Shown in pieces: positions 1 to 64,000 of a DNA stretch of 64,000 bases (the stretch's first letter is position 1; each line of letters starts with the position of its first letter). The notes under the pieces are model-generated. The model ran no database searches. It worked only from the letters and a program-made list of their open reading frames with translations, and was not told the origin of the DNA. This DNA is from an uncultured Victivallales bacterium (GTDB taxonomy: Bacteria > Verrucomicrobiota > Kiritimatiellia > UBA8416 > CAYRKB01). A program made the translations under genes and the position numbers. The stretch is taken from assembly GCA_964424705.1 (NCBI GenBank), contig CAYRKB010000001.1, positions 22,575-86,574 on the forward strand. The letters are read 5' to 3'.

Positions 1-1
1 C

Positions 2-160
2 GTCATCGGCAGTCGCTGCAAGCAATCCGGCATGCACTGGAGCGTGCCCGGCGCCCAACACGTCCTCGCCTTGCGCTGCATCCACGCCAGCAATCGCTTG
101 GCTGACTTCTGGAAACATCGCCTCTATAACCACGCCATACCACTCGCCCGGGCCGCCTGA
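2..160 (+). CDS. 3' end of an upstream gene truncated by the window edge; product unknown (C-terminal fragment ...GMHWSVPGAQHVLALRCIHASNRLADFWKHRLYNHAIPLARAA*)
   Basis: Open frame 2 runs from the window edge to TGA at 158-160 with no in-window start. I recognise no family; a vague transposase-C-terminus impression is unsupported. Confidence 0.3.
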   Translation, partial: VIGSRCKQSGMHWSVPGAQHVLALRCIHASNRLADFWKHRLYNHAIPLARAA

Positions 161-376
161 CGGAAGAATCTTGTCTCGCACCCTACGTTCCTGGCAGAAC
201 AGGGGCGCTGCTTCGGCCGGTCCGTCAGATCGCGGACGCGGATTGGGTGGCGTAACGGAGGATTGTGCCTTGGCCGGTATTGGCCAAACCTCTTGACGGC
301 GCGGTTGTTTGTGCATCACTATGACTCCGACATCGCTGGTACGGGCTGTCAGAAAACACCACGGGAGGACGCAAGT

Positions 377-967
377 ATGAAACTGGCATGGGTTCGGGTT
401 TTGATTGCGGCGGCAGTGCTCTCTTGTTGCTTTGCAGCGCTTGCGGGGGAAGACGCGGAAAAGGGCATCAAGGGGAAGGTCCAGGAGGTGGGCTTCGGCA
501 AGTTCAAATTGGCGGAGAAGAGCGGCACCGGCTGGCTGTTTCACCTCTCGAAGGATGGCACGGTGTACAAGCCCGACGACTGGCGCCCGATGGTCGGGGA
601 CGAGGTATCGGTGGCGCACATGGAGGTGCTGCGAAAAGGAAATCCCATCTCCCAGGCAACCAGCGTCACGCTCCTCAAGGCCGGGCCCAACACGCCGAGG
701 ATCCAGAGCCCCGTGGAAGTCCAAATAGCGGAGGTTGGGCGCAGCGGGTACAACGCCAAGATTTCTTCATCGGGGCTGATTGTCAAGTTCGCCAGTCACC
801 GTGGCACCAAAGTCGTTCCGGCCGGCTGGGTCCCCGCTCCCGGCGAAAAGGCTATCATGACGTTCACCGTTAAGTCGGCAGGCGTCTTCTCGGTGGGTTC
901 CGCGGGGTTTGGCGGGATCGTGTATGCTGTGGACAAGGTGGAGAAGGCAGGCGCCGGAAGCAAGTGA
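377..967 (+). CDS. secreted hypothetical protein (N-terminal signal peptide)
   Basis: ATG at 377 is preceded by GGAGG. The N-terminus MKLAWVRVLIAAAVLSCCFAALAGE is a classic signal peptide. The mature part is beta-rich, Gly/Val/Lys-rich, with two similar halves. The track ORF 263..967 begins further upstream, but the internal Met is the likely start. Confidence 0.6.
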   Translation: MKLAWVRVLIAAAVLSCCFAALAGEDAEKGIKGKVQEVGFGKFKLAEKSGTGWLFHLSKDGTVYKPDDWRPMVGDEVSVAHMEVLRKGNPISQATSVTLLKAGPNTPRIQSPVEVQIAEVGRSGYNAKISSSGLIVKFASHRGTKVVPAGWVPAPGEKAIMTFTVKSAGVFSVGSAGFGGIVYAVDKVEKAGAGSK

Positions 968-1049
968 CGGAGCTAGCGAGCGGCACCCATCAGCAGGAGA
1001 CGAAAGGTTCTTTTTGCCTTTTCCGGCACGGTAGCAGAAAGGCCGTAGC

Positions 1050-2567
1050 GTGAGCTGTCACAAGCGGATCAGCGACTTTGAGTTCGAGGCCAGGGAGATC
1101 GGCGAGGCGGTACGGCAGGGCCGGCTGCTCTCCATGGAGATTGAGTTCAGCCAGAAGTGCAACTTCGAGTGCAAGTACTGCTATGTGCCGGGGCGCACCC
1201 ATGCGCGGCCCGAGCTGTCGGCGGAGGAGAGCAAGGATGCCATCCTCCAGGCGCGCGAGATGGGCGCAAAGAAGATCATCGTGCTCGGCGGCGAGCCGAT
1301 GATCTACCCGCTGATCCGGGAAATGATCGAGTACATCCGCAGCCTCGGCCTGGATGTCGAGGTGTTCACGAACGGAAGTCAGATCACCGCGGATATGGCG
1401 CGGTTCCTGGCAGGCCACCAGGTGCGCGTGGCGCTGAAGATGAACAGCCGCCAGCGGCACGTGCAGGACGTCTTGTGCGGGCGTGACGGCGCGCACGAGA
1501 TCATCTGGGACGCCTTTCGCAACCTGCAGGACGCCGGGTATCCTGCGCCTGACAAGTTCCTGGCCGTCAGCACGGTGATTTGCCGGGACAACGCGGACGA
1601 GCTGGTCGAGCTCTGGGCGTGGCTGCGCGAGCAGAATATTGAGCCATACTTCGAAATGATCACGCCGCAGGGGAATGCGGCGCGCAATGAAACGCTCGAC
1701 GTTCCCGTCGAGAAGGCGAGGGCGATCTTCCAGGCCATCGCGGAGATTGATCGGACCCGCTATGGCATCCACTGGGATCCGCAGCCGCCGCTGGTTGGCG
1801 GCCGTTGCCTGCGGCACTGCTTTTCCTGCCTGCTCAATGCGTATGGCGACGTGATGCCCTGCGTGGGCGTGACGATCCCGCTGGGCAACATTCGCGAGAA
1901 GAAGCTGAAGGCAATCCTGCGCGATAGCGAAGTGCTGCAGGACCTGCGGAACTACCAGAACATGATCAAGGGCCCCTGTGCGGCGTGTGACAAGGCGATG
2001 GAGTGCTACGGCTGCCGCGGCGCGGCGTACCAGATGACCGGGGACTACCTGGCGTCGGATCCGATGTGCTGGCACAATACGGACCGGGAGACCGATATCG
2101 TCCGGCTGCCGGCGCCGGTGGGCAGCATGATCCCGCACGCTGCGCCCATGCGCTTGGTGGATACGCTTCTCATGATGGGCGAACGGACCGCCGTGGTGGA
2201 AATGGTTGTGCCGTCACGCGGGCCGTTTGTGGCCGATGACGGCCGCCTTGATGAGACGGCCTATCTTGAGATCCTGGCGCAGGCGGCGGCCGTCATGAAT
2301 GGCTTTCGCACCCTTCGCAATGGCGCGCTCCGGCGGGGCTATCTGGTGGGCGCGCAAGGCCTGCAGATCCTTGGCGAGGCACGGGCCGGCGACCGCCTTC
2401 AGGCGACGGTCTTCAAGGAGACGCGGTACGGCGACTTCGGCGTGGTCCAGGGGACTATCACCCGCGGGTCGGAGCTTCTTGCGAAGGGCGAGATCAAGGT
2501 CTGGCATGAAGGAGGGGGCGTCACGCCTTCCCAGGGCGAGCCGCCTCGGGTCGCGTGCGCCGTTTGA
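1050..2567 (+). CDS. radical SAM / SPASM-domain enzyme fused to a C-terminal hotdog-fold (FabZ/MaoC-like) domain
   Basis: The CNFECKYCY motif (CxxxCxxC) lies near the N-terminus. A second Cys-rich region (CLRHCFSC...C, CAACDKAMECYGC) is typical of a SPASM twin auxiliary-cluster domain. The last ~130 aa (YLEILAQAAAVMNG...GEIKVWHE) resemble hotdog dehydratase/thioesterase folds. GTG start at 1050; an alternative ATG at 1134 is possible. Confidence 0.8.
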   Translation: MSCHKRISDFEFEAREIGEAVRQGRLLSMEIEFSQKCNFECKYCYVPGRTHARPELSAEESKDAILQAREMGAKKIIVLGGEPMIYPLIREMIEYIRSLGLDVEVFTNGSQITADMARFLAGHQVRVALKMNSRQRHVQDVLCGRDGAHEIIWDAFRNLQDAGYPAPDKFLAVSTVICRDNADELVELWAWLREQNIEPYFEMITPQGNAARNETLDVPVEKARAIFQAIAEIDRTRYGIHWDPQPPLVGGRCLRHCFSCLLNAYGDVMPCVGVTIPLGNIREKKLKAILRDSEVLQDLRNYQNMIKGPCAACDKAMECYGCRGAAYQMTGDYLASDPMCWHNTDRETDIVRLPAPVGSMIPHAAPMRLVDTLLMMGERTAVVEMVVPSRGPFVADDGRLDETAYLEILAQAAAVMNGFRTLRNGALRRGYLVGAQGLQILGEARAGDRLQATVFKETRYGDFGVVQGTITRGSELLAKGEIKVWHEGGGVTPSQGEPPRVACAV

Positions 2568-2572
2568 ACGAT

Positions 2573-3223
2573 ATGCGCAATGTACTTTGTCTTCTGCTGG
2601 CAGCCTCGCTGCTGATGCCGGCGGCCGCGCGATGCGCGGAAACGAACGCCGCGGCGGGAGCGAACGCGATGCGCGTCATCCAGGAGCGGCTTGGAACTGT
2701 GCGGACGGTACAGGCGGACTTTGAGCAGGAGAAGAACATTTCGCTCTTCAAGGAGAAGGTAGTGATTGTGGGACGGATCTACCTTGAGAACCCGGGGCGG
2801 TTCGCCTGGCACGCCGAGAAGCCGGTGCGCTATCGGCTTCTGATTAACGGGGATGACGTGCGGCAGTGGGATGAGGATACGCGCCAGGCGCAGCGCGTGC
2901 CAGTGGCGGGGAACCCTCTGTTCAAGATGGCGACCGGACAGATGCGCGACTGCTTTGCCGGGCGCTACGAGGGGATGCTGAAGGAATACGACATGACCGT
3001 ATCGGGCGATTCCACGCTGACGATCCGGTTTGTGCCCAAGCCCGCCGCCCTTACGGCGAAGGCGCTGCGGGCGTTGGAGGTGACGCTGCAGGAAAAGGAT
3101 CTCTACATTTCCAGCATTCGTTTTGAAGATCTCAATGGCGACGCCACGACAATCCGGTTCAAGAACGCAGTGTTGAACGAAGCCATCGACTCCCGGGACT
3201 GGGAGGTCGTGCCGCGTGAGTAG
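2573..3223 (+). CDS. LolA-like outer-membrane lipoprotein carrier family protein (periplasmic)
   Basis: ATG at 2573 lies 5 nt after the rSAM stop. The signal peptide is MRNVLCLLLAASLLMPAAA. The LolA-family signature region ...VRTVQADFEQEKNISLFKEKVVIVGRIYLENPGRFAW... is present. The track ORF starts at 2555 and overlaps the upstream gene. Confidence 0.7.
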   Translation: MRNVLCLLLAASLLMPAAARCAETNAAAGANAMRVIQERLGTVRTVQADFEQEKNISLFKEKVVIVGRIYLENPGRFAWHAEKPVRYRLLINGDDVRQWDEDTRQAQRVPVAGNPLFKMATGQMRDCFAGRYEGMLKEYDMTVSGDSTLTIRFVPKPAALTAKALRALEVTLQEKDLYISSIRFEDLNGDATTIRFKNAVLNEAIDSRDWEVVPRE

Positions 3224-5624
3224 ACATCCGTTTCTAGTCATCCACGGCTTCTGTCAACGCCGCCGGCGTCTACTCCTAGCCCTTTCCGCTGCCGCGACGC
3301 TGGCCGCTGGCGTCTCGCTGTGGTTCGTCCAATACGACAAGACGCTGGACGCCATGCTGCCGGCTCGCAGTTCGATTCCCCGCGTGATGGAGGTCCTCCG
3401 CGACGCCCACCTTTCGAACAAGATCGCCATCAGCGTCGGCTCTGCCGTGCCCGGAGCCTCAGTGCACGATATCATGGCCGCGGCCGACGGCCTGGCAGCG
3501 GCGCTTGGGCAATCGCCGCTGATCATCCAGGCCACGTCGGATTTTTCGCGCCTGGCGTCTATTGACGACATGGCCCTGTTCTTCCAGGCGGCGCCGGAAC
3601 TTCTGGGAGAGCAGGACCTCCTTGCGATGGCGGCCGATGTGACGCCGGATGGGGTCCGTAGCGTGCTAAGGCGGCGATATGTGCAGCTCATGAAGCCCGA
3701 GGGAAACTTCCTCGCGTCCTCGATACGTGCCGACCCTTTGGGGTTCCGCTGGCGGGCCGTGGAGCGGCTGCAGTCCGTGATGTCGTCCTTCGGGTACGAT
3801 GTCAACATGGTCGAGGGTCACCTCGTAAGCCGCGACGGACGGCGCTGCATGATTGTGGCCGAAACCCCGATTGCGCCAACCGACAATGTCGGCTCCCTGG
3901 CGTTGTCGAAGGTGCTGGCCGAGAAGGTCAAGATGCTGCCGAAAGGCTTCACGGCGGATACGATCTGCGGGCACATGCATACGGTGAGCAACGAGCGCAC
4001 GATCAAGCGGGACATTGCGTTGACCAACACGGTGGCGACCCTCGCATTCCTTGCGCTCTTCTTCGTGGTGTTCCGTGACAAGTGGGCGGTGTTCACGCTT
4101 CTTGCCATTCCTGTCTCGGCGTCGTTGATCGCGATTCCCCTGACGGCCTTGGTCTTTGGAAGGGTCGCCCTGATCGTGGTCGGCCTGGGTTCGGTGATTG
4201 CGGGCGTGTCCGTCGACTATGCCATGCATGTGTACGTCGCGTCGCGCCGAAGCGGGAACGCGGCGGAAGCCCTTATGCATGTCGCGCTGCCAGTTTCGGT
4301 GGGCGCCCTGACGACCTGCGGAATGTTCGTGGCGTTTATCTCGTCCAGCGTGCCCGGCTACCACCAGCTGGCGGTCTTCTCGATCCTGTCGATCGTCCTT
4401 GCGCTCGTCTTCGCGCTCGCGGTGTTTCCTCACTTTGTGAGGCGCGGGGAAGTCGGGCTGGCCAGCGGCGGGGAGAAGGGCGTCGTGGCGCCACGGCTAG
4501 CCCCTCGCGGCGTGGTTACGGCGTGGGTCGGGCTGTTCGCGCTCTGCCTCTGGGGGTGCCGCGGCCTCGGATTCGATTCCAATATCCTCCGGATGGACGG
4601 CACGGAGGAGAGTATTCTGGCCGGGGAAAACCGTTTCTACGCGGCGTGGGGACAGGGGGATACGAACCAGGCGATTGTCGTGTGTGAGGGCCCGACGGCC
4701 GAGGCCGCGCAGCGGGCGAGCGACGAGGTGTATCGGGCTGTGCGGGCTACGGGCGTTGAGGCGGGGGTCGCCACTTTGTCCGCGGTGTGGCCGTCGCAGC
4801 GTACGCGGGAGGAGAATCTCGCGCGGTGGCAGTCGTTCTGGGACGCTGAGCGCGTCGCGCAGCTGCGGCAGACGCTGATGCAGGAAGGCGAGGGGTTTGG
4901 TTTCGCCACAAATGCCTTCGATCCATTCTTCGAGGGCCTGGCTGGACCCGCTGGCGCGCATGCGGGAGACGTTACGAACGGGCTGCTCACCCGGCTGCGG
5001 GGGCAATTCTTGCAGCAAAAAGGCGGCGGCTGGCAATGTCTCTCGTTCTACCCGGATACCCCGGCCATGCAGGCGCTCGTAAAAGCCAGGGACGGCAACG
5101 GGCATCGGGTATTCATGGTTTCTCCGCAGGCGGTGGCGGGCGACCTGTCGCGTATCTACGCCTCGGAGATTCTCCGCATTTCGACCGTCGCCGTCACAAT
5201 TATCCTGCTCGTGACTTTTGCCCTCGTGCGGAATGTGCGAGTGGTAGCAATCTCTCTGATCCCGTCTCTAACCGCGGTGGTGGCCCTCCTCGCGGCTATG
5301 GCTGTGAGCGGACGGATGGTGAATATGGCGAACGTCTTCGCAGGGATTGTGGTCTTCGGCCTCAGCCTCGACTACGGGTTCATTATGATGCACTCGTACC
5401 GGCATCGCCTGACCGATTCTGCCAGGGTCTCCGTGCACGTTTCAGCGATCACCACGGTGATCGGCACGGCGGCCCTGCTTTTCGCGCACCACCCTGTGCT
5501 GTTCTCGCTTGGGATCACGCTGACGATCGGCATTCTGGCCGGTTACGTGACGGCGATGTGGGTGGTGCCGGCGCTCTACAGCCTGTGGGTGGAGCCGCGC
5601 GGCGGGGAGGGGGCCCCGTCGTGA
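3216..5624 (+). CDS. MMPL/RND-superfamily exporter (HpnN-like lipid transporter)
   Basis: 802 aa with two blocks of ~6 TM helices and two large periplasmic loops, the typical MMPL topology. The GTG start overlaps the LolA-like stop by 8 nt, indicating translational coupling. Confidence 0.85.
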   Translation: MSRHPFLVIHGFCQRRRRLLLALSAAATLAAGVSLWFVQYDKTLDAMLPARSSIPRVMEVLRDAHLSNKIAISVGSAVPGASVHDIMAAADGLAAALGQSPLIIQATSDFSRLASIDDMALFFQAAPELLGEQDLLAMAADVTPDGVRSVLRRRYVQLMKPEGNFLASSIRADPLGFRWRAVERLQSVMSSFGYDVNMVEGHLVSRDGRRCMIVAETPIAPTDNVGSLALSKVLAEKVKMLPKGFTADTICGHMHTVSNERTIKRDIALTNTVATLAFLALFFVVFRDKWAVFTLLAIPVSASLIAIPLTALVFGRVALIVVGLGSVIAGVSVDYAMHVYVASRRSGNAAEALMHVALPVSVGALTTCGMFVAFISSSVPGYHQLAVFSILSIVLALVFALAVFPHFVRRGEVGLASGGEKGVVAPRLAPRGVVTAWVGLFALCLWGCRGLGFDSNILRMDGTEESILAGENRFYAAWGQGDTNQAIVVCEGPTAEAAQRASDEVYRAVRATGVEAGVATLSAVWPSQRTREENLARWQSFWDAERVAQLRQTLMQEGEGFGFATNAFDPFFEGLAGPAGAHAGDVTNGLLTRLRGQFLQQKGGGWQCLSFYPDTPAMQALVKARDGNGHRVFMVSPQAVAGDLSRIYASEILRISTVAVTIILLVTFALVRNVRVVAISLIPSLTAVVALLAAMAVSGRMVNMANVFAGIVVFGLSLDYGFIMMHSYRHRLTDSARVSVHVSAITTVIGTAALLFAHHPVLFSLGITLTIGILAGYVTAMWVVPALYSLWVEPRGGEGAPS

Positions 5625-6316
5625 TGAATGCGCTAAGCGGAAAGATGTTGCGCCTTTGGGTGCCCGTCATCCTCGGTGCCTGCCTAGGGGCGGGCTGCGC
5701 GACGGTTCGCTGGGAGTCGCCGCAGCGTGCCGGGTCGGCCCCTGAGCCGGCGGCGGCCCTGCAGGCCATGTCCCGGGGTGCGCCGGTGCGGCTGCAGGTT
5801 GTCAACTCCGTCCTGTTCGAGTATCGCGGGCGGAAGATGTCGGGCCTCGGTTTTCTGGACGTTGACGTGGCGACTCGCTCCTTCGGATTGGCCTGCATGG
5901 CGCAGTCCGGCGTAACGCTGTTTGAAGTGACGGGCACCAATGGAGCCGTGCGGTGCCATTTCGCGATGCCGGCTCTGGCCGGGCGCGGAGAGGCTTTCGC
6001 CAAGGTTCTCGGGCGTGACGTGGAGCGCATGTTCTTCGATGTGCAGCCGCCGGCCGGCGCGGCGGTTGGATTCGAGCCAGGGGCCGCTGTGTTTTCCGAC
6101 GTCAGGGGCTCCGGGCGGGTGGAATGGATTGCGGGCTGTGACGGCGGCCTGTTGGAGAAGCGCTACTACGAAGGCAGGCGGCTGGTTTGCAGGGTAGGGT
6201 ACTACGCGACCGTCGGACACTCAGGGCGCAGGATACCGGGGCGGGTCTGCCTGCAGAATCTCAAGGATGGGTACGGTCTCACCATCACAATGCGGGAGAT
6301 CCGGCGATGCGACTGA
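5624..6316 (+). CDS. lipoprotein of unknown function (lipobox LGAGC)
   Basis: ATG overlaps the MMPL TGA (TGATGA). The N-terminus MNALSGKMLRLWVPVILGACLGAGCAT is a signal peptide ending in a lipobox Cys. This gene completes the LolA-like/MMPL/lipoprotein triad seen in lipid-export loci. The track ORF 5036..6316 is an upstream in-frame extension. Confidence 0.6.
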   Translation: MNALSGKMLRLWVPVILGACLGAGCATVRWESPQRAGSAPEPAAALQAMSRGAPVRLQVVNSVLFEYRGRKMSGLGFLDVDVATRSFGLACMAQSGVTLFEVTGTNGAVRCHFAMPALAGRGEAFAKVLGRDVERMFFDVQPPAGAAVGFEPGAAVFSDVRGSGRVEWIAGCDGGLLEKRYYEGRRLVCRVGYYATVGHSGRRIPGRVCLQNLKDGYGLTITMREIRRCD

Positions 6317-6687
6317 CGAAAGGAAGACGAAGAAAGCAGAGCCCTCCCTATCGCGCAGCGTGCCAATAACGGGATCATGATAGTTGCAGCATTCCTTCGG
6401 CTTCGCTTGCACTTTCCCCGGGGCGGAGTACCTATTGTGGAAAGCACCTGCTCGAGAGTCGGATCGTCATTTGCGATCTCAGAAAACGAGGAGATCTTCT
6501 GCTTTTCGCCAAGCCCGGAAAGAGCTGCTGAATTACGAAATGCGCGAAGGTCACGAAGACAGGGCGCTGATGACGAATCGGAGTGCGCCAACTGCGGTGA
6601 CTTGAACTGCTCCTTGTTGGCGGCAAGAAGGGCGTTGTATTGTGGCGCCATTTTCTGCGACACTGCGTTCGCGTTGTGGCTGCACTT

Positions 6688-7947
6688 ATGAAGACCGCGC
6701 AAAAGATTAGCTTTCCTCGGGAGTTCATCCGGCTGATCCCGAAGACGGATCTGCACGTGCACCTTGACGGCTCGCTGCGCCTGCAGACGCTGATCGACCT
6801 GGCGCGGACGGAACGTGTGAAGCTGCCTTCGTTCGAGCCTGGCGGCCTGCGGGAGCTGGTGTTCAAGGATAAGTACGCCAGCCTGCGCGAGTACCTTCTC
6901 GGGTTTCAGTATACCTGCGCGGTGCTGAACAAGGCCGACCACCTTGAGCGGGTGGCGTTCGAGCTGGCGGAGGACAACATCGCCGAGGGCGTACGCTACG
7001 TGGAGCCCCGCTTTGCCCCGCAGCTTCACGTGCAGCCGGGGCTGACGATGGAGCATGCCGTGAGCGCCGTGGCGCGGGGCCTCGACAGGGCGCGGCGCTC
7101 CCACAACGCAACGCGCGCGGTGACGCAGGGGAAGGACCTGCCGTTCGAGTTCGGCATCATCGTTTGCGCCATGCGAGCCTTCAACAGCCGGATGGGGCAC
7201 TACTTCCGGGAGCTGCTTTCCGTCATGCCGGGCGCGCCCCGTCGCGAAGTCTACGTGGCCGCCTCCCTCGAGCTGGTGCGGGAGGCGATTGACCTGCGGG
7301 ACCGGTGCGGGCTGCCGATTGTGGGATTCGACCTGGCGGGCGAGGAGGCTGGATATCCGGCTTGCGACCACGTCAAGGCGTACCAGCAAGCGCAGGATAA
7401 CTTCCTCAAGAAGACGGTGCATGCGGGCGAGGCGTACGGGCCGGAGTCCATCTTCCAGGCGATCACCTGCTGCCATACCAACCGGCTCGGACACGGAACG
7501 TTTCTTTTCGCGCAGGACATGCTGCAGGACAAGTCGATCGTGAACCCGTCCCGCTTCGTGGATCAGCTGGTCGAGTACATCGCCAGTGAACGGATTCCGG
7601 TCGAGGTGTGCCCGACGAGCAACCTGCAGACCAGCCCGCAGATTCTCCTGATGCAGGACCATCCTCTTCGGCACATGCTGAAGCATAACCTCTCGATCTG
7701 CATCTGCACGGACAACCGGCTGGTGTCGAACACGAGCGTTACGGGCGAGCTGGAGAAGGTGGCGGAGAATATGTCCGTCACGCGGCGCGACTTCCGCAAT
7801 CTTATCATCGCCGGGTTCAAGGGAAGCTTCTTTGCGGGGAGCTACAACGAGAAAAGGCAGTTCGTGCGCAAGGCCATTCGCAGGTACGACCTGCTGGCGA
7901 GGCGTTGGCTAGGGCCCGATCATTCCGTGTCGGACGAGATGGGGTAA
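6688..7947 (+). CDS. add: adenosine deaminase
   Basis: The metal-binding motifs DLHVHLDGS and HAGE and a C-terminal SNLQT-like region are present, with overall length and order as in Add. The ATG at 6688 (MKTAQKISFPREF) is preferred over the track start at 6640. Confidence 0.85.
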   Translation: MKTAQKISFPREFIRLIPKTDLHVHLDGSLRLQTLIDLARTERVKLPSFEPGGLRELVFKDKYASLREYLLGFQYTCAVLNKADHLERVAFELAEDNIAEGVRYVEPRFAPQLHVQPGLTMEHAVSAVARGLDRARRSHNATRAVTQGKDLPFEFGIIVCAMRAFNSRMGHYFRELLSVMPGAPRREVYVAASLELVREAIDLRDRCGLPIVGFDLAGEEAGYPACDHVKAYQQAQDNFLKKTVHAGEAYGPESIFQAITCCHTNRLGHGTFLFAQDMLQDKSIVNPSRFVDQLVEYIASERIPVEVCPTSNLQTSPQILLMQDHPLRHMLKHNLSICICTDNRLVSNTSVTGELEKVAENMSVTRRDFRNLIIAGFKGSFFAGSYNEKRQFVRKAIRRYDLLARRWLGPDHSVSDEMG

Positions 7948-7953
7948 GCTGCG

Positions 7954-8757
7954 ATGTGCCGACCTCTTATTCTGCTGACGAATGATGACGGCATCGAGTC
8001 GCCGGGCCTGCGCGCGGCCGCGGAAGCCGTCTTAGACCTCGGCGACCTGCTGATTGCGGCGCCGCGGCATCAGCAGTCTTCCATGGGCCGCAGCCTCTGG
8101 GGCAACCGCAATGACCGGCTGGAGCCCTGGGACTACGAGGTGCTGGGGCAGCGCGTGCCCGCCTACGCCTGTAACGCCGCGCCGGCGCTGACGGTGCTTC
8201 ACGCGCTGCACGTGCTCTGCACCGGGCGGCGTCCCGCGCTGGCGGTTGCCGGCATCAACTACGGAGAGAACCTCGGGCGCAACGTCACGCTCTCCGGCAC
8301 CGTGGGAGCCGGGCTGGAGGCGGCCAGCCTCGGCGTGCCGGCGCTGGCGATGTCGCTGCAGACGGACGTGGAGTCGCACTATTGCCACGGCGAGGAGGAC
8401 TGGACGGGGGCGAAGCACTTCACGCGCTGGTTTGCGCGCCGCATGCTGCGCGCCCGCATGCCGCACGACGTGGATGTGCTGAACGTCAACGTGCCCCGCG
8501 GGGCGTCGGCCGATACGCCCAGCCGGATCACCCGGCTCTCGCGGCACTCCTATTTCTCGATCCAGATGGATGCGCCCGGGCTTCACAGCCGCATCAGCGA
8601 CGGGCGCGTGGGAGTCTACCTTGACCGCGCGCTCATCGAGGTGGATTCCGATATCCACGCGCTGGCCGTCGAGCGGGTGGTGTCGGTCTCTGCGCTCAGC
8701 CTGGACCTGACGTCGCGGGTGGCGCTGGGCTCGCTGGACCACCTGCTGCAGGAGTGA
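7954..8757 (+). CDS. surE: 5'/3'-nucleotidase SurE
   Basis: The N-terminal ILLTNDDGI motif is present and the 267-aa length fits the SurE family. Confidence 0.9.
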   Translation: MCRPLILLTNDDGIESPGLRAAAEAVLDLGDLLIAAPRHQQSSMGRSLWGNRNDRLEPWDYEVLGQRVPAYACNAAPALTVLHALHVLCTGRRPALAVAGINYGENLGRNVTLSGTVGAGLEAASLGVPALAMSLQTDVESHYCHGEEDWTGAKHFTRWFARRMLRARMPHDVDVLNVNVPRGASADTPSRITRLSRHSYFSIQMDAPGLHSRISDGRVGVYLDRALIEVDSDIHALAVERVVSVSALSLDLTSRVALGSLDHLLQE

Positions 8758-8761
8758 TGCC

Positions 8762-9364
8762 GTGAATGTGCGACGCATGTTGCTGGCGGCTGTCGCTCTG
8801 GCGTTCCTGCTGCCCGGCGCCGCGCCGGCGCGCGAGGGACGTTGGACCGTCTACAAAGACTGCCAGCTTCAGGAGAACCCGTCGAACGACGGGGACAGCT
8901 TCCACGTCAAGACGGCGCGGTACAAGTACCTGTTCCGGCTCTATTTCGCGGATTGTCCTGAAACCAGCCGGCAGGTGCCCGAGCGCGTCAAGGAGCAGGC
9001 GGCGCACTTCGGCGTTCCGGAGGATACGGTGCTCAAGGCCGGGAAGCGGGCGCGGGAGTTCACGCGCCAGTTCCTGGCGCGGGGATTCACCGTTTCCACG
9101 AAGAAGGAGGACGCGCGCGGCGCGAGCCGGGTGAGACGCTACTATGCGGTGGTGGAGGCCGGGGGCAAGGATCTTGCCGAGGAGCTGGTGGCGCATGGGC
9201 TGGCGCGGGCCTACGGCGAGGGCACCAACCTGCCGGACGGCGGGGACGAGCATCGCTGGCGCGGAAAGCTGGCGCGCGCGGAGAAGAGCGCCAGGGCCCA
9301 GCACCTGGGGATCTGGCGCAACGATCGCGAGCCGGCTGAGCCGAAGGCCGGCGGGGAGCCGTGA
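8762..9364 (+). CDS. secreted thermonuclease (staphylococcal-nuclease/SNase-like) family protein
   Basis: The signal peptide is MLLAAVALAFLLPGAAPA. The SNase-like core includes ...KYLFRLYFADCPE...GLARAYGEG...HLGIWRN. Start is GTG at 8762 or ATG at 8777. Confidence 0.8.
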   Translation: MNVRRMLLAAVALAFLLPGAAPAREGRWTVYKDCQLQENPSNDGDSFHVKTARYKYLFRLYFADCPETSRQVPERVKEQAAHFGVPEDTVLKAGKRAREFTRQFLARGFTVSTKKEDARGASRVRRYYAVVEAGGKDLAEELVAHGLARAYGEGTNLPDGGDEHRWRGKLARAEKSARAQHLGIWRNDREPAEPKAGGEP

Positions 9365-9365
9365 C

Positions 9366-9968
9366 ATGGATCGACCGGGCATGGAGCTGCGGCTTCCGGC
9401 GTGGGTGGGCGAGGTGCTCTCCCGCTGCGGAGACACCTATTTCTCGCAGGAGGACCGCATGGGGCTGGTCCTCCGCCTGGCGGAGGAGAACGCGCGGCGG
9501 GCGACCGGCGGGCCTTTTGCCGCCGCCGTGTTTGAGGTGGAGAGCGGGCGACTCGTGGCGCCCGGGGTGAACATGGTTGTGCCCGCGCGCTGCTCAAGCG
9601 CGCACGCGGAGATTGTCGCGCTGTCGGCTGCGCAGCAGCGTCTCGGCACGTTCGACCTGGGCGCGGCAGGCCTGCCGGCGCACGAGCTGGTCGCCAGCGC
9701 CGAGCCCTGCGCCATGTGCATGGGGGCGGTGCCGTGGTCGGGCGTGCGGCGGCTGGTGTGCGGCGCGCGGGGCGACGATGTCTGCTGCATCGGCTTTGAC
9801 GAGGGCGCGAAGCCGGCCGACTGGGTCCGGGCTCTGAAATCGCGCGGCATCGAGGTGCGGCGCGACGTCCTTCGCGCGGAGGCCGCCGCCATCCTGCAGC
9901 GCTACGCGGCGGCGGGCGGGCAGATCTACAATGGCAGCCGGGCCGGGGCTGCGGGCGCGCCCGAGTAG
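9366..9968 (+). CDS. CMP/dCMP-deaminase-fold nucleoside deaminase (TadA/GuaD-like)
   Basis: The zinc-ligand motifs HAE(IVAL) ... PCAMCMGA are present. ATG at 9366 lies 2 nt after the thermonuclease stop. The first part of track ORF 9144..9968 is an out-of-frame overlap with the upstream gene. Confidence 0.75.
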   Translation: MDRPGMELRLPAWVGEVLSRCGDTYFSQEDRMGLVLRLAEENARRATGGPFAAAVFEVESGRLVAPGVNMVVPARCSSAHAEIVALSAAQQRLGTFDLGAAGLPAHELVASAEPCAMCMGAVPWSGVRRLVCGARGDDVCCIGFDEGAKPADWVRALKSRGIEVRRDVLRAEAAAILQRYAAAGGQIYNGSRAGAAGAPE

Positions 9969-10056
9969 CGCCGTCCTCGAATGATAGACAGTTTCCTGGA
10001 AGTCCTCTATCATTCGCCTGCGTGGGAATATGCCGCAAGCTGCCTGAAAGGATGCC

Positions 10057-11235
10057 ATGCTGTATCGCCGATTCGGAAAGACCGGGCTGAACATGCCTGT
10101 GCTCACGTGCGGGGGAATGCGCTACCAGCAGTCCTGGCAGGACATCGATCCGAAGGATCTTGACGCGAAGGTGCAGGACAACGTCGCCGCCACCGTGCGG
10201 GCCGCGTACGCCGCCGGCATCAACCACATTGAAACGGCGCGCGGCTACGGCTCCAGCGAGTACCACCTCGGGTTCGTGCTCCCCGAGCTGCCCCGCGACA
10301 AGATCATCGTGCAGACAAAAGTCGGCCCGAAGGCCAGCGAGTCGGAATTCCGGGCGACGTTCGAGACGTCGCTGCGGCACCTGCGCCTGGCGCGGGTCGA
10401 CCTGCTCAGCGTGCACGGCCTCAACACGCGCGAGTTGCTGGCGGAGACGCTGACGAAGGGGACGCTCAAGGCCTGCCGCAAGCTTCAGGACGAGGGGCTT
10501 GTCGGCCACGTGGGCTTCTCCTCGCACGGCCCGCTCGACGCGGTGCGCGCCGCCGTTGAGACGGGCGAGTTCAGCTATGTCAACCTGCACTGGTACTATT
10601 TCGACCAGCAGAACGGGCCTGCGATCGAGGCCGCGCGCGCCCGTGACATGGGCGTGTTCGTGATCAGCCCCTCGGACAAAGGCGGCAAGCTCTATGCGCC
10701 GCCGGCGAAGCTGGCGCGCTTGTGCGCCCCGCTGGCGCCGATGACGTTCAACGACCTCTTCTGTCTTTCGCGGCCCGAGGTGCACACCCTGAGCATCGGC
10801 GCCGCGCGCCCTTCCGACTTTGACGCGCACCTCGCCGCCCTGCCGCACCTCGCCGACCCCGGGAGCGCCCTGCGCCCGGTGCTGCAGCGGCTGCAGGAGG
10901 AGGGGCGCCGCTGCCTCGGCGCGGAGTGGTATGATCACTGGTCCGAGGGCCTGCCGCCGGTCGTGAACATCCCGCAGCCCGTGCCGCTCTATCACATCCT
11001 GCGCCTGTTCAACCTCGTCAAGGCGTTCGACATGCTGGAGTTCGGGCAGATGCGCTACAACCTGCTCGGCGGCGCCGACCACTGGTTTCCGGGCCACAAG
11101 GCCGCGGAGTTCGACAAGGCCATGCTGCTCGCCGCCCTGAAGGGCTATCGCTTTGCCGACCAGGTTCCGGACCGCCTGCGGGAGGCCCACAGCCTTCTTA
11201 ACGGCGAAGACAAACAGCGCCTGAGCAAATCATGA
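10057..11235 (+). CDS. aldo/keto reductase family oxidoreductase
   Basis: The AKR N-terminal signature MLYRRFGKTGLNMPVLTCGGMRY, a GINHIETARGYG-type motif and a (beta/alpha)8 layout are present. At 392 aa it carries a C-terminal extension. Confidence 0.85.
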   Translation: MLYRRFGKTGLNMPVLTCGGMRYQQSWQDIDPKDLDAKVQDNVAATVRAAYAAGINHIETARGYGSSEYHLGFVLPELPRDKIIVQTKVGPKASESEFRATFETSLRHLRLARVDLLSVHGLNTRELLAETLTKGTLKACRKLQDEGLVGHVGFSSHGPLDAVRAAVETGEFSYVNLHWYYFDQQNGPAIEAARARDMGVFVISPSDKGGKLYAPPAKLARLCAPLAPMTFNDLFCLSRPEVHTLSIGAARPSDFDAHLAALPHLADPGSALRPVLQRLQEEGRRCLGAEWYDHWSEGLPPVVNIPQPVPLYHILRLFNLVKAFDMLEFGQMRYNLLGGADHWFPGHKAAEFDKAMLLAALKGYRFADQVPDRLREAHSLLNGEDKQRLSKS

Positions 11236-12449
11236 AACGGGGCTTTCTCGATAAACTGATTGAGCGGCTGGACCGGCTGGATCCAGCCAGCCTGCAGACG
11301 CACTTCCTTCGCCTTGCCCAGGAGCGCGGGCTGCTGGAGACTATCTTCCAGTCGATCCAGGAAGGGGTGGTGGTGATCGATGCCGGGGGGCGCCTGAGCT
11401 ACGCCAACCGCGCCGCGGAGCATCTGCTGGGATTCTCTTTCGAGTCCGCGCAGGGCCGCCCGGTGGCCGGCTACATCCGCGATATTGACTGGGATCGCAT
11501 CCTCAAGCTCGATGCCGGCGAATGGTCGAAGCTCATCACGCACGAAATCGAGATTACCTATCCGCAGCACCGCTATGTCAGCTTCTACGTCGTGCCCCTG
11601 CTGACCACCGAGCCCGTCTCGGAGGAGGGCGCGGTCGTGATCCTGCGCGATGTCACGCACGACCGCATTCACGAGGCGAGCCTGCTGGAGTCCGAGCGGC
11701 TCAACGCCATCAAGCTGCTGGCGGCGGGCGTCGCGCACGAGATCGGCAATCCGCTCAACGCGCTGCACATTCACCTTCAGCTGCTTGAGCGCGAGCTGCA
11801 GGTGCTCAAGAAGCCCGCGCGGGAGCCGCTGGCCGAGCTGGTGCGGGTGGCCCGCAACGAGGTCTCGCGGCTCGACCTGATCATTGCGCAGTTCCTGCGT
11901 GCGATCCGCCCCTCGAAGCCCAAGTTCGCCCTGGCGCAGATCGAGACCATCCTGCGCGAGGTCCTGGTGCTGATGCAGCAGGAGATCAAGGACCGCGGCG
12001 TCACGGTCGAGGTGGGCGCGCAGGCCCCGCTGCCCAAGACCCGCGTGGACAGGAATCAGATCAAGCAGGTCTTCTTCAACCTCATCAAGAATGCCTCGCA
12101 GGCCATGCCCGGCGGCGGCATCTTGCGAATCACCCTTTCCGCCACGGATCAGTTCTACGGGATTTCGTTTCAGGATACGGGGTGCGGCATCAAGCCGGAG
12201 GATTTCGGGCACATTTTTGACGCGTACTACACGACGAAGGCGGAGGGCTCGGGCCTCGGGCTGATGATCGTTCAGCGGATCGTGCAGGAGCACGGCGGGC
12301 AGATCAAAGTGGTGAGCCTGCCGGAGAAGGGGACGAACTTCACGATCCTGCTGCCGCTGGCCGAGCGGCGAATCCGCCTCCTGAAGGCGCCCTTGGCGGC
12401 ATCGGGCGCCTACGATTTCGAGCCCCCGGGCGGGCAGGCCGGGGAGTGA
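11232..12449 (+). CDS. sensor histidine kinase (PAS - HisKA - HATPase_c; NtrB/AtoS-like)
   Basis: The H-box is HEIGNPLNALHIHLQLLE. The N/G boxes NLIKNASQAM...GGG and GSGLGL are present, with a PAS-like N-terminus. The start overlaps the AKR stop (ATGA). Confidence 0.85.
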   Translation: MKRGFLDKLIERLDRLDPASLQTHFLRLAQERGLLETIFQSIQEGVVVIDAGGRLSYANRAAEHLLGFSFESAQGRPVAGYIRDIDWDRILKLDAGEWSKLITHEIEITYPQHRYVSFYVVPLLTTEPVSEEGAVVILRDVTHDRIHEASLLESERLNAIKLLAAGVAHEIGNPLNALHIHLQLLERELQVLKKPAREPLAELVRVARNEVSRLDLIIAQFLRAIRPSKPKFALAQIETILREVLVLMQQEIKDRGVTVEVGAQAPLPKTRVDRNQIKQVFFNLIKNASQAMPGGGILRITLSATDQFYGISFQDTGCGIKPEDFGHIFDAYYTTKAEGSGLGLMIVQRIVQEHGGQIKVVSLPEKGTNFTILLPLAERRIRLLKAPLAASGAYDFEPPGGQAGE

Positions 12450-12486
12450 GCCGGAGCGCACAGCGGATCTCAATATCTAAGTCCAG

Positions 12487-13899
12487 GTGTTTGCCATGAA
12501 AGAGCCGAAGAAGAAGCCGGTTGTTCTGATTGTCGATGACGACAAGAACACGCGCGAGGGGCTGTCGCGCGCGCTGCGCGACGCCTACAACGTCCTGGCG
12601 GCGGACAACGGCGCTGCGGCGCTGGAGCTGCTGGGCGAACACCCCGTCGAGATTCTCCTGAGCGATGTCAGGATGCCCGGGATGGATGGCATTACGCTGC
12701 TGCAGCGCGCCCTGGCGCGCTGCCCCGGGCTGCTGTGCATTCTTCTGACGGCGTACGGTAACGTCGAGACGGCCGTGGAAGCGATGAAGCTGGGCGCGTA
12801 CGATTTTCTCATGAAGCCGGTGAATCTCGACCACCTCGATCTGCTGCTGAAGCGCTCTCTGCGGTCGCGGGACGTGGAGGCGGAGAACGCCACGCTGCGC
12901 GAGGAGCTCGATTCACGGTACGGGCTGGAGAGCATCCTGGGCGAGTCGCCGGTCATGCGTCAGCTCTTCGATGTGATCCGCCAGGCGGCCCCGACGCAGG
13001 CCACCGTGCTCATCCAGGGCGAAAGCGGGACCGGCAAGGAGTTGGTGGCGCATGCGATCCACCGCCTGAGCACGCGAAGCAAGGGGCCGTTCGTCGCGGT
13101 GCACTGCGCCGCGCTGGCGCCCAGCCTGCTGGAAAGCGAGCTGTTCGGCCACGAGAAGGGCGCGTTCACGAATGCGCTCGGGCGCCGCCGTGGCCGCTTT
13201 GAACTGGCGGACGGCGGGACGCTGTTCCTGGACGAAATCTCGGAGATTGAGCTCTCCGCGCAGGTGAAGCTGCTGCGCGTCCTCGAGGAGCGCCAGTTTG
13301 AGCGCGTGGGCGGCGACGAGACCGTGGAGGTGGATATCCGGCTCATTGCCGCCACGAATCGCAACCTGAAGAAGCGCGTGGAGGAAGGCAAGTTCCGCGA
13401 GGATCTGTTCTTCCGCCTCGACGTGGTGGACATCACCTTGCCCCCGCTGCGCGAGCGGAGCGAGGACATTCCGATCCTTTGCGACAGCTTTGTCCGGGAG
13501 TTTGCGGAGAAGAACCAGAAGCATCTGGAAGGCATCACGCCCGATGCGGTGCAGGTGCTCGCGGCGCATCCGTGGCCCGGCAACGTGCGGGAGCTGCGCA
13601 ACACGGTGGAGAAGATGGTGGTGCTCGGGCGTGGCCCGCGCCTGACCGCGCGCGATATTCCCGCCAGCATCCGCGACACGGTGCGGGACGCGGCGCCGGG
13701 CCTGCTGCCCCAGCGGCGCACGGTGGTGGCGGTGGGCGAGTCGCTCGCCGCCACGGAGAAGGCGATGATCATGGCCGCGCTCCTGAAGCATGGCGACAAC
13801 AAGACCAAGGCCGCGCAGGAGCTCGGGCTCAGCCGCCGCACGCTGCACCGCAAAATCAGGGAGTACAAGGCGGAACTCTCCGCCGGCCCATCGGCCTGA
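12487..13899 (+). CDS. sigma-54-dependent response regulator (NtrC family)
   Basis: The receiver domain is VLIVDDDKNTREGL...D. Walker A GESGTGKE, an intact GAFTNA/GAFTGA-type segment (EKGAFTNALGRRRGRFELADGGTLFLDEI), an arginine finger and a C-terminal Fis-type HTH (LGLSRRTLHRKIREY) are all present. Confidence 0.9.
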   Translation: MFAMKEPKKKPVVLIVDDDKNTREGLSRALRDAYNVLAADNGAAALELLGEHPVEILLSDVRMPGMDGITLLQRALARCPGLLCILLTAYGNVETAVEAMKLGAYDFLMKPVNLDHLDLLLKRSLRSRDVEAENATLREELDSRYGLESILGESPVMRQLFDVIRQAAPTQATVLIQGESGTGKELVAHAIHRLSTRSKGPFVAVHCAALAPSLLESELFGHEKGAFTNALGRRRGRFELADGGTLFLDEISEIELSAQVKLLRVLEERQFERVGGDETVEVDIRLIAATNRNLKKRVEEGKFREDLFFRLDVVDITLPPLRERSEDIPILCDSFVREFAEKNQKHLEGITPDAVQVLAAHPWPGNVRELRNTVEKMVVLGRGPRLTARDIPASIRDTVRDAAPGLLPQRRTVVAVGESLAATEKAMIMAALLKHGDNKTKAAQELGLSRRTLHRKIREYKAELSAGPSA

Positions 13900-13922
13900 G
13901 GGTCTGGCGGGGATGCATCGCA

Positions 13923-13941
13923 GGGCGCGCGCCGCGCGCCC
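13923..13941. terminator. GC-rich perfect palindrome gggcgcgcg-ccg-cgcgcgccc between convergent genes; candidate bidirectional terminator
   Basis: A 9-bp perfect inverted repeat with a 1-nt loop lies in the 53-nt gap between the NtrC-family gene (+) and cmk (-). There is no clear U-tract, which is common in high-GC genomes. Confidence 0.35.
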
Positions 13942-13952
13942 GGATCGCGGGC

Positions 13953-14618
13953 TCAGGATGCCCGCACGCGCTCAAGGATAAGGGCCACGACCTGGTCGAT
14001 ACCCAGCGCCGTGGAATCGATGACCACGGCGCCCGGGGCAACGCGCAGCGGCGCGGCCGCGCGGGAGCTGTCCATCCGATCGCGCCGCTGCAGCGACTGC
14101 GCGACCGTGTCCACGTTCGAGGCGGGCGCGGCGGCGGAGACTTCCTGGTGCCTGCGGCGTGCGCGTTCCTCGGGCGATGCGTCGAGGTAGAACTTGTGCG
14201 GGGCGTCGGGGAAAACGACGGTGCCGATGTCGCGCCCCTCGATCACCAGCGGCCCGAACTGCGTTGCGCGGTGAAGGAGCTGCCCGACCCGGGCGCGGAT
14301 CTCCGGAACGGCCGAAACCGGGCTGACGGCCTCGGTCACATCCTGGCCCCGGAGTTCCAGGCCCGGATCCTTCGCGCCGATCGTGAACCGCACCGCGCCC
14401 TCTTCCAGGCGCAGTGCGATTTCCAGGCCGTTGAGCATCTGCACGAGCGCCGCAGGCTGCCGCACATCCACGCCCTGCCTCAGGGCATGCCAGGTGATTC
14501 CGCGGTACAGGGAGCCGGAATCGACGTATACTCGTCGCAGCGCCGAGGCAACGCGGCGCGCCACGGTGGATTTTCCGGATGCGGAGGGCCCGTCGACGGC
14601 AATGACAGAGTGGTTCAT
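13953..14618 (-). CDS. cmk: cytidylate kinase
   Basis: The P-loop is IAVDGPSASGKST and the length is 221 aa. The ATG is 2 nt downstream of the aroA stop. The track ORF 13953..15500 is an in-frame run-through into aroA antisense. Confidence 0.9.
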   Translation of the reverse strand: MNHSVIAVDGPSASGKSTVARRVASALRRVYVDSGSLYRGITWHALRQGVDVRQPAALVQMLNGLEIALRLEEGAVRFTIGAKDPGLELRGQDVTEAVSPVSAVPEIRARVGQLLHRATQFGPLVIEGRDIGTVVFPDAPHKFYLDASPEERARRRHQEVSAAAPASNVDTVAQSLQRRDRMDSSRAAAPLRVAPGAVVIDSTALGIDQVVALILERVRAS

Positions 14619-14620
14619 CG

Positions 14621-15940
14621 TCAGCCGCCCCGCGTCAGATTTTGCAGGTCCTGCCAGAAGGCCGGGTAGGACGTGGCAATGCAATCCACGTGAAGGATTC
14701 GCACCGGCGCGTCGGCGCTGAGGGCCAGCAGCGCGGCGCACATTGCGATGCGGTGGTCGCCGAGGCTGTCGATTTCCGCGCCGCCCCGCATGTGGCGGGC
14801 GCCGCGGATAATCATGCCGTCGGGGGTCTCTTCCACGGGCACCCCGAAGGCGCGCAGCGCAGCCGCCATCGCGGCGATGCGATCCGATTCCTTGTGGCGC
14901 AGTTCGGAGGCATCGCGGATGACCGTCACCCCTTCGGCCATGGCGGCGGCCACGGCGGCGCAGGGCAGCTCGTCGATCAGGTTTGAAATCTCGTCGCCGG
15001 CGATCACGGTGCCCGCCAGGTGCCGTCCGCGCACGCTGATGGTTCCCACCGGCTCGCCGCCCTCTCCGGAGGAGGCCTGCGCGCTTACTTCTACATCGGC
15101 GCCCATGCGCCGCAGAACATCGAGAAAGGCCGTTCGCCGCGGGTTCAGTCCGACTCCTTCGATGACAACGCGCGCGCCTTCGCGGCAGGCGGCGGCTGTC
15201 AGCCAGAATGCGGCGGATGAGAAATCGCCCGGCACCACCCAGTTCCGGGCGCGCAGCGCCGGGGCGCCGCCCCCGCAGCCGTCCACGGAGATCGTGTTTC
15301 CCTGCGCGGCGACAGGAATGCCGGCCGCGCGGAGCATGCGCTCCGTGTGGTCCCGCGTGGGAGAGGGCTCGATCACGGTCGTTCGCCCGTCGGCGAACAG
15401 GCCGGCGAGCAAGACGCAGGATTTTACCTGGGCCGAGGCCATCGGCATGGCATATTCGATGCCGTGCAGGCGCCCGCCGGTGATGCGGACCGGCGCGCAC
15501 CCGTTGGCTCCGAGCAGTTCCACCCGGGCGCCCATGGTTTGGAGCGGGTCCTGAATGCGGCGCATCGGGCGCGAGCGCAGCGACGCGTCACCGGTCAGCG
15601 TGGCACCGAACGGCTGGCCGGCGAGAATGCCGGCGAGAAGACGCATGCTGGTGCCGGAATTGCCCATGTCCAGGACCGCCGCGGGGGCGCGGAGTCCTTG
15701 CGTGGCGCCGCGGATGTACAGCACGGAGCCCGCGCGGCGCGCCGTGGCGCCCATGGCCTCCATGGCCCGGAGGGTGTTCAGGCAGTCTTCGCCGTCGAGG
15801 AACCCCTCGACCGTGGATTCGCCTGCGGCAAGCGCGGAGAGCATCACGGCGCGATGCGATATGCTCTTGTCGCCGGGCACGCGGAGCGTGCCGGCTAATG
15901 GGGGCGCCGGTTCAACGACGCGCTGGTCCCCGTTGTTCAT
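14621..15940 (-). CDS. aroA: 3-phosphoshikimate 1-carboxyvinyltransferase (EPSP synthase)
   Basis: The N-terminus ...LRVPGDKSISHRAVMLSALAAGESTVEGFL... is the EPSP-synthase signature, and the length is 439 aa. Confidence 0.9.
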   Translation of the reverse strand: MNNGDQRVVEPAPPLAGTLRVPGDKSISHRAVMLSALAAGESTVEGFLDGEDCLNTLRAMEAMGATARRAGSVLYIRGATQGLRAPAAVLDMGNSGTSMRLLAGILAGQPFGATLTGDASLRSRPMRRIQDPLQTMGARVELLGANGCAPVRITGGRLHGIEYAMPMASAQVKSCVLLAGLFADGRTTVIEPSPTRDHTERMLRAAGIPVAAQGNTISVDGCGGGAPALRARNWVVPGDFSSAAFWLTAAACREGARVVIEGVGLNPRRTAFLDVLRRMGADVEVSAQASSGEGGEPVGTISVRGRHLAGTVIAGDEISNLIDELPCAAVAAAMAEGVTVIRDASELRHKESDRIAAMAAALRAFGVPVEETPDGMIIRGARHMRGGAEIDSLGDHRIAMCAALLALSADAPVRILHVDCIATSYPAFWQDLQNLTRGG

Positions 15941-16806
15941 GGCTCGTTTCCTTTCGCGCGCGGGCCGACGGCGGAGCGCTTGGCTCGCGCTGCGGCCAGG
16001 AACTCGCGCAGCGAGTCGAACTCGCCTCGCTGCACCATTTCCTGCACGCGATGCAGCGCCTTCTCAAAATCCTCCAGGGCCTGGCCCACTGCGGCGCGGT
16101 TGGTCTTGACGATGTCGTGCCAGATCTCTTCCGAGCCTGCGGCGATGCGCGTCGTATCCCTGAATCCGGTGCCGCAGAAATCCGCCCCGAAATCGCCCTC
16201 CGCCGCGTGGATGCTTTCTACGAGCATCGCGGCGACGAGATGCGGAAGGTGGCTGGTGCGCGCGATGATGCGGTCGTGCCGGGCGGGATCCATGACCGAT
16301 ACGCGCGCCCCGAGATCGCGCCAGAAGGCGGCGACGGCTTCGACCGACGTGCCCGAGGTGCGGCCCGGGGCGACGACCACCATGGCGCCGTGGTAGAGGT
16401 CCGAACGCGCCGATTCCAACCCCGTCTGCTCCGAGCCACAGATGGGATGACTTCCCACGAAGTGGACCGGCAGGCCGCTGAATATGCTGTCAAGGGCGGC
16501 CACGAGCTCTTTTTTGGTGCTGGCCACGTCGGTCACGACGGCGCCGGCCTTGAGATGGTCGCGGCATTGCATGGCGGCGGCGGGTATGGCCAGCACGGGC
16601 AGGCAGAATATAACGAGGTCCGCGTCGCGCACGGCGTCCTCCGGCGTGGCGAAGACTTCATCCGCCGCAGCCAGGCGCAAGGCCAGCGCGCGGGTTTCCG
16701 GGCGGCGCGCGCACGCGGCGATGGTCCACGGCAGCCGGCGCTGCCGCACGGCCATGCCGAGCGCCCCTCCCATCAGTCCCAAACCAACAATGGCCAGCCG
16801 CTTCAC
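15937..16806 (-). CDS. tyrA: prephenate/arogenate dehydrogenase
   Basis: The Rossmann motif is IVGLGLMGGALG. The PDH catalytic region ...GSHPICG... is present. The gene overlaps the aroA start by 4 nt. Confidence 0.85.
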   Translation of the reverse strand: MKRLAIVGLGLMGGALGMAVRQRRLPWTIAACARRPETRALALRLAAADEVFATPEDAVRDADLVIFCLPVLAIPAAAMQCRDHLKAGAVVTDVASTKKELVAALDSIFSGLPVHFVGSHPICGSEQTGLESARSDLYHGAMVVVAPGRTSGTSVEAVAAFWRDLGARVSVMDPARHDRIIARTSHLPHLVAAMLVESIHAAEGDFGADFCGTGFRDTTRIAAGSEEIWHDIVKTNRAAVGQALEDFEKALHRVQEMVQRGEFDSLREFLAAARAKRSAVGPRAKGNEP

Positions 16807-16822
16807 GCCCCCGTCCTCCTCG

Positions 16823-17938
16823 TCAGGTCTGCTTCACCGTCAACACGAGGCGCAGCGCCTCGACGAATTTCCTGTTCTCGGCTGCGGCGCCCACGGTGAT
16901 TCGCAGGTACTCGGGCAGCCCGTACGGGTCCATCGGCCGCACGATGATCCCCTCGCGCAGGAGAAGATCGAAGATTTCGCGGCCTTTCCCGACTTTGACG
17001 AGAATGAAGTTGGCCACGGCCGGCACATAGTCCAATCCCATGGTGTCGAACGCGCCCTGCAGATAGGCGAGGCCCTCCTGCACCATGAGGCGCGTGCGCT
17101 CGACATGTTCGTCGTCGGCGAGGGCTGCCTCTGCCGCGGCGAGCGCCATGGCGTTGACGTTGAACGGCTGCCGTACGCGGTTGAGAAGCTCCAGGCAGGG
17201 CGGGGGGGCGATAGCGTAGCCTATGCGCAAGCCGGCGAGGCCGTAGGTCTTGGAGAAGGTGCGCAGCACAATGACGTTGCGCTGCCCGCGCACGTAGCGC
17301 AGGCAGTCGGGCTGCGCAGCGGGTGGGATCAGCTCGATGTACGCCTCGTCAAAGCACACGATCACGTCCTCCGGCACGCGCGCCATGAACCGCTCAATTG
17401 CCCCGGCGTCCACCATGGTGCTGGTGGGGTTGTTCGGGTTGCCGATGAACACGATCTTCGTGTCCGGGCGGATGGCGGCGAGCATGGCGTCAAGGTCATG
17501 CGCGAAGTTGCGCATGGGCACCGCCACGACGTGCGCGCCGAAGCTCATGGCCACAAGCCGGTAGACCACAAACGCGCGGTCCGCCATGACGATGCTGCTG
17601 GATGGATTCAGGAACGCGTGCCCGAGGAGCTCGATCAATTCGTTGCTGCCGTGGCCCGGAAGGATCTGGTCCGTCTGGAGCCGCAATTTGTCGGCGAGGG
17701 CACGCCGAAGGTAGAACGCACCCCCGTCGGGATAAAGGTGCATGCGGCTCGCGCATTTGCGCATGGCCTTCAGGGCGAGTGGCGAGGGGCCCAGCGCATT
17801 CTCGTTCGAGGCCAGCTTGGTCACGTCCTCGGCGCCGTCGAACCCCATTTCCCGCGCCACTTCCTCGATGGGCCGCCCCGGCTCGTAGATGGCGAGGTTC
17901 TTCACATTCGGATTGGCAAGGTCGGCGAACGTTTTCAT
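16823..17938 (-). CDS. hisC: histidinol-phosphate/aromatic aminotransferase (class II PLP aminotransferase)
   Basis: The HisC-family layout is present, with a PLP lysine region ...FSKTYGLAGLRIGY. ATG at 17938 (MKTFADLANPN) is preferred over the track start at 18001, and it overlaps the chorismate-mutase stop by 4 nt. Confidence 0.85.
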   Translation of the reverse strand: MKTFADLANPNVKNLAIYEPGRPIEEVAREMGFDGAEDVTKLASNENALGPSPLALKAMRKCASRMHLYPDGGAFYLRRALADKLRLQTDQILPGHGSNELIELLGHAFLNPSSSIVMADRAFVVYRLVAMSFGAHVVAVPMRNFAHDLDAMLAAIRPDTKIVFIGNPNNPTSTMVDAGAIERFMARVPEDVIVCFDEAYIELIPPAAQPDCLRYVRGQRNVIVLRTFSKTYGLAGLRIGYAIAPPPCLELLNRVRQPFNVNAMALAAAEAALADDEHVERTRLMVQEGLAYLQGAFDTMGLDYVPAVANFILVKVGKGREIFDLLLREGIIVRPMDPYGLPEYLRITVGAAAENRKFVEALRLVLTVKQT

Positions 17939-18234
17939 GCCGGCTTCCTCTTGTGCGCGCGCTTTTCGCCGAATGCCGTTCGCGCCTGGACCTGCGTGCA
18001 CTTGTTGATGATCACCTCGTAGACGGCCTCGAGATGCTCGGGCGCCAGGGGGCCCTTGCCGGACTTGCGAATGCGCGCCAGAACCTGGCGCTCCCGGGTC
18101 GGGTCGAGGAGCGGCGCGCCGCAGCGGCGCTTTTCGGCTCCGATCTTCAGCGCGAGGGCCGCGCGCTGGTTGAGGATGCGCACCAGCCGCGTGTCGAGCA
18201 GGTCAATCTTTTGCCTGAGCTGGTCCAGCGTCAT
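17935..18234 (-). CDS. chorismate mutase (AroQ class)
   Basis: The 99-aa all-helical protein shows the AroQ pattern MTLDQLRQKIDLLDTRLVRILNQRAALALKIGAEKRR. Confidence 0.75.
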   Translation of the reverse strand: MTLDQLRQKIDLLDTRLVRILNQRAALALKIGAEKRRCGAPLLDPTRERQVLARIRKSGKGPLAPEHLEAVYEVIINKCTQVQARTAFGEKRAHKRKPA

Positions 18235-18940
18235 GGGCCTGTTCTCCTTCCGCAGCCTCCGCTATTTCCGGCGGGGCTTCCGCCCCGGGCGTTGCGCCGG
18301 GCGGTTCCGCCGCGGCCGCCGCCGGCCCGGTCGCGTGCTCGTTCTTGTCGGCTTCAATCATCTCGCGGCGCAGCATGGGCTCGAGATCCCCGAGTTCGTC
18401 GAGGCTGCGCAGTCCGAACTGTTCAAGAAACGTCTGCGTTGTGCCGTAGAGGAACGGCCGGCCCGGGAGATCGCTTCGTCCCACGATGCGCACGAGCTGC
18501 ATTTCCATGAGAAGCTTGAGGATGTGATCGATCGTTACGCCGCGGATGCCTTCAATCGTGATTTTCGTCACCGGCTGGCGGTAGGCGATGATCGCGAGCG
18601 TCTCCAGCGCCGGGCGAGACAGGCGGCTGGGCTTGCCGAGGTCAAGCAGATGCCGCAGCCAGGCGCCGCAGGCCGGGTCGCTCTCAAGGCGGAATCCGCC
18701 CGCCACTTCGCGCAGCACGAACCCCGCCCGCACCCGCTGCAAGTCGACGGCGAGCTCCTGCACGGCGGCCGCGACGTCCGCTTCGCGCACTTCGGCGAAA
18801 GGCGCCAGCGGCCCCTTCTGTTCTTCGGCCACGGCCACCACGCATTTTCGCATTTCGGCGATCTTTAGAGGGCGCTCCGCCCCGAAAATGATCGCGCCCA
18901 GGATCGTTTTCAACTCAGGAACCACGGAGACCTCTTCCAT
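18203..18940 (-). CDS. scpB: segregation and condensation protein B
   Basis: Two winged-helix ScpB repeats (...LETLAIIAYRQPVTKITIEGIRG...) are followed by an acidic Ala/Pro-rich tail. Confidence 0.85.
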   Translation of the reverse strand: MEEVSVVPELKTILGAIIFGAERPLKIAEMRKCVVAVAEEQKGPLAPFAEVREADVAAAVQELAVDLQRVRAGFVLREVAGGFRLESDPACGAWLRHLLDLGKPSRLSRPALETLAIIAYRQPVTKITIEGIRGVTIDHILKLLMEMQLVRIVGRSDLPGRPFLYGTTQTFLEQFGLRSLDELGDLEPMLRREMIEADKNEHATGPAAAAAEPPGATPGAEAPPEIAEAAEGEQAHDAGPAQAKD

Positions 18941-18956
18941 AGCGAGTGCCCTTCCT

Positions 18957-19700
18957 CTACCGCGCTGCTTCCGCCTCCACTGCTGCCTCGATCGTGATTT
19001 CGCCGAACCGCTCTTTTTGCTTCACGTCCACCTGCCGGAGGCGGATAAGCTCCAGCAGCGCAAGGAACGTGCAAATGACCTCATGGCGGCTCGCCTGGGG
19101 GTGGAACATGTCCGCAAAGCGGACGGCCCGCTCCGCGGCGACGCGCCTCAGAATCTTTTCCAGCTGGTCGGCCACGGTGAAGTTTTCGCCGTAGATTTCA
19201 CGGATCTCTTCGGGCCGGGCGCTCTTGAGCACCTCGCGGAACGCGGTGATCAGATCGAACAGGCTCACGTCCTGCATGCCGACGTCGGGCTCCAATTCGA
19301 GCACGACGTTCGGGCCGCCCAGCGCGAATACGTTTTCACGCTCGTAGGCAATCTCTTCCAGCCGTCCGGCGGCATCCTTGAACTTCTTGTATTCGATTAG
19401 CTGGCGCACCAGGTCCCAGCGCGGGTCCTCGCCTTCCTCCTCCTCCAGCTCGGGGCGCTCCTCCACCGGGAGCAGCATGCGGCTCTTGATCATCATCAGC
19501 GTGGCGGCCATGACGATGAATTCCCCGGCGATGTTCAGGTCGAGCATTCGCATCAGGCTCAGGTATTCCATGTACTGGGTGGTGATGCGCTCGATGGGGA
19601 TGTTGTAGATGTCCACCTCTTCCTTCTTGATCAGGTAGAGGAGGAGATCGAGCGGCCCCTCGAACACTTCAAGCTGCACTTTGTAGTCGTCAATTGCCAT
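18957..19700 (-). CDS. scpA: segregation and condensation protein A
   Basis: The ScpA N-terminal signature is FEGPLDLLLYLIKKEEVDIYNIPIERITTQY, and the gene lies immediately upstream of scpB. Confidence 0.85.
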   Translation of the reverse strand: MAIDDYKVQLEVFEGPLDLLLYLIKKEEVDIYNIPIERITTQYMEYLSLMRMLDLNIAGEFIVMAATLMMIKSRMLLPVEERPELEEEEGEDPRWDLVRQLIEYKKFKDAAGRLEEIAYERENVFALGGPNVVLELEPDVGMQDVSLFDLITAFREVLKSARPEEIREIYGENFTVADQLEKILRRVAAERAVRFADMFHPQASRHEVICTFLALLELIRLRQVDVKQKERFGEITIEAAVEAEAAR

Positions 19701-19721
19701 GGTGGTGCCGTGTGAAAACTG

Positions 19722-20687
19722 TTATTCGAGGCCAACGGATTGCCGGGCGTTCTTTAGGGTCTTGGCGGCTTCCGCGCGGGCGCGCTCCGCGCCCTGGCTG
19801 AGCACGGACTCGACATACCCGAGATTGTTGGCAAGTTCGGTCCGACGGCGGCGGAACTCTGCAAAGTAAGCTTGGATCGCCGCGAGCAGCGCCTTCTTGG
19901 CGTCGCCGTAGCCGGTGCCCCCGCGGCGGTAGCGCTCTTCCATGTCGCGGAGGTCGGCCTCGCCGGCGACAAGCCGGTAAAGCGCCATGATGTTGCACTT
20001 GGCCGGATCCTTCGGGGACTCCATCGGCGTGCTGTCCGTGACGATCCGCATCACGCGTGCCTTCGTTTCCTTTTCGTCGCCGAAGATCTCGATGTGGTTG
20101 TTGTAAGACTTCGACATCTTCTGCCCGTCGATCCCCGGCACGACCGCCACGGCGTCGCGGATCGAGGGCTCCGGCACCGTGAAGATGCCGGGGCCGTACT
20201 GGTTATTGAACTTGATCGCCAGGTCGCGCGCCACTTCGACATGCTGCTTCTGGTCGCGGCCGACGGGCACTACGTTGGACTGGTAGGCCAGGATATCCGC
20301 CGCCATCAGGACGGGATAGGCAAACAGCCCGTGGCTTGCCCCCAGGCCGCGCGCGGTCTTGTCCTTGTACGAATGGCAGCGCTCCAGAAGTCCCATGGGC
20401 GTGATGGTCGAGAGAATCCAGGTCAGTTCCGTGACCTCCGGGACGTCGCTTTGCCGGAAGAAAACCGTCCGCTTCGGGTCCAGGCCGCAGGCCAGAAAGT
20501 CCAGTGCGACGTCGAGCGTCGCCGCGCGCAGCGCAGCCGCATCCGTGACTGTGGTCAGCGCGTGATAGTTCGCGATGAAGAGGTAGGCGTCGCCCTGCAT
20601 TTGCAGTTCGAGGGCCGGCTTCATCATGCCGAAATAGTTTCCGAGGTGCAACTTGCCCGAGGGCTGTATACCCGATAGGATTCGCAT
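19722..20687 (-). CDS. trpS: tryptophan--tRNA ligase
   Basis: HIGH-type (GKLHLGNY) and KMSKS motifs are present; length is 321 aa. The ATG at 20687 was verified by frame counting. The track ORF continues upstream into the repeat element. Confidence 0.9.
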   Translation of the reverse strand: MRILSGIQPSGKLHLGNYFGMMKPALELQMQGDAYLFIANYHALTTVTDAAALRAATLDVALDFLACGLDPKRTVFFRQSDVPEVTELTWILSTITPMGLLERCHSYKDKTARGLGASHGLFAYPVLMAADILAYQSNVVPVGRDQKQHVEVARDLAIKFNNQYGPGIFTVPEPSIRDAVAVVPGIDGQKMSKSYNNHIEIFGDEKETKARVMRIVTDSTPMESPKDPAKCNIMALYRLVAGEADLRDMEERYRRGGTGYGDAKKALLAAIQAYFAEFRRRRTELANNLGYVESVLSQGAERARAEAAKTLKNARQSVGLE

Positions 20688-20775
20688 AGCTGTTGACTCC
20701 ACTCCGCTTAGGTGGGGTAACATAGCCAAGACAGTGGGTTTTACAAAGAAAAAGTTCTGCGTGAGATGGCGGGGG

Positions 20776-21070
20776 GCGTATGTGAGTTCCGGAGACCGCC
20801 GCCCGGGGGAGATGCGGCGAAGCTCGGAGCGAACGCGGTGGGGGCACCGCGACTCCAGCGGAACGTCTGATTTCGCTCGTTTCCGTGCTCCTGGAGACGC
20901 GACGCCCTCGTCGCGGGGTGCAAGAGGAGGAGCGAGAGAACGCGGCGGGGTCGCCGCATCTCCAGTCGGAGTTGCCCGTTGTCGCTCCCGGCTTGCTCCT
21001 GGAGATGCCCTCGTCGCGGAGATAAAGAAACGCGCCTGAACGGACACCTCCCCGGAACTCACATGCGCCC
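20776..21070. repeat. MITE-like palindromic repeat element, copy 1 (long variant, ~295 bp) with 20-bp terminal inverted repeats
   Basis: The termini are gcgtATGTGAGTTCCGGag ... ctCCCCGGAACTCACATgcgccc. Internal nested palindromes include ggagatgcggcgac/gtcgccgcatctcc and cgcgacgccctcgtcgcg. A second copy at 59259-59451 is >90% identical. Copy 1 carries a ~110-bp internal duplication or insertion. Confidence 0.7.
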
Positions 21071-21091
21071 GATGGCGGGCGTGTTGAAACG

Positions 21092-24000
21092 GTGTTGAAA
21101 GCTCTTGAAGAGAAGTCCGGTAATAAGTACAAGGGCGCAGGGTACTTCGGAGGCCAACAGGGTCGCATGTTCAAACTCCACGAGTCTCAGGTGAGAAACG
21201 AAGGCGCGGGCCAGCGGTGGCACGTCAAGTTTTCCGAGGACTGTGTTTTCGGCCCCGTCGGCCTTCCGGAGCTGCGCGACTGGGCGGAGCAGGGCCGCAT
21301 CGTAGCGGGCAACCTTTTGTCGCGAGACCGCGAGAGCTGGATGCCTGCCGAGAGTTTGCCTGAGCTCGATATGATGTGGGTCGCCGAACTGGGCGGCCGC
21401 CGTCGGTTCGGGCCGTTCAACCTGGCAACGGTGCCCCTGCTTGTCAAACGAGGCAAAATCAACAGAGCTACGCCGCTGCAGCACTGCAGCACGGGCGAGG
21501 TCCGGTTGGTTTCGTCAGTCCTGGAGAGCGGGGCCAAGCAATTGACGTATTCAATCCCCGCTCCCGTCACCGTGAGAACGGCGGATGTCAAAACGGACGG
21601 TGAGCCACGCTCGAGTGGAGCTGAGAAGGGCGGGCCTGCTGCGCCCGTTGCCGTGAAGAGGATTCAAGACGAAGGATTGCCTGACAGGAATGACCAGGCA
21701 CACAAGGCCCTGCGCAGTGAGCTGTCGGCGTTGCAGGAAAGTGTAGCCCGGGCGAAACAAGAACTTGAGATGGAGCGTGTCCGGGCTGTTGCGCTGGAGT
21801 CCGCCGCCAACCAGAAGCAAGGCCACGCTGCTGACGTCGAGAAGAAGCTAGCCGCGGAGAAAAATCTGCGTGAGGAACAAGCTGACCGCTTGAAGAAGAC
21901 TCAGGCTGAAGCCGCTGCTTTCGCTGCGAAGGCCACGAAGGTTGAAGCCGAGCTGAATCGTGAGCTGAGCGCTGCAACGGAACGCGCGGCTGTCGCAGCG
22001 CGCGAGGTTGCGGCTGAGCGGAGCCGGGCTGCGGCGCTGGAGTCCGCCGCCAACCAGAAGCAAGGCCAAGCTGCTGACATCGAGAAGAAGCTAGCCGCCG
22101 AGAAGAAACAGCGCGAAGAACAAGCTGAGCGCTTGAAGCAGGCGCAGTTTGAAGCCGCTGCTTTTGCTGCGAAGGCCACGAAGGTTGAAGCCGAACTGAA
22201 GCGTGAACTGAGCGCTGCAACGGAACGCGCGGCTGTCGCAGCGCGCGAGGTTGAGGCTGAGCGGAGCCGGGCTGCGGCGCTGGAGGCAGCCGCCAACCAG
22301 AAGCAAGCACATGCCGTAGAGATCGAGAAAAGGCTTGCCGCGGAGATGAAGCTGCGGGAGGACCAGGCTGGCAGAATTGACAAGCTTGAGCGCGAGCTCA
22401 AAGCCCGCGCGGAGGAAGTCGGTCTTGCAGCCGGGCAATTGGATGAGCAGCGGAAAGCACGCGCCGGGCTGGAAGCTCAGATGCGCCGCAGTGAAAGGGA
22501 CCAGGCCGAACGCTCGAAGCAGTCGCAGGCAGAGGCCGTTTCTCTCTCTACAAAGGCCGCGACGCTTGAAGCTGAACTGAAACAAGCGCGGAGCGACGCG
22601 GCGGAGAGTGCTGCTGCTGCCGTCCGTGAAGGTGAAGAACGAATCAGGGCCCACGAAGCCCTGCAGCGCGAGCTGGCGGCCCTGCAGGAGCGTGCAGTCC
22701 AGGCGCGACGAGAGGTTGAGGCTGAGCGGAGCCGGTCCGTTACGTTGGAATACACGGCCAGCCAGAAGGAAGGGCATGCAGCAGAGATTGAGAGTAAACT
22801 CGCCGCCGAGAAGCAGCAGCGCGAAGGGCAGTCTGCGCTATTGAAGGAGGCGCGGGCCAAGGTCAGCGCCGTCGGCGCGAAGGTCGCAGCGCTGGAGAAA
22901 GCATTCGCGGAGGAGAGGCATCTGCACGAAGAGGTAGTCAGAAAATGGCTCGCGAAAGAAGCGGATCTCTCCGGCAGGATCGGCAAACTCGAGCAAGCGC
23001 TCAAGAATAAGGCGGAGGAAGCGGTCCGGGCCGTCGCGCAACTGGTCGAGCAGAAGAATGCGCATGCCGGGCTGGAGGAGCGCGGCCAGAGGCGTGAATT
23101 GGATCTGACGGGGCAGATTGGCCGCCTGACGGCAGAGAACGTGGAGCTACAGGCTGGTGTGCGCCAGAGCGCGGATGAACTGGCGCGAGCCCGGGCCGGT
23201 CTGGCGAGGGCTGCCGAGGCGAGCGTGGAACTTATGCAGCAATACCTTGGCCCGCAGGGAAGCGGCAAACCGACCTGGTACTTGCAGGGCGATGATAAGT
23301 CCGTGTACGGACCGGTTGATCTGTCTGAGCTTTGGGCCTGGGCCTGCCAGAGCCGCATTGGCCCGAAGCATAGCGTGTCGCAGGACAAGAAAAACTGGGT
23401 GATGGCCGAGACGATTCCCGAACTTCACATGGAGTGGATCTGTAAACTCCCGGACGGAGTAGACATCGGCCCGCTCAATCCGTTCGCTTACAGGGATCTC
23501 GTTGCTGATGGATCCGTAGATCCCGGGCAAGTGGTCCAGAGCCGCCTGAGCGGCGAGACGATTGCGGCCGGGGCGCTCGTTAAGGCCACGGAAGGCGGCA
23601 CATTCCTGCGGCGTACGTCAACTGATGCTGACAGGCAGAAGATGAAGGATTTGGAGGCCTGTCTAGCCCAGGCACGACGTGAGCTTGAGGAGGCGAGCGG
23701 CCGTTCCCGTACGCTGGAGGGTGCTATTGGCCAGAAGGAAGGGCAGGTCGCGGGGCTGGAGAAGAATCTCGCGGCGGAGAAGAAGCTGCGCGAGGATTTG
23801 GCAGGCAGGATCGATAAGCTTGAGCGGGCTCTAAAGGACAAGACAGACGAAGCGGGCAGGGCAGCCGCACAGCTGGGCGAGCAGAAGAAGGAGCATGCCG
23901 GACTGGAGATGCGCAGCCAGGTTCAAGAGCTGGAGCTGAAGGGACAGATCGGCCGCCTGACTGATGAGAGTTCCAGGAGAGCCCTGCAACTGGAGACGGA

Positions 24001-24718
24001 GAAGGCCCGGGCTGTTCAGGCGAGCGTGGAACTTATGCAACAATGCCTTGGCCCGCAAGGAAGCGGCACTCCGAGCTGGTATTTGCAGGGCGATGATATG
24101 TCCGTGTATGGCCCGGTTGACTTGCCTCAGCTTTGGGCCTGGGCCTGCCAGAGCCGCATTGGTCCGAAGCACAGCGTGTCGCAGGACAAGAAGAACTGGG
24201 TATTGGCCGAGACCGTTCCCGAACTTCGCATGGAATGGATCTGTAAGCTGCCTGACGGAGCAGACCTGGGCCCGCTCAACCCCTTTGCATTCAGGGATCT
24301 GGTTGCAGATGGGTTCGTAGATCCCGGGCAAGCTGTCCAGAACCACCTGAGTGGCGAGACGATTGCGGCCGGGGAGCTGGTTAAGGCCACTGAGGGCGGA
24401 GCGCTTTTGCGACATTTGGGACCGGGTCCTGACGGACGGGAATGGAAGCAGCGATGTTCCGCAGCTGAAGAACGAGGCAGGCTTGTTGACGAGGAGTTGG
24501 CCAGAGTGGGTAGCCTTTTCGAAGCTGAGAAGGCCCGGCGGCTTCAACTTGAGCATGATCTATTGAGGGCGCTTGAAGAGCTGGCTGGTGCGACGGCCCG
24601 GTTCCAGCTTTCCGTTGAAGCTCAGGGGCAGGGCGGAGCCGTGCCGCCACGGCGTCTGAGTGAGAAGCTTCTTGCCGCAGATCGGGCGGCGCGGGCCCTC
24701 AAGGGAACAAAGGGATAA
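21092..24718 (+). CDS. giant coiled-coil protein with N-terminal and twice-duplicated internal GYF-like (DUF4339) domain pairs
   Basis: The W-x-Y-x-GP-V...EL...W...ELxMEW pattern (WHVKFSEDCVFGPVGLPEL...; WYLQGDDKSVYGPVDLSELWAWA...ELHMEW) recurs three times. Long heptad-rich Ala/Glu/Lys/Arg segments lie between them. The track start is GTG at 21092; an ATG at 21167 (MFKLHES) with an upstream GGAGG is an alternative. Confidence 0.75.
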   Translation: MLKALEEKSGNKYKGAGYFGGQQGRMFKLHESQVRNEGAGQRWHVKFSEDCVFGPVGLPELRDWAEQGRIVAGNLLSRDRESWMPAESLPELDMMWVAELGGRRRFGPFNLATVPLLVKRGKINRATPLQHCSTGEVRLVSSVLESGAKQLTYSIPAPVTVRTADVKTDGEPRSSGAEKGGPAAPVAVKRIQDEGLPDRNDQAHKALRSELSALQESVARAKQELEMERVRAVALESAANQKQGHAADVEKKLAAEKNLREEQADRLKKTQAEAAAFAAKATKVEAELNRELSAATERAAVAAREVAAERSRAAALESAANQKQGQAADIEKKLAAEKKQREEQAERLKQAQFEAAAFAAKATKVEAELKRELSAATERAAVAAREVEAERSRAAALEAAANQKQAHAVEIEKRLAAEMKLREDQAGRIDKLERELKARAEEVGLAAGQLDEQRKARAGLEAQMRRSERDQAERSKQSQAEAVSLSTKAATLEAELKQARSDAAESAAAAVREGEERIRAHEALQRELAALQERAVQARREVEAERSRSVTLEYTASQKEGHAAEIESKLAAEKQQREGQSALLKEARAKVSAVGAKVAALEKAFAEERHLHEEVVRKWLAKEADLSGRIGKLEQALKNKAEEAVRAVAQLVEQKNAHAGLEERGQRRELDLTGQIGRLTAENVELQAGVRQSADELARARAGLARAAEASVELMQQYLGPQGSGKPTWYLQGDDKSVYGPVDLSELWAWACQSRIGPKHSVSQDKKNWVMAETIPELHMEWICKLPDGVDIGPLNPFAYRDLVADGSVDPGQVVQSRLSGETIAAGALVKATEGGTFLRRTSTDADRQKMKDLEACLAQARRELEEASGRSRTLEGAIGQKEGQVAGLEKNLAAEKKLREDLAGRIDKLERALKDKTDEAGRAAAQLGEQKKEHAGLEMRSQVQELELKGQIGRLTDESSRRALQLETEKARAVQASVELMQQCLGPQGSGTPSWYLQGDDMSVYGPVDLPQLWAWACQSRIGPKHSVSQDKKNWVLAETVPELRMEWICKLPDGADLGPLNPFAFRDLVADGFVDPGQAVQNHLSGETIAAGELVKATEGGALLRHLGPGPDGREWKQRCSAAEERGRLVDEELARVGSLFEAEKARRLQLEHDLLRALEELAGATARFQLSVEAQGQGGAVPPRRLSEKLLAADRAARALKGTKG
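21791..22400. repeat. intragenic 243-bp (81-codon) tandem repeat, ~2.5 copies, first two copies near-identical
   Basis: The unit gcgctggagtccgccgccaaccagaagcaagg... restarts at 21791, 22034 and 22277. It encodes LESAANQKQGxAADxEKKLAAEK...AAFAAKATKVEAELxRELSAATERAAVAAREVxAERSRAAA. Confidence 0.8.
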
Positions 24719-24770
24719 GCGCGGCCGATCCTTCGGCAGCGGAGCCCCATTCATCCGCCCGTTTCATGTT

Positions 24771-26081
24771 TCAGGCCCGCTTGGCGATGGCGGGTTCTGT
24801 CACGGTGCTGTCGGGCTTGACGCTGGAGTCTGTTCTCTTCTGCAGCTTGTCATGCAGGAATCTCGTCAGGGAATCGCCGCGCTGGGTGGCGGAGAGGCCC
24901 AGCGGCTCTCTCGCGTCCTTTGCCCCGAGCGCCGCAATATGTGCGGGGAGGATATCCTTCGTGATCGTGCCATTCTTCACCAGGGGCAAGATGTCGTTCG
25001 CGAGGTCGGCCACTTCCGTGTGGTTGCCCGGCCACGAGTAGCGCAACAGCAGCGAATGGGCTTCCGGAGAGATGACCGGGAGTTTGCTCCAATCTCCGGT
25101 GTGCTCATGGAAGAAGTGGGATAACAGGGGGAGCAGGTCCGCGGTCCTCTCCCGCAGCGGTTTCAAATCGATGGCCACGCCGCTCATCTTGGTGAGAAGG
25201 TCTCTCGATTCGCCAGCTTGTGACAGGCTGACCAACGATGCATCTGCCGACAGGATCAGGCTGGCCTTTCGGGCCAGCGCGCGGCCGCGATGAGCGTCTC
25301 CGGTGCCTGCCAGATGAAGGCGCAGCGTCTCAAGGAGACCGGGAGGCATCATCATTACCTCGTCCAGCAGGATGGTGCAGGGCTTTCTGCCCGCCTTTGT
25401 GTCGTCGGCCTGCGGCGCAGCGCTGGCGCCCCTCTTCGTTGTTTCAAAGAGCTGTTGATCCAGCACCGGCTCGGGCATCTCCGCGCAATTCAGGACAATG
25501 AACTCGCCGTTCTTTCTCGGGCTGCACTCATGAATGGCGCGCGCCAGCTGTGCCTTGCCGGTGCCTGCCTCCCCGCACAGAAGCACCGGCGATGATGTAA
25601 TCGCGGCGACCTCGATGGACTCGCAGACCTTCTGCATTTCTGGGCTCTCCGCGACGATCCCGGGAAACCGGTACGACACAGGGGCTGGGAGCGGAATGTT
25701 CTTGTCCGCGATGCGGGCGCTGACGCTGCCGAGAGCATTCCTGATGACGCTGACCAGCTCTTCGACACGGATCGGCTTGGTAACGTAGTCAAACGCGCCG
25801 GCGGCTATGGCTGATACGGCGGCCGTTTCCGTTCCCTGGCCTGACATCAGCACGACCGGCAGCCGCGGGCTCTGTATCTTCACAAGCGAAAGAAGCCGAA
25901 GGCCGTCCATGGGGTGCATACCCACGTCGGCGAGTATCAGATCAACGTGTTTGGCCTTGAGGCATTCCAGCGCTTCCAGGCCGCTTTGCGCTAACGTGAC
26001 CTCGTATTCCCGCTGGCTGAATACAGCTGAGAGGACGTTGAGAACCAGCCTGTTGTCATCCACAATCAGAATCGATGCCAT
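24771..26081 (-). CDS. response-regulator receiver + AAA+ (sigma-54-activator-like) protein lacking GAFTGA motif and DNA-binding HTH
   Basis: A receiver domain (MASILIVDD...ILADVGMHPMDG) and a Walker A (GEAGTGKAQLARAIH) are present. Where NtrC has GAFTGA the sequence reads LFETTKRGASAAPQ. The C-terminus has no Fis-type HTH. The track start is GTG at 26114; Met-12 at 26081 is the likely start. Confidence 0.7.
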   Translation of the reverse strand: MASILIVDDNRLVLNVLSAVFSQREYEVTLAQSGLEALECLKAKHVDLILADVGMHPMDGLRLLSLVKIQSPRLPVVLMSGQGTETAAVSAIAAGAFDYVTKPIRVEELVSVIRNALGSVSARIADKNIPLPAPVSYRFPGIVAESPEMQKVCESIEVAAITSSPVLLCGEAGTGKAQLARAIHECSPRKNGEFIVLNCAEMPEPVLDQQLFETTKRGASAAPQADDTKAGRKPCTILLDEVMMMPPGLLETLRLHLAGTGDAHRGRALARKASLILSADASLVSLSQAGESRDLLTKMSGVAIDLKPLRERTADLLPLLSHFFHEHTGDWSKLPVISPEAHSLLLRYSWPGNHTEVADLANDILPLVKNGTITKDILPAHIAALGAKDAREPLGLSATQRGDSLTRFLHDKLQKRTDSSVKPDSTVTEPAIAKRA

Positions 26082-26136
26082 GCAACACTCCCAGAGTTGG
26101 AGTGAGATAACCACGGTGGATTCGGACCGTCAAGGC

Positions 26137-26883
26137 TTATACTGCGGCGTAGAATTCAAGAGGCCTGATCCAGATGTTCCGGTAGCGCACCAGGTCGCCA
26201 TGATCCTGGAGCCGCAGCGGCGCCTCGGGCGGATGAGGCACATAACTCGACAGGGTGCGGTGGCAGGTTAGGCCGTGGAGCGCGCGGTGATGCTGCACCA
26301 CCACGCCATTTTGCAGGATGGTCAGGTAGGCTGGCGAGACGGTGCTCGTACCTTCGAAACGCGGTGCCACAAAGAGGATGTCGTAGGTCTGCCATTCGCC
26401 GGGCCTTCGGCAGGCGTTGACCAGCGGGGAAAACTGCCCGTAGATCGAGCCGGCGCTTCCGTCCGGATAGGTCGGATTCTGAAAACAATCCAACACCTGG
26501 ATCTCGTACCGGTCCATCAGGAAGACCCCGCTGTTGCCGCGCCCCTGGCCGTCGCCTTTGACGACGGACGGCGCGGACCACTCTACGTGAAGCTGGCAGT
26601 CCCCGAAGCCCTGCTTTGTGCTGATGTCGCCTGCGCCCGGGACGACTTCCATACATCCGCTGTGCAGCTTCCATCGCGCCGCGCCGCCGCCCTCCGCACT
26701 GCTTCTCCATCCGTCGATGCTACTCCCGTCGAACAGAATGACCGCGTCCGACGGCGGCTGCCCCGGCGCCTCCGCAGAAGAGGGCGTGCCGGGGCTGACT
26801 ATGCGCGGTTGGGGGCGACGTCCGTCGTGAACGGTCCACTTTCCTCCAGGAAGCAGGGGCGTATCTTCGTATCCGAGCGACAT
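26137..26883 (-). CDS. DUF1080 (3-keto-disaccharide hydrolase / LamG-like) domain protein
   Basis: The motifs ...WKLHSGCMEV...GNSGVFLMDRYEIQVLD...PLRLQDHGDLVRYRNIWIRPL match the DUF1080 family. ATG at 26883 (MSLGYEDT) was chosen. Confidence 0.75.
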   Translation of the reverse strand: MSLGYEDTPLLPGGKWTVHDGRRPQPRIVSPGTPSSAEAPGQPPSDAVILFDGSSIDGWRSSAEGGGAARWKLHSGCMEVVPGAGDISTKQGFGDCQLHVEWSAPSVVKGDGQGRGNSGVFLMDRYEIQVLDCFQNPTYPDGSAGSIYGQFSPLVNACRRPGEWQTYDILFVAPRFEGTSTVSPAYLTILQNGVVVQHHRALHGLTCHRTLSSYVPHPPEAPLRLQDHGDLVRYRNIWIRPLEFYAAV

Positions 26884-27069
26884 GGGCGATTCCTTTCTAA
26901 AGAATTTGTACGCATGGTAAGTGGCTCGGCACGGGAATACAATCTGAAAGGGCCTTGTGAAACGGCATTCCGGGATCACCGGGTGTTTCTTCATGGCGCT
27001 ACCGGGTTGAAGGATTGCTTACTGATGGTTGTGCGGGGGCCAACAGCGCGGTCAATTCGACTTACTAAT

Positions 27070-27205
27070 CCGGCCATTGAATAGTAGGCGATCCCTGAGA
27101 ATGGGGCTCCCTGAGCCGTTGCGGCGCAGGAGCCGAAATTCAGGCTCCTGCCGCGCAAGGCGGCAGGGAGCCGTTCCTTCGTCAACGAAACTATTCAATG
27201 GCCGG
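27070..27205. repeat. 136-bp triple-nested inverted-repeat element (candidate structured RNA or MITE-like element)
   Basis: The outer perfect 16-bp inverted repeat is ccggccattgaatagt ... actattcaatggccgg. Inside lie ggctccctg...cagggagcc and a central hairpin gcaggagcc-gaaattca-ggctcctgc. It sits in a ~700-bp non-coding gap upstream of pdxJ. Confidence 0.5.
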
Positions 27206-27594
27206 GGTAATAAGGCGGGTCGACTACGCGTAACCGGTGAAGTGCGGGACCAAGCCGGAACGATGCAGTCTTGGAATTGGAGAAGCCACGCCCGCCTGCA
27301 GCGCTGTACGGGCGCGCAGCGACAGCACTGCGGGCAGAGTGTCGCGGATAGACGCGGCTCAAAGAGGCCTGCTGCAGCGCGCAGGGCCTCGCCCTCGGGC
27401 GAGATGCAAACGGTATTGATCGTTGTCTTGGACCCGCGTCTCCCGCTGCGCATCCGTGGCGCCGTGCAATCGAAAGGCCGCCTTTCTTCTGGATATTGAA
27501 TTGCGGCCTGCCTAGTATTGCTCATCGACGGCGTCCAACGGGTCTGCCGGAGGGTGTGCGGCCCGAGGCTGCAAAACGCTGAAGAGGGGCGAGT

Positions 27595-28335
27595 ATGAGC
27601 ACGGTGCGGCTGGGTGTAAACATCGACCACGTGGCGACGATTCGCCAGGCGCGGAGGACCGTTTATCCCGATATTGTCGAGGCGGCGCGGGCCGTCAAGG
27701 CTGCGGGAGCGCACGGCATTACGGTGCATTTGCGTGAGGACCGGAGGCATATCCAGGACGCGGATGTGTATGTGCTGCGCAAGATGCCTGGCATCCGGAT
27801 GAATCTTGAAATGGCGAACAGCCCCGAGATTGTCGGGATCGCGTTGAAGGTGCGCCCGGACGAGGTCTGCCTTGTGCCGGAGCGACGCCAGGAACTGACG
27901 ACCGAGGGCGGGCTCAACGCGGCTGGCCAGAAAGGCGAGCTGGCCGGCCCGGTGCAGCAGCTCCGCGCGGCGGGCATCGCGGTGAGCCTCTTCATCGATC
28001 CGGATGCCGTGCAGGTGGAGGCGGCCGCGGAGCTTGGCGCGCCCTATGTTGAGCTGCACACCGGAACCTACTGTGACGCAGCCGCGCGTGACGCGGGGCG
28101 CGAGCTGGACCGGCTGGTCGCGGCGGCCGCGCGGGCACATGCCCTGGGGCTGAAGGTGAACGCGGGGCACGGAATCAATTTGCAGAACATCGTGGGCATT
28201 CTCGAAATCCCGCATCTTGATACGCTCAACATCGGGCATAGCCTGGTGGCCCGCGCGGTGTTCGTCGGCCTGACGGCGGCCACGCGCGAGATGATGGCGG
28301 CCATGGCCGAGTATCGCGGGGGGCGCCATGGTTGA
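27595..28335 (+). CDS. pdxJ: pyridoxine 5'-phosphate synthase
   Basis: The PdxJ signature is MSTVRLGVNIDHVATIRQAR...ITVHLREDRRHI...; length is 246 aa. Confidence 0.9.
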   Translation: MSTVRLGVNIDHVATIRQARRTVYPDIVEAARAVKAAGAHGITVHLREDRRHIQDADVYVLRKMPGIRMNLEMANSPEIVGIALKVRPDEVCLVPERRQELTTEGGLNAAGQKGELAGPVQQLRAAGIAVSLFIDPDAVQVEAAAELGAPYVELHTGTYCDAAARDAGRELDRLVAAAARAHALGLKVNAGHGINLQNIVGILEIPHLDTLNIGHSLVARAVFVGLTAATREMMAAMAEYRGGRHG

Positions 28336-28723
28336 AGGGCGCGTACTTGGGACCGGCGTGGACCTGGTTGAGAACGAACGCATCGCGGATGTGATGCAGC
28401 GCTGGGACAGGCGCTTTGCCGACCGCGTGTTTCTGCCCGAGGAGCAGCGTTACTGCAGGGGGAAGGCTTTTCCTTTCATGCATCTTGCGGCCCGTTTTGC
28501 GGTGAAGGAAGCGGTTTCGAAGGCTTTCGGAACAGGTTTTGGACCCAGTATCGGATGGCTCGATATCGAAGTGGTGCGCAATGAGGAGACCGGCGCGCCC
28601 TCGGTGCGACTGCGGGGCAAGGCTGAAGAATTGGCCCGGGCCAACGGCGTGGGGCAGGTGCTGGTGAGCCTTGCGCACACCCGGAAATACTCCGTGGCGA
28701 CCGCGCTCCTGATTGCGCAGTGA
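28328..28723 (+). CDS. acpS: holo-[acyl-carrier-protein] synthase
   Basis: The motifs GTGVDLVENERI...FAVKEAVSKAFG match 4'-phosphopantetheinyl transferase AcpS. The gene overlaps the pdxJ end, a conserved pdxJ-acpS linkage. Confidence 0.85.
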   Translation: MVEGRVLGTGVDLVENERIADVMQRWDRRFADRVFLPEEQRYCRGKAFPFMHLAARFAVKEAVSKAFGTGFGPSIGWLDIEVVRNEETGAPSVRLRGKAEELARANGVGQVLVSLAHTRKYSVATALLIAQ

Positions 28724-28727
28724 TCTT

Positions 28728-30290
28728 ATGAAGACCGTGACAACCACCCAGATGCGCGAACTGGACCGGCGCATGATCGAGGAGCTTCACGTCCCGGGCG
28801 AAGTACTCATGGAGCGCGCCGGAGAGGGCGTGGCTCGCCATGTCCGTGCGCTGGCGCAGGAGTCCGGCCGCGGCGCGTGCCTCATCACCCTCGTCGCAGG
28901 AAAGGGGAACAACGGCGGCGATGCGCTGGTCGCGGCGCGGCTGCTTGCGGCGTGGGGCTTCCCTGTGCGCGTATGGCTTGCAGCGCGCCTCGGCGACCTG
29001 GCGGGGGATGCGCTTCGCAATGCGCGGCGGCTCGTCGATGCGGGGCACGCGATTGAGGAGCGGTCCGCGGAGGCCGCGTGGGACGCGGGCGCCCACGAGT
29101 TGATCGAAGGCATCGTGGTGGATGGCGTCTTCGGGACGGGGTTCGGCGGGCCGGCGCGAGGGGTGGGCGCCGCCGCAATCCGCTGCGTAAACCGGATGTC
29201 GGCGCGTAGCCCGGTTGTGGCCATCGATGTCCCGTCCGGGCTTGATGCGGATACAGGCCGGGCGGAGGGCGATGTCGTCAAAGCAGACGTTACGGTTACG
29301 CTGGCCTTCCCCAAGGCGGGGCTGCTTGTGCCACAGGCGGTGGATTGTGTGGGGAGCCTGAGCGTTGTCGATATCGGGATCCCCGCGCATCTCACCGCAG
29401 AATGGGCTCCGGACGTTGCTCTGATCACCGCTGAGGATTTGCGCCCGCTCTTTGCCCGGCGGCACCGCGCTTCCCACAAGGGCAGCTACGGCCATGCGCT
29501 GATTATTGGCGGCTCGGCCGGCTATTCCGGCGCCGTCTCGATGGCGGCGGCCGCAGCGGTGCGCTCGGGCGTGGGGCTGGTGAGCGTGCTGGTTCCGCAG
29601 CGCCTGGCGCAGGCCGTGGCGGCCGTTGTGCCGGAGGCCATGGTGCACCCGGGCGAGGAAACGCCGTCGGGTGAACTTGCGCCGGATGCCCTGTCCAGAT
29701 TGAAGCGCGGCCTCTCGGATTTCGACGCGGTCCTGATGGGGCCGGGCATGACGGCGGAGCCCTCCACTCGGCTGATTTTGGACAAGGCGCTCGCCAGCGG
29801 CTGCGGTTGCCTCGTGCTCGATGCGGATGCGCTCAGCGTAATCGCCGGGCAGATGGATCTGACACGGCGCTGTACCGTTCCGCTGGCTCTCACGCCGCAT
29901 CCCGGCGAAATGGCGCGTATGATGCGTACCACGGCGGAGGAGATCCAGTCCGACCGGTTCGGCTTTACCCGGCGCGCTGCGGAGTTGACGCGCGGCGTTG
30001 TTGTGCTGAAGGGCGCGGGCACCGTGGTGGGCGAGCGCGAGGGGCCTCTGCGGGTGAATCTCACGGGAAACCCCGGCATGGCCCGTGGTGGCTCGGGCGA
30101 CGTGCTTGCGGGGCTGCTCTGCGGACTCGCGGCGCAAGGGATTTACCTCGGCGCTGCTGCGGCCGCCGCCGTCTACTTACACGGTCGGGCGGGGGACCTC
30201 GCGGCGCGGCACGGCACGCAGGCCGGGATGGCGGCGATGGACATTGTTCGATGCTTGCCGGAGGCGTTTCGCGACGTCACGTTCCGGTAA
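28728..30290 (+). CDS. nnr: bifunctional NAD(P)H-hydrate epimerase/dehydratase (YjeF-N/YjeF-C)
   Basis: The N-terminal YjeF_N region is AGKGNNGGDALVAARLL. The C-terminal carbohydrate-kinase-like region is GPG...GSGDVLAG. ATG at 28728 lies 5 nt after the acpS stop. Confidence 0.85.
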   Translation: MKTVTTTQMRELDRRMIEELHVPGEVLMERAGEGVARHVRALAQESGRGACLITLVAGKGNNGGDALVAARLLAAWGFPVRVWLAARLGDLAGDALRNARRLVDAGHAIEERSAEAAWDAGAHELIEGIVVDGVFGTGFGGPARGVGAAAIRCVNRMSARSPVVAIDVPSGLDADTGRAEGDVVKADVTVTLAFPKAGLLVPQAVDCVGSLSVVDIGIPAHLTAEWAPDVALITAEDLRPLFARRHRASHKGSYGHALIIGGSAGYSGAVSMAAAAAVRSGVGLVSVLVPQRLAQAVAAVVPEAMVHPGEETPSGELAPDALSRLKRGLSDFDAVLMGPGMTAEPSTRLILDKALASGCGCLVLDADALSVIAGQMDLTRRCTVPLALTPHPGEMARMMRTTAEEIQSDRFGFTRRAAELTRGVVVLKGAGTVVGEREGPLRVNLTGNPGMARGGSGDVLAGLLCGLAAQGIYLGAAAAAAVYLHGRAGDLAARHGTQAGMAAMDIVRCLPEAFRDVTFR

Positions 30291-30408
30291 GCGTTGAGGT
30301 GCGCGGGGCTTCACGCGTTGGCTGGCACGATTGGATCGAATCGCAGCTCGCCGGGCATTCCAAAGACGGCGAAGAGAGGGCGCTTTTGCGATACCTCGAA
30401 ACGCCGGA

Positions 30409-30437
30409 TTGACGCGTACGGCGCTTACGGCTAAACT
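30409..30437 (+). promoter_or_regulatory. candidate sigma-70-type promoter (TTGACG - 17 nt - TAAACT) upstream of the HAD-like/mazG genes
   Basis: This is the only good -35/-10 pair in the 200-bp gap and lies ~55 nt upstream of the 30494 start. Applying the E. coli-like consensus to this organism is an assumption. Confidence 0.3.
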
Positions 30438-30493
30438 CACAGCTCGCGTTGTTTCAGAGGAGGTTTGCAGTGGCATTCAAGAAAGAGGAGATC

Positions 30494-31186
30494 ATGGTAA
30501 AAACGACCAAAAGGCGTCCGTCGGCCGTTGTGTTTGAGCTGGAATACGTTGGAGCGAGCGGCCGTCAGGTTGTTTTCGATGCGCTGCGAAGCGTGTTGGA
30601 CAAGAAGGGGATCACTCTGACCGCGGAGCAGTTCGCTCACCTGTGTACGGAGAAGTATCCTCAGGATTACGTCGGCGCGCTGCTGAAGAATGCCGGGAAG
30701 GAGCGGTTCTCCGACGAGAAGGCCATTGAAGAGGTGAAGGCTGCGATTGCGGCAGGCTTCGCGAAGCCAGGCTTGAAGGCCGCTCCAGGGCTCAAGAAGA
30801 TACTTACGGCGGCGGCTGCGCAGGGAATGGCCGTTGGATGCGTAGGTTCGCTTGAGAAGGACGCGATGCAGGAGTTGGTCGTGGCCCTGGGACTAGGCGA
30901 GCCAGGCGTAACGATGTTGTCAAACGCCGGCGGCCGGTTGAGCGTACCGGGCGTTGAGTCGTGGATGAAGATCGCGCGAATGACGGGCGCGCACCCGTCA
31001 CGCTGCCTCGCTCTGGCGTCGTCTTCCTCATCGTGCCGGGCGGCGGTAAGGACCCACATGCACTGCGTGGCTGTGACGGACCGCTTCACGGAATGCGCGG
31101 ACTTCAGCGGCGTCGATTTCTGCGTCAAGTCCCTCGACGACCTGGTGCCTGCAGAAGCCTTTGCGTCGATAGAGACGGGTCTGTGA
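30494..31186 (+). CDS. HAD-superfamily-like protein with non-canonical nucleophile motif (FELEY instead of DxDGT)
   Basis: ATG at 30494 has an AGGAGA RBS. HAD motif II/IV-like segments (VGCVGSLEKD; ...HMHCVAVTD) are present, but the Asp nucleophile position is Glu-Leu-Glu. Confidence 0.5.
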   Translation: MVKTTKRRPSAVVFELEYVGASGRQVVFDALRSVLDKKGITLTAEQFAHLCTEKYPQDYVGALLKNAGKERFSDEKAIEEVKAAIAAGFAKPGLKAAPGLKKILTAAAAQGMAVGCVGSLEKDAMQELVVALGLGEPGVTMLSNAGGRLSVPGVESWMKIARMTGAHPSRCLALASSSSSCRAAVRTHMHCVAVTDRFTECADFSGVDFCVKSLDDLVPAEAFASIETGL

Positions 31187-32061
31187 CCGTACGGCGCGCG
31201 AAAGCGGCCGGCGGGCGGAAGCGAAGGCCGGGCCTCGATCGCCTGCTCAAGGTGGTGGCCACTCTGCGCGGGCAGGGGGGCTGCCCGTGGGACCGCGAGC
31301 AGACTCTGGAATCCCTCAAGCGTTACGTCATCGAGGAAAGCTACGAGCTTGTCGATGCCGTTGAGTCAGGCGACCCGGCCCGCCACTTGGAAGAGCTGGG
31401 AGACGTGCTGCTGCAGGTCGCGCTGCACGCCCAGATTCGCAGCGAGGAAGGGCGGTTCGCCTTCGACGACGTGGCGGCCGCGCTTGCCGACAAGCTGATC
31501 CGCCGCCATCCCCACGTCTACGGGCAGGCCAAGGCCCGTGACTCCGCGGCCGTCTTGAAGAACTGGGAAGTCATCAAGGCGGGCGAGAAGGCGTCCGGCC
31601 CGCGCTCGGTGGTGGAGGGTATTCCGCGCCACCTTCCCGCGCTGCACCGGGCGCAGCGCATCCAATCGCGCGTTGCGCGCGTCGGGTTCGACTGGAAGCG
31701 CGTCGACGCCGTGCTTGAAAAGGTGGAAGAGGAGATCGGCGAGCTGCGCGCCGCGATGAAGCGCAAGAACGCACGCATGGTGCGCGAGGAGATCGGCGAC
31801 CTTCTCTTCACGATTGTCAATTTCTGCCGCTTCCAGAACGTTGACGCTGAAGAGGCCCTTGAGCTGACGATCAACAAGTTCCTCGCCCGATTCCGGATTG
31901 TGGAGGCGCGCGTGTTTGCGTCGGGACGCAAGCTGACCGACTGCACGCTGAAGGAACTCGACGGCTACTGGGATGACGCCAAGCGGGAGCTGCGCGCCCC
32001 GGCGCGCAGGAGGAAGCGCAGCGGGCCCGCGCAGAAGCGTGGGGCGAAGACGGGGAAATGA
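31183..32061 (+). CDS. mazG: nucleoside triphosphate pyrophosphohydrolase MazG
   Basis: Two MazG repeats with EExxE/ELGDxL motifs are present (...ESYELVDAVESGD...ELGDVLLQV...; ...EEEIGELRAAM...EIGDLLFTIVN). The GTG start overlaps the upstream TGA. The track ORF 30961..32061 includes an out-of-frame upstream extension. Confidence 0.85.
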   Translation: MTVRRAKAAGGRKRRPGLDRLLKVVATLRGQGGCPWDREQTLESLKRYVIEESYELVDAVESGDPARHLEELGDVLLQVALHAQIRSEEGRFAFDDVAAALADKLIRRHPHVYGQAKARDSAAVLKNWEVIKAGEKASGPRSVVEGIPRHLPALHRAQRIQSRVARVGFDWKRVDAVLEKVEEEIGELRAAMKRKNARMVREEIGDLLFTIVNFCRFQNVDAEEALELTINKFLARFRIVEARVFASGRKLTDCTLKELDGYWDDAKRELRAPARRRKRSGPAQKRGAKTGK

Positions 32062-32197
32062 CAAAGAGGGCATCGGCGGCTGTCTCTGGCGATTCCCCCC
32101 GCACGTAGGGTTGCGGATTCGCTCCGCCGTTCCTTCTTCTCTCTTGCATCATGAAATCCGTGCCAGGGGACATCCGGGCCAAGGTGATCGGGACGCC

Positions 32198-34039
32198 ATG
32201 ACAGAATATCGGGCACTGATGGACCGGATGGGGAGCGGCTGGAATACGTGGTATGTGAAGAGCATGCTTGCGCACGTGCTCATGCCGGAGGGCCTGGTGA
32301 TCAACCTTGGCCTGAAGGAGTATCGCGGCGGACAGCATCTGCGAGAGATCTTGAAGGGCCCCATTAACGTCGTTCCGGGATTGCGTTCCTATGACGGCGC
32401 CTATACGGACCTGACGCTCACCTGGGAAGACATCGGGCTGCGGGTGCAAACCGGGTTGGACGGCGACGATTGGGTCGCGCTGGTGACCCCGCTTGCCATG
32501 CAGAAGTGCCCGGCGCTGCTTGTGGCGGAATGCGGCTTGCTCTGGAACCGACCCGGCTCGTGGCGATGGGAAGGCGGCATCCTGCGCGGCGAAGCAGGCG
32601 CGCGGCGCGTCGATCTCTTCACCACAGCGGCCCCGGTCCCGGAGGGATGTCTATGGGCGCTGTCGCCCTACCTGGCCGTGTCCCTCGCGGGGACTGTGGG
32701 GTTGAGCACGGGGCGGGCGAGAAGCCTGGCGGACATCGAGACGATTCTGGCAAGGCAGCGGGGCATTGAGGAGCAGCGCATGGCCCGGTACGGCGAGCTG
32801 GCCGAGGTGGCGCGCGCCACCCGCGCGGTGCTCGCCTGGAACACCATCTATGACCCTGTCCGGCGCCGCGTGATCACGCCCGTGGCGCGCACCTGGTGCA
32901 GCACCCACGGATGGGTCCTGTTCGAGTGGGATACGTTTTTTGCGGCGTACATGCTGTCGCTGGACAATCCGGATCTGGCCATGGCGAACGCGATCGCCAT
33001 TACCAGCGAGATCACGCCGGAGGGGCTGGTTCCCAATTTCGTCAACGCCACCGGCTTTTCCAGCCGGGATCGATCCGAGCCGCCGGTCGGCGCGTGGGTG
33101 TGCCGGGAGATCTATCGTGGCCATCGCGTTCGCTGGTTCCTGGAGGAAGTCTACCCGAACCTGCTGACCTGGAACCGCTGGTGGTGGCGGGCGCGCCGCA
33201 ACAACGGCGACCTGCTGTCCTGGGGATCCACACCCTACGAGTCTGTCTACGATGCCTACTGGGAGAAGAACGGCGTAAATGAGCGGTTCGGCGCGTCGCT
33301 GGAGTCGGGCCTCGACAATTCGCCCATGTATGACGATGTGCCTTTCGACAGCAGCCGGCACGTCCTGCAAATGTGGGACGTGGGGCTGAACGGGCTGTAC
33401 GTCGCGGACTGCGAGGCGCTCGCCGACATCGCCGATGTCCTGGGCCGCACCGCGGAGGGCGCGGAACTTCGGACGCGAGCCGAGGCCGTGCGCGCTGGCA
33501 TGTCCGCGGAGCTGTGGGACGGGCCGTTTGGCCTCTTCCTGAACAAGCGCGTGGATACGGGCGAATTGAGCCGGCGCATTTCTCCGACGAATTTCTATGC
33601 CCTCCTCGCGCAGGCGGCGACGCCCGGGCAGGCGGAGCGAATGATTCGCGAGCACTTCTACAATCCGGCTGAGTTTTGGGGCGAGTGGGTTCTGCCCTCG
33701 ATTGCGCGCAACGACCCTGCCTACCCGGAGCAGAGCTACTGGCGCGGAAGGATCTGGGGCCCCATGAACTTCCTGGTCTACGTGAGTCTACGCCGCTGCG
33801 GACAGGCCCAGGCGCGCCTGGACCTTGTGGAGAAGTCCATGGCGCTGCTGCTGAAGAGCTGGCGCTCGCACGGTCATGTGCTCGAGAACTACAACGCCGA
33901 GACCGGCGACAACAGCGTCGCGCAAGGCAAAGCCGGCGGGGACTCATTCTACTACTGGGGCGGCTTGCTGGGCACCATTGCGCTCATGGAGGCGGGCTAC
34001 TACCCTTCGCCCGAGGCGCCGCTCGGCGGGGAAAGGTGA
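32198..34039 (+). CDS. GH63-like six-hairpin (alpha/alpha)6 glycoside hydrolase with N-terminal beta-sandwich domain (YgjK-like)
   Basis: Aromatic-rich toroid signatures are present (...WGPMNFLVYVSL..., ENYNAETG, YYWGGL). ATG at 32198 (MTEYRALMDRMGSGW) is chosen; the track start is at 31973. Confidence 0.7.
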   Translation: MTEYRALMDRMGSGWNTWYVKSMLAHVLMPEGLVINLGLKEYRGGQHLREILKGPINVVPGLRSYDGAYTDLTLTWEDIGLRVQTGLDGDDWVALVTPLAMQKCPALLVAECGLLWNRPGSWRWEGGILRGEAGARRVDLFTTAAPVPEGCLWALSPYLAVSLAGTVGLSTGRARSLADIETILARQRGIEEQRMARYGELAEVARATRAVLAWNTIYDPVRRRVITPVARTWCSTHGWVLFEWDTFFAAYMLSLDNPDLAMANAIAITSEITPEGLVPNFVNATGFSSRDRSEPPVGAWVCREIYRGHRVRWFLEEVYPNLLTWNRWWWRARRNNGDLLSWGSTPYESVYDAYWEKNGVNERFGASLESGLDNSPMYDDVPFDSSRHVLQMWDVGLNGLYVADCEALADIADVLGRTAEGAELRTRAEAVRAGMSAELWDGPFGLFLNKRVDTGELSRRISPTNFYALLAQAATPGQAERMIREHFYNPAEFWGEWVLPSIARNDPAYPEQSYWRGRIWGPMNFLVYVSLRRCGQAQARLDLVEKSMALLLKSWRSHGHVLENYNAETGDNSVAQGKAGGDSFYYWGGLLGTIALMEAGYYPSPEAPLGGER

Positions 34040-34153
34040 TCGGGCGGTGCGTTCGCCCCATCGGCCACGGATGTCGGGATTGCGGCGCCGCGATCTTTTG
34101 AGTAATCTCCGGCCCCGTGGACCGAATCGTCCGCGAGAAGGAGCTGAGTTCGC

Positions 34154-35359
34154 ATGCAATCAGACGCTGATATCCTGCTTCGCCATTTCGAGCGCTTGCG
34201 CCCCCTGGTCGTCAAGCCGGCCAACGGCTTCATCCGGTATCCGTACTGCATTCCGGGCGGATTCTACCAGCAGCAATGGGACTGGGATGGATTCTTCATT
34301 GCGACCCACCTGGCGGGGCGTACGCCCGCCCAGCCGGAGTACCTCAAGTACTGGGCGTTGAACTTCCTGGGGGCCGCCCTGCCAGGCGGCGAGATGTCCG
34401 CGTGCGTCAGCCCCGGGGGGCCAACGCCGGGACACGCATCGCTGCATATGAAGCCGTTTCTGGCGCAGGGCGCTGAGCTGGGCGCCCGGCTGCTTGGCGA
34501 CCGTTCCTGGCTGGCGGAGCATTACGAGTCCGTCGTGCGCATTGCCACGCGGCGGGAGACCACGCACTTTCACCCCGGGTGCGGGCTGTTTGCCTGGGAC
34601 GACGCGATGCAGTCGGGGGCGGACAACAACCCCGCGGTCGGCAACGATCCCGCCTCGGCGCGCCGGATCGCATCCTGCGACGTGAACGCCTTCCAGTGGC
34701 GCGAATACCTTGCCCTGGCGCGCATCGCGGCGGATCTCGGAAAGCCCGGGGACGCAGAGAAATTCAACCAGAAGGCCGCCGCGCTTGCGGCCGCGGTCAA
34801 CGCCCGCCTGTGGGACGCGGCGGCAGAGTCGTACTGGAATGTTGACACGCGATCGGGCGAGATGGTTCGCCGCGTCTCGTACTCCAATTTCGTGCCGCTG
34901 TGGGCCTGCATGGTTCCGGCCGACCGGGCGCGGGCCATGATCCGGCGCTATCTGTGGACCGAGGCGCACCTGCTGACGCCGTTCGGGCTGCGCTCGCTGT
35001 CGAAGGCGGATCCCGAGTACAACAACGAGAACATCATTATCCCGTACTCGAACTGGCAGGGCCCGGTCTGGCCGATTGCCAACTACTTCTACTTCGCGGC
35101 GCTGACGAGCTATGGCTTCGCGTCCGAGGCGCAGGAGCTGGTCCGGCGGCTTGTGGCGCTCTATTTGCGCGACATCGAATTCTGCGGCTCGCTGCATGAG
35201 AACTACGACGCCGAGACCGGCGCGCCGCTGGCGCCATCCGCTTCGCAGTCCAAGTCGGGCCTCGAGGGCGGCTTTATCGGGTGGAACCTGCTTCTTCAGG
35301 ACATGATGGAGATGGCCGACGGCCGGGCTTCTCTGCTTGCTCTTCAGCCGCAGGGGTGA
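34154..35359 (+). CDS. GH63-family hydrolase, short bacterial form (mannosylglycerate/glucosylglycerate hydrolase-like)
   Basis: It has 401 aa and a catalytic toroid only (...WQGPVWPIANYFYF..., HENYDAETG). It is a paralogue of the preceding gene. Confidence 0.7.
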   Translation: MQSDADILLRHFERLRPLVVKPANGFIRYPYCIPGGFYQQQWDWDGFFIATHLAGRTPAQPEYLKYWALNFLGAALPGGEMSACVSPGGPTPGHASLHMKPFLAQGAELGARLLGDRSWLAEHYESVVRIATRRETTHFHPGCGLFAWDDAMQSGADNNPAVGNDPASARRIASCDVNAFQWREYLALARIAADLGKPGDAEKFNQKAAALAAAVNARLWDAAAESYWNVDTRSGEMVRRVSYSNFVPLWACMVPADRARAMIRRYLWTEAHLLTPFGLRSLSKADPEYNNENIIIPYSNWQGPVWPIANYFYFAALTSYGFASEAQELVRRLVALYLRDIEFCGSLHENYDAETGAPLAPSASQSKSGLEGGFIGWNLLLQDMMEMADGRASLLALQPQG

Positions 35360-35451
35360 GGGGGGAGCGGGCCCGGCATTCCCTGGCAACCACGACGCCC
35401 GGCGTAACGCGAGCTGCTTGCAGAGACGTGATGCGCGGCCCGATCGCCCGC

Positions 35452-37353
35452 CTATTCTTCCGCCGCTCTCCGTGCGCGGGCTCGCACTGTGCCGATGACA
35501 ATGCGCGGGGGCGGCGGCGCCTCCTGCGGCGAGGACGAGGGAGCGCCCGGGATCATGTGCCGATCGATGGCCGCCGCGGCGTGGTCCTTGATGGTCAGCG
35601 CCCGCCGGAACTCCGCGAGTTCCTTCTCCAGCCGCAGAATCGTGTTGCGGAGCTCAAGGGCCAGGGGGTGCGCGAGCTCCGCGGCCGTAAGCTTTGTCCC
35701 CGTGCGGCAGTTCGTGACGGCTGCGCCCGGCTGCGCGGAGCCGTCCTTCACGAGATGGGAAACGGCGAGCAGGTTTACGGGGCCATACCCGGTGCCGTCG
35801 ACGAGCTGGATGCTCCACTCCATGCAAAGCTCCGGGACCTCGCGCGCCTTGCGCCACGGCGCCCCGTCCCGCGCAACCTCGGTGTCGGGCGCGATGCGAC
35901 AGTCAGCGGCCCACGCATACATCTCGGTGGTTGAGACCGGGCCATAGACAGATTCGCCGAACTTGGCTGTCCATCGCGCGGGCTCGGCAATCGCGCGCAG
36001 AGACGAGAGGTCCCGCGCGAAATCGGCGGCGGCGCGCTCCTGAGCGGCGCGCACTTCACGGACTTCAGCGCGCAGCGCGCCGTTTTCCCGCTGCCGTGCG
36101 GCGGCATCCCGGTCGGACTCGTCTGCCCGGTGTCTTGCCGCCCGCAGAGCCTTCTCCGTTTCGGCGCGCTGCTGCTCCGCAGCCTCAAGATTCAGGGACA
36201 GACGCTCGCCCTGCGCGGCGCCCGCAGCCTGCTCCTGCCGCAGCGCTTCGGCGGCGCGTTGTGCCCCGGCGAGTTCGCTTTGCAGGGCGGCCGCGCGGGA
36301 CAGCGAGTCTGTCTGCCGGGCTTCGAACTCCGCGCCGGCCTGGCGCAGCTGGCGGATTTCCGCAGCGCCCTTCTGCGCCTGGATGGCAAACTCGTCTTTC
36401 GCCTGGATCAGGCACTTCTTGAGATTCTCGACGTCCTGCCGCAGCGCTTCAGAGGCGCGCTGCGTCCCGGCGAATTCGCTCTGCAGGGCTGCCATGCGGG
36501 CCTGCATGTCCGCATGCCGGGTTTCAAGGCTCTCGTTGAGAAGCTGAAGCGCGCGCGCCTCCGCAGCGCCTTTTTGGGCCTGTTCAGCGGCATGGCCATT
36601 CGCCTGATCCATGCTCCTTTTATGATTTGTCGCCGCCTTCTTGAGCTCCTCGTTCTCGCGGCGGAGGTTGGCGAGCGCCTTGGTGGCCTTGGCATTCGCA
36701 TCCGTGGCGACTTCGCTGTCGGCCGTATTCTTTTTCTGGCGCTGCAGTTCGATGCGGGCGGCTTCAAGGAGCAGGTTGGCGGTGTGCAGGTCGTCCTGCG
36801 CTTTGTCGAGGCGCCCGGCGGATAGGGCGAGCTCGTCCGCGTGGCGGGCCTGCGCTCGCTCCAGTTCGCTGAGGCGCGCGTGCAGGGCCTTGACTTCCTC
36901 CTGCGCAGCGGCGGGTTGGCCGGTCGCAGTGGCCGGGTCGGACGGCGGCAGCGCGAAACTCCCCTGGGAAGAAGACGCTTCGAGACCGGCCGGGTTGACG
37001 AACGACGCGACCGCCACCGTGCGGCCGGTCAACCGATGCGTCAGCGTGCAGGCGGGATCGAGGAGACCGTGCTGGATAAGGTGCGGCACGGCGAGCAGAT
37101 TGAATGGTCCGAATTCCTTGCCGTCGACCCGGCGGCCGAGCCACTCCATTTTCAGGTCCGGCAGGTTTGTGGCCGGCATCCACAGCTTGCGGTCGTGCGA
37201 CACCTCGTCGCCCCCGGCCACGCGCCCGGCCTCGGCCCATTGCGCGAGGACGAGGTAGGAGACCGGCCCGTACACGTTGGCGCCCGGCGTGCGAAGGTAG
37301 AACTGAAGCTCGTTCAGGACCGCCGCGCTAGGTCTGTAATCCTTCTCTGACAT
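35452..37353 (-). CDS. coiled-coil protein with N- and C-terminal GYF-like (DUF4339) domain pairs; paralogue of 21092..24718
   Basis: The N-terminus is ...VYGPVSYLVLAQWAEAGRV...LPDLKMEW...GPFNLLAVPHLIQHG. The C-terminus is ...VYGPVSTTEMYAWAADCRIAP...ELCMEW...GPVNLLAVSHLVKDG. The middle contains ~60-aa degenerate coiled-coil repeats (KGAAEARALQ...). An ATG at 37353 was verified. Confidence 0.75.
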   Translation of the reverse strand: MSEKDYRPSAAVLNELQFYLRTPGANVYGPVSYLVLAQWAEAGRVAGGDEVSHDRKLWMPATNLPDLKMEWLGRRVDGKEFGPFNLLAVPHLIQHGLLDPACTLTHRLTGRTVAVASFVNPAGLEASSSQGSFALPPSDPATATGQPAAAQEEVKALHARLSELERAQARHADELALSAGRLDKAQDDLHTANLLLEAARIELQRQKKNTADSEVATDANAKATKALANLRRENEELKKAATNHKRSMDQANGHAAEQAQKGAAEARALQLLNESLETRHADMQARMAALQSEFAGTQRASEALRQDVENLKKCLIQAKDEFAIQAQKGAAEIRQLRQAGAEFEARQTDSLSRAAALQSELAGAQRAAEALRQEQAAGAAQGERLSLNLEAAEQQRAETEKALRAARHRADESDRDAAARQRENGALRAEVREVRAAQERAAADFARDLSSLRAIAEPARWTAKFGESVYGPVSTTEMYAWAADCRIAPDTEVARDGAPWRKAREVPELCMEWSIQLVDGTGYGPVNLLAVSHLVKDGSAQPGAAVTNCRTGTKLTAAELAHPLALELRNTILRLEKELAEFRRALTIKDHAAAAIDRHMIPGAPSSSPQEAPPPPRIVIGTVRARARRAAEE

Positions 37354-37531
37354 GATCGTGGGTGCCCCGCGGGTTATGCGCAGTGGCGGGGATCATGCAG
37401 GGGAAACGACAAAAGGTCAAGAATGTGACCTTCCGGCTAGAATACCATTGCGGCCTGCGCGCCGCTCCTGTATAAGAAGCGGCTCTAAAAAAAGACCCCG
37501 TCTGTTTTGTGTTGGCAGAGCCCATGCGTAA

Positions 37532-38281
37532 ATGAGCGAGGACGTTAAACATATTGTTCTGCGAGCCGTTGACGTGAAGCGCTACTATCACGGTGAGGAC
37601 GGCTCGGTCACGAAGGCGCTGGACGGCGTGACCCTCGACGTGGTCCGCGGCGAGTATCTTTCCATCATGGGCCCGTCGGGATCCGGGAAGTCCACCCTGT
37701 TCAACATGATCGGCGGAATCGACTGTCCGACCGAGGGCATGGTGTTTATCGACGAGATCGACATGGCCCAACTCGACGCCTACGAGCTGGCTTGGATGCG
37801 ATGCTACAAGATCGGCTATATATTCCAGAGCTACAACATTCTGCCCACCCTGAGCGCGCTGGAAAACACCACGCTGCCGATGCTTTTTGCGGGGCTCAGC
37901 CCGGGCGACGCCCGGGACAAGGCGGCGGAGATCCTGAAGATGGTGGGGCTGGGCGAGCGGCTGTTTCACCGGCCCTACGAGCTTTCCGGCGGCCAGCAGC
38001 AGCGCGTGGCCGTCGCGCGCGCGATCGCCAATGACCCGGTCATCATCCTTGCAGACGAGCCTACGGCCAACCTTGACACCAAGACCGGCGCGGAGATTAT
38101 CGACCTGCTCAACCGCCTGCGCAAGGAGCGCAACATCACGATCATTTCCGCGACGCATGACATGAAGATGCTCGACGTGTCCGACCGGATCCTGTGGATT
38201 CGCGACGGGCGGGTCGACCGGCTGGAGAAGCGGAAGGATTTGAATATCACGGTGGGCACCATCGGCGCGGCGGATCACTAG
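37532..38281 (+). CDS. ABC transporter ATP-binding protein (LolD/MacB-ATPase/FtsE-like), ATPase 1
   Basis: Walker A GPSGSGKST, the Q-loop, the signature LSGGQQQRVAVARA, Walker B ILADEPT and an H-loop are present. Confidence 0.9.
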   Translation: MSEDVKHIVLRAVDVKRYYHGEDGSVTKALDGVTLDVVRGEYLSIMGPSGSGKSTLFNMIGGIDCPTEGMVFIDEIDMAQLDAYELAWMRCYKIGYIFQSYNILPTLSALENTTLPMLFAGLSPGDARDKAAEILKMVGLGERLFHRPYELSGGQQQRVAVARAIANDPVIILADEPTANLDTKTGAEIIDLLNRLRKERNITIISATHDMKMLDVSDRILWIRDGRVDRLEKRKDLNITVGTIGAADH

Positions 38282-38299
38282 CGGCGACCGGGGCGTAAT

Positions 38300-38974
38300 T
38301 TGCAGGAAAGGGCGGACGTGGAAGCAGGCAACATACCCGAACAGATACGGCTGAGCTGGGCGATCGCCTTCCAGGTGAGCCTGGCTGGCCTGCGCCGGCG
38401 CTTCGGGCGGTCGATGATCACGATGTCGGGCGTGGTCCTTGCCATTGCCTTCCTGGCCTACATGCTTTCTTCGGAGAGCATCATCAAATCCCTGATTCAG
38501 CTCGATGACGATCAGCTCAACATCCGGCTCCAGGAGATGGGTGTAAACATTTTCCGCGGCGGCGGCACGGATCCCATGACCTACCTGCTGCTGGGGCTGA
38601 CGCTTCTGACCTGCACCGTCGGCATCACGAATTCCATGCTCATGGCCGTCACGGAGCGAACCCGAGAGATCGGGACGCTGAAGTGCCTGGGCGCCAGCGA
38701 TGACTTCATTCTCAAGACCTACTTCATCGAGTCCTCGCTCCACGGGGTCTGCGGGGCCGTGTTGGGCATGGTCATCGGGCTGCTCGTTGCCATCGGGGTG
38801 AACTGGATCAACTATGGCCACCAGGCGCTGTTCGCGCTGCCCCTGGTCGGCCTGCTCAGAGCCCTGGTCATATCCCTTGTCATGGGCGGCCTGATGACGG
38901 TCACCGCATCGCTGTTCCCCGCCTATGTGGCGGCGCGGAAGCAGCCCGTGGAAGCCTTGAGGGTGGAGGAATAG
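38300..38974 (+). CDS. minimal FtsX-domain ABC permease (4 TM, no large periplasmic domain)
   Basis: TM1 is MITMSGVVLAIAFLAYML and only ~45 aa lie before TM2. The C-terminal FtsX 3-TM bundle ends ...FPAYVAARKQPVEALRVEE. The track start is TTG at 38300; GTG at 38318 with a GGAAAGGG RBS is likely. Confidence 0.75.
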   Translation: MQERADVEAGNIPEQIRLSWAIAFQVSLAGLRRRFGRSMITMSGVVLAIAFLAYMLSSESIIKSLIQLDDDQLNIRLQEMGVNIFRGGGTDPMTYLLLGLTLLTCTVGITNSMLMAVTERTREIGTLKCLGASDDFILKTYFIESSLHGVCGAVLGMVIGLLVAIGVNWINYGHQALFALPLVGLLRALVISLVMGGLMTVTASLFPAYVAARKQPVEALRVEE

Positions 38975-39711
38975 TGAGCGACGCCATCATTACCATTCGC
39001 GGGGTCTCGAAGGTGTACCGGAAGGGCGAGGAGGAGGTCCACGCGCTCCGCGGGGTGACCCTCGACATCCAGAAGGGCCAGTACGTGTCGATCATGGGGC
39101 CGTCCGGGTCGGGGAAGTCCACGCTCTTCAATATCATCGGCGGGCTCGACACCCCGACTTCGGGGGACGTGCTGGTGGAAGGCCACAAGCTCGACCAGCT
39201 GAACTCGTCGCAGCTCTCGTGGTTCCGCTGTCACAAGATTGGCTTCATCTTCCAGTCGTTCAACCTCGTCCCCACGATGACCGCGCTGGAGAACGTTGCC
39301 ATCGCGCGCACCTTTGCGGGCGCGTCGCCGTCCGAGGCCCGGCGCGATGCGGCCGCGGTGCTCGAGAGCGTCGGCCTGGGCCATCGGCTGGACCACCTTC
39401 CGTCGCAGGTGTCGGGCGGGCAGCAGCAGCGCATTGCCATCGCGCGGGCCCTGGTGAACAAGCCTCTCATCATTCTGGCGGACGAGCCGACCGGGAACCT
39501 GGATCTCAAGACGGGCGAGGAAATCATCAACCTGCTGTCCGCGATGAAGAAGGACCTGGGGATCACGATCGTGACGGCCACGCACGATATGAAGATGCTG
39601 TCCCGCTCTGATTTTGTCATCCGGATCGACAGCGGCGCGATTGAGAGCATCACGGCGAAGAAGGACCTGAAGATCGTTGTGGGGTCGATTGACGGCAAGA
39701 CGGTGCTCTGA
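38974..39711 (+). CDS. ABC transporter ATP-binding protein (LolD/MacB-ATPase-like), ATPase 2
   Basis: Walker A GPSGSGKST and the signature LSGGQQQRIAIARA are present. It is ~55% identical to ATPase 1. Its start overlaps the permease stop. Confidence 0.9.
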   Translation: MSDAIITIRGVSKVYRKGEEEVHALRGVTLDIQKGQYVSIMGPSGSGKSTLFNIIGGLDTPTSGDVLVEGHKLDQLNSSQLSWFRCHKIGFIFQSFNLVPTMTALENVAIARTFAGASPSEARRDAAAVLESVGLGHRLDHLPSQVSGGQQQRIAIARALVNKPLIILADEPTGNLDLKTGEEIINLLSAMKKDLGITIVTATHDMKMLSRSDFVIRIDSGAIESITAKKDLKIVVGSIDGKTVL

Positions 39712-39718
39712 GGCCGGG

Positions 39719-40066
39719 ATGAATAAAATTGATCGGAGAAGCTCCCTCGCGGGAGTTCCGGTGATGCTGGATGGCGTTGCGGCGGAGCATAAGCCGGATG
39801 GGGCGATGGCCCTGCGGGTGAGGATCGGGCGCGGCGCGGGTTTTCTTGAGCGGTTCCGGCCTGCGGTGACGGAGCGGACGTACGAGCTGGACCGGTTCGG
39901 CGGGTTCGTGGTGGACGAGATTGACGGCAAAAGGAATGTGCTGAGCATCATTGACGCGTTTCAGGAGAGATTCAGGATGTCGCGCCGTGAGTCGGAGCTT
40001 GGCGTGGTGGCGTTTCTGAAGATTCTCTTAAAGAGAAACCTGATCGCGATTGTGGCGAAAGATTGA
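39719..40066 (+). CDS. PqqD-like protein (RiPP-recognition-element / peptide-chaperone fold)
   Basis: The segment ...RTYELDRFGGFVVDEIDGKRNVLSIIDAFQERFRMSRRESELGVVAFLKILLKRNLI fits the PqqD family pattern (YxLD..G..vW..iDG.rtv.eI...l...f.....a..dv..Fl..L...gLI). The ATG at 39719 follows the ATPase 2 stop. The track ORF starts at 39677. Confidence 0.6.
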   Translation: MNKIDRRSSLAGVPVMLDGVAAEHKPDGAMALRVRIGRGAGFLERFRPAVTERTYELDRFGGFVVDEIDGKRNVLSIIDAFQERFRMSRRESELGVVAFLKILLKRNLIAIVAKD

Positions 40067-40096
40067 CGCAGCGCGGGCTGTGCTGAAACAAGCGAG

Positions 40097-43000
40097 TTGT
40101 CCGTGACGATTATGAATGTGATGCGGTCTGAGGCCGGAAAGCGAGCGGGGCGGGGTCTGTCGAGGCCCGCGCTGAACATGGCCTGCGCTGTGGTGCTGGC
40201 TCTAACGGCGTTGGTTTCCCTCGGCCAGGAGGTCCCTGCGGCGCCTTCCGCGGAGGCCCGCGCCATGATTTCCGAGATGCGCGAGCTCTTCGGGTCGGCC
40301 GGGTCGATGGCGCCGGGGCAGCCGGGCAACATGGCTCTGGAGGCCGAGGTGGCCCGTCGCTTCGCAAAGAGCGGCTTCGCCACGGGATCGATTCCCTTCA
40401 GCGCGCCGGTCTTTGTGCCGGGCCGGACCGTTCTCACGCGGACCAACGAAGCCCCGGTGACTCTGTACACGATGCATCCCACGATGTACCGGCCGGGCAA
40501 TTTCGCCGAATCCGAGTTTGCGGCCGACCTGGTGTATCTAGGGAAGGGCGAGTATGAGGACCTGGCGCGGGTCAAGGGCTCGCAGCTGGAGGGCGCCATC
40601 GCGTTGATGGACTTCAACTGCGGCGCCCGGTGGCGGGACCTGCTGCGGTTCGGCGTGAGCGGCTTTGTCTTCATCGGCGCGCCGTCCTACGAGTATGCCG
40701 ATTCCTACTCGAAGGTGTACAACACCGAGGTCTCCGTGCCGCGCTTCTTCGCTGAGGCGGAGTCCGGCGGGAAGCTGAAGGCCGCCTGCCTTGCCGCCGA
40801 AAAGGACGCGTTCGCAATCCGGGTCGACGTCCAGTCCGAGCCGTCGCGATTCCAGCCGGGAGAGCTGAAGGACCTCTGGGTTCTTGTCCCCGGAAGCGAT
40901 CCTGAGCTGGGCAAGGAGATCGTGCTGTTCACGGCGCGGATGGACGCCAATAGCGTGGTGCCGGAGCTGGCGACCGGCGGCCAGGCCGCGATCAACCCGT
41001 ACCTCATGCTCAAGATGCTGGAAGATTTCACGGCGAAGCCGCCGAAGCGATCCGTGCTGCTCGTTGCGGTGAACGCGCACACGCAGGCGCACTTGGGCGA
41101 GCGCATCCTCGCGTGGCACCTGCTGGCGGATAGCAATGATGCCGCGAAGCTCCGCGGCGAGATGGCCCGCGAAATGAGGGTCGCGCGCCTGTACAGCGAG
41201 AACTACGGGCTGCTCAAGCTGGCCCCGGTGTCGCTCGACCAGGGCAGGCTTTTTGCCGCGGTCGAAATCCTTACCCAGCTTGACCTCAAGCGGCAGGCGC
41301 AGCGCAAGGCGCAGCGGGACGCGGCGAAAGACGGGGTGCCAGCGCTTGAAGCGACGCCAGCCGCCACGAACGCAAATGCCGAGATTTCCGAGGTCGATAC
41401 GAACGACGTGCTCGACCTCGCGGTCTTTGAGGAGCGGGACTATCGCGAAGCCATCGAGCGGGGCGTCAAGGCCGCGCGGGAGGAGGAGAAAGGCAGCTTT
41501 TTCTCGCGGCGCATGCGCGATGAGAAGATGGACCTGGCGCTCGCGCAGGAGCGGCAATGGCTCGAAAGCATGGAAGGCATGCCCTACGCCGAGATCCTGG
41601 AGATGGCGCAGCTGGCCAAGCCGGTGTTTGACGACGAAAAACTGTTCGAAAGCTGGCGGATTGACCTCGATTCATCGAGCGGGCAGCGCCTTTCCGTCAA
41701 GAAGGAAATTCAAACTGCGGCAATGAAGACCAAGAACGCGCTGCTGCAGGAGCGGATCCGCGCGACCCGGGACAAGCAGCTGAGCGAGGCCGAGCGAAGC
41801 GCGCGCCTGGCCGACGTGGAGCAGCGGAGGGTGGACGCAACCCGCGTGCTCGTGATGTTCAACAAGATCGACTTCGGCATCGGCCGGCGGAAAGTGCGCT
41901 ACAGGGACATTGCGGCGAACGAGGCGCAGCGCACGCTGCTCAAGCGGTACCGGGACGAGCTCACGGAGAAGTTCTCCTTCTGGCAGCGCCACCATCGGGG
42001 CCGGCTGGAGGCCGATGCCGCCGGGGATTCGGTCCGCGATCAGCTCGGGGGCGGGAAGGTTGTCCTCGCGCTGACCTTGGAGATGACAGCCAACAGCGGG
42101 AAGCTTGCTTTTTCCGCGAGCTGCCCGGGCTTCGAGCCGTCGTGGCAGAAGAACTTCGGCCAATTTGTCTCCGGGATTGTTGGCAATCTCTCCTCCAACC
42201 GTGCAGACCGGTGGACCCCCTACGTGGATTCGCTGAACCCCGTGCCGGGTCTGCAGCAGGTGGACCTGCTCTATTCAACGGACTCGGCCGTGCGGTACTT
42301 TGTCGCGGCGAAGAACGGAGTCCAGGGCTGCGGCACCCCGGCCCTGGCCCTCAAGAATGCGCTGGCCGGCAAGGGGCGGGTCTTCAGCCCGGGGGACACG
42401 CTGGAAGCGCTTGATGCGCAGCAGATCTTCGACCAGCAGGCGTGGCTGCGCGAGTTCCTGCCGGCGCTTCTGAACGATCCGAAGATGACCGCCCGCGAGA
42501 ACCTGGACGTTACGCTGGTGGGGCATGGCGCCACGTTCGACACGAGCCGGGGCCTGTGGTCCACGCTTCTCGGGACGTTCGCCATGGAGGAGATGACCGC
42601 GAACATTGTGCCGGAGAAGGCCCTGCCGGGCTGCATGGTCGTGCTTTACAGCAAAGCGGATCCTACGGCCGCGGCGAACTTCCTGTTGGATGGCGACGTC
42701 GTCAACTGCTATGCGGCGATGAGCGATATTACCGGGAAGGCTGTGGTCTACGGAATCGCCGAGGGCGGCGGCATGGCGCCGCTGGCCTACCAGATGGATA
42801 AGAACTGGCGCCAGGTGGTGGAAGCGCTGGACAAGGGCCGCATCCAGACCACCATGCAAATGGACAGCAACATCGCCCGCGACCCCGCCAAGACGCTGCC
42901 CATGTTCCCGTGCCGCGAGTTCCCGATCTTGGACAGGGTGGACCCGACGCTGGTGGGAACTGAACCGATTACCGTCGCGACCATCTGGCCGAAGATAGGA

Positions 43001-45625
43001 AGCAGCAAGTCGGATCCCGCGAAGTACGGGGTGCACGGCTTCTTCCTGCCGAACAGCGTCTGGTCGCACGCTGCGTCCGGCCCCGGCGCGGTCTACCTGA
43101 ACCGGAAAGACGGTGCGGCGGCTCAGGAATCCCTGATGGTCATCACGGAAAAGAAGCGCTGTTCGATCAATGCCACCCCTGAGAAGCCGGAGGGCACCGG
43201 CTACGCCACCGCCGGGGAGCTTGGGTCCGACCTTTTCGCGCACACGGCGGAGGACATGGATTCGCTGAACGGGTTCCGGAGAAATCGGCTCAAGGGCGTT
43301 GCCAACTCGCTTGTCGAGCGGTTCATCGGGGAGGGGAAGAAATCGCTCCAGGCCATGGATGTTGCGCGGCGAGCCAAGGACCACGGGGCGTTTCTGCAGG
43401 CGAACTACCGGGCGCTGGGAAGCGAGATCAAGGCGTACCTGCAACTCAGCGCCATGAATGCCGACATGCTGAAGGCCATCATCCTGTACATGGCCCTGAT
43501 GCTGCCTTTCTGCTTCTTCATCCAGAAGCTGCTTTTCGATTTCGACCTGCTGCAGCATGAGCTGCTCGCGTTCTCGGGATGCTTCGTCGCGATGTACAGC
43601 CTTTTCCGCGTGATCCACCCCGCCTTCACCGTTGCGGAAACGCCGGAGGCGATCTTCATTGCGTTCGTTCTAGGGGCGATCGGGCTCTTCGTCACCATGA
43701 TCATGCATTCCCGGTTCAAGTCGGACATGCAGATGATTTTCGGGAAGGTCGGCGGCATAGGTGACGACGCGGCCTATGGCACGGTCGGCACGACGGCCAT
43801 GATGGTGGGAATTCACAACATGCGGCGCAGGCGGGTGCGCACGGTGCTGACCACCTCGACCGTGATGCTCGTGATCTTCACGATGCTGACGTTCTCCAGC
43901 GTTTCGCAGCGGCTGGACCCCACGCTGATCAGGAAGGCGTCGGATGCGCCGTATACCGGGCTCTTCTTCCACTGGCCCGGCGGGAAGAATATGGACCAGG
44001 ATACGGTCAACGTCCTGCGAAACATCTTCTCGGACCGGGCGGATGTTGTTGTGAGGCGGACGATGGCGCTCACGGGCGCTTGGCCGATCGAGCCGGTGGG
44101 CGGCGGGCGGAGCGAGAGCGCCACGAATCTTATTCACGGCATCAAGAGCCTTGTCGGGCTGCCGTCGAACGATAGGGTGTTTGCCATGTCGCGACCCCTG
44201 GTTGCGGGCCGCCATTTCTCCGCCGATGATGCGAGCGAGATCATTCTGCCGGCGAAGGCCGCGGAGGCCATGAATTTGTCCGTGGCGGACGTGGGCCGGA
44301 CCACGCTGCGCTTTCATGGCGCGGACCTTGCGCTGGTGGGCATTGCGGACGACCAGCGCCTGCGCCTCGTCCGCGACATGAATCCCAATCTGCCGTTTCT
44401 GCCGTTTCTTGCGAATCAGGCGATGGGCGGTCCGAAGAAGGATCCCGAGTCGCTCGAGATCGCGGAGGATGACGTGAGCGCGATCGTGGCCGACACGGCC
44501 TCGCTGGTGCTGCTCCCCGCGACGGTGGCGAAGAACTGCGGCGCGCTCCCGCACAGCGTTTCCGTCCGCTTCCTTGATGAAGTGGTGGCGGGCCCCGGCT
44601 TTCACCTGTGGGAGGAGATGGACCGCCTGCTGACGATTACGCACGCCCGGTTCTACATCGGCAGCGAGAGCGCGTTCAAGGCCAACTCGGAGGCCGAGCG
44701 TGTCACGCAGGCGGGCATCTATTTCGTGAACAGTAACTACCGGACGTCCATCGGCGGGCTTGCGCGGCTTATCATTCCGCTGCTGATTGCCGGCCTGATC
44801 ATTCTCAACACGATGCTGGGCACGGTCTACGAGCGCAAGTCCGAGATCGCCATTTACAACGCCATCGGCCTGAACCCGACGCACATCTTCATGTTCTTTC
44901 TGGCGGAGGCGTTCGTGTACAGCTTCATCGGGTCCGTGGGCGGGTATCTCATCGGGCAGAGCCTGGCGATGACGCTGCAGCATTTTCACCTGATCCGGGA
45001 CATCGGCGTCAACTTCTCGTCGCTGATGGTGGTGTATGCCATCCTGTTCACCATTGGCCTGGTGCTTCTCTCCACGATCTACCCGGCCTACGTGGCGACG
45101 CGCACGGCGGTGCCCTCCGGAAAGCGGCGCTGGTCCATGCCGGCGCATGACGGCCACACGATGGACGTGGCGTTCCCCTTCATTTACGAGGGCAGCCTTT
45201 CTTCCGGCGTGATGTACTACATTTACGAGGACTTCCTCGCGTGCACGGAGAAGTCGCTCGGCAGCGTGATCGCCACGTTCGAGAGCAAGGCCGTTACCAC
45301 GGACGCCGAGGGAATGCCGGTGTACGCGCTGACGTATTCGATCGGGCTTGCGCCCTTTGACCTGGGCGTTACCCAGCGGGTGAAGTTCGTGGCGCGCTAT
45401 GAGAAGCGCGTGAGCAGTTACCGCCTGTCCGTCTCCATCGAGCACCTGTCCGGGCTGGACTCGAACTGGGTGAGCTTGAACCGCACGTTCCTGGAGCGCA
45501 TGCGGAAGTTTCTCATGGTGTGGCGCAATATGCCGCCGGCGATGTACGGGTGGTATTCGGATTGTGGAAAGAAGTTGTATCTGGACCAGCCGCTGCCGAC
45601 AAAGCCGGAGAGGGCTGTTCAGTAG
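40097..45625 (+). CDS. 1842-aa fusion: signal anchor + PA/M28-peptidase-like ectodomain + long charged/coiled linker + MacB/FtsX-type ABC permease
   Basis: The N-terminus ...MACAVVLALTALVSLG leads into M28/PA-like blocks (EGAIALMDFNCG...; LFTARMDANSVVPELATGGQAAIN; VAVNAHTQAHLGER). A MacB-like TM1 (RVRTVLTTSTVMLVIFTMLTFSSVSQRLDP) is followed by a ~300-aa periplasmic domain, then FtsX TM2-4 (...IAIYNAIGLNPTHIFMFFLAEAFVYSFIGS...). The start codon is uncertain: TTG 40097, GTG 40103 or ATG 40112. Confidence 0.75.
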   Translation: MSVTIMNVMRSEAGKRAGRGLSRPALNMACAVVLALTALVSLGQEVPAAPSAEARAMISEMRELFGSAGSMAPGQPGNMALEAEVARRFAKSGFATGSIPFSAPVFVPGRTVLTRTNEAPVTLYTMHPTMYRPGNFAESEFAADLVYLGKGEYEDLARVKGSQLEGAIALMDFNCGARWRDLLRFGVSGFVFIGAPSYEYADSYSKVYNTEVSVPRFFAEAESGGKLKAACLAAEKDAFAIRVDVQSEPSRFQPGELKDLWVLVPGSDPELGKEIVLFTARMDANSVVPELATGGQAAINPYLMLKMLEDFTAKPPKRSVLLVAVNAHTQAHLGERILAWHLLADSNDAAKLRGEMAREMRVARLYSENYGLLKLAPVSLDQGRLFAAVEILTQLDLKRQAQRKAQRDAAKDGVPALEATPAATNANAEISEVDTNDVLDLAVFEERDYREAIERGVKAAREEEKGSFFSRRMRDEKMDLALAQERQWLESMEGMPYAEILEMAQLAKPVFDDEKLFESWRIDLDSSSGQRLSVKKEIQTAAMKTKNALLQERIRATRDKQLSEAERSARLADVEQRRVDATRVLVMFNKIDFGIGRRKVRYRDIAANEAQRTLLKRYRDELTEKFSFWQRHHRGRLEADAAGDSVRDQLGGGKVVLALTLEMTANSGKLAFSASCPGFEPSWQKNFGQFVSGIVGNLSSNRADRWTPYVDSLNPVPGLQQVDLLYSTDSAVRYFVAAKNGVQGCGTPALALKNALAGKGRVFSPGDTLEALDAQQIFDQQAWLREFLPALLNDPKMTARENLDVTLVGHGATFDTSRGLWSTLLGTFAMEEMTANIVPEKALPGCMVVLYSKADPTAAANFLLDGDVVNCYAAMSDITGKAVVYGIAEGGGMAPLAYQMDKNWRQVVEALDKGRIQTTMQMDSNIARDPAKTLPMFPCREFPILDRVDPTLVGTEPITVATIWPKIGSSKSDPAKYGVHGFFLPNSVWSHAASGPGAVYLNRKDGAAAQESLMVITEKKRCSINATPEKPEGTGYATAGELGSDLFAHTAEDMDSLNGFRRNRLKGVANSLVERFIGEGKKSLQAMDVARRAKDHGAFLQANYRALGSEIKAYLQLSAMNADMLKAIILYMALMLPFCFFIQKLLFDFDLLQHELLAFSGCFVAMYSLFRVIHPAFTVAETPEAIFIAFVLGAIGLFVTMIMHSRFKSDMQMIFGKVGGIGDDAAYGTVGTTAMMVGIHNMRRRRVRTVLTTSTVMLVIFTMLTFSSVSQRLDPTLIRKASDAPYTGLFFHWPGGKNMDQDTVNVLRNIFSDRADVVVRRTMALTGAWPIEPVGGGRSESATNLIHGIKSLVGLPSNDRVFAMSRPLVAGRHFSADDASEIILPAKAAEAMNLSVADVGRTTLRFHGADLALVGIADDQRLRLVRDMNPNLPFLPFLANQAMGGPKKDPESLEIAEDDVSAIVADTASLVLLPATVAKNCGALPHSVSVRFLDEVVAGPGFHLWEEMDRLLTITHARFYIGSESAFKANSEAERVTQAGIYFVNSNYRTSIGGLARLIIPLLIAGLIILNTMLGTVYERKSEIAIYNAIGLNPTHIFMFFLAEAFVYSFIGSVGGYLIGQSLAMTLQHFHLIRDIGVNFSSLMVVYAILFTIGLVLLSTIYPAYVATRTAVPSGKRRWSMPAHDGHTMDVAFPFIYEGSLSSGVMYYIYEDFLACTEKSLGSVIATFESKAVTTDAEGMPVYALTYSIGLAPFDLGVTQRVKFVARYEKRVSSYRLSVSIEHLSGLDSNWVSLNRTFLERMRKFLMVWRNMPPAMYGWYSDCGKKLYLDQPLPTKPERAVQ

Positions 45626-45764
45626 TCGGTGATCCGTGGCCGGTGATCAGTAACGAGTGGCGGAAGATTGGGAGTCAGGATGAAGAGGACAGGGGTATAT
45701 TCGAGGTCCATTCTGGATACTGACTACTGGATTCTGTCTTCTGCTTACGTAAGAGGAGGTCTCT

Positions 45765-47774
45765 GTGTCGTTCACTGACGACAAAGAACTGAACGAATAT
45801 CGGCAGATCATGGCGCCGCCCGAAGTGTCAGGCTTCGAGGATGGCTTCAACTGGAAAGCCATCGCCGGCGCTATTTTCCTGGGCTTCATCGTGATGCCCG
45901 CGTCGGACTATCTCAGCCTTGTCATCGGCGGCGACGCCGGGCTTGGCAACACCATGAAGTGGATTCTGGTGATCCTCTTCGCCGAAATCGCGCGCCGCTC
46001 GTTCACCAGTCTGAAATGTCAGGAGCTGTACGTTCTGCAGTTCATGGTCGGCTATGCGATGGCCGACCAGTTCACCGGATACCTGTGGACCCAGTACGTG
46101 GCGCAGTCGGACTATATCAAGGGGCTGGGGCTCGACCTCCCCAAATGGGCGTTTCCCGCCGCCGAGGAATTGGAGCGGAGCGGCCGCACGTTCCTGGCTA
46201 AGCCGTGGCTGCCCATCATTGCCCTTACCATGTTCGGGGTCTTCATCAGCCGCATCCACAACTACGGCCTCGGCTACGTGCTTTACAGGGTTGTCAACGA
46301 CGTTGAGAAATTACCCTTCCCGTTCGCGCCCGTTGCGGCGGCAGGCATTGTGGCCCTGTCCACCGACCGCGGCGACGAGGCGAAGTGGCGCCGGCGCTGT
46401 TTCAGCATCGGCGGCATCGTTGGGATTACGTGGGGCATGATCTACATTTGCGTGCCCGTGATCACGGAGGCCATTCTTCCCAAGCGCGTCGAGCTCGTCC
46501 CCCTGATCTTTCTCGATTTCACGACGCAGTTCGGCAAGCTGCTGCCGGCCGTCCCTTTCAACCTCGTGCTGGACGTTGGCGCGTTTCTGGCCGGTATGAT
46601 CGTGCCGTGGTGGGGGGTGATCGGAGGAGCGGTCGCGCTGCTCATGACCTGGATTCTGAACCCGTTCCTCCAGCATATCGGCGTCCTCTCCCAGTGGCGG
46701 CCGGACATGGGCTACATCAATACGACGTTCGTCAACAGCATTGATTTCTATCTGTCGTTCGGAATCGGGGTGTCCCTGGCCATTACGTTCAGCCAGATGT
46801 TCATCACGGTCGGGGAGCGGATCAGGGAAAAGATGAAGCCCGGCGCGCAGCGCGTGATCACCCACAGAAAGACCATGGGGCAGGGGTTTCGTGAGAATTG
46901 GAAGATCCTGTTCACTAACAACCGTGCCCGCGGCGATTTCTCGATTTGGGTCGCCATCGGCATTTACCTCTTTGAGACGTTCGCATGGATCGGGCTAGGC
47001 CTGTACCTGATCGGGCCGCGCTATCCGTGGATGCTGCTGACCTTCTTTGCGCTGGTCTACACGCCGCTCTTCTCGTATGCGACGGCCAAGATGGAAGGGC
47101 TGATCGGCCGCGGGCTGAACCTGCCGATGCTCAGGGAAGTGACGATTCTCGCCACGGGGTACCAGGGCTCGGCCATCTGGTTCGCGCCCATGCCGATCGC
47201 GAACGTGGGGAGCGAGACGTCCGGCTTCCGGGTGCTCGAATTGACGGGCACGAAGATCCAGAGCCAGATCAAAACCATCGTGCTCACTCTGCCTATTGTC
47301 GTCATTGCGTCATTCTTCACGGCGGAGATTCTCTGGCGCATGGCGCCTGTGCCGTCGGCCGCGTACCCATGGACCGAGCGCATGTGGGAGATGAATATCC
47401 GGAACTGGGGCGTAATCTACACCTCGACGCTGGAGGGCGGATCCCAGTTCCTGGAGGCCCTGAACGGCAATTACGTGGTCTGGGGCCTCGTGGCCGGGTC
47501 TACGCTGCTTGGCTCGTTGACCATGCTGGGGCTGCCGGTCATGTTTATTTTCGGCGCGCTGGGCGGCCTGTCGCAGGTGTCCCCCGGCGCGATGTTCTGC
47601 GGCCTGGTCGGCGCCATTGTGGGACGGTTCTATTTCAGGAAACGTTACAAGGACATGTGGCTGAAGTATATGACGGTCGTGCTGGCAGGCTTCGGTTGCG
47701 GGATGGGCATTATCGCCATGGTCGGGATGGCCTTTACTGTGATCACGCGAATGTTAAGCCCCACGTTGTGGTGA
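45765..47774 (+). CDS. large polytopic integral membrane protein (>=14 predicted TM helices), family unknown
   Basis: GTG at 45765 is preceded by AAGAGGAGG. Hydrophobic helices run throughout (AIFLGFIVMP..., ILVILFAEIA..., WLPIIALTMFGVFI..., etc.). It has no ABC or MFS signatures. Confidence 0.7.
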   Translation: MSFTDDKELNEYRQIMAPPEVSGFEDGFNWKAIAGAIFLGFIVMPASDYLSLVIGGDAGLGNTMKWILVILFAEIARRSFTSLKCQELYVLQFMVGYAMADQFTGYLWTQYVAQSDYIKGLGLDLPKWAFPAAEELERSGRTFLAKPWLPIIALTMFGVFISRIHNYGLGYVLYRVVNDVEKLPFPFAPVAAAGIVALSTDRGDEAKWRRRCFSIGGIVGITWGMIYICVPVITEAILPKRVELVPLIFLDFTTQFGKLLPAVPFNLVLDVGAFLAGMIVPWWGVIGGAVALLMTWILNPFLQHIGVLSQWRPDMGYINTTFVNSIDFYLSFGIGVSLAITFSQMFITVGERIREKMKPGAQRVITHRKTMGQGFRENWKILFTNNRARGDFSIWVAIGIYLFETFAWIGLGLYLIGPRYPWMLLTFFALVYTPLFSYATAKMEGLIGRGLNLPMLREVTILATGYQGSAIWFAPMPIANVGSETSGFRVLELTGTKIQSQIKTIVLTLPIVVIASFFTAEILWRMAPVPSAAYPWTERMWEMNIRNWGVIYTSTLEGGSQFLEALNGNYVVWGLVAGSTLLGSLTMLGLPVMFIFGALGGLSQVSPGAMFCGLVGAIVGRFYFRKRYKDMWLKYMTVVLAGFGCGMGIIAMVGMAFTVITRMLSPTLW

Positions 47775-47795
47775 CAAGGGGAGTACGGGAATTTC

Positions 47796-50735
47796 ATGAG
47801 CGAAAAGACTGAAGGTTTAGGAAGAATGACGGGGCGGGCGTTTGTCCTCGGCCTCTTCTTTGCGGCGGTTTTTGCCTGGTTTACGGTCCTGCGCGAAAAC
47901 CGTCCTCCCTATGAGGCTTTGACGGCGACCAACATTCCCGTCCTCCCGTATGCCCTGCTCGTGGTCTCCGTGCTCGTTATCAACCCGCTGGTCAAGTTTC
48001 TGCGGCTGGCGCGGGTTTTTTCGCGCGTTGAGCTGCTCGTGATCTTCTTGATGGGAATGGTGTCGAACGGCATCGTTTCCTACGGTCTGCAGGCGCAGCT
48101 CGTGCCGCTTGTAGCGGGCCCGTCGAGCCGCTTCAACCACCCCGGGGTCAGGTGGAACGTGTATGTCGAGCCGTACCTCAATGAGGATTTCTATCTCGTC
48201 TCGAAGGGTTCCAGCAAGGCCGCCGCCAGCTACAGGGACGCGGACGCGGCCGCGGAGAAGGCAAAGTCCGTGCTCAAAGCGGCGCAGGACCTGACGGTGT
48301 GCAGGGAGGACCAGCAACGGGCCCAGGAGGCGCTGGACGGGCTTGTCGCGCCGCAGGGCCAGCCGCAGGTGCCTGAGACCGTGCGGCAGGGCTACGAACG
48401 CAAGCTGCGCATTGCCCAGCGCCAGTACCAGCAGGCTGAGAAGGCTTGGCAGGTGTATGCCGCCGCGAACGTGGAGCGTGAGGTCATTGCCACATTTGGC
48501 GAGAAGATCAAGCTGCTGGATGTCGAAAAGGCGGCGCGGAAGGAAGCCCTGGCGGCCATCAAGAAGCCGGCGACCGATTTCGTCAGCGAGTTTGAGAAGG
48601 GATTTGCGCCGGAGAAGCGGGCGATCCCCGGGTTTATCTATATCACGGGCGAAGGCTGGGAGAGCTACTCGTCCCGCTTCGAGCGCATGGTAAAGGGCCG
48701 GAAGGCCTTCGCCGAGCTGTATGAGGCAGATTGCCTGCTGGCCAGAGCCCGGCAGGGCGAAGGCCTCGACGTGGCAGCCGTGGACGCGGCTCTGGGAAGA
48801 GCGATTGTCCTGCTGGAACACATCGGCGACATGTCGCAGCTTGCTGAGCGGAAAGCTGCGTTCTCGGCCAAGCAGGCGGAGCTCGATGCCATCCGCGCGA
48901 AGGAGCAGTCAGGGCTGAAGGACCTCCAGGAGCGCGGCTACTATGCTAAGGACCGCGACATCGCATCGATCGAGAAGCAGACCAAAGCTACGACGAAGCG
49001 GATCGAGCTGCTGGACAAGCAGATTCTCAAGCTGACGGAGGCCGTGAAGGCGAAGATCGACCCGGAGGCGACAGTGCGCGGGCGCGCCGTCGCCGTGCTG
49101 GAGACCGCGCGCTCGATCCGCGCTGAATTCGGCACGGCGAAGGATATCCCGGCGCTGCGCGGCCGGCTGGCGGCAAGCCTTGCGACGTTCCGCTCGTTCG
49201 ACGCGTCCCTGCGCCGGTTCCTTGTGGGGGATATCCAGTGGAGCGTCTGGGCGAAGCCTCTCTTCAACTGGAGCCTGATCGTCTTTGCGACGTACATCGT
49301 CCTGATGTCGCTTAACGTCCTTATCTTCAGGCAGTGGGCCCATAATGAGAAGCTCATCTACCCGCTGGCAGAGCTTCCGCTGATCATGGCTGGCGCGGAT
49401 GACGTGGAACAGAAGGGCGTGCTGCCCCTGGTGTTCAAGAGCGGACTTTTCTGGACCGGGTTCTGCATATCCGCGGTCATCCTCGGGTGGAACCATCTGG
49501 CGGACGCCAGGATCATTGCCAACATCAGCCCGATCTCGCTCGACTACAAGTGGGGATCCTATGTGGACGGCAGCGTATTCAACGCGCTCAAGGAGACCCG
49601 CTTCAAGATTATCTTCTCCGTGATCGGCCTGACATTCCTCGTTCCGGCGGGAGTTTCTTACTCCATGTGGTTTTGGCAGGTGCTATGCATGGTGGAACTG
49701 CTCGTCATGGTCTGGCTTGGCATGGGGCAGAGCCGCGACTCATTCCAGTACCACTTCACGTATCTCATGAACTACCAGACGGCGCAGGGCGGCGGCGCCC
49801 TCATCGTCTTCGCCTCGGTCATTCTCTGGAAGTGCCGGAAGTACCTCTTGTCCGCCTTCTCGGCGCAGTCCGTTGCGGGCCTGGATCCGTCCGAGCGCAG
49901 CGAGCTGCGGGTGTCGTCCGCGCTATTCCTTGCGGGGTCCGTTGCGCTCGTGGCCATGTTCACGCTACGGCTCAACGTGAACATCTTTTACTCTGTCATC
50001 ATGTACCTGCTTTTGCTCGTCCTGACGATCGGCCTGGTGCGCGCGGTCGCAGAAGGCGGCGTCCTTGGCACCCAGGCGTTCTTCAACCCCTTCCACTTTA
50101 TCCGGCATGTGTTCGGCATGGACAAGGCCTGGAACTCGCCCGTGCTGATGGCGCCGCTGTGGATCTTTGTGGCGATGATGTACGTCGACATCAAGTCCTT
50201 CATCGCGCCCGCGATGGCCAACGCGATGAAGCTCCGCGACGACATGCGCATCAACCGCCTCAAGTTCCACGGTGCCGTGTGGGCCAGCATTCTGGCCGCG
50301 ATGGCCGTCGGGTTTGCGGTGCACCTGATCCTCGCCTACTCGGGCGGCACCGGCAAGATGAGCGGGTGGCATTACTCGGGCGGCGTGCAGGACCAGATGG
50401 GCTTTGGCTTCATCCAGCGCATGATGGAAGAGAAGCCCGTGGACGTGGCGGGGGTGCGGTGGTGGATGCTCGCCGGCGCGTCGATCATGGTGATGGTGAT
50501 CCTGCTGCGCCAGCAGTTCAACTGGATTACGCATCCGATCGGCCTGATCATGTGCATCAACCCGATGATGTTCCTGTTCTGGGGATCCATGTTTATCGGA
50601 TGGTGTTTCAAGTCGCTCGTGAGCAAATACGGGAATCGGGAAACCTACCAGCGCCTCCGCTATCTGGCCGTCGGCCTGATCGTTGGCGAGCTTTTTGTTG
50701 CGGTCCTCGGGTGGCACCGGTTTGACTTCTGGTGA
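47796..50735 (+). CDS. 979-aa integral membrane protein: N-terminal TM cluster, ~300-aa cytoplasmic/periplasmic coiled-coil insert, C-terminal multi-TM domain; family unknown
   Basis: TMs lie at residues ~15-110. Residues ~150-470 are charged and helical (AAEKAKSVLKAAQDL...QERGYYAKDRDIASIEKQTKATTKRIELLDKQILKLTEAVKAK). About 11 further TMs follow to the C-terminus. Confidence 0.7.
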   Translation: MSEKTEGLGRMTGRAFVLGLFFAAVFAWFTVLRENRPPYEALTATNIPVLPYALLVVSVLVINPLVKFLRLARVFSRVELLVIFLMGMVSNGIVSYGLQAQLVPLVAGPSSRFNHPGVRWNVYVEPYLNEDFYLVSKGSSKAAASYRDADAAAEKAKSVLKAAQDLTVCREDQQRAQEALDGLVAPQGQPQVPETVRQGYERKLRIAQRQYQQAEKAWQVYAAANVEREVIATFGEKIKLLDVEKAARKEALAAIKKPATDFVSEFEKGFAPEKRAIPGFIYITGEGWESYSSRFERMVKGRKAFAELYEADCLLARARQGEGLDVAAVDAALGRAIVLLEHIGDMSQLAERKAAFSAKQAELDAIRAKEQSGLKDLQERGYYAKDRDIASIEKQTKATTKRIELLDKQILKLTEAVKAKIDPEATVRGRAVAVLETARSIRAEFGTAKDIPALRGRLAASLATFRSFDASLRRFLVGDIQWSVWAKPLFNWSLIVFATYIVLMSLNVLIFRQWAHNEKLIYPLAELPLIMAGADDVEQKGVLPLVFKSGLFWTGFCISAVILGWNHLADARIIANISPISLDYKWGSYVDGSVFNALKETRFKIIFSVIGLTFLVPAGVSYSMWFWQVLCMVELLVMVWLGMGQSRDSFQYHFTYLMNYQTAQGGGALIVFASVILWKCRKYLLSAFSAQSVAGLDPSERSELRVSSALFLAGSVALVAMFTLRLNVNIFYSVIMYLLLLVLTIGLVRAVAEGGVLGTQAFFNPFHFIRHVFGMDKAWNSPVLMAPLWIFVAMMYVDIKSFIAPAMANAMKLRDDMRINRLKFHGAVWASILAAMAVGFAVHLILAYSGGTGKMSGWHYSGGVQDQMGFGFIQRMMEEKPVDVAGVRWWMLAGASIMVMVILLRQQFNWITHPIGLIMCINPMMFLFWGSMFIGWCFKSLVSKYGNRETYQRLRYLAVGLIVGELFVAVLGWHRFDFW

Positions 50736-50742
50736 TGCTCCC

Positions 50743-51681
50743 GTGAAGAAACCCGACCGCCAGCCGCGCGAGTTCGCCTGGGACGGCGTCGAGTTCCAGA
50801 TCCCCTGGAACTGGGAGCTCGGGCTCTATGAGTTCATGCGCAAGGGGGTTTCCCGTATCGAGGTGGAAGACGAATACGTCGTCCGGCTCGAAGCGGAATG
50901 GATCCGGCCGACGAAGCGGGCGCTGAGGCCGGCTGCCATCCTTGAAAAATACAAGGATGCAGCGGGCGCCCTCACGCGCATGGCGCATGAAACGATCGAA
51001 ATTCATGGCCTGCCGCCCGGCTGGGCGGCCACGCGTGCCCTGCAGAGGACCACGGGCAGCTCCCGGAAGAAGCGCGGGCTGGCGGTGTCGGAGCGCGAGA
51101 GCATTTGCGCGATCTACGTGTGCCCCCAGTCGAAGCTCCTCCTCTTCGTCCTGCTGCACTTTTCATCCGAAGACAAGGAAAACCCGGAAGAGGTGATGCG
51201 CATGATCGCGGGCAGCTTCCGGGATCACGCTGAGGCCCCGCTCATCCCCTGGAAGCTGTTCGATATCGCGTTTGAATTGCCGCGCGAATTCAAGCTCGCC
51301 CGCGCGTCGTTCGATGTCGGCGCCAAGCATATGGTGTTTCGCTGGAAGACGCGCCGGCTCCATCTGTGGCATTTCGCGTGCGCCGACATGTTCCTCAAGG
51401 GCGGGGAAGGCATGGAGGAGTGGGTCACCGGCTACCTGAACGCCTATTCGCAGATTCGCGGAATTGTCTTCATGCCCGGAAAGAACGGGGAAATCCTCTG
51501 GCGGCGGCGCGCGCGGCATCTCTTTGGGCACCGCAACGAGATTGCCAGCTGGTGTTTCCAGTACAAGGCCGGGTGCCGCCTGGACGCTGGAAGAAACCAG
51601 CTCCTGGCCTGGGTCTATCACTACCGCGAGGCGGGCGACCTGCACGTAATCCCCGCGTCCTGCCTGCCGCTCGGGAGTTGA
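50743..51681 (+). CDS. soluble hypothetical protein (312 aa), last gene of the plus-strand operon
   Basis: A GTG start lies 7 nt after the preceding stop. The protein is Trp/aromatic-rich with two similar halves (...FAWDGVEFQIPWNWELGLYEF... / ...PLIPWKLFDIAFELPREFKL...). The track ORF 50683..51681 extends upstream in-frame across the previous stop region. Confidence 0.55.
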   Translation: MKKPDRQPREFAWDGVEFQIPWNWELGLYEFMRKGVSRIEVEDEYVVRLEAEWIRPTKRALRPAAILEKYKDAAGALTRMAHETIEIHGLPPGWAATRALQRTTGSSRKKRGLAVSERESICAIYVCPQSKLLLFVLLHFSSEDKENPEEVMRMIAGSFRDHAEAPLIPWKLFDIAFELPREFKLARASFDVGAKHMVFRWKTRRLHLWHFACADMFLKGGEGMEEWVTGYLNAYSQIRGIVFMPGKNGEILWRRRARHLFGHRNEIASWCFQYKAGCRLDAGRNQLLAWVYHYREAGDLHVIPASCLPLGS

Positions 51682-51729
51682 CGGGGCCGGGGCCCGTGAT
51701 TCCCCGGTCTGCCAGCGGCGACGATTCGC

Positions 51730-52824
51730 CTATTTCACGTCCGCCATGTCGTAGCGCGTCGTGCCCAGCCCGAGTTTCTCCAGCCACTGGACCTGCACGT
51801 AGGGATCCTTGCCGTGCAGCTTTTCAAAGAGGTGTTTTCCGTCGCGCAGCATGTACGGCGGCGTGATGGAGCCCGGAATCACCTCCTCGGACTTGATCAT
51901 GTCGAGGCACGCCTGCTCGACGGCCACGATGTCCTGGCCCGCAGCGATGCCGATGTCGGGGACGAGCGCCGGGGTGGTGAAGCCCCAGCAGTCGCAGTAG
52001 ATCGTGATGTGCATGAGCGTATTGATGAAGAAGACGTCTTCCGGCTTGAACGTGTCCAGCACCAGCTTGGCGACCCGCGCCAGGCCTTCCTGGAAGAGGT
52101 TGAACTGCGGCGCTTGGATGCGGATTGCCTTGGTAGGGCAGGCGAGCATGCAGTGCATGCACCGCCGGCAGTGGTGCCAGAAGATGTTGTAGTCGCCCTG
52201 TTCGTTGAACGTGTTGGCCTGGGTCGAGCACTCCTCGAGGCACTTGTTGCAGTGCGTGCACTTGCTCTTATCCCATACCAGCTCCCCTTCAAGCCCGTGC
52301 ATGGCCCCTCGGGTCTCGCCGGGCGTGCAGCCCATGGCGAGGTTCTTGCACGCACCCCCGAACCCGCACGCGCCATGCCCTTTGATATGCGAGAAATCGA
52401 TCAACACGTCCGCTTCCACAATGGGCCGTCCAAGCCAGGCCACGGGCAGGCTGGGCCACCCGGTTTCCAGGCGCACGAGGTCCTTGCCGTCCGCGCCCAG
52501 GGCCGGCACGAGCTCAGCGCCGATGGTCTCCTTCGCGTAGCCGCGGTCGGAGGCCCCCGTGATGCTGCCGTCCGTCACGAATACGCGCTTGGGGTTGCCG
52601 GTCTTGATGTGGTCCACGAGGAGCTTCACGAAGAGCGGATGAATGGTCGAGTAGCCGATGCCGCCGCCCAGGTGCATTTTGATGGCCACGGTCTTCCCGG
52701 CGACGCGCTCCTGGATGGGAAGCAGCGCGAGCAGGCGGCTGAACTTGGCGGGCAGCGTGCGGTCGCGGTCGAGCTTCTCCGGACGGGCCGATGCGAACAG
52801 AACTTTGGACGCGGTCGTAGCCAT
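51730..52824 (-). CDS. DUF362-domain protein with 4Fe-4S ferredoxin-type cluster motifs
   Basis: The motifs CTHCNKCLEEC and CRRCMHCMLACP are present. DUF362 family blocks include GKTVAIKMHLGG and DFSHIKGHGACGFGGACKN. The ATG at 52824 has a GGAGAGG RBS. Confidence 0.75.
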   Translation of the reverse strand: MATTASKVLFASARPEKLDRDRTLPAKFSRLLALLPIQERVAGKTVAIKMHLGGGIGYSTIHPLFVKLLVDHIKTGNPKRVFVTDGSITGASDRGYAKETIGAELVPALGADGKDLVRLETGWPSLPVAWLGRPIVEADVLIDFSHIKGHGACGFGGACKNLAMGCTPGETRGAMHGLEGELVWDKSKCTHCNKCLEECSTQANTFNEQGDYNIFWHHCRRCMHCMLACPTKAIRIQAPQFNLFQEGLARVAKLVLDTFKPEDVFFINTLMHITIYCDCWGFTTPALVPDIGIAAGQDIVAVEQACLDMIKSEEVIPGSITPPYMLRDGKHLFEKLHGKDPYVQVQWLEKLGLGTTRYDMADVK

Positions 52825-53019
52825 GATTCCTCTCCCCGGGTTGTCGCTCTTAATGCGTCCCATATTGACCATATCGGCCGCATGGTTGGCAAGCCTGCAG
52901 ATTGCGTTAGCCGGGGTCCGCGCGGGTCCTCCATGGGACCGCGGGAGCACACGCGTGCCCTGTCCCGCCCAATGCCCAAGGGCGCGCAGGCCGGATGTCT
53001 GAAGCGACCCCTAAGCATT

Positions 53020-53970
53020 CTACTTGATGGGGGATATCTTCCTGATCGTTTCGAGCGCAACGGGCTCGCCTACGTCGGTCATTTTCCCGTTGATGTCGGC
53101 TTCGAGGTAATAGATGCGACCGGCCTTGAAATCGAATCGCGTGGCGCTCATAGAGAGCCCGAGATGCGAGGAGAAGACGTGAGGTCCCGGCGTCGTAAAG
53201 AAGTGTCCGAACCGGCCGTTGCCGAGCGACAGGATGCTGGTGTTCTCCTCCTTTAGGCCGAAGCTTACGGCGGCGGAGACGAAGCGCTTCTTCCTGAATA
53301 CGCACACCGTGGCCTTGTCGGCAGGCAGTTGGGCGAGAAAGAAAGGTGGGGTGCTCGCTCCGAGATCGTCCTCGGATGTTCCCGAACGCACAGTTCGACT
53401 GCTTGGCGAGGCTGCTGTCCCGGCTGCGGGCGCGGCATTCGTCCCGTAGGGGGAAGCGCCTGCGACGACCGTTCCATCGGCGTCGGTCATCCAGAAGATC
53501 GCCGACTCTTTTCCGTACCTGCTGGTGCGCAGGAAGCACAGCGAATACTGTGCGCCCGGCGTCGCATGGAGAACGAGATCCTCATTGTTGTTTAACGTCA
53601 GCATGTGATCAACTGCGGAAAGCATGGACCCGCCGGAGACGCTATCGCCCGCCGCAGAGCGGCAGTGCAGGACATGCTTGCCCGGCAAGACATAGCAGGC
53701 TCCATTTCGCGCGGCGGCCGGGGGGAGTGGCTGGCCATCCAGTTGCGTGATGGTAGCCGTCTCCACAAAGCTCTTCTTCATTCCCAAAGAGGAGAAGGTA
53801 TTGGTCTTGGCCGCCATGCAGAACACCAGGGCAAGCTCTGATGGCTGCCTCATGGGGCCCTCATAGGCGTGGTAGCGACCCGGTGTTGCGCAACCCGCAA
53901 GCATGCACGCAATCATCGCCAATATTCCTGAAGTTCCGAATCCGACCCGTCGGTGTCCTGCGAAGGTCAT
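53020..53970 (-). CDS. lipoprotein of unknown function (lipobox LAGC)
   Basis: ATG at 53970 has a GGGAGA RBS. The signal peptide is MTFAGHRRVGFGTSGILAMIACMLAGCAT. The remainder of track ORF 53020..55131 is antisense to the 54256 gene and is rejected. Confidence 0.65.
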   Translation of the reverse strand: MTFAGHRRVGFGTSGILAMIACMLAGCATPGRYHAYEGPMRQPSELALVFCMAAKTNTFSSLGMKKSFVETATITQLDGQPLPPAAARNGACYVLPGKHVLHCRSAAGDSVSGGSMLSAVDHMLTLNNNEDLVLHATPGAQYSLCFLRTSRYGKESAIFWMTDADGTVVAGASPYGTNAAPAAGTAASPSSRTVRSGTSEDDLGASTPPFFLAQLPADKATVCVFRKKRFVSAAVSFGLKEENTSILSLGNGRFGHFFTTPGPHVFSSHLGLSMSATRFDFKAGRIYYLEADINGKMTDVGEPVALETIRKISPIK

Positions 53971-54255
53971 GCAATATTCTCCCTGTGGCGTTCTGCTCCG
54001 ACAATGCCTGATGAAGACTGTATAGAAATCAATTGCCGCTGCAAACCCGAATAGTCCGCCGGCGTGTACCACCTCTTCCGTATCCGCAGCGCATCCTCCC
54101 CCCCGGCCCCGCTGTCGCTGTGTCCATCGGCTCTGTGGTTGTGGTCGCGCGTCGGGGAGCTGGCTTGACTCGACTGCGGCATTGGCCATACTTCGGGCTT
54201 TTCCGAGTGCGGGGGCGCGCGGGCGGCGTGCAGAGCGAAAGGGGATGGCAGCATC

Positions 54256-55533
54256 ATGCGAAGACAGGAACTGCTGAAGAAAATCGCGTCGTTCGGCCTG
54301 GACAAGTTTCCGATCAGCTTCTGGAACTACACCAGCCTCGCGCTGCACGGCGAGCATATGACAGAGGCGGAGGTCGCGTCGTGGGCGGATGCGGGTTTTA
54401 GCGTGCCGCAGGGCTCGATCTGTGACCCCGGGAACCCCGGCGAGATAGAGCACACGTTGAAGATGCTCGACTGGGCGCTGAAGTGCGGGATGAAGCTGAT
54501 CCCCTGGGACGTCCGCTGTATGGCGGGGAGCGACCCGACCGGCCGCTTCCCCCGGGAGGGTTTCCGCCGCGGAGCCGAGGCCGCTGTCCGGGACCTGGGC
54601 GCCCATCCGGGCCTGTTTGGTTTCTACGTGGCCGACGAAGCAACAAACGACGGCCTGTACGAGTGCCAGCGAATCCAGAAGGAACTCGCCCCGCATCTGA
54701 AGCCTTACTACAACCACCTGCCGGTTTGCGGCAGGACCGACGAAGCCATGGCGAAGGACCTCGATGACTACGTTGCGAAAACAAACGCCGACCTTTTTAG
54801 CTACGACTGCTATACGCAGATGACCATGACGGGGCCGCTGCTGGACGACTACTTCCGGAACCTGCGCCTCTACCGGGAGGCCTCCCTGCGACACGGCCTG
54901 CCGTTCTGGAACACGCCCATGTGTGTCGGGCACAACCAGTACCGCTGCCCGAACTTCGACGACATCCGCTGGCAGTTCAATACGTCCATCGCCTCGGGTG
55001 CCAACGGGATTGTGTGGTTCTTCTACTACATGCGCCATCCGCACGCCAACTATCGGTTCTCTCCCGTCAATGAGCTTTGGGAGAGGACGCAGACGTACCA
55101 CGATATCCGCCTCGTGCAGAGGAGCTTTCATCGCCGCTACGGCGATTTGTTCAACCGGCTGGCTTCAACGCGCGTCAGCTTCTACCCTACGGCCTTTGGC
55201 GGCGGCGAGACCTGGGCCCCGAATGAGCTGCTCAGCACGGTGTGGCCGGCATACGACAACAGCACGCCGATCCTGGTCGGCGAATTTGTTGACGCTCAGG
55301 GCCGGCGCTACGTCATGATCGTCAACAACAGCATGACCAAGACGGACCGGGTGTTGCTGAAGTTCCCCAAGAAGGCCCGGATCTACTCATGGGACTGGAG
55401 CGGGCTCCAGCGCGAGGGCGCGGCGTATTGCTCGGATGACATTGCGCGGACCGACAAGGAGGACGGCACGACCGTGACGTGGTGCTGGCTTGCGCCCGGC
55501 CAGGAGGCCGTCTTCCGGGTGGAGTTGGCATAG
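54256..55533 (+). CDS. putative TIM-barrel glycoside hydrolase-like protein (family uncertain)
   Basis: Trp/Tyr-rich barrel-like segments are present (FGFYVADEATNDGLYE..., NGIVWFFYYMRHPH...) and it has 425 aa. The family assignment is weak. Confidence 0.45.
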   Translation: MRRQELLKKIASFGLDKFPISFWNYTSLALHGEHMTEAEVASWADAGFSVPQGSICDPGNPGEIEHTLKMLDWALKCGMKLIPWDVRCMAGSDPTGRFPREGFRRGAEAAVRDLGAHPGLFGFYVADEATNDGLYECQRIQKELAPHLKPYYNHLPVCGRTDEAMAKDLDDYVAKTNADLFSYDCYTQMTMTGPLLDDYFRNLRLYREASLRHGLPFWNTPMCVGHNQYRCPNFDDIRWQFNTSIASGANGIVWFFYYMRHPHANYRFSPVNELWERTQTYHDIRLVQRSFHRRYGDLFNRLASTRVSFYPTAFGGGETWAPNELLSTVWPAYDNSTPILVGEFVDAQGRRYVMIVNNSMTKTDRVLLKFPKKARIYSWDWSGLQREGAAYCSDDIARTDKEDGTTVTWCWLAPGQEAVFRVELA

Positions 55534-55553
55534 CGCCTGACGATAGAGCCCAA

Positions 55554-56828
55554 CTATGCCGGTTCGGTCACTCCCTCGGGGCCGGGAGGAAGCGTGTCGC
55601 CGCGCAGGCCGTCCTGCTCAAGGGACAGTCGGCGGCCCAGACTGAGAAAGCCCAGCGAAGCCACCCCTGCCGTGGCTGCCACGATGAACCACGGGCCCTG
55701 CTGGAAGAACGGAGAGATCGCGCCGATTGCGTTCGATCCCATCAGAATGCCCGTGGCGCTGCCGATCTGTTGGAACAGGCCCTGCACGCCGAGGTAGCGC
55801 CCCTTTTCGCCCTGCGGGGCCATATTCGCCCCAAGCGCCTGGAGCCCAGGCGAAACCGCCAGTTCGCCCAGCGTCACTACCGCGACAGCCAACGCGGCGG
55901 CGAAGAAGACCGTGGAGTATCCGAACAAGAGGTAGCCCACTCCATAGAGAAACGCCCCGGCGGCCAGTCCGGATGTTATGCGGCGGCGCTCGAGCACGCG
56001 CGTCATGAAGTACTGCGCCAGAACCACCATACCGCCGTTAATGGAAAAAAGGAGGCCGACCTGGGCCGCGGAGAACCCCAGGTACTTCGAGGAGTAGAGG
56101 GATGTGGAAACTACAAGCTGGCTCATTACGGCGCAGATGATCAGGGTAAAGAGGCAAAAGCGCAGGAAATGAGCATTCTTAAGGGTCGTGTAACCCGCGC
56201 TGAGAGTGGGCGCGACAAATCTGCCGCTGGCCGCGCCCGGGGCGTCCTTGATCGCGAGGGCGATGACCACGGTGCAGCCGGCGAACAGGGCGGCCGTCAC
56301 AACGAACAGCGATGCATACGAAGTCTTCGCCAGAAACCCGCCCAGCGCGGGCCCAAGCGCCCAGCCGGCATTGCTGCCCATGCGCAGGAACCCGTAAGCC
56401 TTCATTCTTTGCGAGGGCCCGACATAGTCCGCCACCCAGGATCTGGCGGCGGGATGGAAGAAGGATCCGATGAAAGTTCCCATCGGATGGAACACGAGAA
56501 TGGCCCACAATCCGGCATCGCTGTATACAATCCATGCCAGGATCGCTGTGAGAATCGACCGCAGCGCCAGGGAGGCGACCATGACCTTGCGCCGCCCTAT
56601 GGCGTCGGAGATCTCTCCGCCGACAAATTGTGCGAGAGAGCCTGCCAACATGGAGCACGACAGGAATACGCCGACCCAAGCCGTGGGCACGCCGCGCTGG
56701 GTGCTGAGGTAGATGGCCAGGAAGGGGAAGGAGATCGCGTAGCCCGCGGTCATGAAACCTTCCGTCACGGTCAATATCCAGAAACCGGGTTGATACTTCA
56801 TGTCAGGCAAACGGACTCTCAAGGCCAC
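55554..56828 (-). CDS. MFS transporter
   Basis: There are twelve TM helices. The MFS motif A-like segment is GEISDAIGRRKVM. Start is at 56828 or at Met-10 (56801). Confidence 0.8.
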   Translation of the reverse strand: MALRVRLPDMKYQPGFWILTVTEGFMTAGYAISFPFLAIYLSTQRGVPTAWVGVFLSCSMLAGSLAQFVGGEISDAIGRRKVMVASLALRSILTAILAWIVYSDAGLWAILVFHPMGTFIGSFFHPAARSWVADYVGPSQRMKAYGFLRMGSNAGWALGPALGGFLAKTSYASLFVVTAALFAGCTVVIALAIKDAPGAASGRFVAPTLSAGYTTLKNAHFLRFCLFTLIICAVMSQLVVSTSLYSSKYLGFSAAQVGLLFSINGGMVVLAQYFMTRVLERRRITSGLAAGAFLYGVGYLLFGYSTVFFAAALAVAVVTLGELAVSPGLQALGANMAPQGEKGRYLGVQGLFQQIGSATGILMGSNAIGAISPFFQQGPWFIVAATAGVASLGFLSLGRRLSLEQDGLRGDTLPPGPEGVTEPA

Positions 56829-57004
56829 GAGTTCTCGTCAATGAGCGAACAGTAATCGGTGGAGAGTAATCAGTCATCAGTAATCAGTCATCGGCTCCTG
56901 ACTCCTGACTGAAGGCTGCCAACCGTTCTTGAATTCCTGAGCAGGCGTCTGGTACAGTCGCGTCCTCTTTTTTTTGCCGCGGCACGCTGAAGGTTGGGGA
57001 GTCC

Positions 57005-59110
57005 ATGATCGATTTCACAGCGGGGTTGAATCCCGAACAACGCAGGGCGGTGCTGACGACCGATGGCCCCCTGTTGGTGCTCGCGGGCGCCGGGACCGGG
57101 AAGACGCGCGTCATTACCCACCGCATCGCCCACATGCTGGCGAACGGCGTCCCGGCGCGCTCGATTCTGGCCATGACCTTCACCAATCGGGCCGCCGGCG
57201 AAATGAAGGAGCGCATTGCCAAGCTGGCGTCGAAGGCGCACGTCGAGGAGCTGACCGTCGGTACGTTTCACTCGTTTTGCGTGAAAGCCCTGCGCCAGTT
57301 CGGAGAAACGGTCGGCATTCGGAAAAACTTCGCAATCTGTGATGCCGACGACCAGCTGACGGCGATGAAGAAGGCCCTTCGGGAGTTGCAGATTCCGGAA
57401 AAGGCGATCCCCCCCAGGCTGGTGCTCAGCCGCGTGTCGCTGCTCAAGAATCGGCTCGCCGGCCCCGAGGCGGGCCTCGGCTCGAGCGACCCGCAGGAGG
57501 CCGAGCTCAGCCGCGTGTACCAGAAGTATGATGCCGGCCTGCGGGCCAGCGGCGTGCTGGACTTCGACGACCTGCTCCTGTTCATGGTCAAACTGCTCCA
57601 GGAGAAGGCGCCCCTGGCCCAGTTTCAGAAGCGCTACCGGTACCTGCTGATTGATGAGTATCAGGATACCAACGGCCCGCAGTACGAGATTGTCAAGCAG
57701 ATCGGCGGGGCGCATCGCAACGTGTGCGTGGTGGGGGATGACGATCAATCGATCTACGGCTGGCGCGGGGCGGACATCAGCAAGATCCTCAACTTCGAAA
57801 AGGACTTTCCCGGCGCCGCGGTCGTCCGCCTGGAGACCAACTATCGTTCCACGGCGCAGATTATCGCCGGCGCCAACGCGGTCATCCGCAATAACACGGC
57901 GCGGCATGAGAAGGCGCTTCGTTCGGCCCTGGGCGACGGGCAGGCGATCGTCGTCAGGCGGCTGCCCGATGAAGAGACCGAGGCGCTGTACGTCGTGGAG
58001 GACATCCTTCAGCGCGCGCGGGAGAACCGGCTGCCGCTGGGCACTTTTGCGGTACTCTTTCGAACCGCCATGCAGCCGCGGATGTTTGAAATGCGGCTGC
58101 GGGAGAAAGGCGTGCCCTACAACCTGGTGGGCGGCATGTCCTTCTTCGACCGCAAAGAGGTGCGCGACGTGCTGTCGTACCTCAAGCTCGTGGCGAACCC
58201 CGAGGATGAGCTTTCGCTGCTGCGGGTCATCAACACTCCTCCCCGGGGGATCGGGGACACGACGGTGCAGAAGATGCTGGCCGTCGCGGCCGAGCGGAGT
58301 ATGTCGTTGGCCGAGGTGATCCGGCGCGGCGACGAGTTTCCGGCGCTGCCGGCGCCGGCGCCGGCGCTGTCGGCGGCGCGGAAGTTTCTCGGCGCGCTGG
58401 CCGCGCTGAGCGGCCTCCAGGCCGGTCCGGAGCTCGTGAAGCTCGTCAGGCAGGTGGTCAGCGCGGTGGACTACCAGGAGGAAATCAAGCGCAACTATCC
58501 TGATCCTGCCGTGCGTGCCAAGCGCTGGGACGCCGTTAACGAGATCATGAACATGGCGGAGGTGCACGCGCGCTACCGGCCGCAGGCCACGCTGAACAGC
58601 TTCCTTGAGGACTTGACCCTCAACGCCAACGACGACAGCGATAAGGAGCCGTCGGGCGACGACAAGCTGACTCTCATGACGCTGCATTCCGCCAAGGGGC
58701 TGGAGTTTGGCGAGGTGTACCTCGTGGGCATGGAGGAGGGCCTTCTGCCGCACGCGAGATCGATCGAGGACGGGAATGTTGCGGAGGAGCGGCGGCTGGC
58801 CTATGTCGGCATTACGCGCGCCAGACAGCGGCTGACCGTCACCTACGTCGCCAGCCGGGCGCGCTATGGTCAGCGCGAGGCCGTGATGCCGTCGCGCTTC
58901 CTGTACGAGATGCTCGGCCGGCCGCCCCCGCCCGAGATCCGTGAAAGCGCTTTCCGGCCGGCCGCCGCGCCACCGGTCGTCGCCGGCAAGAAGAAACAGG
59001 CCAAGCGCAAGCGCGCCAAGAAGAGCTCGCCACGCCCTACGGCGACGGCCTCAAGCAGGTCCTGCGCGTCTGCCCGTTCAATGCTGAGCACCGCAACAGC
59101 TCCGCCGTAA
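57005..59110 (+). CDS. pcrA: ATP-dependent DNA helicase, UvrD/PcrA/Rep family
   Basis: Helicase motif I is AGAGTGKTRVITHRIAHML. Motifs II (DEYQDTN), III and the C-terminal LTLMTLHSAKGLEF...VGITRA are present. Confidence 0.9.
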   Translation: MIDFTAGLNPEQRRAVLTTDGPLLVLAGAGTGKTRVITHRIAHMLANGVPARSILAMTFTNRAAGEMKERIAKLASKAHVEELTVGTFHSFCVKALRQFGETVGIRKNFAICDADDQLTAMKKALRELQIPEKAIPPRLVLSRVSLLKNRLAGPEAGLGSSDPQEAELSRVYQKYDAGLRASGVLDFDDLLLFMVKLLQEKAPLAQFQKRYRYLLIDEYQDTNGPQYEIVKQIGGAHRNVCVVGDDDQSIYGWRGADISKILNFEKDFPGAAVVRLETNYRSTAQIIAGANAVIRNNTARHEKALRSALGDGQAIVVRRLPDEETEALYVVEDILQRARENRLPLGTFAVLFRTAMQPRMFEMRLREKGVPYNLVGGMSFFDRKEVRDVLSYLKLVANPEDELSLLRVINTPPRGIGDTTVQKMLAVAAERSMSLAEVIRRGDEFPALPAPAPALSAARKFLGALAALSGLQAGPELVKLVRQVVSAVDYQEEIKRNYPDPAVRAKRWDAVNEIMNMAEVHARYRPQATLNSFLEDLTLNANDDSDKEPSGDDKLTLMTLHSAKGLEFGEVYLVGMEEGLLPHARSIEDGNVAEERRLAYVGITRARQRLTVTYVASRARYGQREAVMPSRFLYEMLGRPPPPEIRESAFRPAAAPPVVAGKKKQAKRKRAKKSSPRPTATASSRSCASARSMLSTATAPP

Positions 59111-59258
59111 TCATCATGCGCGCCAGCCTTCGGTCGATGGACAAAGTAAGTTAGCCTTTGGCTGAGTTACTGCGCCTGGGGGGCGCGCTTACTAGTTCCG
59201 AAGTATCCGCGGACAGCGGTCGCTGTCCAGTTGTCCTGGGGACATGAGATATTGTTGG

Positions 59259-59451
59259 GCGCATGTGAGTTCCGGGGATCGCCGCCCGGGGGAGATGCGG
59301 CGAAGCTCGGAGAGAACGCGGCGGGGTCGCCGCATCTCCAGTCGGAGTTGCCCGTTGTCGCTCCCGGCTTGCTTCTGGAGTCGCGACGCCCTCGTCGCGG
59401 AGATGAAGAAACGCGCCTGAACGGACAACTCCCCGGAACTCACATGCGCCC
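59259..59451. repeat. MITE-like palindromic repeat element, copy 2 (short variant, 193 bp)
   Basis: It has the same 20-bp terminal inverted repeats (GCGCATGTGAGTTCCGGGGA ... TCCCCGGAACTCACATGCGC) and internal palindromes as the copy at 20776-21070. Track ORFs 59192..59455(-) and 59231..59503(+) over it are artefacts. Confidence 0.7.
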
Positions 59452-59914
59452 TCAACTTTTCACTGCTCGCCCAAATCTACGGATAAGGAACGAAAGTGGG
59501 TGAGACGGCGGCGGAGTGGGCTCGGGGCTCCGAATTAAGGCGCGAAGGCGACGTTGATGGTGCGGGAGAGGGGAAAGAGCGAATGCGGGCAAAGGGACGA
59601 CATTCAATGTTCATTTTCCCCGCGTCGCATCCGCCGCCAGGCCGGCGGCTTCAGCGGGAGGGGCCCTGGAAATAGAAGATAAACAATCCGGGGAGACTGG
59701 TTGCGTGCAGTAAAGGAAGCGCTGACGTGTAACTCAAGGGCTGGCGCTATGCCATCTCAGCAACATGGCGCCTGTGAACCACGACGGGCGCGCCCTGCTG
59801 TTGGTATTGGAGCCTATATATGCCAACGACTCATCGATGAGTAACTTTGGATTTCGCGTATACATAGTTCCCGCTGATCTGAAAGAACGTGTGTCAGCGC
59901 GCAGCCTTCGGGAT

Positions 59915-60820
59915 CTACCCGGCTTCGTTCACGACGCGGACTCCAAGATCGCGCAATGTGCGAATCCATGAAGTCACTGTGGCGGGCGAGGGGGAAATGA
60001 TGGTGCCCAGCGCGTCTTTCGTGCCGAACCTCTGGTGCTTGCCAGTACCCAGCGGGTGATAGGGCATGACCTCAAACCCGAGAAGCTGTGGCAGGCCGGC
60101 GGACAGGCGCGCAATGGCCTGGAAATGATCCTCCCGATCGTTGAGCCCCGGGATGATGGGGAGGCGGACCAAAACGGCGGCGCCTGCATCGTGGAGGAAC
60201 CGGAGGTTGTTCAGGATCTGTTCGTTGGGGGCGCCTGTCAGCTCCCGGTGGCGTTCCGGGTCGCAGTCCTTGATATCGTAGAGGAAGCGGTCCACGTCGG
60301 GCAGGATGCGCCGGATCGCGTCCTGGGAGACCTGGCCGCAGGTCTCGACGGCGCAATCGAGGCCCGCCTGCTTTGCCGCGCGGAGCAGCGCGGCCGCGAA
60401 CTCCGGCTGCATCAGCGGCTCGCCGCCGGACAGCGTCATCCCCCCGCCCGAGGTGTCGTAGAAAGGCTTATCCCGCAGGACTTCGGTAAGCACTTCGGGC
60501 ACGGTCGCGTCCCTGCCGACCAGATCCAGTGCGCGGGCGTAGCACTCCGCGGTGCATGAGCCGCACACGACGCAGGCCTCGCGGTCCAGCGCGTGGTGTT
60601 CGCCGTCCATCCGGTGGGCGTTGCGCTTGCAGACGCGAAAGCAGTAGCCGCAGCCGATGCACCGGTCGGGCAGAAAGGCGAGCGCGGGCCCCGCGTCAAG
60701 TCCTTCCGGGTTGTGGCACCAGAGGCAGCGCAGCGTGCAGCCTTTCAGGAATACCGTCGTACGGATGCCGGGCCCGTCGTGCACGCTGAATCGCTGGATT
60801 TCGAAGATCCGTCCGGTCAT
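59915..60820 (-). CDS. glycyl-radical enzyme activating protein (radical SAM, PflA family)
   Basis: The motif CTLRCLWCHNPE (CxxxCxxC) and a ferredoxin-like insert (CIGCGYC...CVVCGSC) are typical of GRE activases other than PflA itself. Confidence 0.85.
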   Translation of the reverse strand: MTGRIFEIQRFSVHDGPGIRTTVFLKGCTLRCLWCHNPEGLDAGPALAFLPDRCIGCGYCFRVCKRNAHRMDGEHHALDREACVVCGSCTAECYARALDLVGRDATVPEVLTEVLRDKPFYDTSGGGMTLSGGEPLMQPEFAAALLRAAKQAGLDCAVETCGQVSQDAIRRILPDVDRFLYDIKDCDPERHRELTGAPNEQILNNLRFLHDAGAAVLVRLPIIPGLNDREDHFQAIARLSAGLPQLLGFEVMPYHPLGTGKHQRFGTKDALGTIISPSPATVTSWIRTLRDLGVRVVNEAG

Positions 60821-60840
60821 TGTGTCTCCTTCATTGCTGC

Positions 60841-63081
60841 CTAGACGCCATGTTCCGTCCGTGCAATGACATCATCCTGGTATCCCTTGCACAGTTCGAC
60901 GAAGCGTGCGCTCATGCCCCAGACCCGGACGACCAGGTCCCGGTGTTTGTGCGGCTCGCGCTGGGCCTCCCTCAGCGTGGCGGCATCCACCACGTTGAGC
61001 TCGAGCTGCATGCCGCCCATGGCGAAGAACGTTCTAAGCATGGCGATGAACTTCTGCAGCCCTGCCTCGCCGCGTATAGCCATGGGGTGAAAGCTCAGAA
61101 GCAGCGCGCTGTTCCACTGGGATAGCAGGGGATCAATCTTTGCAGCCGACTTCATGGCGGCGGTCGGCCCGTGCCGATCCGTGCCGTTGGCCGGGCTTAG
61201 CGTCACTGGAATGGGGTCCTGGCTGTGCCGCCCGTCCGGGGTGGCGGTGTAGTTGCGCCCCGCGCCATAGGAATGCGGCTGGTGGACGCCCGCCAGCACC
61301 CGGGCCCCGTTGGACGTGAGGTGCTTCATGATTTCGCGGCAGGCGCACTCGATCAGCTCCTTGCCGAGCAGGTCCGCGGAATCGTCGTCATTGCCCCACT
61401 TCGGGGCCTGGATGCACTTCTGCCGGAGCGGCTCCTGGCCTTCCCAGTTGGATGCCAGGGCGGCCTTGATCGCGCTCAGCGACACCTCGCGGCGCTCGAA
61501 CACCACTTCGCGCAGGGCCGCAAGGCTGTTGATGGCCGTCACCGGGGAGCACACCATCATTCCCTTATTGGGAAAGCGCAGGCCGCCTTGCGTCATGTCG
61601 AGCCCTCTTTCCACGCAGTCGTCCATGGTGCCCGAAAGGAACGGCAGGATCACCGCCTGGCGGCCGGGGATGAGCTGGGCGTTCCAGTTGTCGACGTCCC
61701 TGCGGACCACCTCGGCGGTTCGTTCCTTGCATCGCTCCAGGAATCGGGCGAAGGTCCAGCTGTCGTCGGCCTCCGCGAGCGTGTCCAGCACGATGCCCGT
61801 CAACGAGACGCCGGAAAGGAGGAAGAAGCTGCTCTTGCCGTCGATCAACACGTCCTGGCATGCGTCCAGGACGTAGTCCCGCGCGGCGGCGGGCGGGAAC
61901 CCCACGCCCTGCAGCGCGGGGACAAACGCGTCGTCGTTGAAGTAGGCCAGCTGGCCGAAGTGGCTCGTGGACAGCCTCGCCAGCCGCTCGATGTATTGGG
62001 GGAGGCTGTCCCGGTGAACGCGGGCCGCAACCTGCGGATTGGGGAGCCGCACGTCGTCGAGCGCGTCGAGCAGCGCATAGGTCAACGCGTTGACGCCGTC
62101 CCCGCCATCAGGAAGCAGCCCGCCCAGGACCACGTTGTCCATGCCGTCGTACGCGACGTCGCCCAGGTTCACGTCGCCCTGGTCGTTCAGTTTTATGAGC
62201 AGACACCGGAGCAGGAGCGCCGCCTCGCCCGGTTCGCACGTCTGGTACGTCGGCAGGAGATACTGATCCATGCGCCCCTGGGACATGAGCGCGTGGTTTT
62301 CCATGATGGCCAGCAGATGCACGAAGAAGGTGAGCTGGCAGGCCTCATGGAACGTTCGCGGCGGGTTGGCGGCAATATTGCGGCAAGCCGCGGCGATCGC
62401 CATCAGTTCCCCGGCGCGTGCCGGCGGCTGCCCGGGCGCCATGGATTCGGCGAGCGCGGCGTAGCGTCGCGCCAGGGCGCCGGCGCTCTCGAAGGCGACG
62501 CACACGGCGCGCAGAAAATCCTGCCGGACCGGGTCGGCCTCAACGGCCAGCCGCGCCTCGGCCTGGTCGCGAATGCCGCCAAATCCAAGACGCATGACCT
62601 TCGGGTAGTTAGGCACATAGTGGCCCTGTGAAACGCCTTCCAGATGCCCCGGGTGCATGGTCTCTTCGGCCCTGGCGTAAGACGGGAAGGCGCAGAGATC
62701 GACATCGTCGACCGGCCGTGGCGGCCGGTCAAGGTGTTCGAGGTCCCCGCCGCGTCGCCCGAAGACGGTTCGCGCGCCGACGATGAGCTCATCATCCTCG
62801 ATAAAGACAGGCATGCGTTCGAGCATCAGGCCCATCGCGCGGGCCTTGCGCTCGGCCAGGCCGTACGGGAGGTCGCGCACCGACCAGTCTTTCGGGAGGA
62901 AGATGCGGTGGCGCGCGTGCTCCGCGTCGAGCATGCGCTGGCGCAGGCGCGCCACGCGGCGGGCCATATCATCTGTCATTTCCATTGGATGGGCTGCACG
63001 CTGCTTTCGTCGACCTGTTCCACGTATCGCGGCGTTGAGAATAGTCATCTCTTCCGCGATGGCAAGCCATCGTTTGTTCAT
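60841..63081 (-). CDS. glycyl radical enzyme (PFL-fold; substrate unknown)
   Basis: The C-terminal glycyl-radical motif is ...VVRVWGMSARFVEL... (RVxG). The N-terminus resembles GRE families (choline lyase/glycerol dehydratase/HPA decarboxylase-like). At 746 aa it is on the short side, and it lies adjacent to the activase. Confidence 0.8.
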   Translation of the reverse strand: MNKRWLAIAEEMTILNAAIRGTGRRKQRAAHPMEMTDDMARRVARLRQRMLDAEHARHRIFLPKDWSVRDLPYGLAERKARAMGLMLERMPVFIEDDELIVGARTVFGRRGGDLEHLDRPPRPVDDVDLCAFPSYARAEETMHPGHLEGVSQGHYVPNYPKVMRLGFGGIRDQAEARLAVEADPVRQDFLRAVCVAFESAGALARRYAALAESMAPGQPPARAGELMAIAAACRNIAANPPRTFHEACQLTFFVHLLAIMENHALMSQGRMDQYLLPTYQTCEPGEAALLLRCLLIKLNDQGDVNLGDVAYDGMDNVVLGGLLPDGGDGVNALTYALLDALDDVRLPNPQVAARVHRDSLPQYIERLARLSTSHFGQLAYFNDDAFVPALQGVGFPPAAARDYVLDACQDVLIDGKSSFFLLSGVSLTGIVLDTLAEADDSWTFARFLERCKERTAEVVRRDVDNWNAQLIPGRQAVILPFLSGTMDDCVERGLDMTQGGLRFPNKGMMVCSPVTAINSLAALREVVFERREVSLSAIKAALASNWEGQEPLRQKCIQAPKWGNDDDSADLLGKELIECACREIMKHLTSNGARVLAGVHQPHSYGAGRNYTATPDGRHSQDPIPVTLSPANGTDRHGPTAAMKSAAKIDPLLSQWNSALLLSFHPMAIRGEAGLQKFIAMLRTFFAMGGMQLELNVVDAATLREAQREPHKHRDLVVRVWGMSARFVELCKGYQDDVIARTEHGV

Positions 63082-63252
63082 GGGCGAGTAGTCTTACGGA
63101 GCATGGGTTCCACTGCGCAAGACGCGAAAGTTGCAAAGACTGTCCAGAGTGCCCGTGCTGGGAGAAGTGTGCGCATCTGCCTTTTTCTTGTGGATGATGC
63201 GGCAGCATGGCATATAGTCACCTCTTTCGAGAAACACGCAACGGAGGCAGCA

Positions 63253-64000
63253 ATGGACATCGCAAAACCGAATACCTTGTATCACGAAGTGCACAGGCCC
63301 CAGTTCCACTTCACTCCGCGGGTAAATTGGACGAACGATCCCAACGGGCTGGTGTTCTACAAGGGCGAGTACCACATGTTCTTCCAGCTGAACGCGAAAA
63401 GCATCAACTGGGGGCCCAACACGTGGGGCCACGCCATCAGCCGTGATCTCGTGCATTGGGAGCAGATCGCAGACGCGATCAAGCCCGACACATACGGGTG
63501 GATCTGGTCGGGTTCGGCCGTGGTGGACTGGGAGAACACCGCAGGGCTCCAGAAGGGGCGCGAGAAGACGCTCGTGGCCATCTATACGACAGGCGGCACG
63601 ATCGGCACGGCCGGGTGGGAACACCCGTCGACTCCGGCGGTGCAGGCGATTGCCTACAGCAATGACCGCGGCCGGACCTGGAAGAAGTACAAGGGAAACC
63701 CGGTGCTTGGTCACATCCGTGGGAGCAATCGCGATCCGAAGGTCATCTGGCATGCGCCGACGCGGACCTGGATCATGGCCTTGTACGTTGATGAGAACGA
63801 CTTCGCCTTGTTCAGCTCCAAGAATCTAATCAAGTGGGAGCACCTTCAGGACCTTCACCTGTGCGGGTCGAGCGAGTGCCCGGACTTCTTTGAGATTCCC
63901 GTTGATCCGCCTTCGCCTGGAGGCTCCGGCGCGGCACGCGGCCGCAAGACGGATACACGCTGGGTCTTTTGGGGTGGGGACAGCCGGTACCTGATCGGCC
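63253..64000 (+). CDS. glycoside hydrolase family 32 (beta-fructofuranosidase/levanase-like), 3'-truncated by window end
   Basis: ATG at 63253 has a GGAGG RBS. The motifs WTNDPNG (WMNDPNG block), RDP and ECPDFF (EC) are present. There is no stop before position 64000. Confidence 0.8.
   Translation, partial: MDIAKPNTLYHEVHRPQFHFTPRVNWTNDPNGLVFYKGEYHMFFQLNAKSINWGPNTWGHAISRDLVHWEQIADAIKPDTYGWIWSGSAVVDWENTAGLQKGREKTLVAIYTTGGTIGTAGWEHPSTPAVQAIAYSNDRGRTWKKYKGNPVLGHIRGSNRDPKVIWHAPTRTWIMALYVDENDFALFSSKNLIKWEHLQDLHLCGSSECPDFFEIPVDPPSPGGSGAARGRKTDTRWVFWGGDSRYLIG

What the first reader, a model, noticed from the sequence alone, without database searches (positions are those of the whole stretch)
40097..45625. 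1842-aa single polypeptide fusing a PA/M28-peptidase-like (transferrin-receptor-like) ectodomain to a MacB-type permease
Residues ~60-340 carry PA-domain and M28 Zn-peptidase-like blocks. Several canonical metal ligands appear substituted, for example GGQAAIN where GAxDD is expected and AVNAHTQAH where the EE pair is expected. This suggests a non-catalytic or divergent peptidase-like binding module. Next comes a ~300-aa charged helical linker, then additional beta-rich domains, a 3-4 TM cluster, and finally a complete MacB permease (TM1, periplasmic domain, FtsX TM2-4). Fusing the mechanotransducing permease directly to a huge ectodomain is highly unusual. The start codon is ambiguous (TTG/GTG/ATG within 40097-40121).
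Basis: partly seen in the sequence, partly recalled or inferred. Interest (0 to 1): 0.7.

Follow-up and report, generated by a model that had tools for sequence, protein, structure and literature searches.

The report
Pseudo-aminopeptidase fused to MacB-type permease
This is a real, single 1,837-residue membrane protein in which a complete but catalytically disabled aminopeptidase-like "receptor" domain sits in the periplasm on the same chain as an ATP-driven MacB/FtsX-type permease. It is the core of a conserved, uncharacterised eight-gene envelope system found across the Planctomycetes-Verrucomicrobia-Lentisphaerae group of bacteria.

Summary
ORF 40097-45625 (+) is uninterrupted, and its probable start is ATG 40112 (1,837 aa).

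- **Not an artefact.** The identical protein lies on three contigs read from the assembly collection. About 50 genome loci and more than 300 cluster representatives carry the same full-length architecture.
- **Lost active site.** The canonical zinc ligands are replaced family-wide: His to Pro/Arg, bridging Asp to Gln, and Glu-Glu to His-Thr.
- **One correction.** The "charged helical linker" is a 318-aa insertion inside the M28 fold, not a linker.
- **Operon.** The gene sits with two ABC ATPases, a minimal FtsX, a PqqD-like protein, an OPT-like protein, a DUF6785/6784 protein and an unknown protein.

The most likely mechanism is ATP-driven mechanotransmission acting on a fused pseudo-peptidase receptor. 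The substrate is unknown. I rate it a new variant of a known kind.

The parts
40112..45625 (+). Giant gene: 1,837 aa from ATG 40112. Alternative starts are TTG 40097, ATG 40121 and the JGI call at ATG 40178. Stop codon at 45623-45625.
40112..40225 (+). Sec-type signal peptide or signal anchor: basic n-region, h-region aa 20-38, then ...VSLG/QEV.
   Evidence: Hydropathy. Homologues show classical signal peptides.
40232..41086 (+). First half of the M28 aminopeptidase-like fold, with a PA-like insert (aa ~41-325). It carries the degenerate motifs FTARMD, GGQAAIN and NAHTQ.
41093..42046 (+). 318-aa, 36%-charged, almost all-helical insertion inside the M28 fold (aa 328-645). It is the least conserved and most length-variable part of the protein.
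42047..42511 (+). Second half of the M28-like fold (aa 646-800). The Asp179-equivalent position is Glu657 and is variable across the family.
42539..43171 (+). Periplasmic beta-rich domain of about 11 strands (aa 810-1020). Its fold has not been assigned.
   Evidence: pLDDT mostly 80-93. No Pfam or PDB sequence match.
43214..43447 (+). Three long helices leading into the membrane (aa 1035-1112).
43448..43711 (+). Extra cluster of three TM helices (aa 1119-1137, 1151-1169, 1180-1198). It is very strongly conserved (LPFCFF, IHPAF and PEAIF motifs).
43712..43840 (+). Basic cytoplasmic loop containing NMRRRRVRT, immediately before TM1 (aa 1201-1243).
43841..43897 (+). FtsX-fold TM1 / stalk helix (aa 1244-1262).
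43898..44749 (+). Periplasmic core domain between TM1 and TM2 (aa 1263-1546), MacB_PCD-like.
44750..45091 (+). FtsX TM2-TM4 module (aa 1547-1660).
   Evidence: Pfam PF02687 E 6.6e-14. MacB and LolC PDB hits.
45092..45622 (+). Conserved cytoplasmic C-terminal alpha/beta domain (aa 1661-1837). It may have a START/Bet v 1-like helix-grip fold.
37532..38281 (+). ABC ATPase 1, with canonical Walker A/B, Q-loop, signature and H-loop motifs.
38300..38974 (+). Minimal FtsX-type permease, 224 aa, with only ~34 aa between TM1 and TM2 (no periplasmic domain).
38974..39711 (+). ABC ATPase 2, 56% identical to ATPase 1, all motifs canonical.
39719..40066 (+). PqqD-like small protein (115 aa in the JGI call; the ORF opens at 39677).
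   Evidence: Pfam PqqD E 2e-7, above the curated cut-off. NCBIfam. JGI gene call.
45765..47774 (+). 669-aa polytopic membrane protein, a divergent member of the OPT (oligopeptide transporter) superfamily.
   Evidence: Window protein: OPT E 0.022, below the cut-off. 7 of 13 orthologues hit OPT, best 2e-7.
47796..50735 (+). 979-aa membrane protein with DUF6785 + DUF6784 and a ~350-aa charged helical insert.
   Evidence: Adjacent to the giant gene in 30 of 30 loci. Fused to a giant homologue in P0141.
50743..51681 (+). Conserved ~312-aa protein with no detectable family.

Best explanation
**What it is**
The gene encodes the large permease subunit of a type VII (MacB/FtsX-fold) ABC mechanotransducer. 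Its usual separate periplasmic partner has been replaced by a domain fused in cis.

**Architecture (shown)**
- A Sec signal sequence sends ~1,080 residues to the periplasm.
- That ectodomain holds a complete M28 aminopeptidase fold with a PA-like lid. The fold has lost the co-catalytic zinc site but keeps a conserved Asp278/Gln291/His323 pocket.
- The M28 fold is interrupted by a variable charged helical insert and followed by a beta-rich domain.
- Three extra conserved TM helices bring the chain back to the cytoplasm.
- A standard TM1 / periplasmic-core-domain / TM2-4 module follows, and the chain ends in a conserved cytoplasmic domain.

**Mechanism (inferred)**
- ATP binding and hydrolysis by the adjacent ABC ATPases zips the stalk helices together, as in MacB, LolCDE, FtsEX and YbbAP.
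- That motion moves the periplasmic core domain and, with it, the pseudo-peptidase module.
- The pseudo-peptidase module acts as a non-hydrolysing binding or gating domain for a periplasmic or outer-leaflet ligand. The most plausible ligand is a peptide or a protein N-terminus.
- The protein works in one assembly with the DUF6785/6784 and OPT-like membrane proteins. It probably also works with the minimal FtsX paralogue, the second ATPase and the cytoplasmic PqqD-like protein.

**Not known**
The substrate and the direction of trafficking are not known.
For: **M28 fold and loss of the active site**
- Ligand census over 75 sequences:
  - His97-equivalent: never His (Pro 56).
  - Bridging Asp: Gln in 57, Asp in only 6.
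  - Catalytic Glu: His in 69.
  - Glu ligand: Thr 57, Ser 7.
  - Asp179-equivalent: variable.
  - Asp278: kept in 74 of 75.

**Type VII permease core**
- Pfam FtsX 6.6e-14.
- MacB and LolC PDB sequence hits.
- MacB_PCD in 10 of 24 members.

**ATPases and topology**
- Two adjacent ATPases carry all catalytic motifs.
- Topology rests on the signal peptides, the TM segments and the basic loops.

**One functional unit**
- Synteny over 30 well-flanked loci: DUF6785 30, OPT-like 28, ABC1 26, small FtsX 24, ABC2 23, PqqD 21.
- Rosetta-stone fusions: giant + DUF6785/6784 in P0141, and PqqD + giant in P0007 and P0010.

**Literature**
- Mechanotransmission, and the general rule that type VII systems pair with a periplasmic partner: PMC5985334 and PMC12646458.
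Against: - No experiment exists, and no paper on this family or on DUF6785/6784 was found.
- The C-terminal model has only moderate confidence (pLDDT 66, pTM 0.51).
- The window protein itself does not reach Pfam thresholds for M28, PA or MacB_PCD. Those assignments rest on family profiles and on models.
- A peptide ligand is suggested only by module identities (aminopeptidase ancestry, PqqD, OPT). A cytoplasmic helix-grip-like C-terminal domain, if real, would point to a hydrophobic ligand instead.
- The stoichiometry is untested. Either a giant/small FtsX heterodimer or two separate homodimeric transporters is possible.
- Conserved Asp278 and His323 leave room for a non-canonical metal site.
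Confidence: 0.6

Rival explanations
1. The ectodomain is still an enzyme. It would be an ATP-regulated peptidase or amidase that uses a remodelled (mono-metal or metal-independent) site built from Asp278, His323 and neighbouring residues. The ABC module would switch it on and off, as FtsEX does for cell-wall hydrolases and as YbbAP feeds TesA.
For: - Asp278 is kept in 74 of 75 sequences and His323 in 69 of 75, so the former active-site pocket is under selection.
- Type VII ABC systems are known to control or feed periplasmic hydrolases (PMC12646458; abstracts listed).
Against: - Four of the five positions examined that correspond to canonical metal-ligand or catalytic residues are replaced by non-ligand or non-acidic residues in most members, and the replacements themselves vary (Gln/Asp/Arg/Ala; Asp/Glu/Ala/Gly).
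- The general-base Glu is never retained.
- The fifth ligand, the His256 equivalent, could not be mapped.
Confidence: 0.13
2. It is an FtsEX-like regulator of cell-envelope remodelling. The helical insert plus the degenerate peptidase domain would play the role of EnvC, PcsB or CwlO (coiled coil plus, in EnvC, a dead LytM domain), fused in cis, and would activate a separate wall hydrolase.
For: - The architecture is analogous: a long charged helical element plus an inactive peptidase-fold domain sit on top of an FtsX-fold permease.
- A polysaccharide-deacetylase gene lies next to the cluster in two loci.
Against: - The periplasmic domain is MacB_PCD-like (Pfam hits in 10 of 24 members) rather than FtsX-ECD-like.
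- No hydrolase gene is conserved in the cluster.
- Several genomes carry 2-3 paralogous loci, which is unexpected for a division factor.
- The constant partners are polytopic membrane proteins (OPT-like and DUF6785), not wall enzymes.
- The helical insert is the least conserved region and is absent in P0039.
Confidence: 0.1
3. It is a conventional MacAB-TolC-type efflux or immunity pump that expels a toxic peptide or antibiotic from the periplasm. The M28-like domain would only be a substrate trap.
For: - MacB is the best PDB sequence match of the permease core.
- MacB family members export peptides and toxins (PMC5985334).
- The associated modules (PqqD, OPT) are peptide-related.
Against: - No membrane-fusion (HlyD/MacA) or outer-membrane-factor domain was found among the products scanned against Pfam. 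These were the operon products, most of the large ORFs flanking the operon in the window, and the upstream flank of the Oligosphaera locus.
- The tblastn comparison of 60 loci looked only for the window's own cluster genes, so it neither shows nor excludes other conserved genes.
- The ~1,080-aa ectodomain would occupy the space where a MacA hexamer docks. This point is inference.
Confidence: 0.1
4. The long ORF is an artefact: an assembly join or sequencing frameshift that fuses two genes.
For: None found.
Against: - The identical protein lies on 3 contigs.
- 39 full-length homologues of 1,538-1,958 aa were found.
- Nearly all full-length representatives among 331 strong hits are 1,450-2,120 aa.
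Confidence: 0.01

Closest known systems
MacB / LolC-LolE / HrtB / YbbP (type VII ABC transporter permeases)
   Same: - FtsX TM2-4 module, long TM1 stalk, and a periplasmic core domain between TM1 and TM2.
- A separate MacB-type ABC ATPase encoded next door.
- Best PDB sequence hits are MacB and LolC.
   Different: - ~1,240 extra N-terminal residues: a signal peptide, a ~1,080-aa ectodomain and three extra TM helices.
- A ~175-aa cytoplasmic C-terminal domain.
- No MacA/TolC, LolA or TesA-type partner gene.
- Accompanied by a second, minimal FtsX protein that lacks any periplasmic (Porter) domain, and by a second ATPase.
PA-domain M28 aminopeptidases (Aneurinibacillus AM-1 aminopeptidase 2ek8, B. 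subtilis BSAP/YwaD 6hc6, P. aeruginosa PaAP 8ac7) and Aeromonas aminopeptidase 1rtq
   Same: - Recognisable motifs around the former metal ligands.
   Different: - Zinc ligands and the catalytic Glu are replaced.
- A 318-aa helical domain is inserted after the EE-equivalent strand.
- The domain is covalently tethered to a membrane ABC permease rather than secreted.
Non-catalytic M28-like ectodomains of membrane complexes: transferrin receptor 1, nicastrin (gamma-secretase), nicalin (BOS complex), GPAA1 (GPI transamidase)
   Same: - An M28/PA-type fold that has lost peptidase chemistry and serves as a binding or gatekeeping ectodomain of a membrane machine.
   Different: - Those proteins are eukaryotic, single-pass, and not coupled to an ATPase. 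There is no evidence of orthology.
- The window protein is closer to bacterial PA-M28 enzymes, so the loss of catalysis is probably independent (inference).
FtsEX-EnvC / FtsEX-PcsB and YbbAP-TesA (type VII ABC plus a periplasmic hydrolase-fold partner)
   Same: A type VII ABC module coupled to a periplasmic hydrolase-fold protein. In EnvC that hydrolase-fold domain is itself catalytically dead, and long helices mediate the coupling (abstracts; PMC12646458).
   Different: - Here the partner is fused in cis.
- It has the M28 fold rather than LytM, CHAP or GDSL.
- The conserved additional partners are polytopic membrane proteins.

Membership tests
Type VII ABC transporter permease (FtsX/MacB fold) | C-terminal FtsX module (TM2-TM4, Pfam PF02687) | tested here: met
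   - PF02687 E 6.6e-14, 52.4 bits against a cut-off of 25.5, at aa 1555-1665.
- Present in 24 of 24 family members.
Type VII ABC transporter permease (FtsX/MacB fold) | TM1 followed by an extracytoplasmic Porter/Sabre-type domain before TM2 | tested here: met
   - TM at 1244-1262 followed by a 284-aa domain.
- MacB_PCD Pfam hit in 10 of 24 members, but not in the window protein itself.
Type VII ABC transporter permease (FtsX/MacB fold) | Cognate ABC ATPase with intact catalytic motifs encoded alongside | tested here: met
   - Two ABC_tran genes lie in the operon (E 8e-32 and 2e-36).
- All motifs are canonical.
- ABC1 is adjacent in 26 of 30 loci.
Type VII ABC transporter permease (FtsX/MacB fold) | ATP-driven mechanotransmission without a transmembrane substrate path | not testable with these tools
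   Requires structures in different nucleotide states, or biochemistry. Inferred from family membership (PMC5985334).
MacAB-TolC tripartite efflux pump (MacB in the strict sense) | Dedicated membrane-fusion protein (MacA/HlyD) and an outer-membrane factor | tested here: not met
   - No such domain among the products scanned against Pfam: the operon products, most of the large flanking ORFs in the window, and the upstream flank of the Oligosphaera locus.
- The rest of the genome could not be examined.
MacAB-TolC tripartite efflux pump (MacB in the strict sense) | Nucleotide-binding domain fused to the N-terminus of the permease | tested here: not met
   The N-terminus is a signal peptide plus an ectodomain, and the ATPases are separate genes.
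Peptidase family M28 (active co-catalytic zinc aminopeptidases) | M28 alpha/beta fold | tested here: met
   - Foldseek 3e-14.
- Profile E 9e-8 to 2ek8.
Peptidase family M28 (active co-catalytic zinc aminopeptidases) | Metal ligands His, Asp (bridging), Glu, Asp and His, plus the catalytic Glu | tested here: not met
   - Window residues: Arg276, Gln291, His323 / Thr324, Glu657.
- Family census: His never present, bridging Asp in 6 of 75, catalytic Glu in 0 of 75.
- The last His ligand could not be mapped.
Peptidase family M28 (active co-catalytic zinc aminopeptidases) | Pfam PF04389 above the gathering score | tested here: not met
   - No hit for the window protein.
- Met only in distant relatives: P0039 at 48.6 bits, also P0115 and P0159.
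PA (protease-associated) domain | PA-fold insert in the peptidase domain | tested here: inconclusive
   - Pfam PA is found in only 2 of 24 members, below the cut-off.
PqqD family (neighbour gene 39719-40066) | Pfam PF05402 above the gathering score | tested here: met
   - 31.7 bits against a cut-off of 23.4.
- It stays below the NCBIfam equivalog cut-offs for PQQ or lasso-peptide PqqD, so it belongs to the domain family and not to those pathways.
OPT oligopeptide transporter family (neighbour gene 45765-47774) | Pfam PF03169 above the gathering score | tested here: inconclusive
   - Window protein: 13.8 bits against a cut-off of 25.8, but the match runs nearly the full length.
- 7 of 13 orthologues match, best E 2e-7.

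The most novel reading that the evidence does not exclude
The locus encodes an undescribed envelope machine of the PVC superphylum, which would be a new functional class of type VII ABC systems.

- An asymmetric pair of FtsX-fold permeases would be driven by two paralogous ATPases. One permease is a giant carrying an in-cis pseudo-aminopeptidase receptor. The other is minimal and lacks the Porter domain that the 2018 MacB review describes as present in all type VII members known to its authors.
- This pair would power ligand hand-over to or from two dedicated polytopic membrane partners (OPT-like and DUF6785/6784).
- A cytoplasmic PqqD-like peptide-binding protein and a C-terminal helix-grip-like domain would provide coupling on the inside.
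- Extra ATPase-less giant/OPT-like/DUF6785 paralogue sets in the same genome would then be interchangeable specificity modules sharing one motor.
Probability: 0.3. Interest if true: 0.8.

Novelty: new variant of a known kind. Interest (0 to 1): 0.64.

Why it matters
- **Mechanism.** Type VII ABC systems (MacAB-TolC, LolCDE, FtsEX, YbbAP-TesA, BceAB, HrtBA) each gain their biological role from a periplasmic or membrane partner. Here the partner is fused to the permease and is a dead aminopeptidase. That makes it a bacterial counterpart of the nicastrin / nicalin / GPAA1 / transferrin-receptor solution, but one coupled to an ATP motor.
- **Abundance.** The family is large: 331 representatives at 50% identity score E <= 1e-30. 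It lies in a conserved gene cluster in Lentisphaerota, Kiritimatiellota, Verrucomicrobiota and Planctomycetota, lineages whose envelope biology is poorly understood. No literature on it was found.
- **Annotation.** It would assign a first functional context to DUF6785 and DUF6784, and to a divergent bacterial branch of the OPT family.
- **Tractability.** It gives a concrete test case for how mechanotransmission can be wired to a large receptor domain. A cultured carrier exists: Oligosphaera ethanolica DSM 24202 (locus L048).

Tried and rejected
- **Assembly or frameshift chimera:** rejected.
- **DUF6785 protein as a paralogue of the OPT-like protein:** BLASTP gave E 0.23 and hhalign gave probability 1.2%, so no relationship is claimed.
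- **Literature:** searches for DUF6785/DUF6784, FtsX + PqqD + Planctomycetes, FtsX-like permease + M28 + Lentisphaerae, and bacterial nicastrin/nicalin-like proteins returned nothing relevant.
- **PDB sequence searches of neighbours:** the 332-aa ORF and the OPT-like profile gave no hits. The DUF6785 protein gave only weak (E >= 0.02), short matches to cereblon isoform 4 that I consider spurious.
- **Homologue search of the 332-aa protein:** returned only unnamed hypothetical proteins.
- **Homologue search of the C-terminal domain alone:** returned only fragments of the same family.
- **Promoter and terminator scan of the operon:** counts were no higher than in shuffles.
- **tRNA scan of the window:** none found.
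- **MacAB-TolC-type pump reading:** set aside, because no adaptor or outer-membrane gene was found among the neighbouring products scanned.
Full report
**1. The observation**

ORF 40097..45625 on the + strand is open for 1,842 codons.

Four starts are possible:
- TTG 40097.
- ATG 40112.
- ATG 40121.
- ATG 40178, which the JGI gene call uses (1,815 aa).

Homologues start with classical Sec signal peptides that have a basic n-region. The window protein has such an n-region only if translation starts at 40112 or 40121. I therefore number residues from ATG 40112 (1,837 aa).

**2. The fusion is real**

- A word-indexed search found 39 homologues, almost all 1,538-1,958 aa. All of the full-length ones carry the FtsX domain.
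- A genome scan with the ectodomain profile found 58 loci. All but two are in genomes labelled PVC (Lentisphaeria/Victivallales, Kiritimatiellia, Verrucomicrobiota, Planctomycetota) or simply "uncultured bacterium". One is the cultured Oligosphaera ethanolica DSM 24202. The closest locus is an uncultured Victivallales at 61% identity.
- An exhaustive profile search of 1.84 billion representatives gave 1,307 hits at E <= 1e-3 and 331 at E <= 1e-30. Nearly all full-length hits are 1,450-2,120 aa.
- The exact window protein occurs on three contigs.
- A sequencing or assembly fusion is therefore excluded.

**3. The N-terminal ectodomain**

*Sequence evidence*
- Pfam and NCBIfam see only the FtsX module in the window protein.
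- A profile of the family's N-terminal 365 residues matches PDB sequences of:
  - the PA-containing M28 aminopeptidase 2ek8 (E 9e-8);
  - B. subtilis YwaD/BSAP (3e-4);
  - nicalin (1e-3);
  - nicastrin (4e-3 to 6e-2).
- Individual distant members reach Pfam Peptidase_M28 (best 1.1e-12) and, weakly, PA.

*Structure evidence*
- An AlphaFold2 model of aa 36-1112, built on 17 sequences, has pLDDT 87 and pTM 0.84.
- Foldseek against the PDB returns PA-M28 aminopeptidases first (2ek8 3e-14, PaAP, BSAP). Transferrin receptor 1, GCPII and NAALADase L follow at about 1e-10.
- A complete M28 fold is therefore present.

*The helical stretch is an insertion*
- In the model, the almost all-helical stretch (model residues 293-609, aa 328-645) lies between the strand that carries the former Glu-Glu motif and the strand that carries the former Asp179 position.
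- The stretch is 36% charged, against 22% overall.
- The rest of the M28 fold follows it.
- In the distant homologue P0039 the Pfam M28 match runs contiguously across this point (profile positions 1-118 at aa 253-376).
- The "linker" is therefore an insertion within the peptidase fold. It is also the least conserved and most gapped region.

*What follows the M28 fold*
- A beta-rich domain of about 200 aa (aa 810-1020), of unassigned fold.
- Three long helices (aa 1035-1112) that lead into the membrane.

**4. The catalytic site**

The HMMER alignment to YwaD places the family motifs opposite the canonical M28 motifs:

| Family motif | Canonical M28 motif |
|---|---|
| TAPxDxNS | AHYDS |
| GAQ | GAND |
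| NAHTQ | GAEE |

A census over 75 family sequences gave the following:

| Canonical position | Residues found in the family |
|---|---|
| His ligand | Never His (Pro 56, Ala 8, Arg 4) |
| Neighbouring Asp (Asp278) | Asp in 74 of 75 |
| Bridging Asp | Gln 57, Asp only 6 |
| Catalytic Glu | His 69 |
| Glu ligand | Thr 57, Ser 7 |
| Asp179 equivalent | Asp 25, Glu 24, other 26 |

The co-catalytic zinc site is absent throughout the family. Asp278, Gln291 and His323 are themselves conserved, which suggests the old pocket has been re-used for binding. A non-canonical catalytic site cannot be excluded.

**5. The membrane part**

*Hydropathy and topology*
- Hydropathy shows a signal segment at aa 20-38.
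- Three TM helices lie at aa 1119-1198.
- A loop with 8 Lys/Arg follows (aa 1199-1243).
- TM1 is at aa 1244-1262, followed by a 284-aa domain.
- Three more TM helices lie at aa 1547-1656.
- A basic segment starts the last 177 residues.
- This gives a self-consistent topology: ectodomain and core domain in the periplasm, loop and C-terminal domain in the cytoplasm.

*Evidence for a type VII permease*
- The FtsX Pfam match is well above threshold.
- The best PDB sequence hits are MacB, LolC, LolF and YtrF.
- MacB_PCD is recognised in 10 of 24 members.
- A model of aa 800-1837 is only moderately confident (pLDDT 66, pTM 0.51).

*Conservation by region*

| Region | Mean conservation |
|---|---|
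| TM1 | 0.81 |
| TM2-4 | 0.76 |
| Cytoplasmic loop | 0.70 |
| Three extra TM helices | 0.69 |
| C-terminal domain | 0.60 |
| M28/PA | 0.55 |
| Helical insert | 0.32 |

The extra TM helices are much too conserved to be mere anchors.

**6. Genomic context**

The gene lies in a same-strand, tightly spaced operon:

| Gene | Coordinates |
|---|---|
| ABC ATPase 1 | 37532-38281 |
| 224-aa FtsX protein (only ~34 residues between TM1 and TM2) | 38300-38974 |
| ABC ATPase 2 (56% identical to ATPase 1) | 38974-39711 |
| PqqD-like protein | 39719-40066 |
| Giant gene | 40112-45625 |
| 669-aa divergent OPT-superfamily protein | 45765-47774 |
| 979-aa DUF6785 + DUF6784 protein | 47796-50735 |
| Unknown ~312-aa protein | 50743-51681 |

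Both ATPases have canonical motifs.

Among 30 related loci with enough flanking DNA, the neighbours of the giant gene are as follows:

| Neighbour | Loci (of 30) |
|---|---|
| DUF6785 gene | 30 |
| OPT-like gene | 28 |
| ABC1 | 26 |
| Small FtsX | 24 |
| ABC2 | 23 |
| PqqD | 21 |

- The commonest gene order is ABC1 - PqqD - giant - OPT-like - DUF6785 - small FtsX - ABC2 - unknown.
- Two natural fusions tie the parts together. P0141 (2,120 aa) joins a giant homologue to DUF6785 + DUF6784. P0007 and P0010 carry the PqqD domain at the N-terminus of the giant protein.
- Some genomes hold two or three loci. Loci of the giant/OPT-like/DUF6785 type without ATPases also occur (L026, L039, L043, L051).
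- No adaptor (HlyD) or outer-membrane-factor domain was found among the products scanned, either in the window or in the upstream flank of the Oligosphaera locus.

**7. Mechanism**

*Shown*
- The fold assignments.
- The loss of the zinc ligands.
- The topology (by prediction).
- The operon and its conservation.
- The fusions.

*From established knowledge*
- Type VII ABC proteins do not move substrates across their own membrane. They convert ATP binding and hydrolysis into periplasmic motion through the stalk helices (PMC5985334).
- They usually take their function from a periplasmic partner (PMC12646458).

*Inferred*
- In this protein the partner is the fused pseudo-aminopeptidase ectodomain.
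- The ATPases drive its movement relative to the core domain.
- It binds rather than cleaves a ligand.
- The OPT-like and DUF6785/6784 proteins are physical partners.
- A peptide or protein N-terminus is the most economical guess for the ligand, given the aminopeptidase ancestry and the PqqD and OPT modules. This is weakly supported. A helix-grip-like cytoplasmic domain would instead hint at a hydrophobic ligand.
- It is open whether the giant and minimal FtsX proteins form a LolC/LolE-like heterodimer with an ABC1/ABC2 heterodimer. The distant locus L002 has the small FtsX, one ATPase and the giant gene in a row, which is compatible with a heterodimer.

**8. Comparison and novelty**

- The permease core meets the tested defining features of type VII ABC permeases. 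It is not a MacB orthologue in the strict sense, because it has no MacA/TolC partners and no fused nucleotide-binding domain.
- The ectodomain has the M28 fold but fails the catalytic-ligand test. It should be filed as M28-like (non-peptidase homologue) and not as a peptidase.
- Functionally, the closest analogies are:
  - non-catalytic M28-like ectodomains in eukaryotic membrane complexes (TfR, nicastrin, nicalin, GPAA1);
  - type VII systems coupled to hydrolase-fold partners (FtsEX-EnvC, YbbAP-TesA).
- No paper on this family, or on DUF6785/DUF6784, was found in the searchable library.
- I rate it a new variant of a known kind. It is abundant in PVC bacteria, uncharacterised and mechanistically suggestive, but its function is unknown.

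Noticed in passing
window 38300-38974 (+): The second FtsX-type permease of the operon is only 224 aa, with about 34 residues between TM1 and TM2. It therefore has no periplasmic Porter domain. [quoted passage not shown] The gene is conserved next to ABC ATPase 2 in most loci.
   Followed up: partly
window 39677-40112 (+): The PqqD-like ORF and the giant ORF are in the same reading frame, separated by a single TGA (40064-40066) and 45 nt with no further stop. In homologues P0007 and P0010 the PqqD domain is fused to the N-terminus of the giant protein. In that arrangement the signal peptide would act as an internal signal anchor and PqqD would be cytoplasmic.
   Followed up: partly
P0141 (from; no genomic locus fetched): A 2,120-aa representative fuses a giant M28-like/MacB_PCD/FtsX protein to DUF6785 + DUF6784. 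This Rosetta-stone fusion links the giant gene to the gene at window 47796-50735.
   Followed up: partly
L026, L039, L043, L051 (and the multi-locus MAGs ETNP2_MAG_64 and UBA8228): Some genomes carry 2-3 paralogous loci. Separately, some loci have only the giant, OPT-like and DUF6785 genes, with no ATPase, small FtsX or PqqD gene nearby. This suggests interchangeable modules that share one motor.
   Followed up: partly
window 47796-50735 (+), aa ~130-470 of the product: The DUF6785/6784 protein carries a ~350-aa highly charged, apparently coiled-coil insert after its first three TM segments. By the positive-inside rule the insert is predicted to be periplasmic, so it would share a compartment with the helical insert of the giant protein.
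   Followed up: no
[not shown]
   Followed up: partly
window 43448-43711 (+): The three extra TM helices are among the most conserved parts of the protein, with invariant Pro, Phe, Cys and His residues (LPFCFF, IHPAF, PEAIF). This implies a functional role within the membrane rather than simple anchoring.
   Followed up: no
L001 7591-8487 (-) and L002 7588-8418 (+): A polysaccharide deacetylase (Polysacc_deac_1) gene lies immediately upstream of the cluster in two distantly related loci. No such domain was found among the window ORFs near the operon that were scanned.
   Followed up: no
window 35452-37353 (-) and 21092-24718 (+): Two large proteins (633 and 1,208 aa) whose only recognisable domain is GYF_2. 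The first is divergently oriented directly upstream of the operon.
   Followed up: no
window 31973-34039 (+) and 34154-35359 (+): Two tandem MGH1-like / GH63-type glycoside hydrolase genes lie upstream of the operon. Two sigma-54 response regulators lie at 12487-13899 (+) and 24771-26114 (-). The overall context is ordinary chromosomal sequence.
   Followed up: no

Follow-up and report, generated by a model that had tools for sequence, protein, structure and literature searches.

Type VII ABC systems, such as MacB, LolCDE and FtsEX, offer by themselves no route by which a substrate could cross the membrane. The operon analyzed here lies in the window, the whole 64,000-nucleotide stretch of DNA that was studied from an uncultured Victivallales bacterium, and likewise encodes FtsX-domain permeases together with LolD/MacB/FtsE-like ATPases. 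As with LolC and LolE, its two FtsX proteins are unlike each other. It departs from the type VII systems in that one of the FtsX proteins has 1600-1950 aa, in having no membrane-fusion or TolC-like partner, and in encoding an OPT-like pair of membrane proteins (P1 and P2), a PqqD-like protein and a soluble protein (P3), none of which has a counterpart there.

For P1, the closest described systems are the OPT/YSL transporters, exemplified by barley HvYS1. OPT proteins are not known to be tied to an ABC module; literature searches for OPT, FtsX and PqqD together found nothing relevant, and no paper describing the eight-gene system as a whole was found in the literature searched. Proton-coupled peptide uptake is what the OPT family is known for, and its transporters function as elevator-type dimers, HvYS1 being homodimeric (PMC9691689).

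Operon layout and conservation across genomes

P1, P2 and P3 form the distal end of a conserved eight-gene operon (Table 1). As originally predicted, they close it: the gene that follows, at 51730-52950, runs toward them on the - strand. The three open reading frames, which all read along the + strand, were confirmed at 45765-47774 (669 aa), 47796-50735 (979 aa) and 50683-51681 (332 aa). Database relatives exist for each (more than 1000 of equal length and 45-81% identity for P1, seven close ones for P2 and 20 for P3), which indicates that the three are real genes and not chance reading frames. P1 starts with a GTG six bases downstream of AGGAGG. The P3 database copy is 312 aa long, and P3 therefore probably starts at the GTG at 50743, 8 nt past the P2 stop, rather than at 50683. 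The start of P2 is perhaps at 47826, where gene callers place it, which would give a protein of 969 aa; for the giant FtsX protein, gene callers give 1815-1837 aa. No Rfam family was found within the operon, promoter-like and terminator-like sites are not enriched there, and a screen against anti-phage defense models gave no match.

Table 1 Features of the operon, with positions numbered from the first nucleotide of the window
Feature	Position	Strand	Basis or remark
ABC ATPase 1 (LolD/MacB/FtsE class), operon gene 1	37532..38281	+	Pfam ABC_tran E 7.6e-32
Small FtsX-type permease, 224 aa	38300..38974	+	Pfam FtsX E 8e-18
ABC ATPase 2 (LolD-like)	38974..39711	+	Pfam ABC_tran E 2.4e-36; NCBIfam LolD 8.4e-71, under cut-off
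PqqD-like protein, 115 aa	39719..40066	+	Pfam PF05402, 32 bits vs cut-off 23.4
Giant FtsX-domain protein, 1842-aa ORF	40097..45625	+	Pfam FtsX, residues 1560-1670, E 6.6e-14
P1, assigned by sequence as divergent OPT-superfamily permease, 669 aa	45765..47774	+	Weak near-full-length Pfam OPT match
P2, DUF6785+DUF6784 membrane protein, 979 aa	47796..50735	+	Pfam
P2 all-helical insert, ~340 aa, residues ~138-475	48207..49220	+	Predicted periplasmic
P3, soluble, 312 aa, two Mog1/PsbP-like halves by structural match	50743..51681	+	No signal peptide

The giant FtsX protein, the small FtsX protein and one or two LolD-like ATPases together are the components expected of a MacB/LolCDE-type ("type VII") ABC mechanotransducer. 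For ATPase 1, a gene kept in related loci, the top NCBIfam model is LolD (6.3e-63, under the equivalog cut-off). The small FtsX protein has four hydrophobic segments by hydropathy and is without a large periplasmic domain. An inactive M28/PA-like domain was considered for the N-terminal periplasmic region of the giant protein and was dropped, since nothing in a PDB sequence search pointed to it.

Co-occurrence was counted among the best 80 P1 relatives, in the 40 genome loci whose flanks were long enough. P1 adjoins both the giant FtsX protein and P2 in every one of them (40/40). ABC ATPases are present in 38/40 and the small FtsX protein in 36/40, with P3 nearby in 22/40 and the PqqD-like gene in 24/40. 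The linkage of P1, P2 and the giant FtsX protein spans PVC bacteria, Desulfobacterota and one Acidobacteriota genome, with at least three gene orders among the loci and some divergent or convergent orientations. The proposed tight linkage to the ABC core was thus borne out, by adjacency in all 40 loci across two distant lineage groups and several gene orders. Counted by P1 relatives, the system occurs in at least 543 species-level genomes; its cultured carriers include Oligosphaera ethanolica DSM 24202, Desulfopila sp. IMCC35008, Desulfatibacillum alkenivorans DSM 16219 and Desulfacinum hydrothermale DSM 13146.

P1 and P2 could instead be independent nutrient peptide importers that merely share the operon with an unrelated ABC system. 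OPT proteins are known for proton-coupled peptide uptake (PMC9691689), relatives of P1 bear the name "peptide transporter", and proteins of the DUF6785 family, to which P2 belongs, also exist alone, without ABC neighbors, for example in locus L004. However, adjacency this lasting, kept in 40/40 loci from PVC bacteria to Desulfobacterota and the single Acidobacteriota genome despite gene-order shuffling and strand inversions, is unexpected for unrelated neighbors, and we regard independent importers as very improbable.

Sequence families of the membrane proteins P1 and P2

On sequence evidence, P1 is probably a divergent OPT-superfamily permease. The P1 protein of the window matches the Pfam OPT profile (PF03169) from position 119 to 621 of 623, with E 0.022 and 13.8 bits against a threshold of 25.8; 10/23 members of the P1 family match it at E<=0.1, the best with E 3.2e-8. 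Database names of its relatives include "OPT/YSL family transporter", and many of them have a precomputed PF03169 match. Hydropathy gives about 13-15 hydrophobic segments in the 669 aa of P1, which fits OPT-type proteins of ~600-750 aa and ~14-16 membrane segments. The earlier description was of a protein with at least 14 TM segments. In length, in its many membrane segments and in its near-full-length colinear profile match, P1 resembles HvYS1 and the OPT/YSL family, but the P1 profile does not find HvYS1 and the window P1 stays below the Pfam threshold. Even at E<=10, a search of PDB sequences with the profile of the P1 family returned no solved structure. Probable homology of P1 to a known family, OPT, was found, and an absence of co-conservation was not.

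P1 is the most conserved membrane component of the system, with 43-44% identity between PVC bacteria and Desulfobacterota, where P2 and the giant protein reach about 25%. Its N-terminal tail is also conserved (D-x-E-L-x-x-Y-R...P...F-x-x-G-F-x-W), and both P1 and P2 contain invariant charged residues within hydrophobic stretches. The conservation of P1 and the invariant charged residues of the two proteins are a better fit to active permeases than to decayed ones.

The Pfam search proposed with the original prediction identified P2 as a DUF6785 and DUF6784 protein, with both matches above threshold. DUF6785 (PF20581; E 8.9e-75, 252.5 bits, cut-off 25) is matched in two stretches flanking the insert, and DUF6784 (PF20580; E 5.6e-17, 62.2 bits, cut-off 26.4) follows it, in the usual order. 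Together with the OPT/YSL annotation of the P1 family, these strong matches overturn the claim that the proteins show no assignable motifs. The DUF6785 family comprises 4598 clusters at 50% identity (E<=1e-3), and no paper mentioning DUF6785 or DUF6784 was found in the literature searched. Compared with typical DUF6785+DUF6784 proteins of 640-730 aa, P2 has the additional ~340-aa helical insert; without it, the P2 core has about 660 residues, the same as P1. Hydropathy places 3 hydrophobic segments of P2 ahead of residue 100 and about 10-11 beyond residue 485.

Profile comparison indicates that the DUF6785 part of P2 is a distant homolog of P1. An hhalign comparison of 85 DUF6785 short forms with the P1 family gave Prob 90.6% and E 1.3e-6 over 233 colinear columns, a repeat with a larger P1 alignment gave Prob 90.5% and E 1.4e-6 over 253 columns, and a global alignment of the P1 family with DUF6785 covered 584 columns (E 1.3e-4). 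The similarity is significant over the N-terminal ~40% only, and with the diverse DUF6785 alignment only: with shallow or close alignments of P1 and P2 the hhalign E values were 0.2 and 0.011, which are not significant, nor was the match between P1 and P2 by BLASTP. Among 10 DUF6785 proteins scanned, none matched Pfam OPT directly. An E-K/R-L-x-F/Y-P motif is common to the P1 and P2 families at the same position. Two adjacent paralogs would fit with HvYS1 working as a dimer; in contrast to the HvYS1 homodimer, the two here are unlike and are tied to an ABC module.

PDB sequence searches with single sequences and with profiles gave chance cereblon and coiled-coil matches only. The AlphaFold2 model of P2, made from an 8-sequence alignment, is too poor to give the fold (pLDDT 57, pTM 0.29, membrane part <50), and Foldseek with this poor model returned nothing from the PDB at E<=0.001. 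P2 had been likened to mechanosensitive or cytoskeleton-coupled membrane proteins, and no such match appeared in Pfam, NCBIfam, PDB sequences or Foldseek with the poor model.

The helical insert of P2

The insert (P2 residues ~138-475) is extra relative to the short family members and sits between profile positions 137 and 138. In the P2 structure model it is all-helical, with eight helices of 18-59 residues and pLDDT 70-88. It is missing in P0128 and in 41 short-form loci, and is present in 27 PVC loci. Long forms make up ~30 of the best 150 DUF6785 clusters, and in genomes the long-form P2 was seen in PVC bacteria only, always within this operon type. In Desulfobacterota, an exported protein of ~210 aa may be a functional counterpart of the insert. 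Family-level K+R counts place the insertion loop outside the cell membrane, and the insert is therefore predicted to face the periplasm. A conserved motif lies inside it (R275, A276, P278, G279, Y291, R294, R297 and G301).

The original prediction spoke of a long coiled-coil insert between TM blocks. The insert is real and helical, whereas coiled-coil character is suggested for just two of its eight helices, where heptad periodicity exceeds that of shuffled sequences (z 2.4 and 2.1). Searching the PDB with the insert profile gave helical-bundle and coiled-coil matches, none of them significant, and the weak Foldseek matches of the insert, obtained with the poor model, were to ClyA-family (elongated) helical bundles.

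An insert of this kind could be a periplasmic strut, with P1 and P2 acting as a non-transporting scaffold or "stator" that anchors and positions the giant FtsX/ABC assembly. Such a role would agree with the strict co-occurrence with the giant FtsX protein, with a large periplasmic helical insert being confined to some lineages, with the best, though weak, fold matches of the insert being elongated helical bundles, and with a P1 too far from canonical OPT proteins to reach the Pfam threshold. However, no other membrane protein of the set is as well conserved as P1, the invariant charged residues in the hydrophobic segments of P1 and P2 are as in working permeases, and the Desulfobacterota do without the insert, all of which makes a purely structural role unlikely. 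The stator idea is close to that of the original prediction, in which the three proteins would be a putative conduit or stator for whatever the machine moves.

Cytoplasmic components and a putative peptide-handling assembly

P3 had been predicted to be a Trp-rich soluble protein, which agrees with its 3.8% Trp and the absence of a hydrophobic N-terminus and of an export signal. It has no match in Pfam and no similarity to the C-terminal domain of the giant FtsX protein. From its structural match to the Mog1/PsbP-type alpha-beta sandwich, P3 is modeled as a cytoplasmic protein with two Mog1/PsbP-like halves, although its identity to Mog1, PsbP, DcrB, LpqN, BT_1490, TplEi and Tsi3 is only 4-13%. 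The Mog1/PsbP-like fold is known for partner binding, not catalysis. Most of the bacterial members named (DcrB, LpqN, BT_1490, TplEi, Tsi3) are exported or lipoproteins, from which P3 differs in having no export signal. TplEi and Tsi3, immunity proteins of type VI secretion, are among its close fold neighbors. The PqqD-like domain is described by Pfam and NCBIfam names as a peptide-recognition element in RiPP pathways. A separate gene encodes it in loci L001, L003 and L008, and in L002/L013 it is joined to the giant FtsX protein as an N-terminal fusion.

With such components, the operon might encode a dedicated exporter of a ribosomal peptide or an envelope component: the PqqD-like protein would bind the cargo in the cytoplasm, P1 and P2 would take it across the inner membrane, the ABC module would expel or install it, and P3 would be immunity-like or a chaperone. 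FtsX-type ABC exporters do occur in peptide natural-product clusters, with NCBIfam DarB and DarD among the weaker matches here, and peptide recognition by PqqD-like domains and the immunity proteins among the P3 fold neighbors point the same way. Several observations make an exporter quite unlikely, however. Neither the window operon nor the related loci contain a cargo gene, a maturase, an outer-membrane partner or a membrane-fusion partner. The HlyD/MFP or TolC-like gene of a MacAB-TolC tripartite pump is absent from both, and of the genes that would mark a RiPP cluster, no maturase of the radical SAM, YcaO, lasso or any other type occurs, nor does a conserved small ORF that could encode a precursor peptide. 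The gap between the giant FtsX gene and P1 is not conserved, being 140 nt in the window and 5 nt in locus L001; P3 has no export signal; and the OPT proteins so far known import.

The explanation we favor, with a probability slightly above even, is that P1 and P2 associate as an OPT-like heterodimer, that this pair is coupled to the MacB/LolCDE-type ABC mechanotransducer and that the assembly handles peptide-like cargo, the coupling being suggested by gene neighborhood. P1 and P2 would pair by analogy with the homodimeric, elevator-type HvYS1 and provide the inner-membrane path for the peptide-like cargo, while the ABC module would convert ATP into mechanical work on the cargo or the envelope via its large periplasmic domains, which the insert of P2 may reach in PVC bacteria. 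On the cytoplasmic side, P3 and the PqqD-like protein may dock cargo or partners.

More tentatively, and as a possibility that falls well short of even, the operon could represent an undescribed class of hybrid envelope machine, in which a MacB/LolCDE-type ABC mechanotransducer, one subunit of which is giant and periplasmic, has an obligatory partner in an OPT-superfamily heterodimer. On the cytoplasmic side, a PqqD-like domain that grips a linear peptide would hold the parts together, with P3 contributing as an adaptor. One candidate for the gripped peptide would be the conserved N-terminal tail of P1. A machine of this class would join steps powered by ATP and steps powered by a gradient within a single pathway of peptide trafficking, and it would occur widely among anaerobic PVC bacteria and Desulfobacterota.

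The analysis gives the DUF6785 family a home, as a probable distant relative of OPT, and a fixed set of partners. If the parts cooperate, P1 and P2 would be the first example of paired OPT-type permeases coupled with a type VII ABC mechanotransducer, which would bear on how such ABC systems obtain or deliver their cargo.

Operon layout and conservation across genomes

The open reading frames of P1, P2 and P3 (669, 979 and 312/332 aa) are present on the forward strand where they were originally predicted and are real genes, each with database relatives; as also predicted, they close an operon, which comprises eight genes with oppositely oriented genes at both borders. P1 starts with GTG, six bases 3' of AGGAGG, and gene callers place the P2 start at 47826. 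The P3 start was moved to the GTG at 50743, 8 nt past the P2 stop, because the database copy is 312 aa long. The ABC ATPases are nearest to LolD, MacB, FtsE and DevA. A promoter and terminator scan of the operon gave no excess above shuffled sequence, and neither an Rfam family nor a PADLOC system was matched. The closest genome relatives of the window are Victivallales and Kiritimatiellia assemblies. Neither flanking gene is kept beside the system in other loci.

Coordinates of the operon, its flanks and regions of its proteins
Feature	Position	Strand	Remarks
MGH1-like/GH63-type glycoside hydrolase genes, adjacent, upstream of the operon	31973-34039; 34154-35359	+	Pfam PF22422, E 5e-47 and 7e-40
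Upstream flank, divergent	35452-37353	-	633 aa, GYF_2 domain
ABC ATPase 1	37532-38281	+	LolD-like
Small FtsX permease	38300-38974	+	224 aa
ABC ATPase 2	38974-39711	+	LolD-like
PqqD-like protein	39719-40066	+	115 aa; Pfam PF05402, 32 bits against a cut-off of 23.4
Giant FtsX protein	40097-45625	+	1842-aa ORF
Giant protein, central periplasmic part	41190-42650	+	residues ~365-850
P1	45765-47774	+	669 aa
P1 cytoplasmic tail	45765-45860	+	residues 1-31
P2	47796-50735	+	979 aa
P2 insert, conserved stretch	48609-48698	+	residues ~272-301
P3 ORF	50683-51681	+	332 aa as ORF
Downstream flank, convergent	51730-52950	-	DUF362 protein, 4Fe-4S motifs

When one genome was scanned per species, at least 543 genomes had a P1 relative, and the best 80 loci were profile-searched for all eight proteins. 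In the 40 full loci (P1 flanked by ≥8 kb upstream and ≥6.5 kb downstream), the giant FtsX protein and P2 were found near P1 in 40/40, bearing out the predicted linkage to the ABC core. Any ABC ATPase was present in 38/40, the small FtsX in 36/40, the PqqD-like protein in 24/40 and P3 in 22/40. Gene order in PVC genomes is either that of the window or ABC-PqqD-giant-P1-P2-FtsX-ABC(-P3), and in Desulfobacterota and one Acidobacteriota genome it is FtsX-ABC-giant-P2-P1, then P3-PqqD; ABC genes or P3 are on the opposite strand in some loci. That P1/P2 and the ABC genes are unrelated neighbours is disfavored by the 40/40 adjacency, which persists through these rearrangements.

Many Desulfobacterota loci contain, downstream of P3-PqqD, a convergent ORF of about 850-970 aa that includes an ABC ATPase (minus strand; L050 ~15646, L059 ~15332, L081 ~15278), and have only one LolD-like ATPase beside the FtsX genes. 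A 6.9-kb contig labeled "uncultured Planctomycetota" encodes PqqD, directly followed by P1 and then P3; the giant FtsX protein and P2 are absent, and the locus represents a reduced form or else results from an assembly artefact.

P1, P2 and their probable kinship

All three proteins were originally considered unassignable, which does not hold for P1 or P2. P1 has about 13-15 hydrophobic segments by hydropathy and more than 1000 same-length relatives (45-81% identity), named "peptide transporter" or "OPT/YSL family transporter". The P1 of the window matches Pfam OPT weakly (E 0.022, 13.8 bits, below the cut-off of 25.8), although across profile positions 119-621 of 623, and 10 of 23 P1 family members match the same profile (best 3.2e-8). 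Judged by this near-full-length match, the family matches and the names of its relatives, P1 is probably a permease of the OPT superfamily, divergent and new within that known group. PDB sequence searches gave no usable match, and no solved structure was found with the P1 family profile. Of the membrane components, P1 has the highest conservation (43-44% identity across phyla), versus 24-26% for the P2 core and ~25% for the giant protein. Its cytoplasmic tail is conserved like the rest of P1 (83 sequences, two phylum groups), the pattern D-x-E-L-x-x-Y-R...P...F-x-x-G-F-x-W being retained in at least 90% of sequences, and is a candidate linear ligand of the PqqD-like protein or of P3.

P2 matches Pfam DUF6785 (8.9e-75) and DUF6784 (5.6e-17), for neither of which was a paper found in the literature searched. 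Its seven close relatives are 969-989 aa long, and hydropathy gives P2 three hydrophobic segments N-terminal to residue 100 and about ten C-terminal to residue 485. A profile of the C-terminal core recovered 4598 clusters (50% identity, E≤1e-3); among the 150 listed, most have the short form of 640-730 aa, against only ~30 with the long form (915-1075 aa). The family to which P2 belongs has a name but has not been studied, and P2 adds a lineage-specific insert to it. Members of the family also occur outside this system, since one locus (L004) contains a solitary DUF6785 gene with no ABC neighbors.

P1 and P2 showed no significant similarity by BLASTP or shallow profile comparison. Comparison by hhalign of 85 diverse short DUF6785 proteins with the P1 family gave a probability of 90.6% (E 1.3e-6) over 233 colinear columns beginning at the N-terminus, and a repeat with a larger P1 alignment gave 90.5% (E 1.4e-6, 253 columns). 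Globally, 584 of about 660 columns are aligned (E 1.3e-4), the core lengths are nearly equal, and an E-K/R-L-x-F/Y-P motif occurs at the same position in both families. Because significance is confined to the N-terminal ~40%, and a Pfam scan of ten DUF6785 proteins gave no direct OPT match, distant homology of P1 and P2 is probable rather than proven.

The P2 insert and lineage-specific regions

Compared with short forms, P2 is longer by ~340 residues (~138-475), which fall between positions 137 and 138 of the DUF6785 profile. The insert is modeled as eight helices of 18-59 residues (pLDDT 70-88), although the whole-P2 model is poor (pLDDT 57), too poor for fold assignment by Foldseek against the PDB. 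Heptad periodicity exceeds that of shuffled sequences in only 2/8 helices; the predicted long coiled-coil insert is all-helical in the model, and this periodicity suits a bundle of helices better than a single long coiled coil. Matches of the insert to ClyA-type toxins, which are elongated helical bundles, are weak and non-significant and come from the poor P2 model.

In the 85 short-form sequences, K+R counts are 2.3 at the N-terminus, 0.6 in loop one and 3.4 in loop two (RRLRRRR). The insertion site is within the aromatic, Pro-rich loop after loop two, with RRQWxERER beyond the next segment. Since the counts alternate cleanly along the loops, the insert is predicted to be outside the cytoplasm. 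Within this otherwise variable insert, one stretch is strongly conserved, EKRAIPGF..(x)..GEG..SY..R..R...G (R275, A276, P278, G279, Y291, R294, R297, G301); it forms a low-confidence loop of the model and probably serves as a contact site.

The 27 long-form P2 genes all come from PVC loci, and the 41 short forms all from the other group. In 23 Desulfobacterota loci (e.g., L058, 12110-12751), the gene immediately upstream of P3 encodes a ~210-aa protein whose N-terminus resembles a signal peptide. This gene occurs in 0/27 long-form and 20/41 short-form loci, and its product may take the place of the PVC insert. The variable center of the giant protein parallels the lineage-specific P2 insert: it gave no BLAST alignment with Desulfobacterota homologs and aligns only partly with other PVC homologs, whereas its flanks align at 25-48% identity.

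P3, the PqqD-like protein and a possible mechanism

P3 was correctly described as a Trp-rich soluble protein (3.8% Trp, hydrophobic N-terminus absent). It has twenty database relatives and no match in Pfam or NCBIfam. The AlphaFold2 model of P3 has high confidence (pLDDT 86.9, pTM 0.82) and consists of two similar halves, each a sheet plus helix; Foldseek matches are PsbP (E 1.1e-5), BT_1490, Tsi3 and Mog1. Based on the model, for which two fold searches agree, the P3 sequences form an orphan family whose fold is a known one, Mog1/PsbP-like. This fold is known for partner binding.

The PqqD-like gene lies between the ABC ATPase 2 and giant FtsX genes in the window. In two other loci (L002 and L013) the giant protein carries the PqqD-like domain as an N-terminal fusion, an arrangement in favor of physical association of the two on the cytoplasmic side.

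The OPT-family protein HvYS1 forms homodimers and works by an elevator-type mechanism (PMC9691689). Since HvYS1 is homodimeric and the probable paralogs P1 and P2 are always adjacent, a P1-P2 heterodimer would be the simplest arrangement. MacB/LolCDE-type ABC systems perform ATP-driven mechanical work in the periplasm without substrate passing through their own membrane domain. A membrane path for peptide-like cargo could come from the OPT-like pair, with the PqqD-like protein and P3 as putative cytoplasmic docking parts and the PVC insert perhaps reaching the giant protein's periplasmic domains. Known OPT proteins import; known FtsX-type systems export or extract. A rival to such a transporting pair is that P1/P2 form a non-transporting scaffold, close to the stator originally suggested. 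Another is that the whole system is a dedicated peptide exporter; against this, the cluster has no conserved precursor, maturase or outer-membrane partner.

No paper was found in the literature searched that describes this combination of an OPT-like pair, a type VII ABC module with a giant FtsX protein, a PqqD-like protein and a Mog1/PsbP-like protein. The system is of moderate interest for its wide occurrence, its consistent make-up and the existence of cultured strains in which it can be tested.
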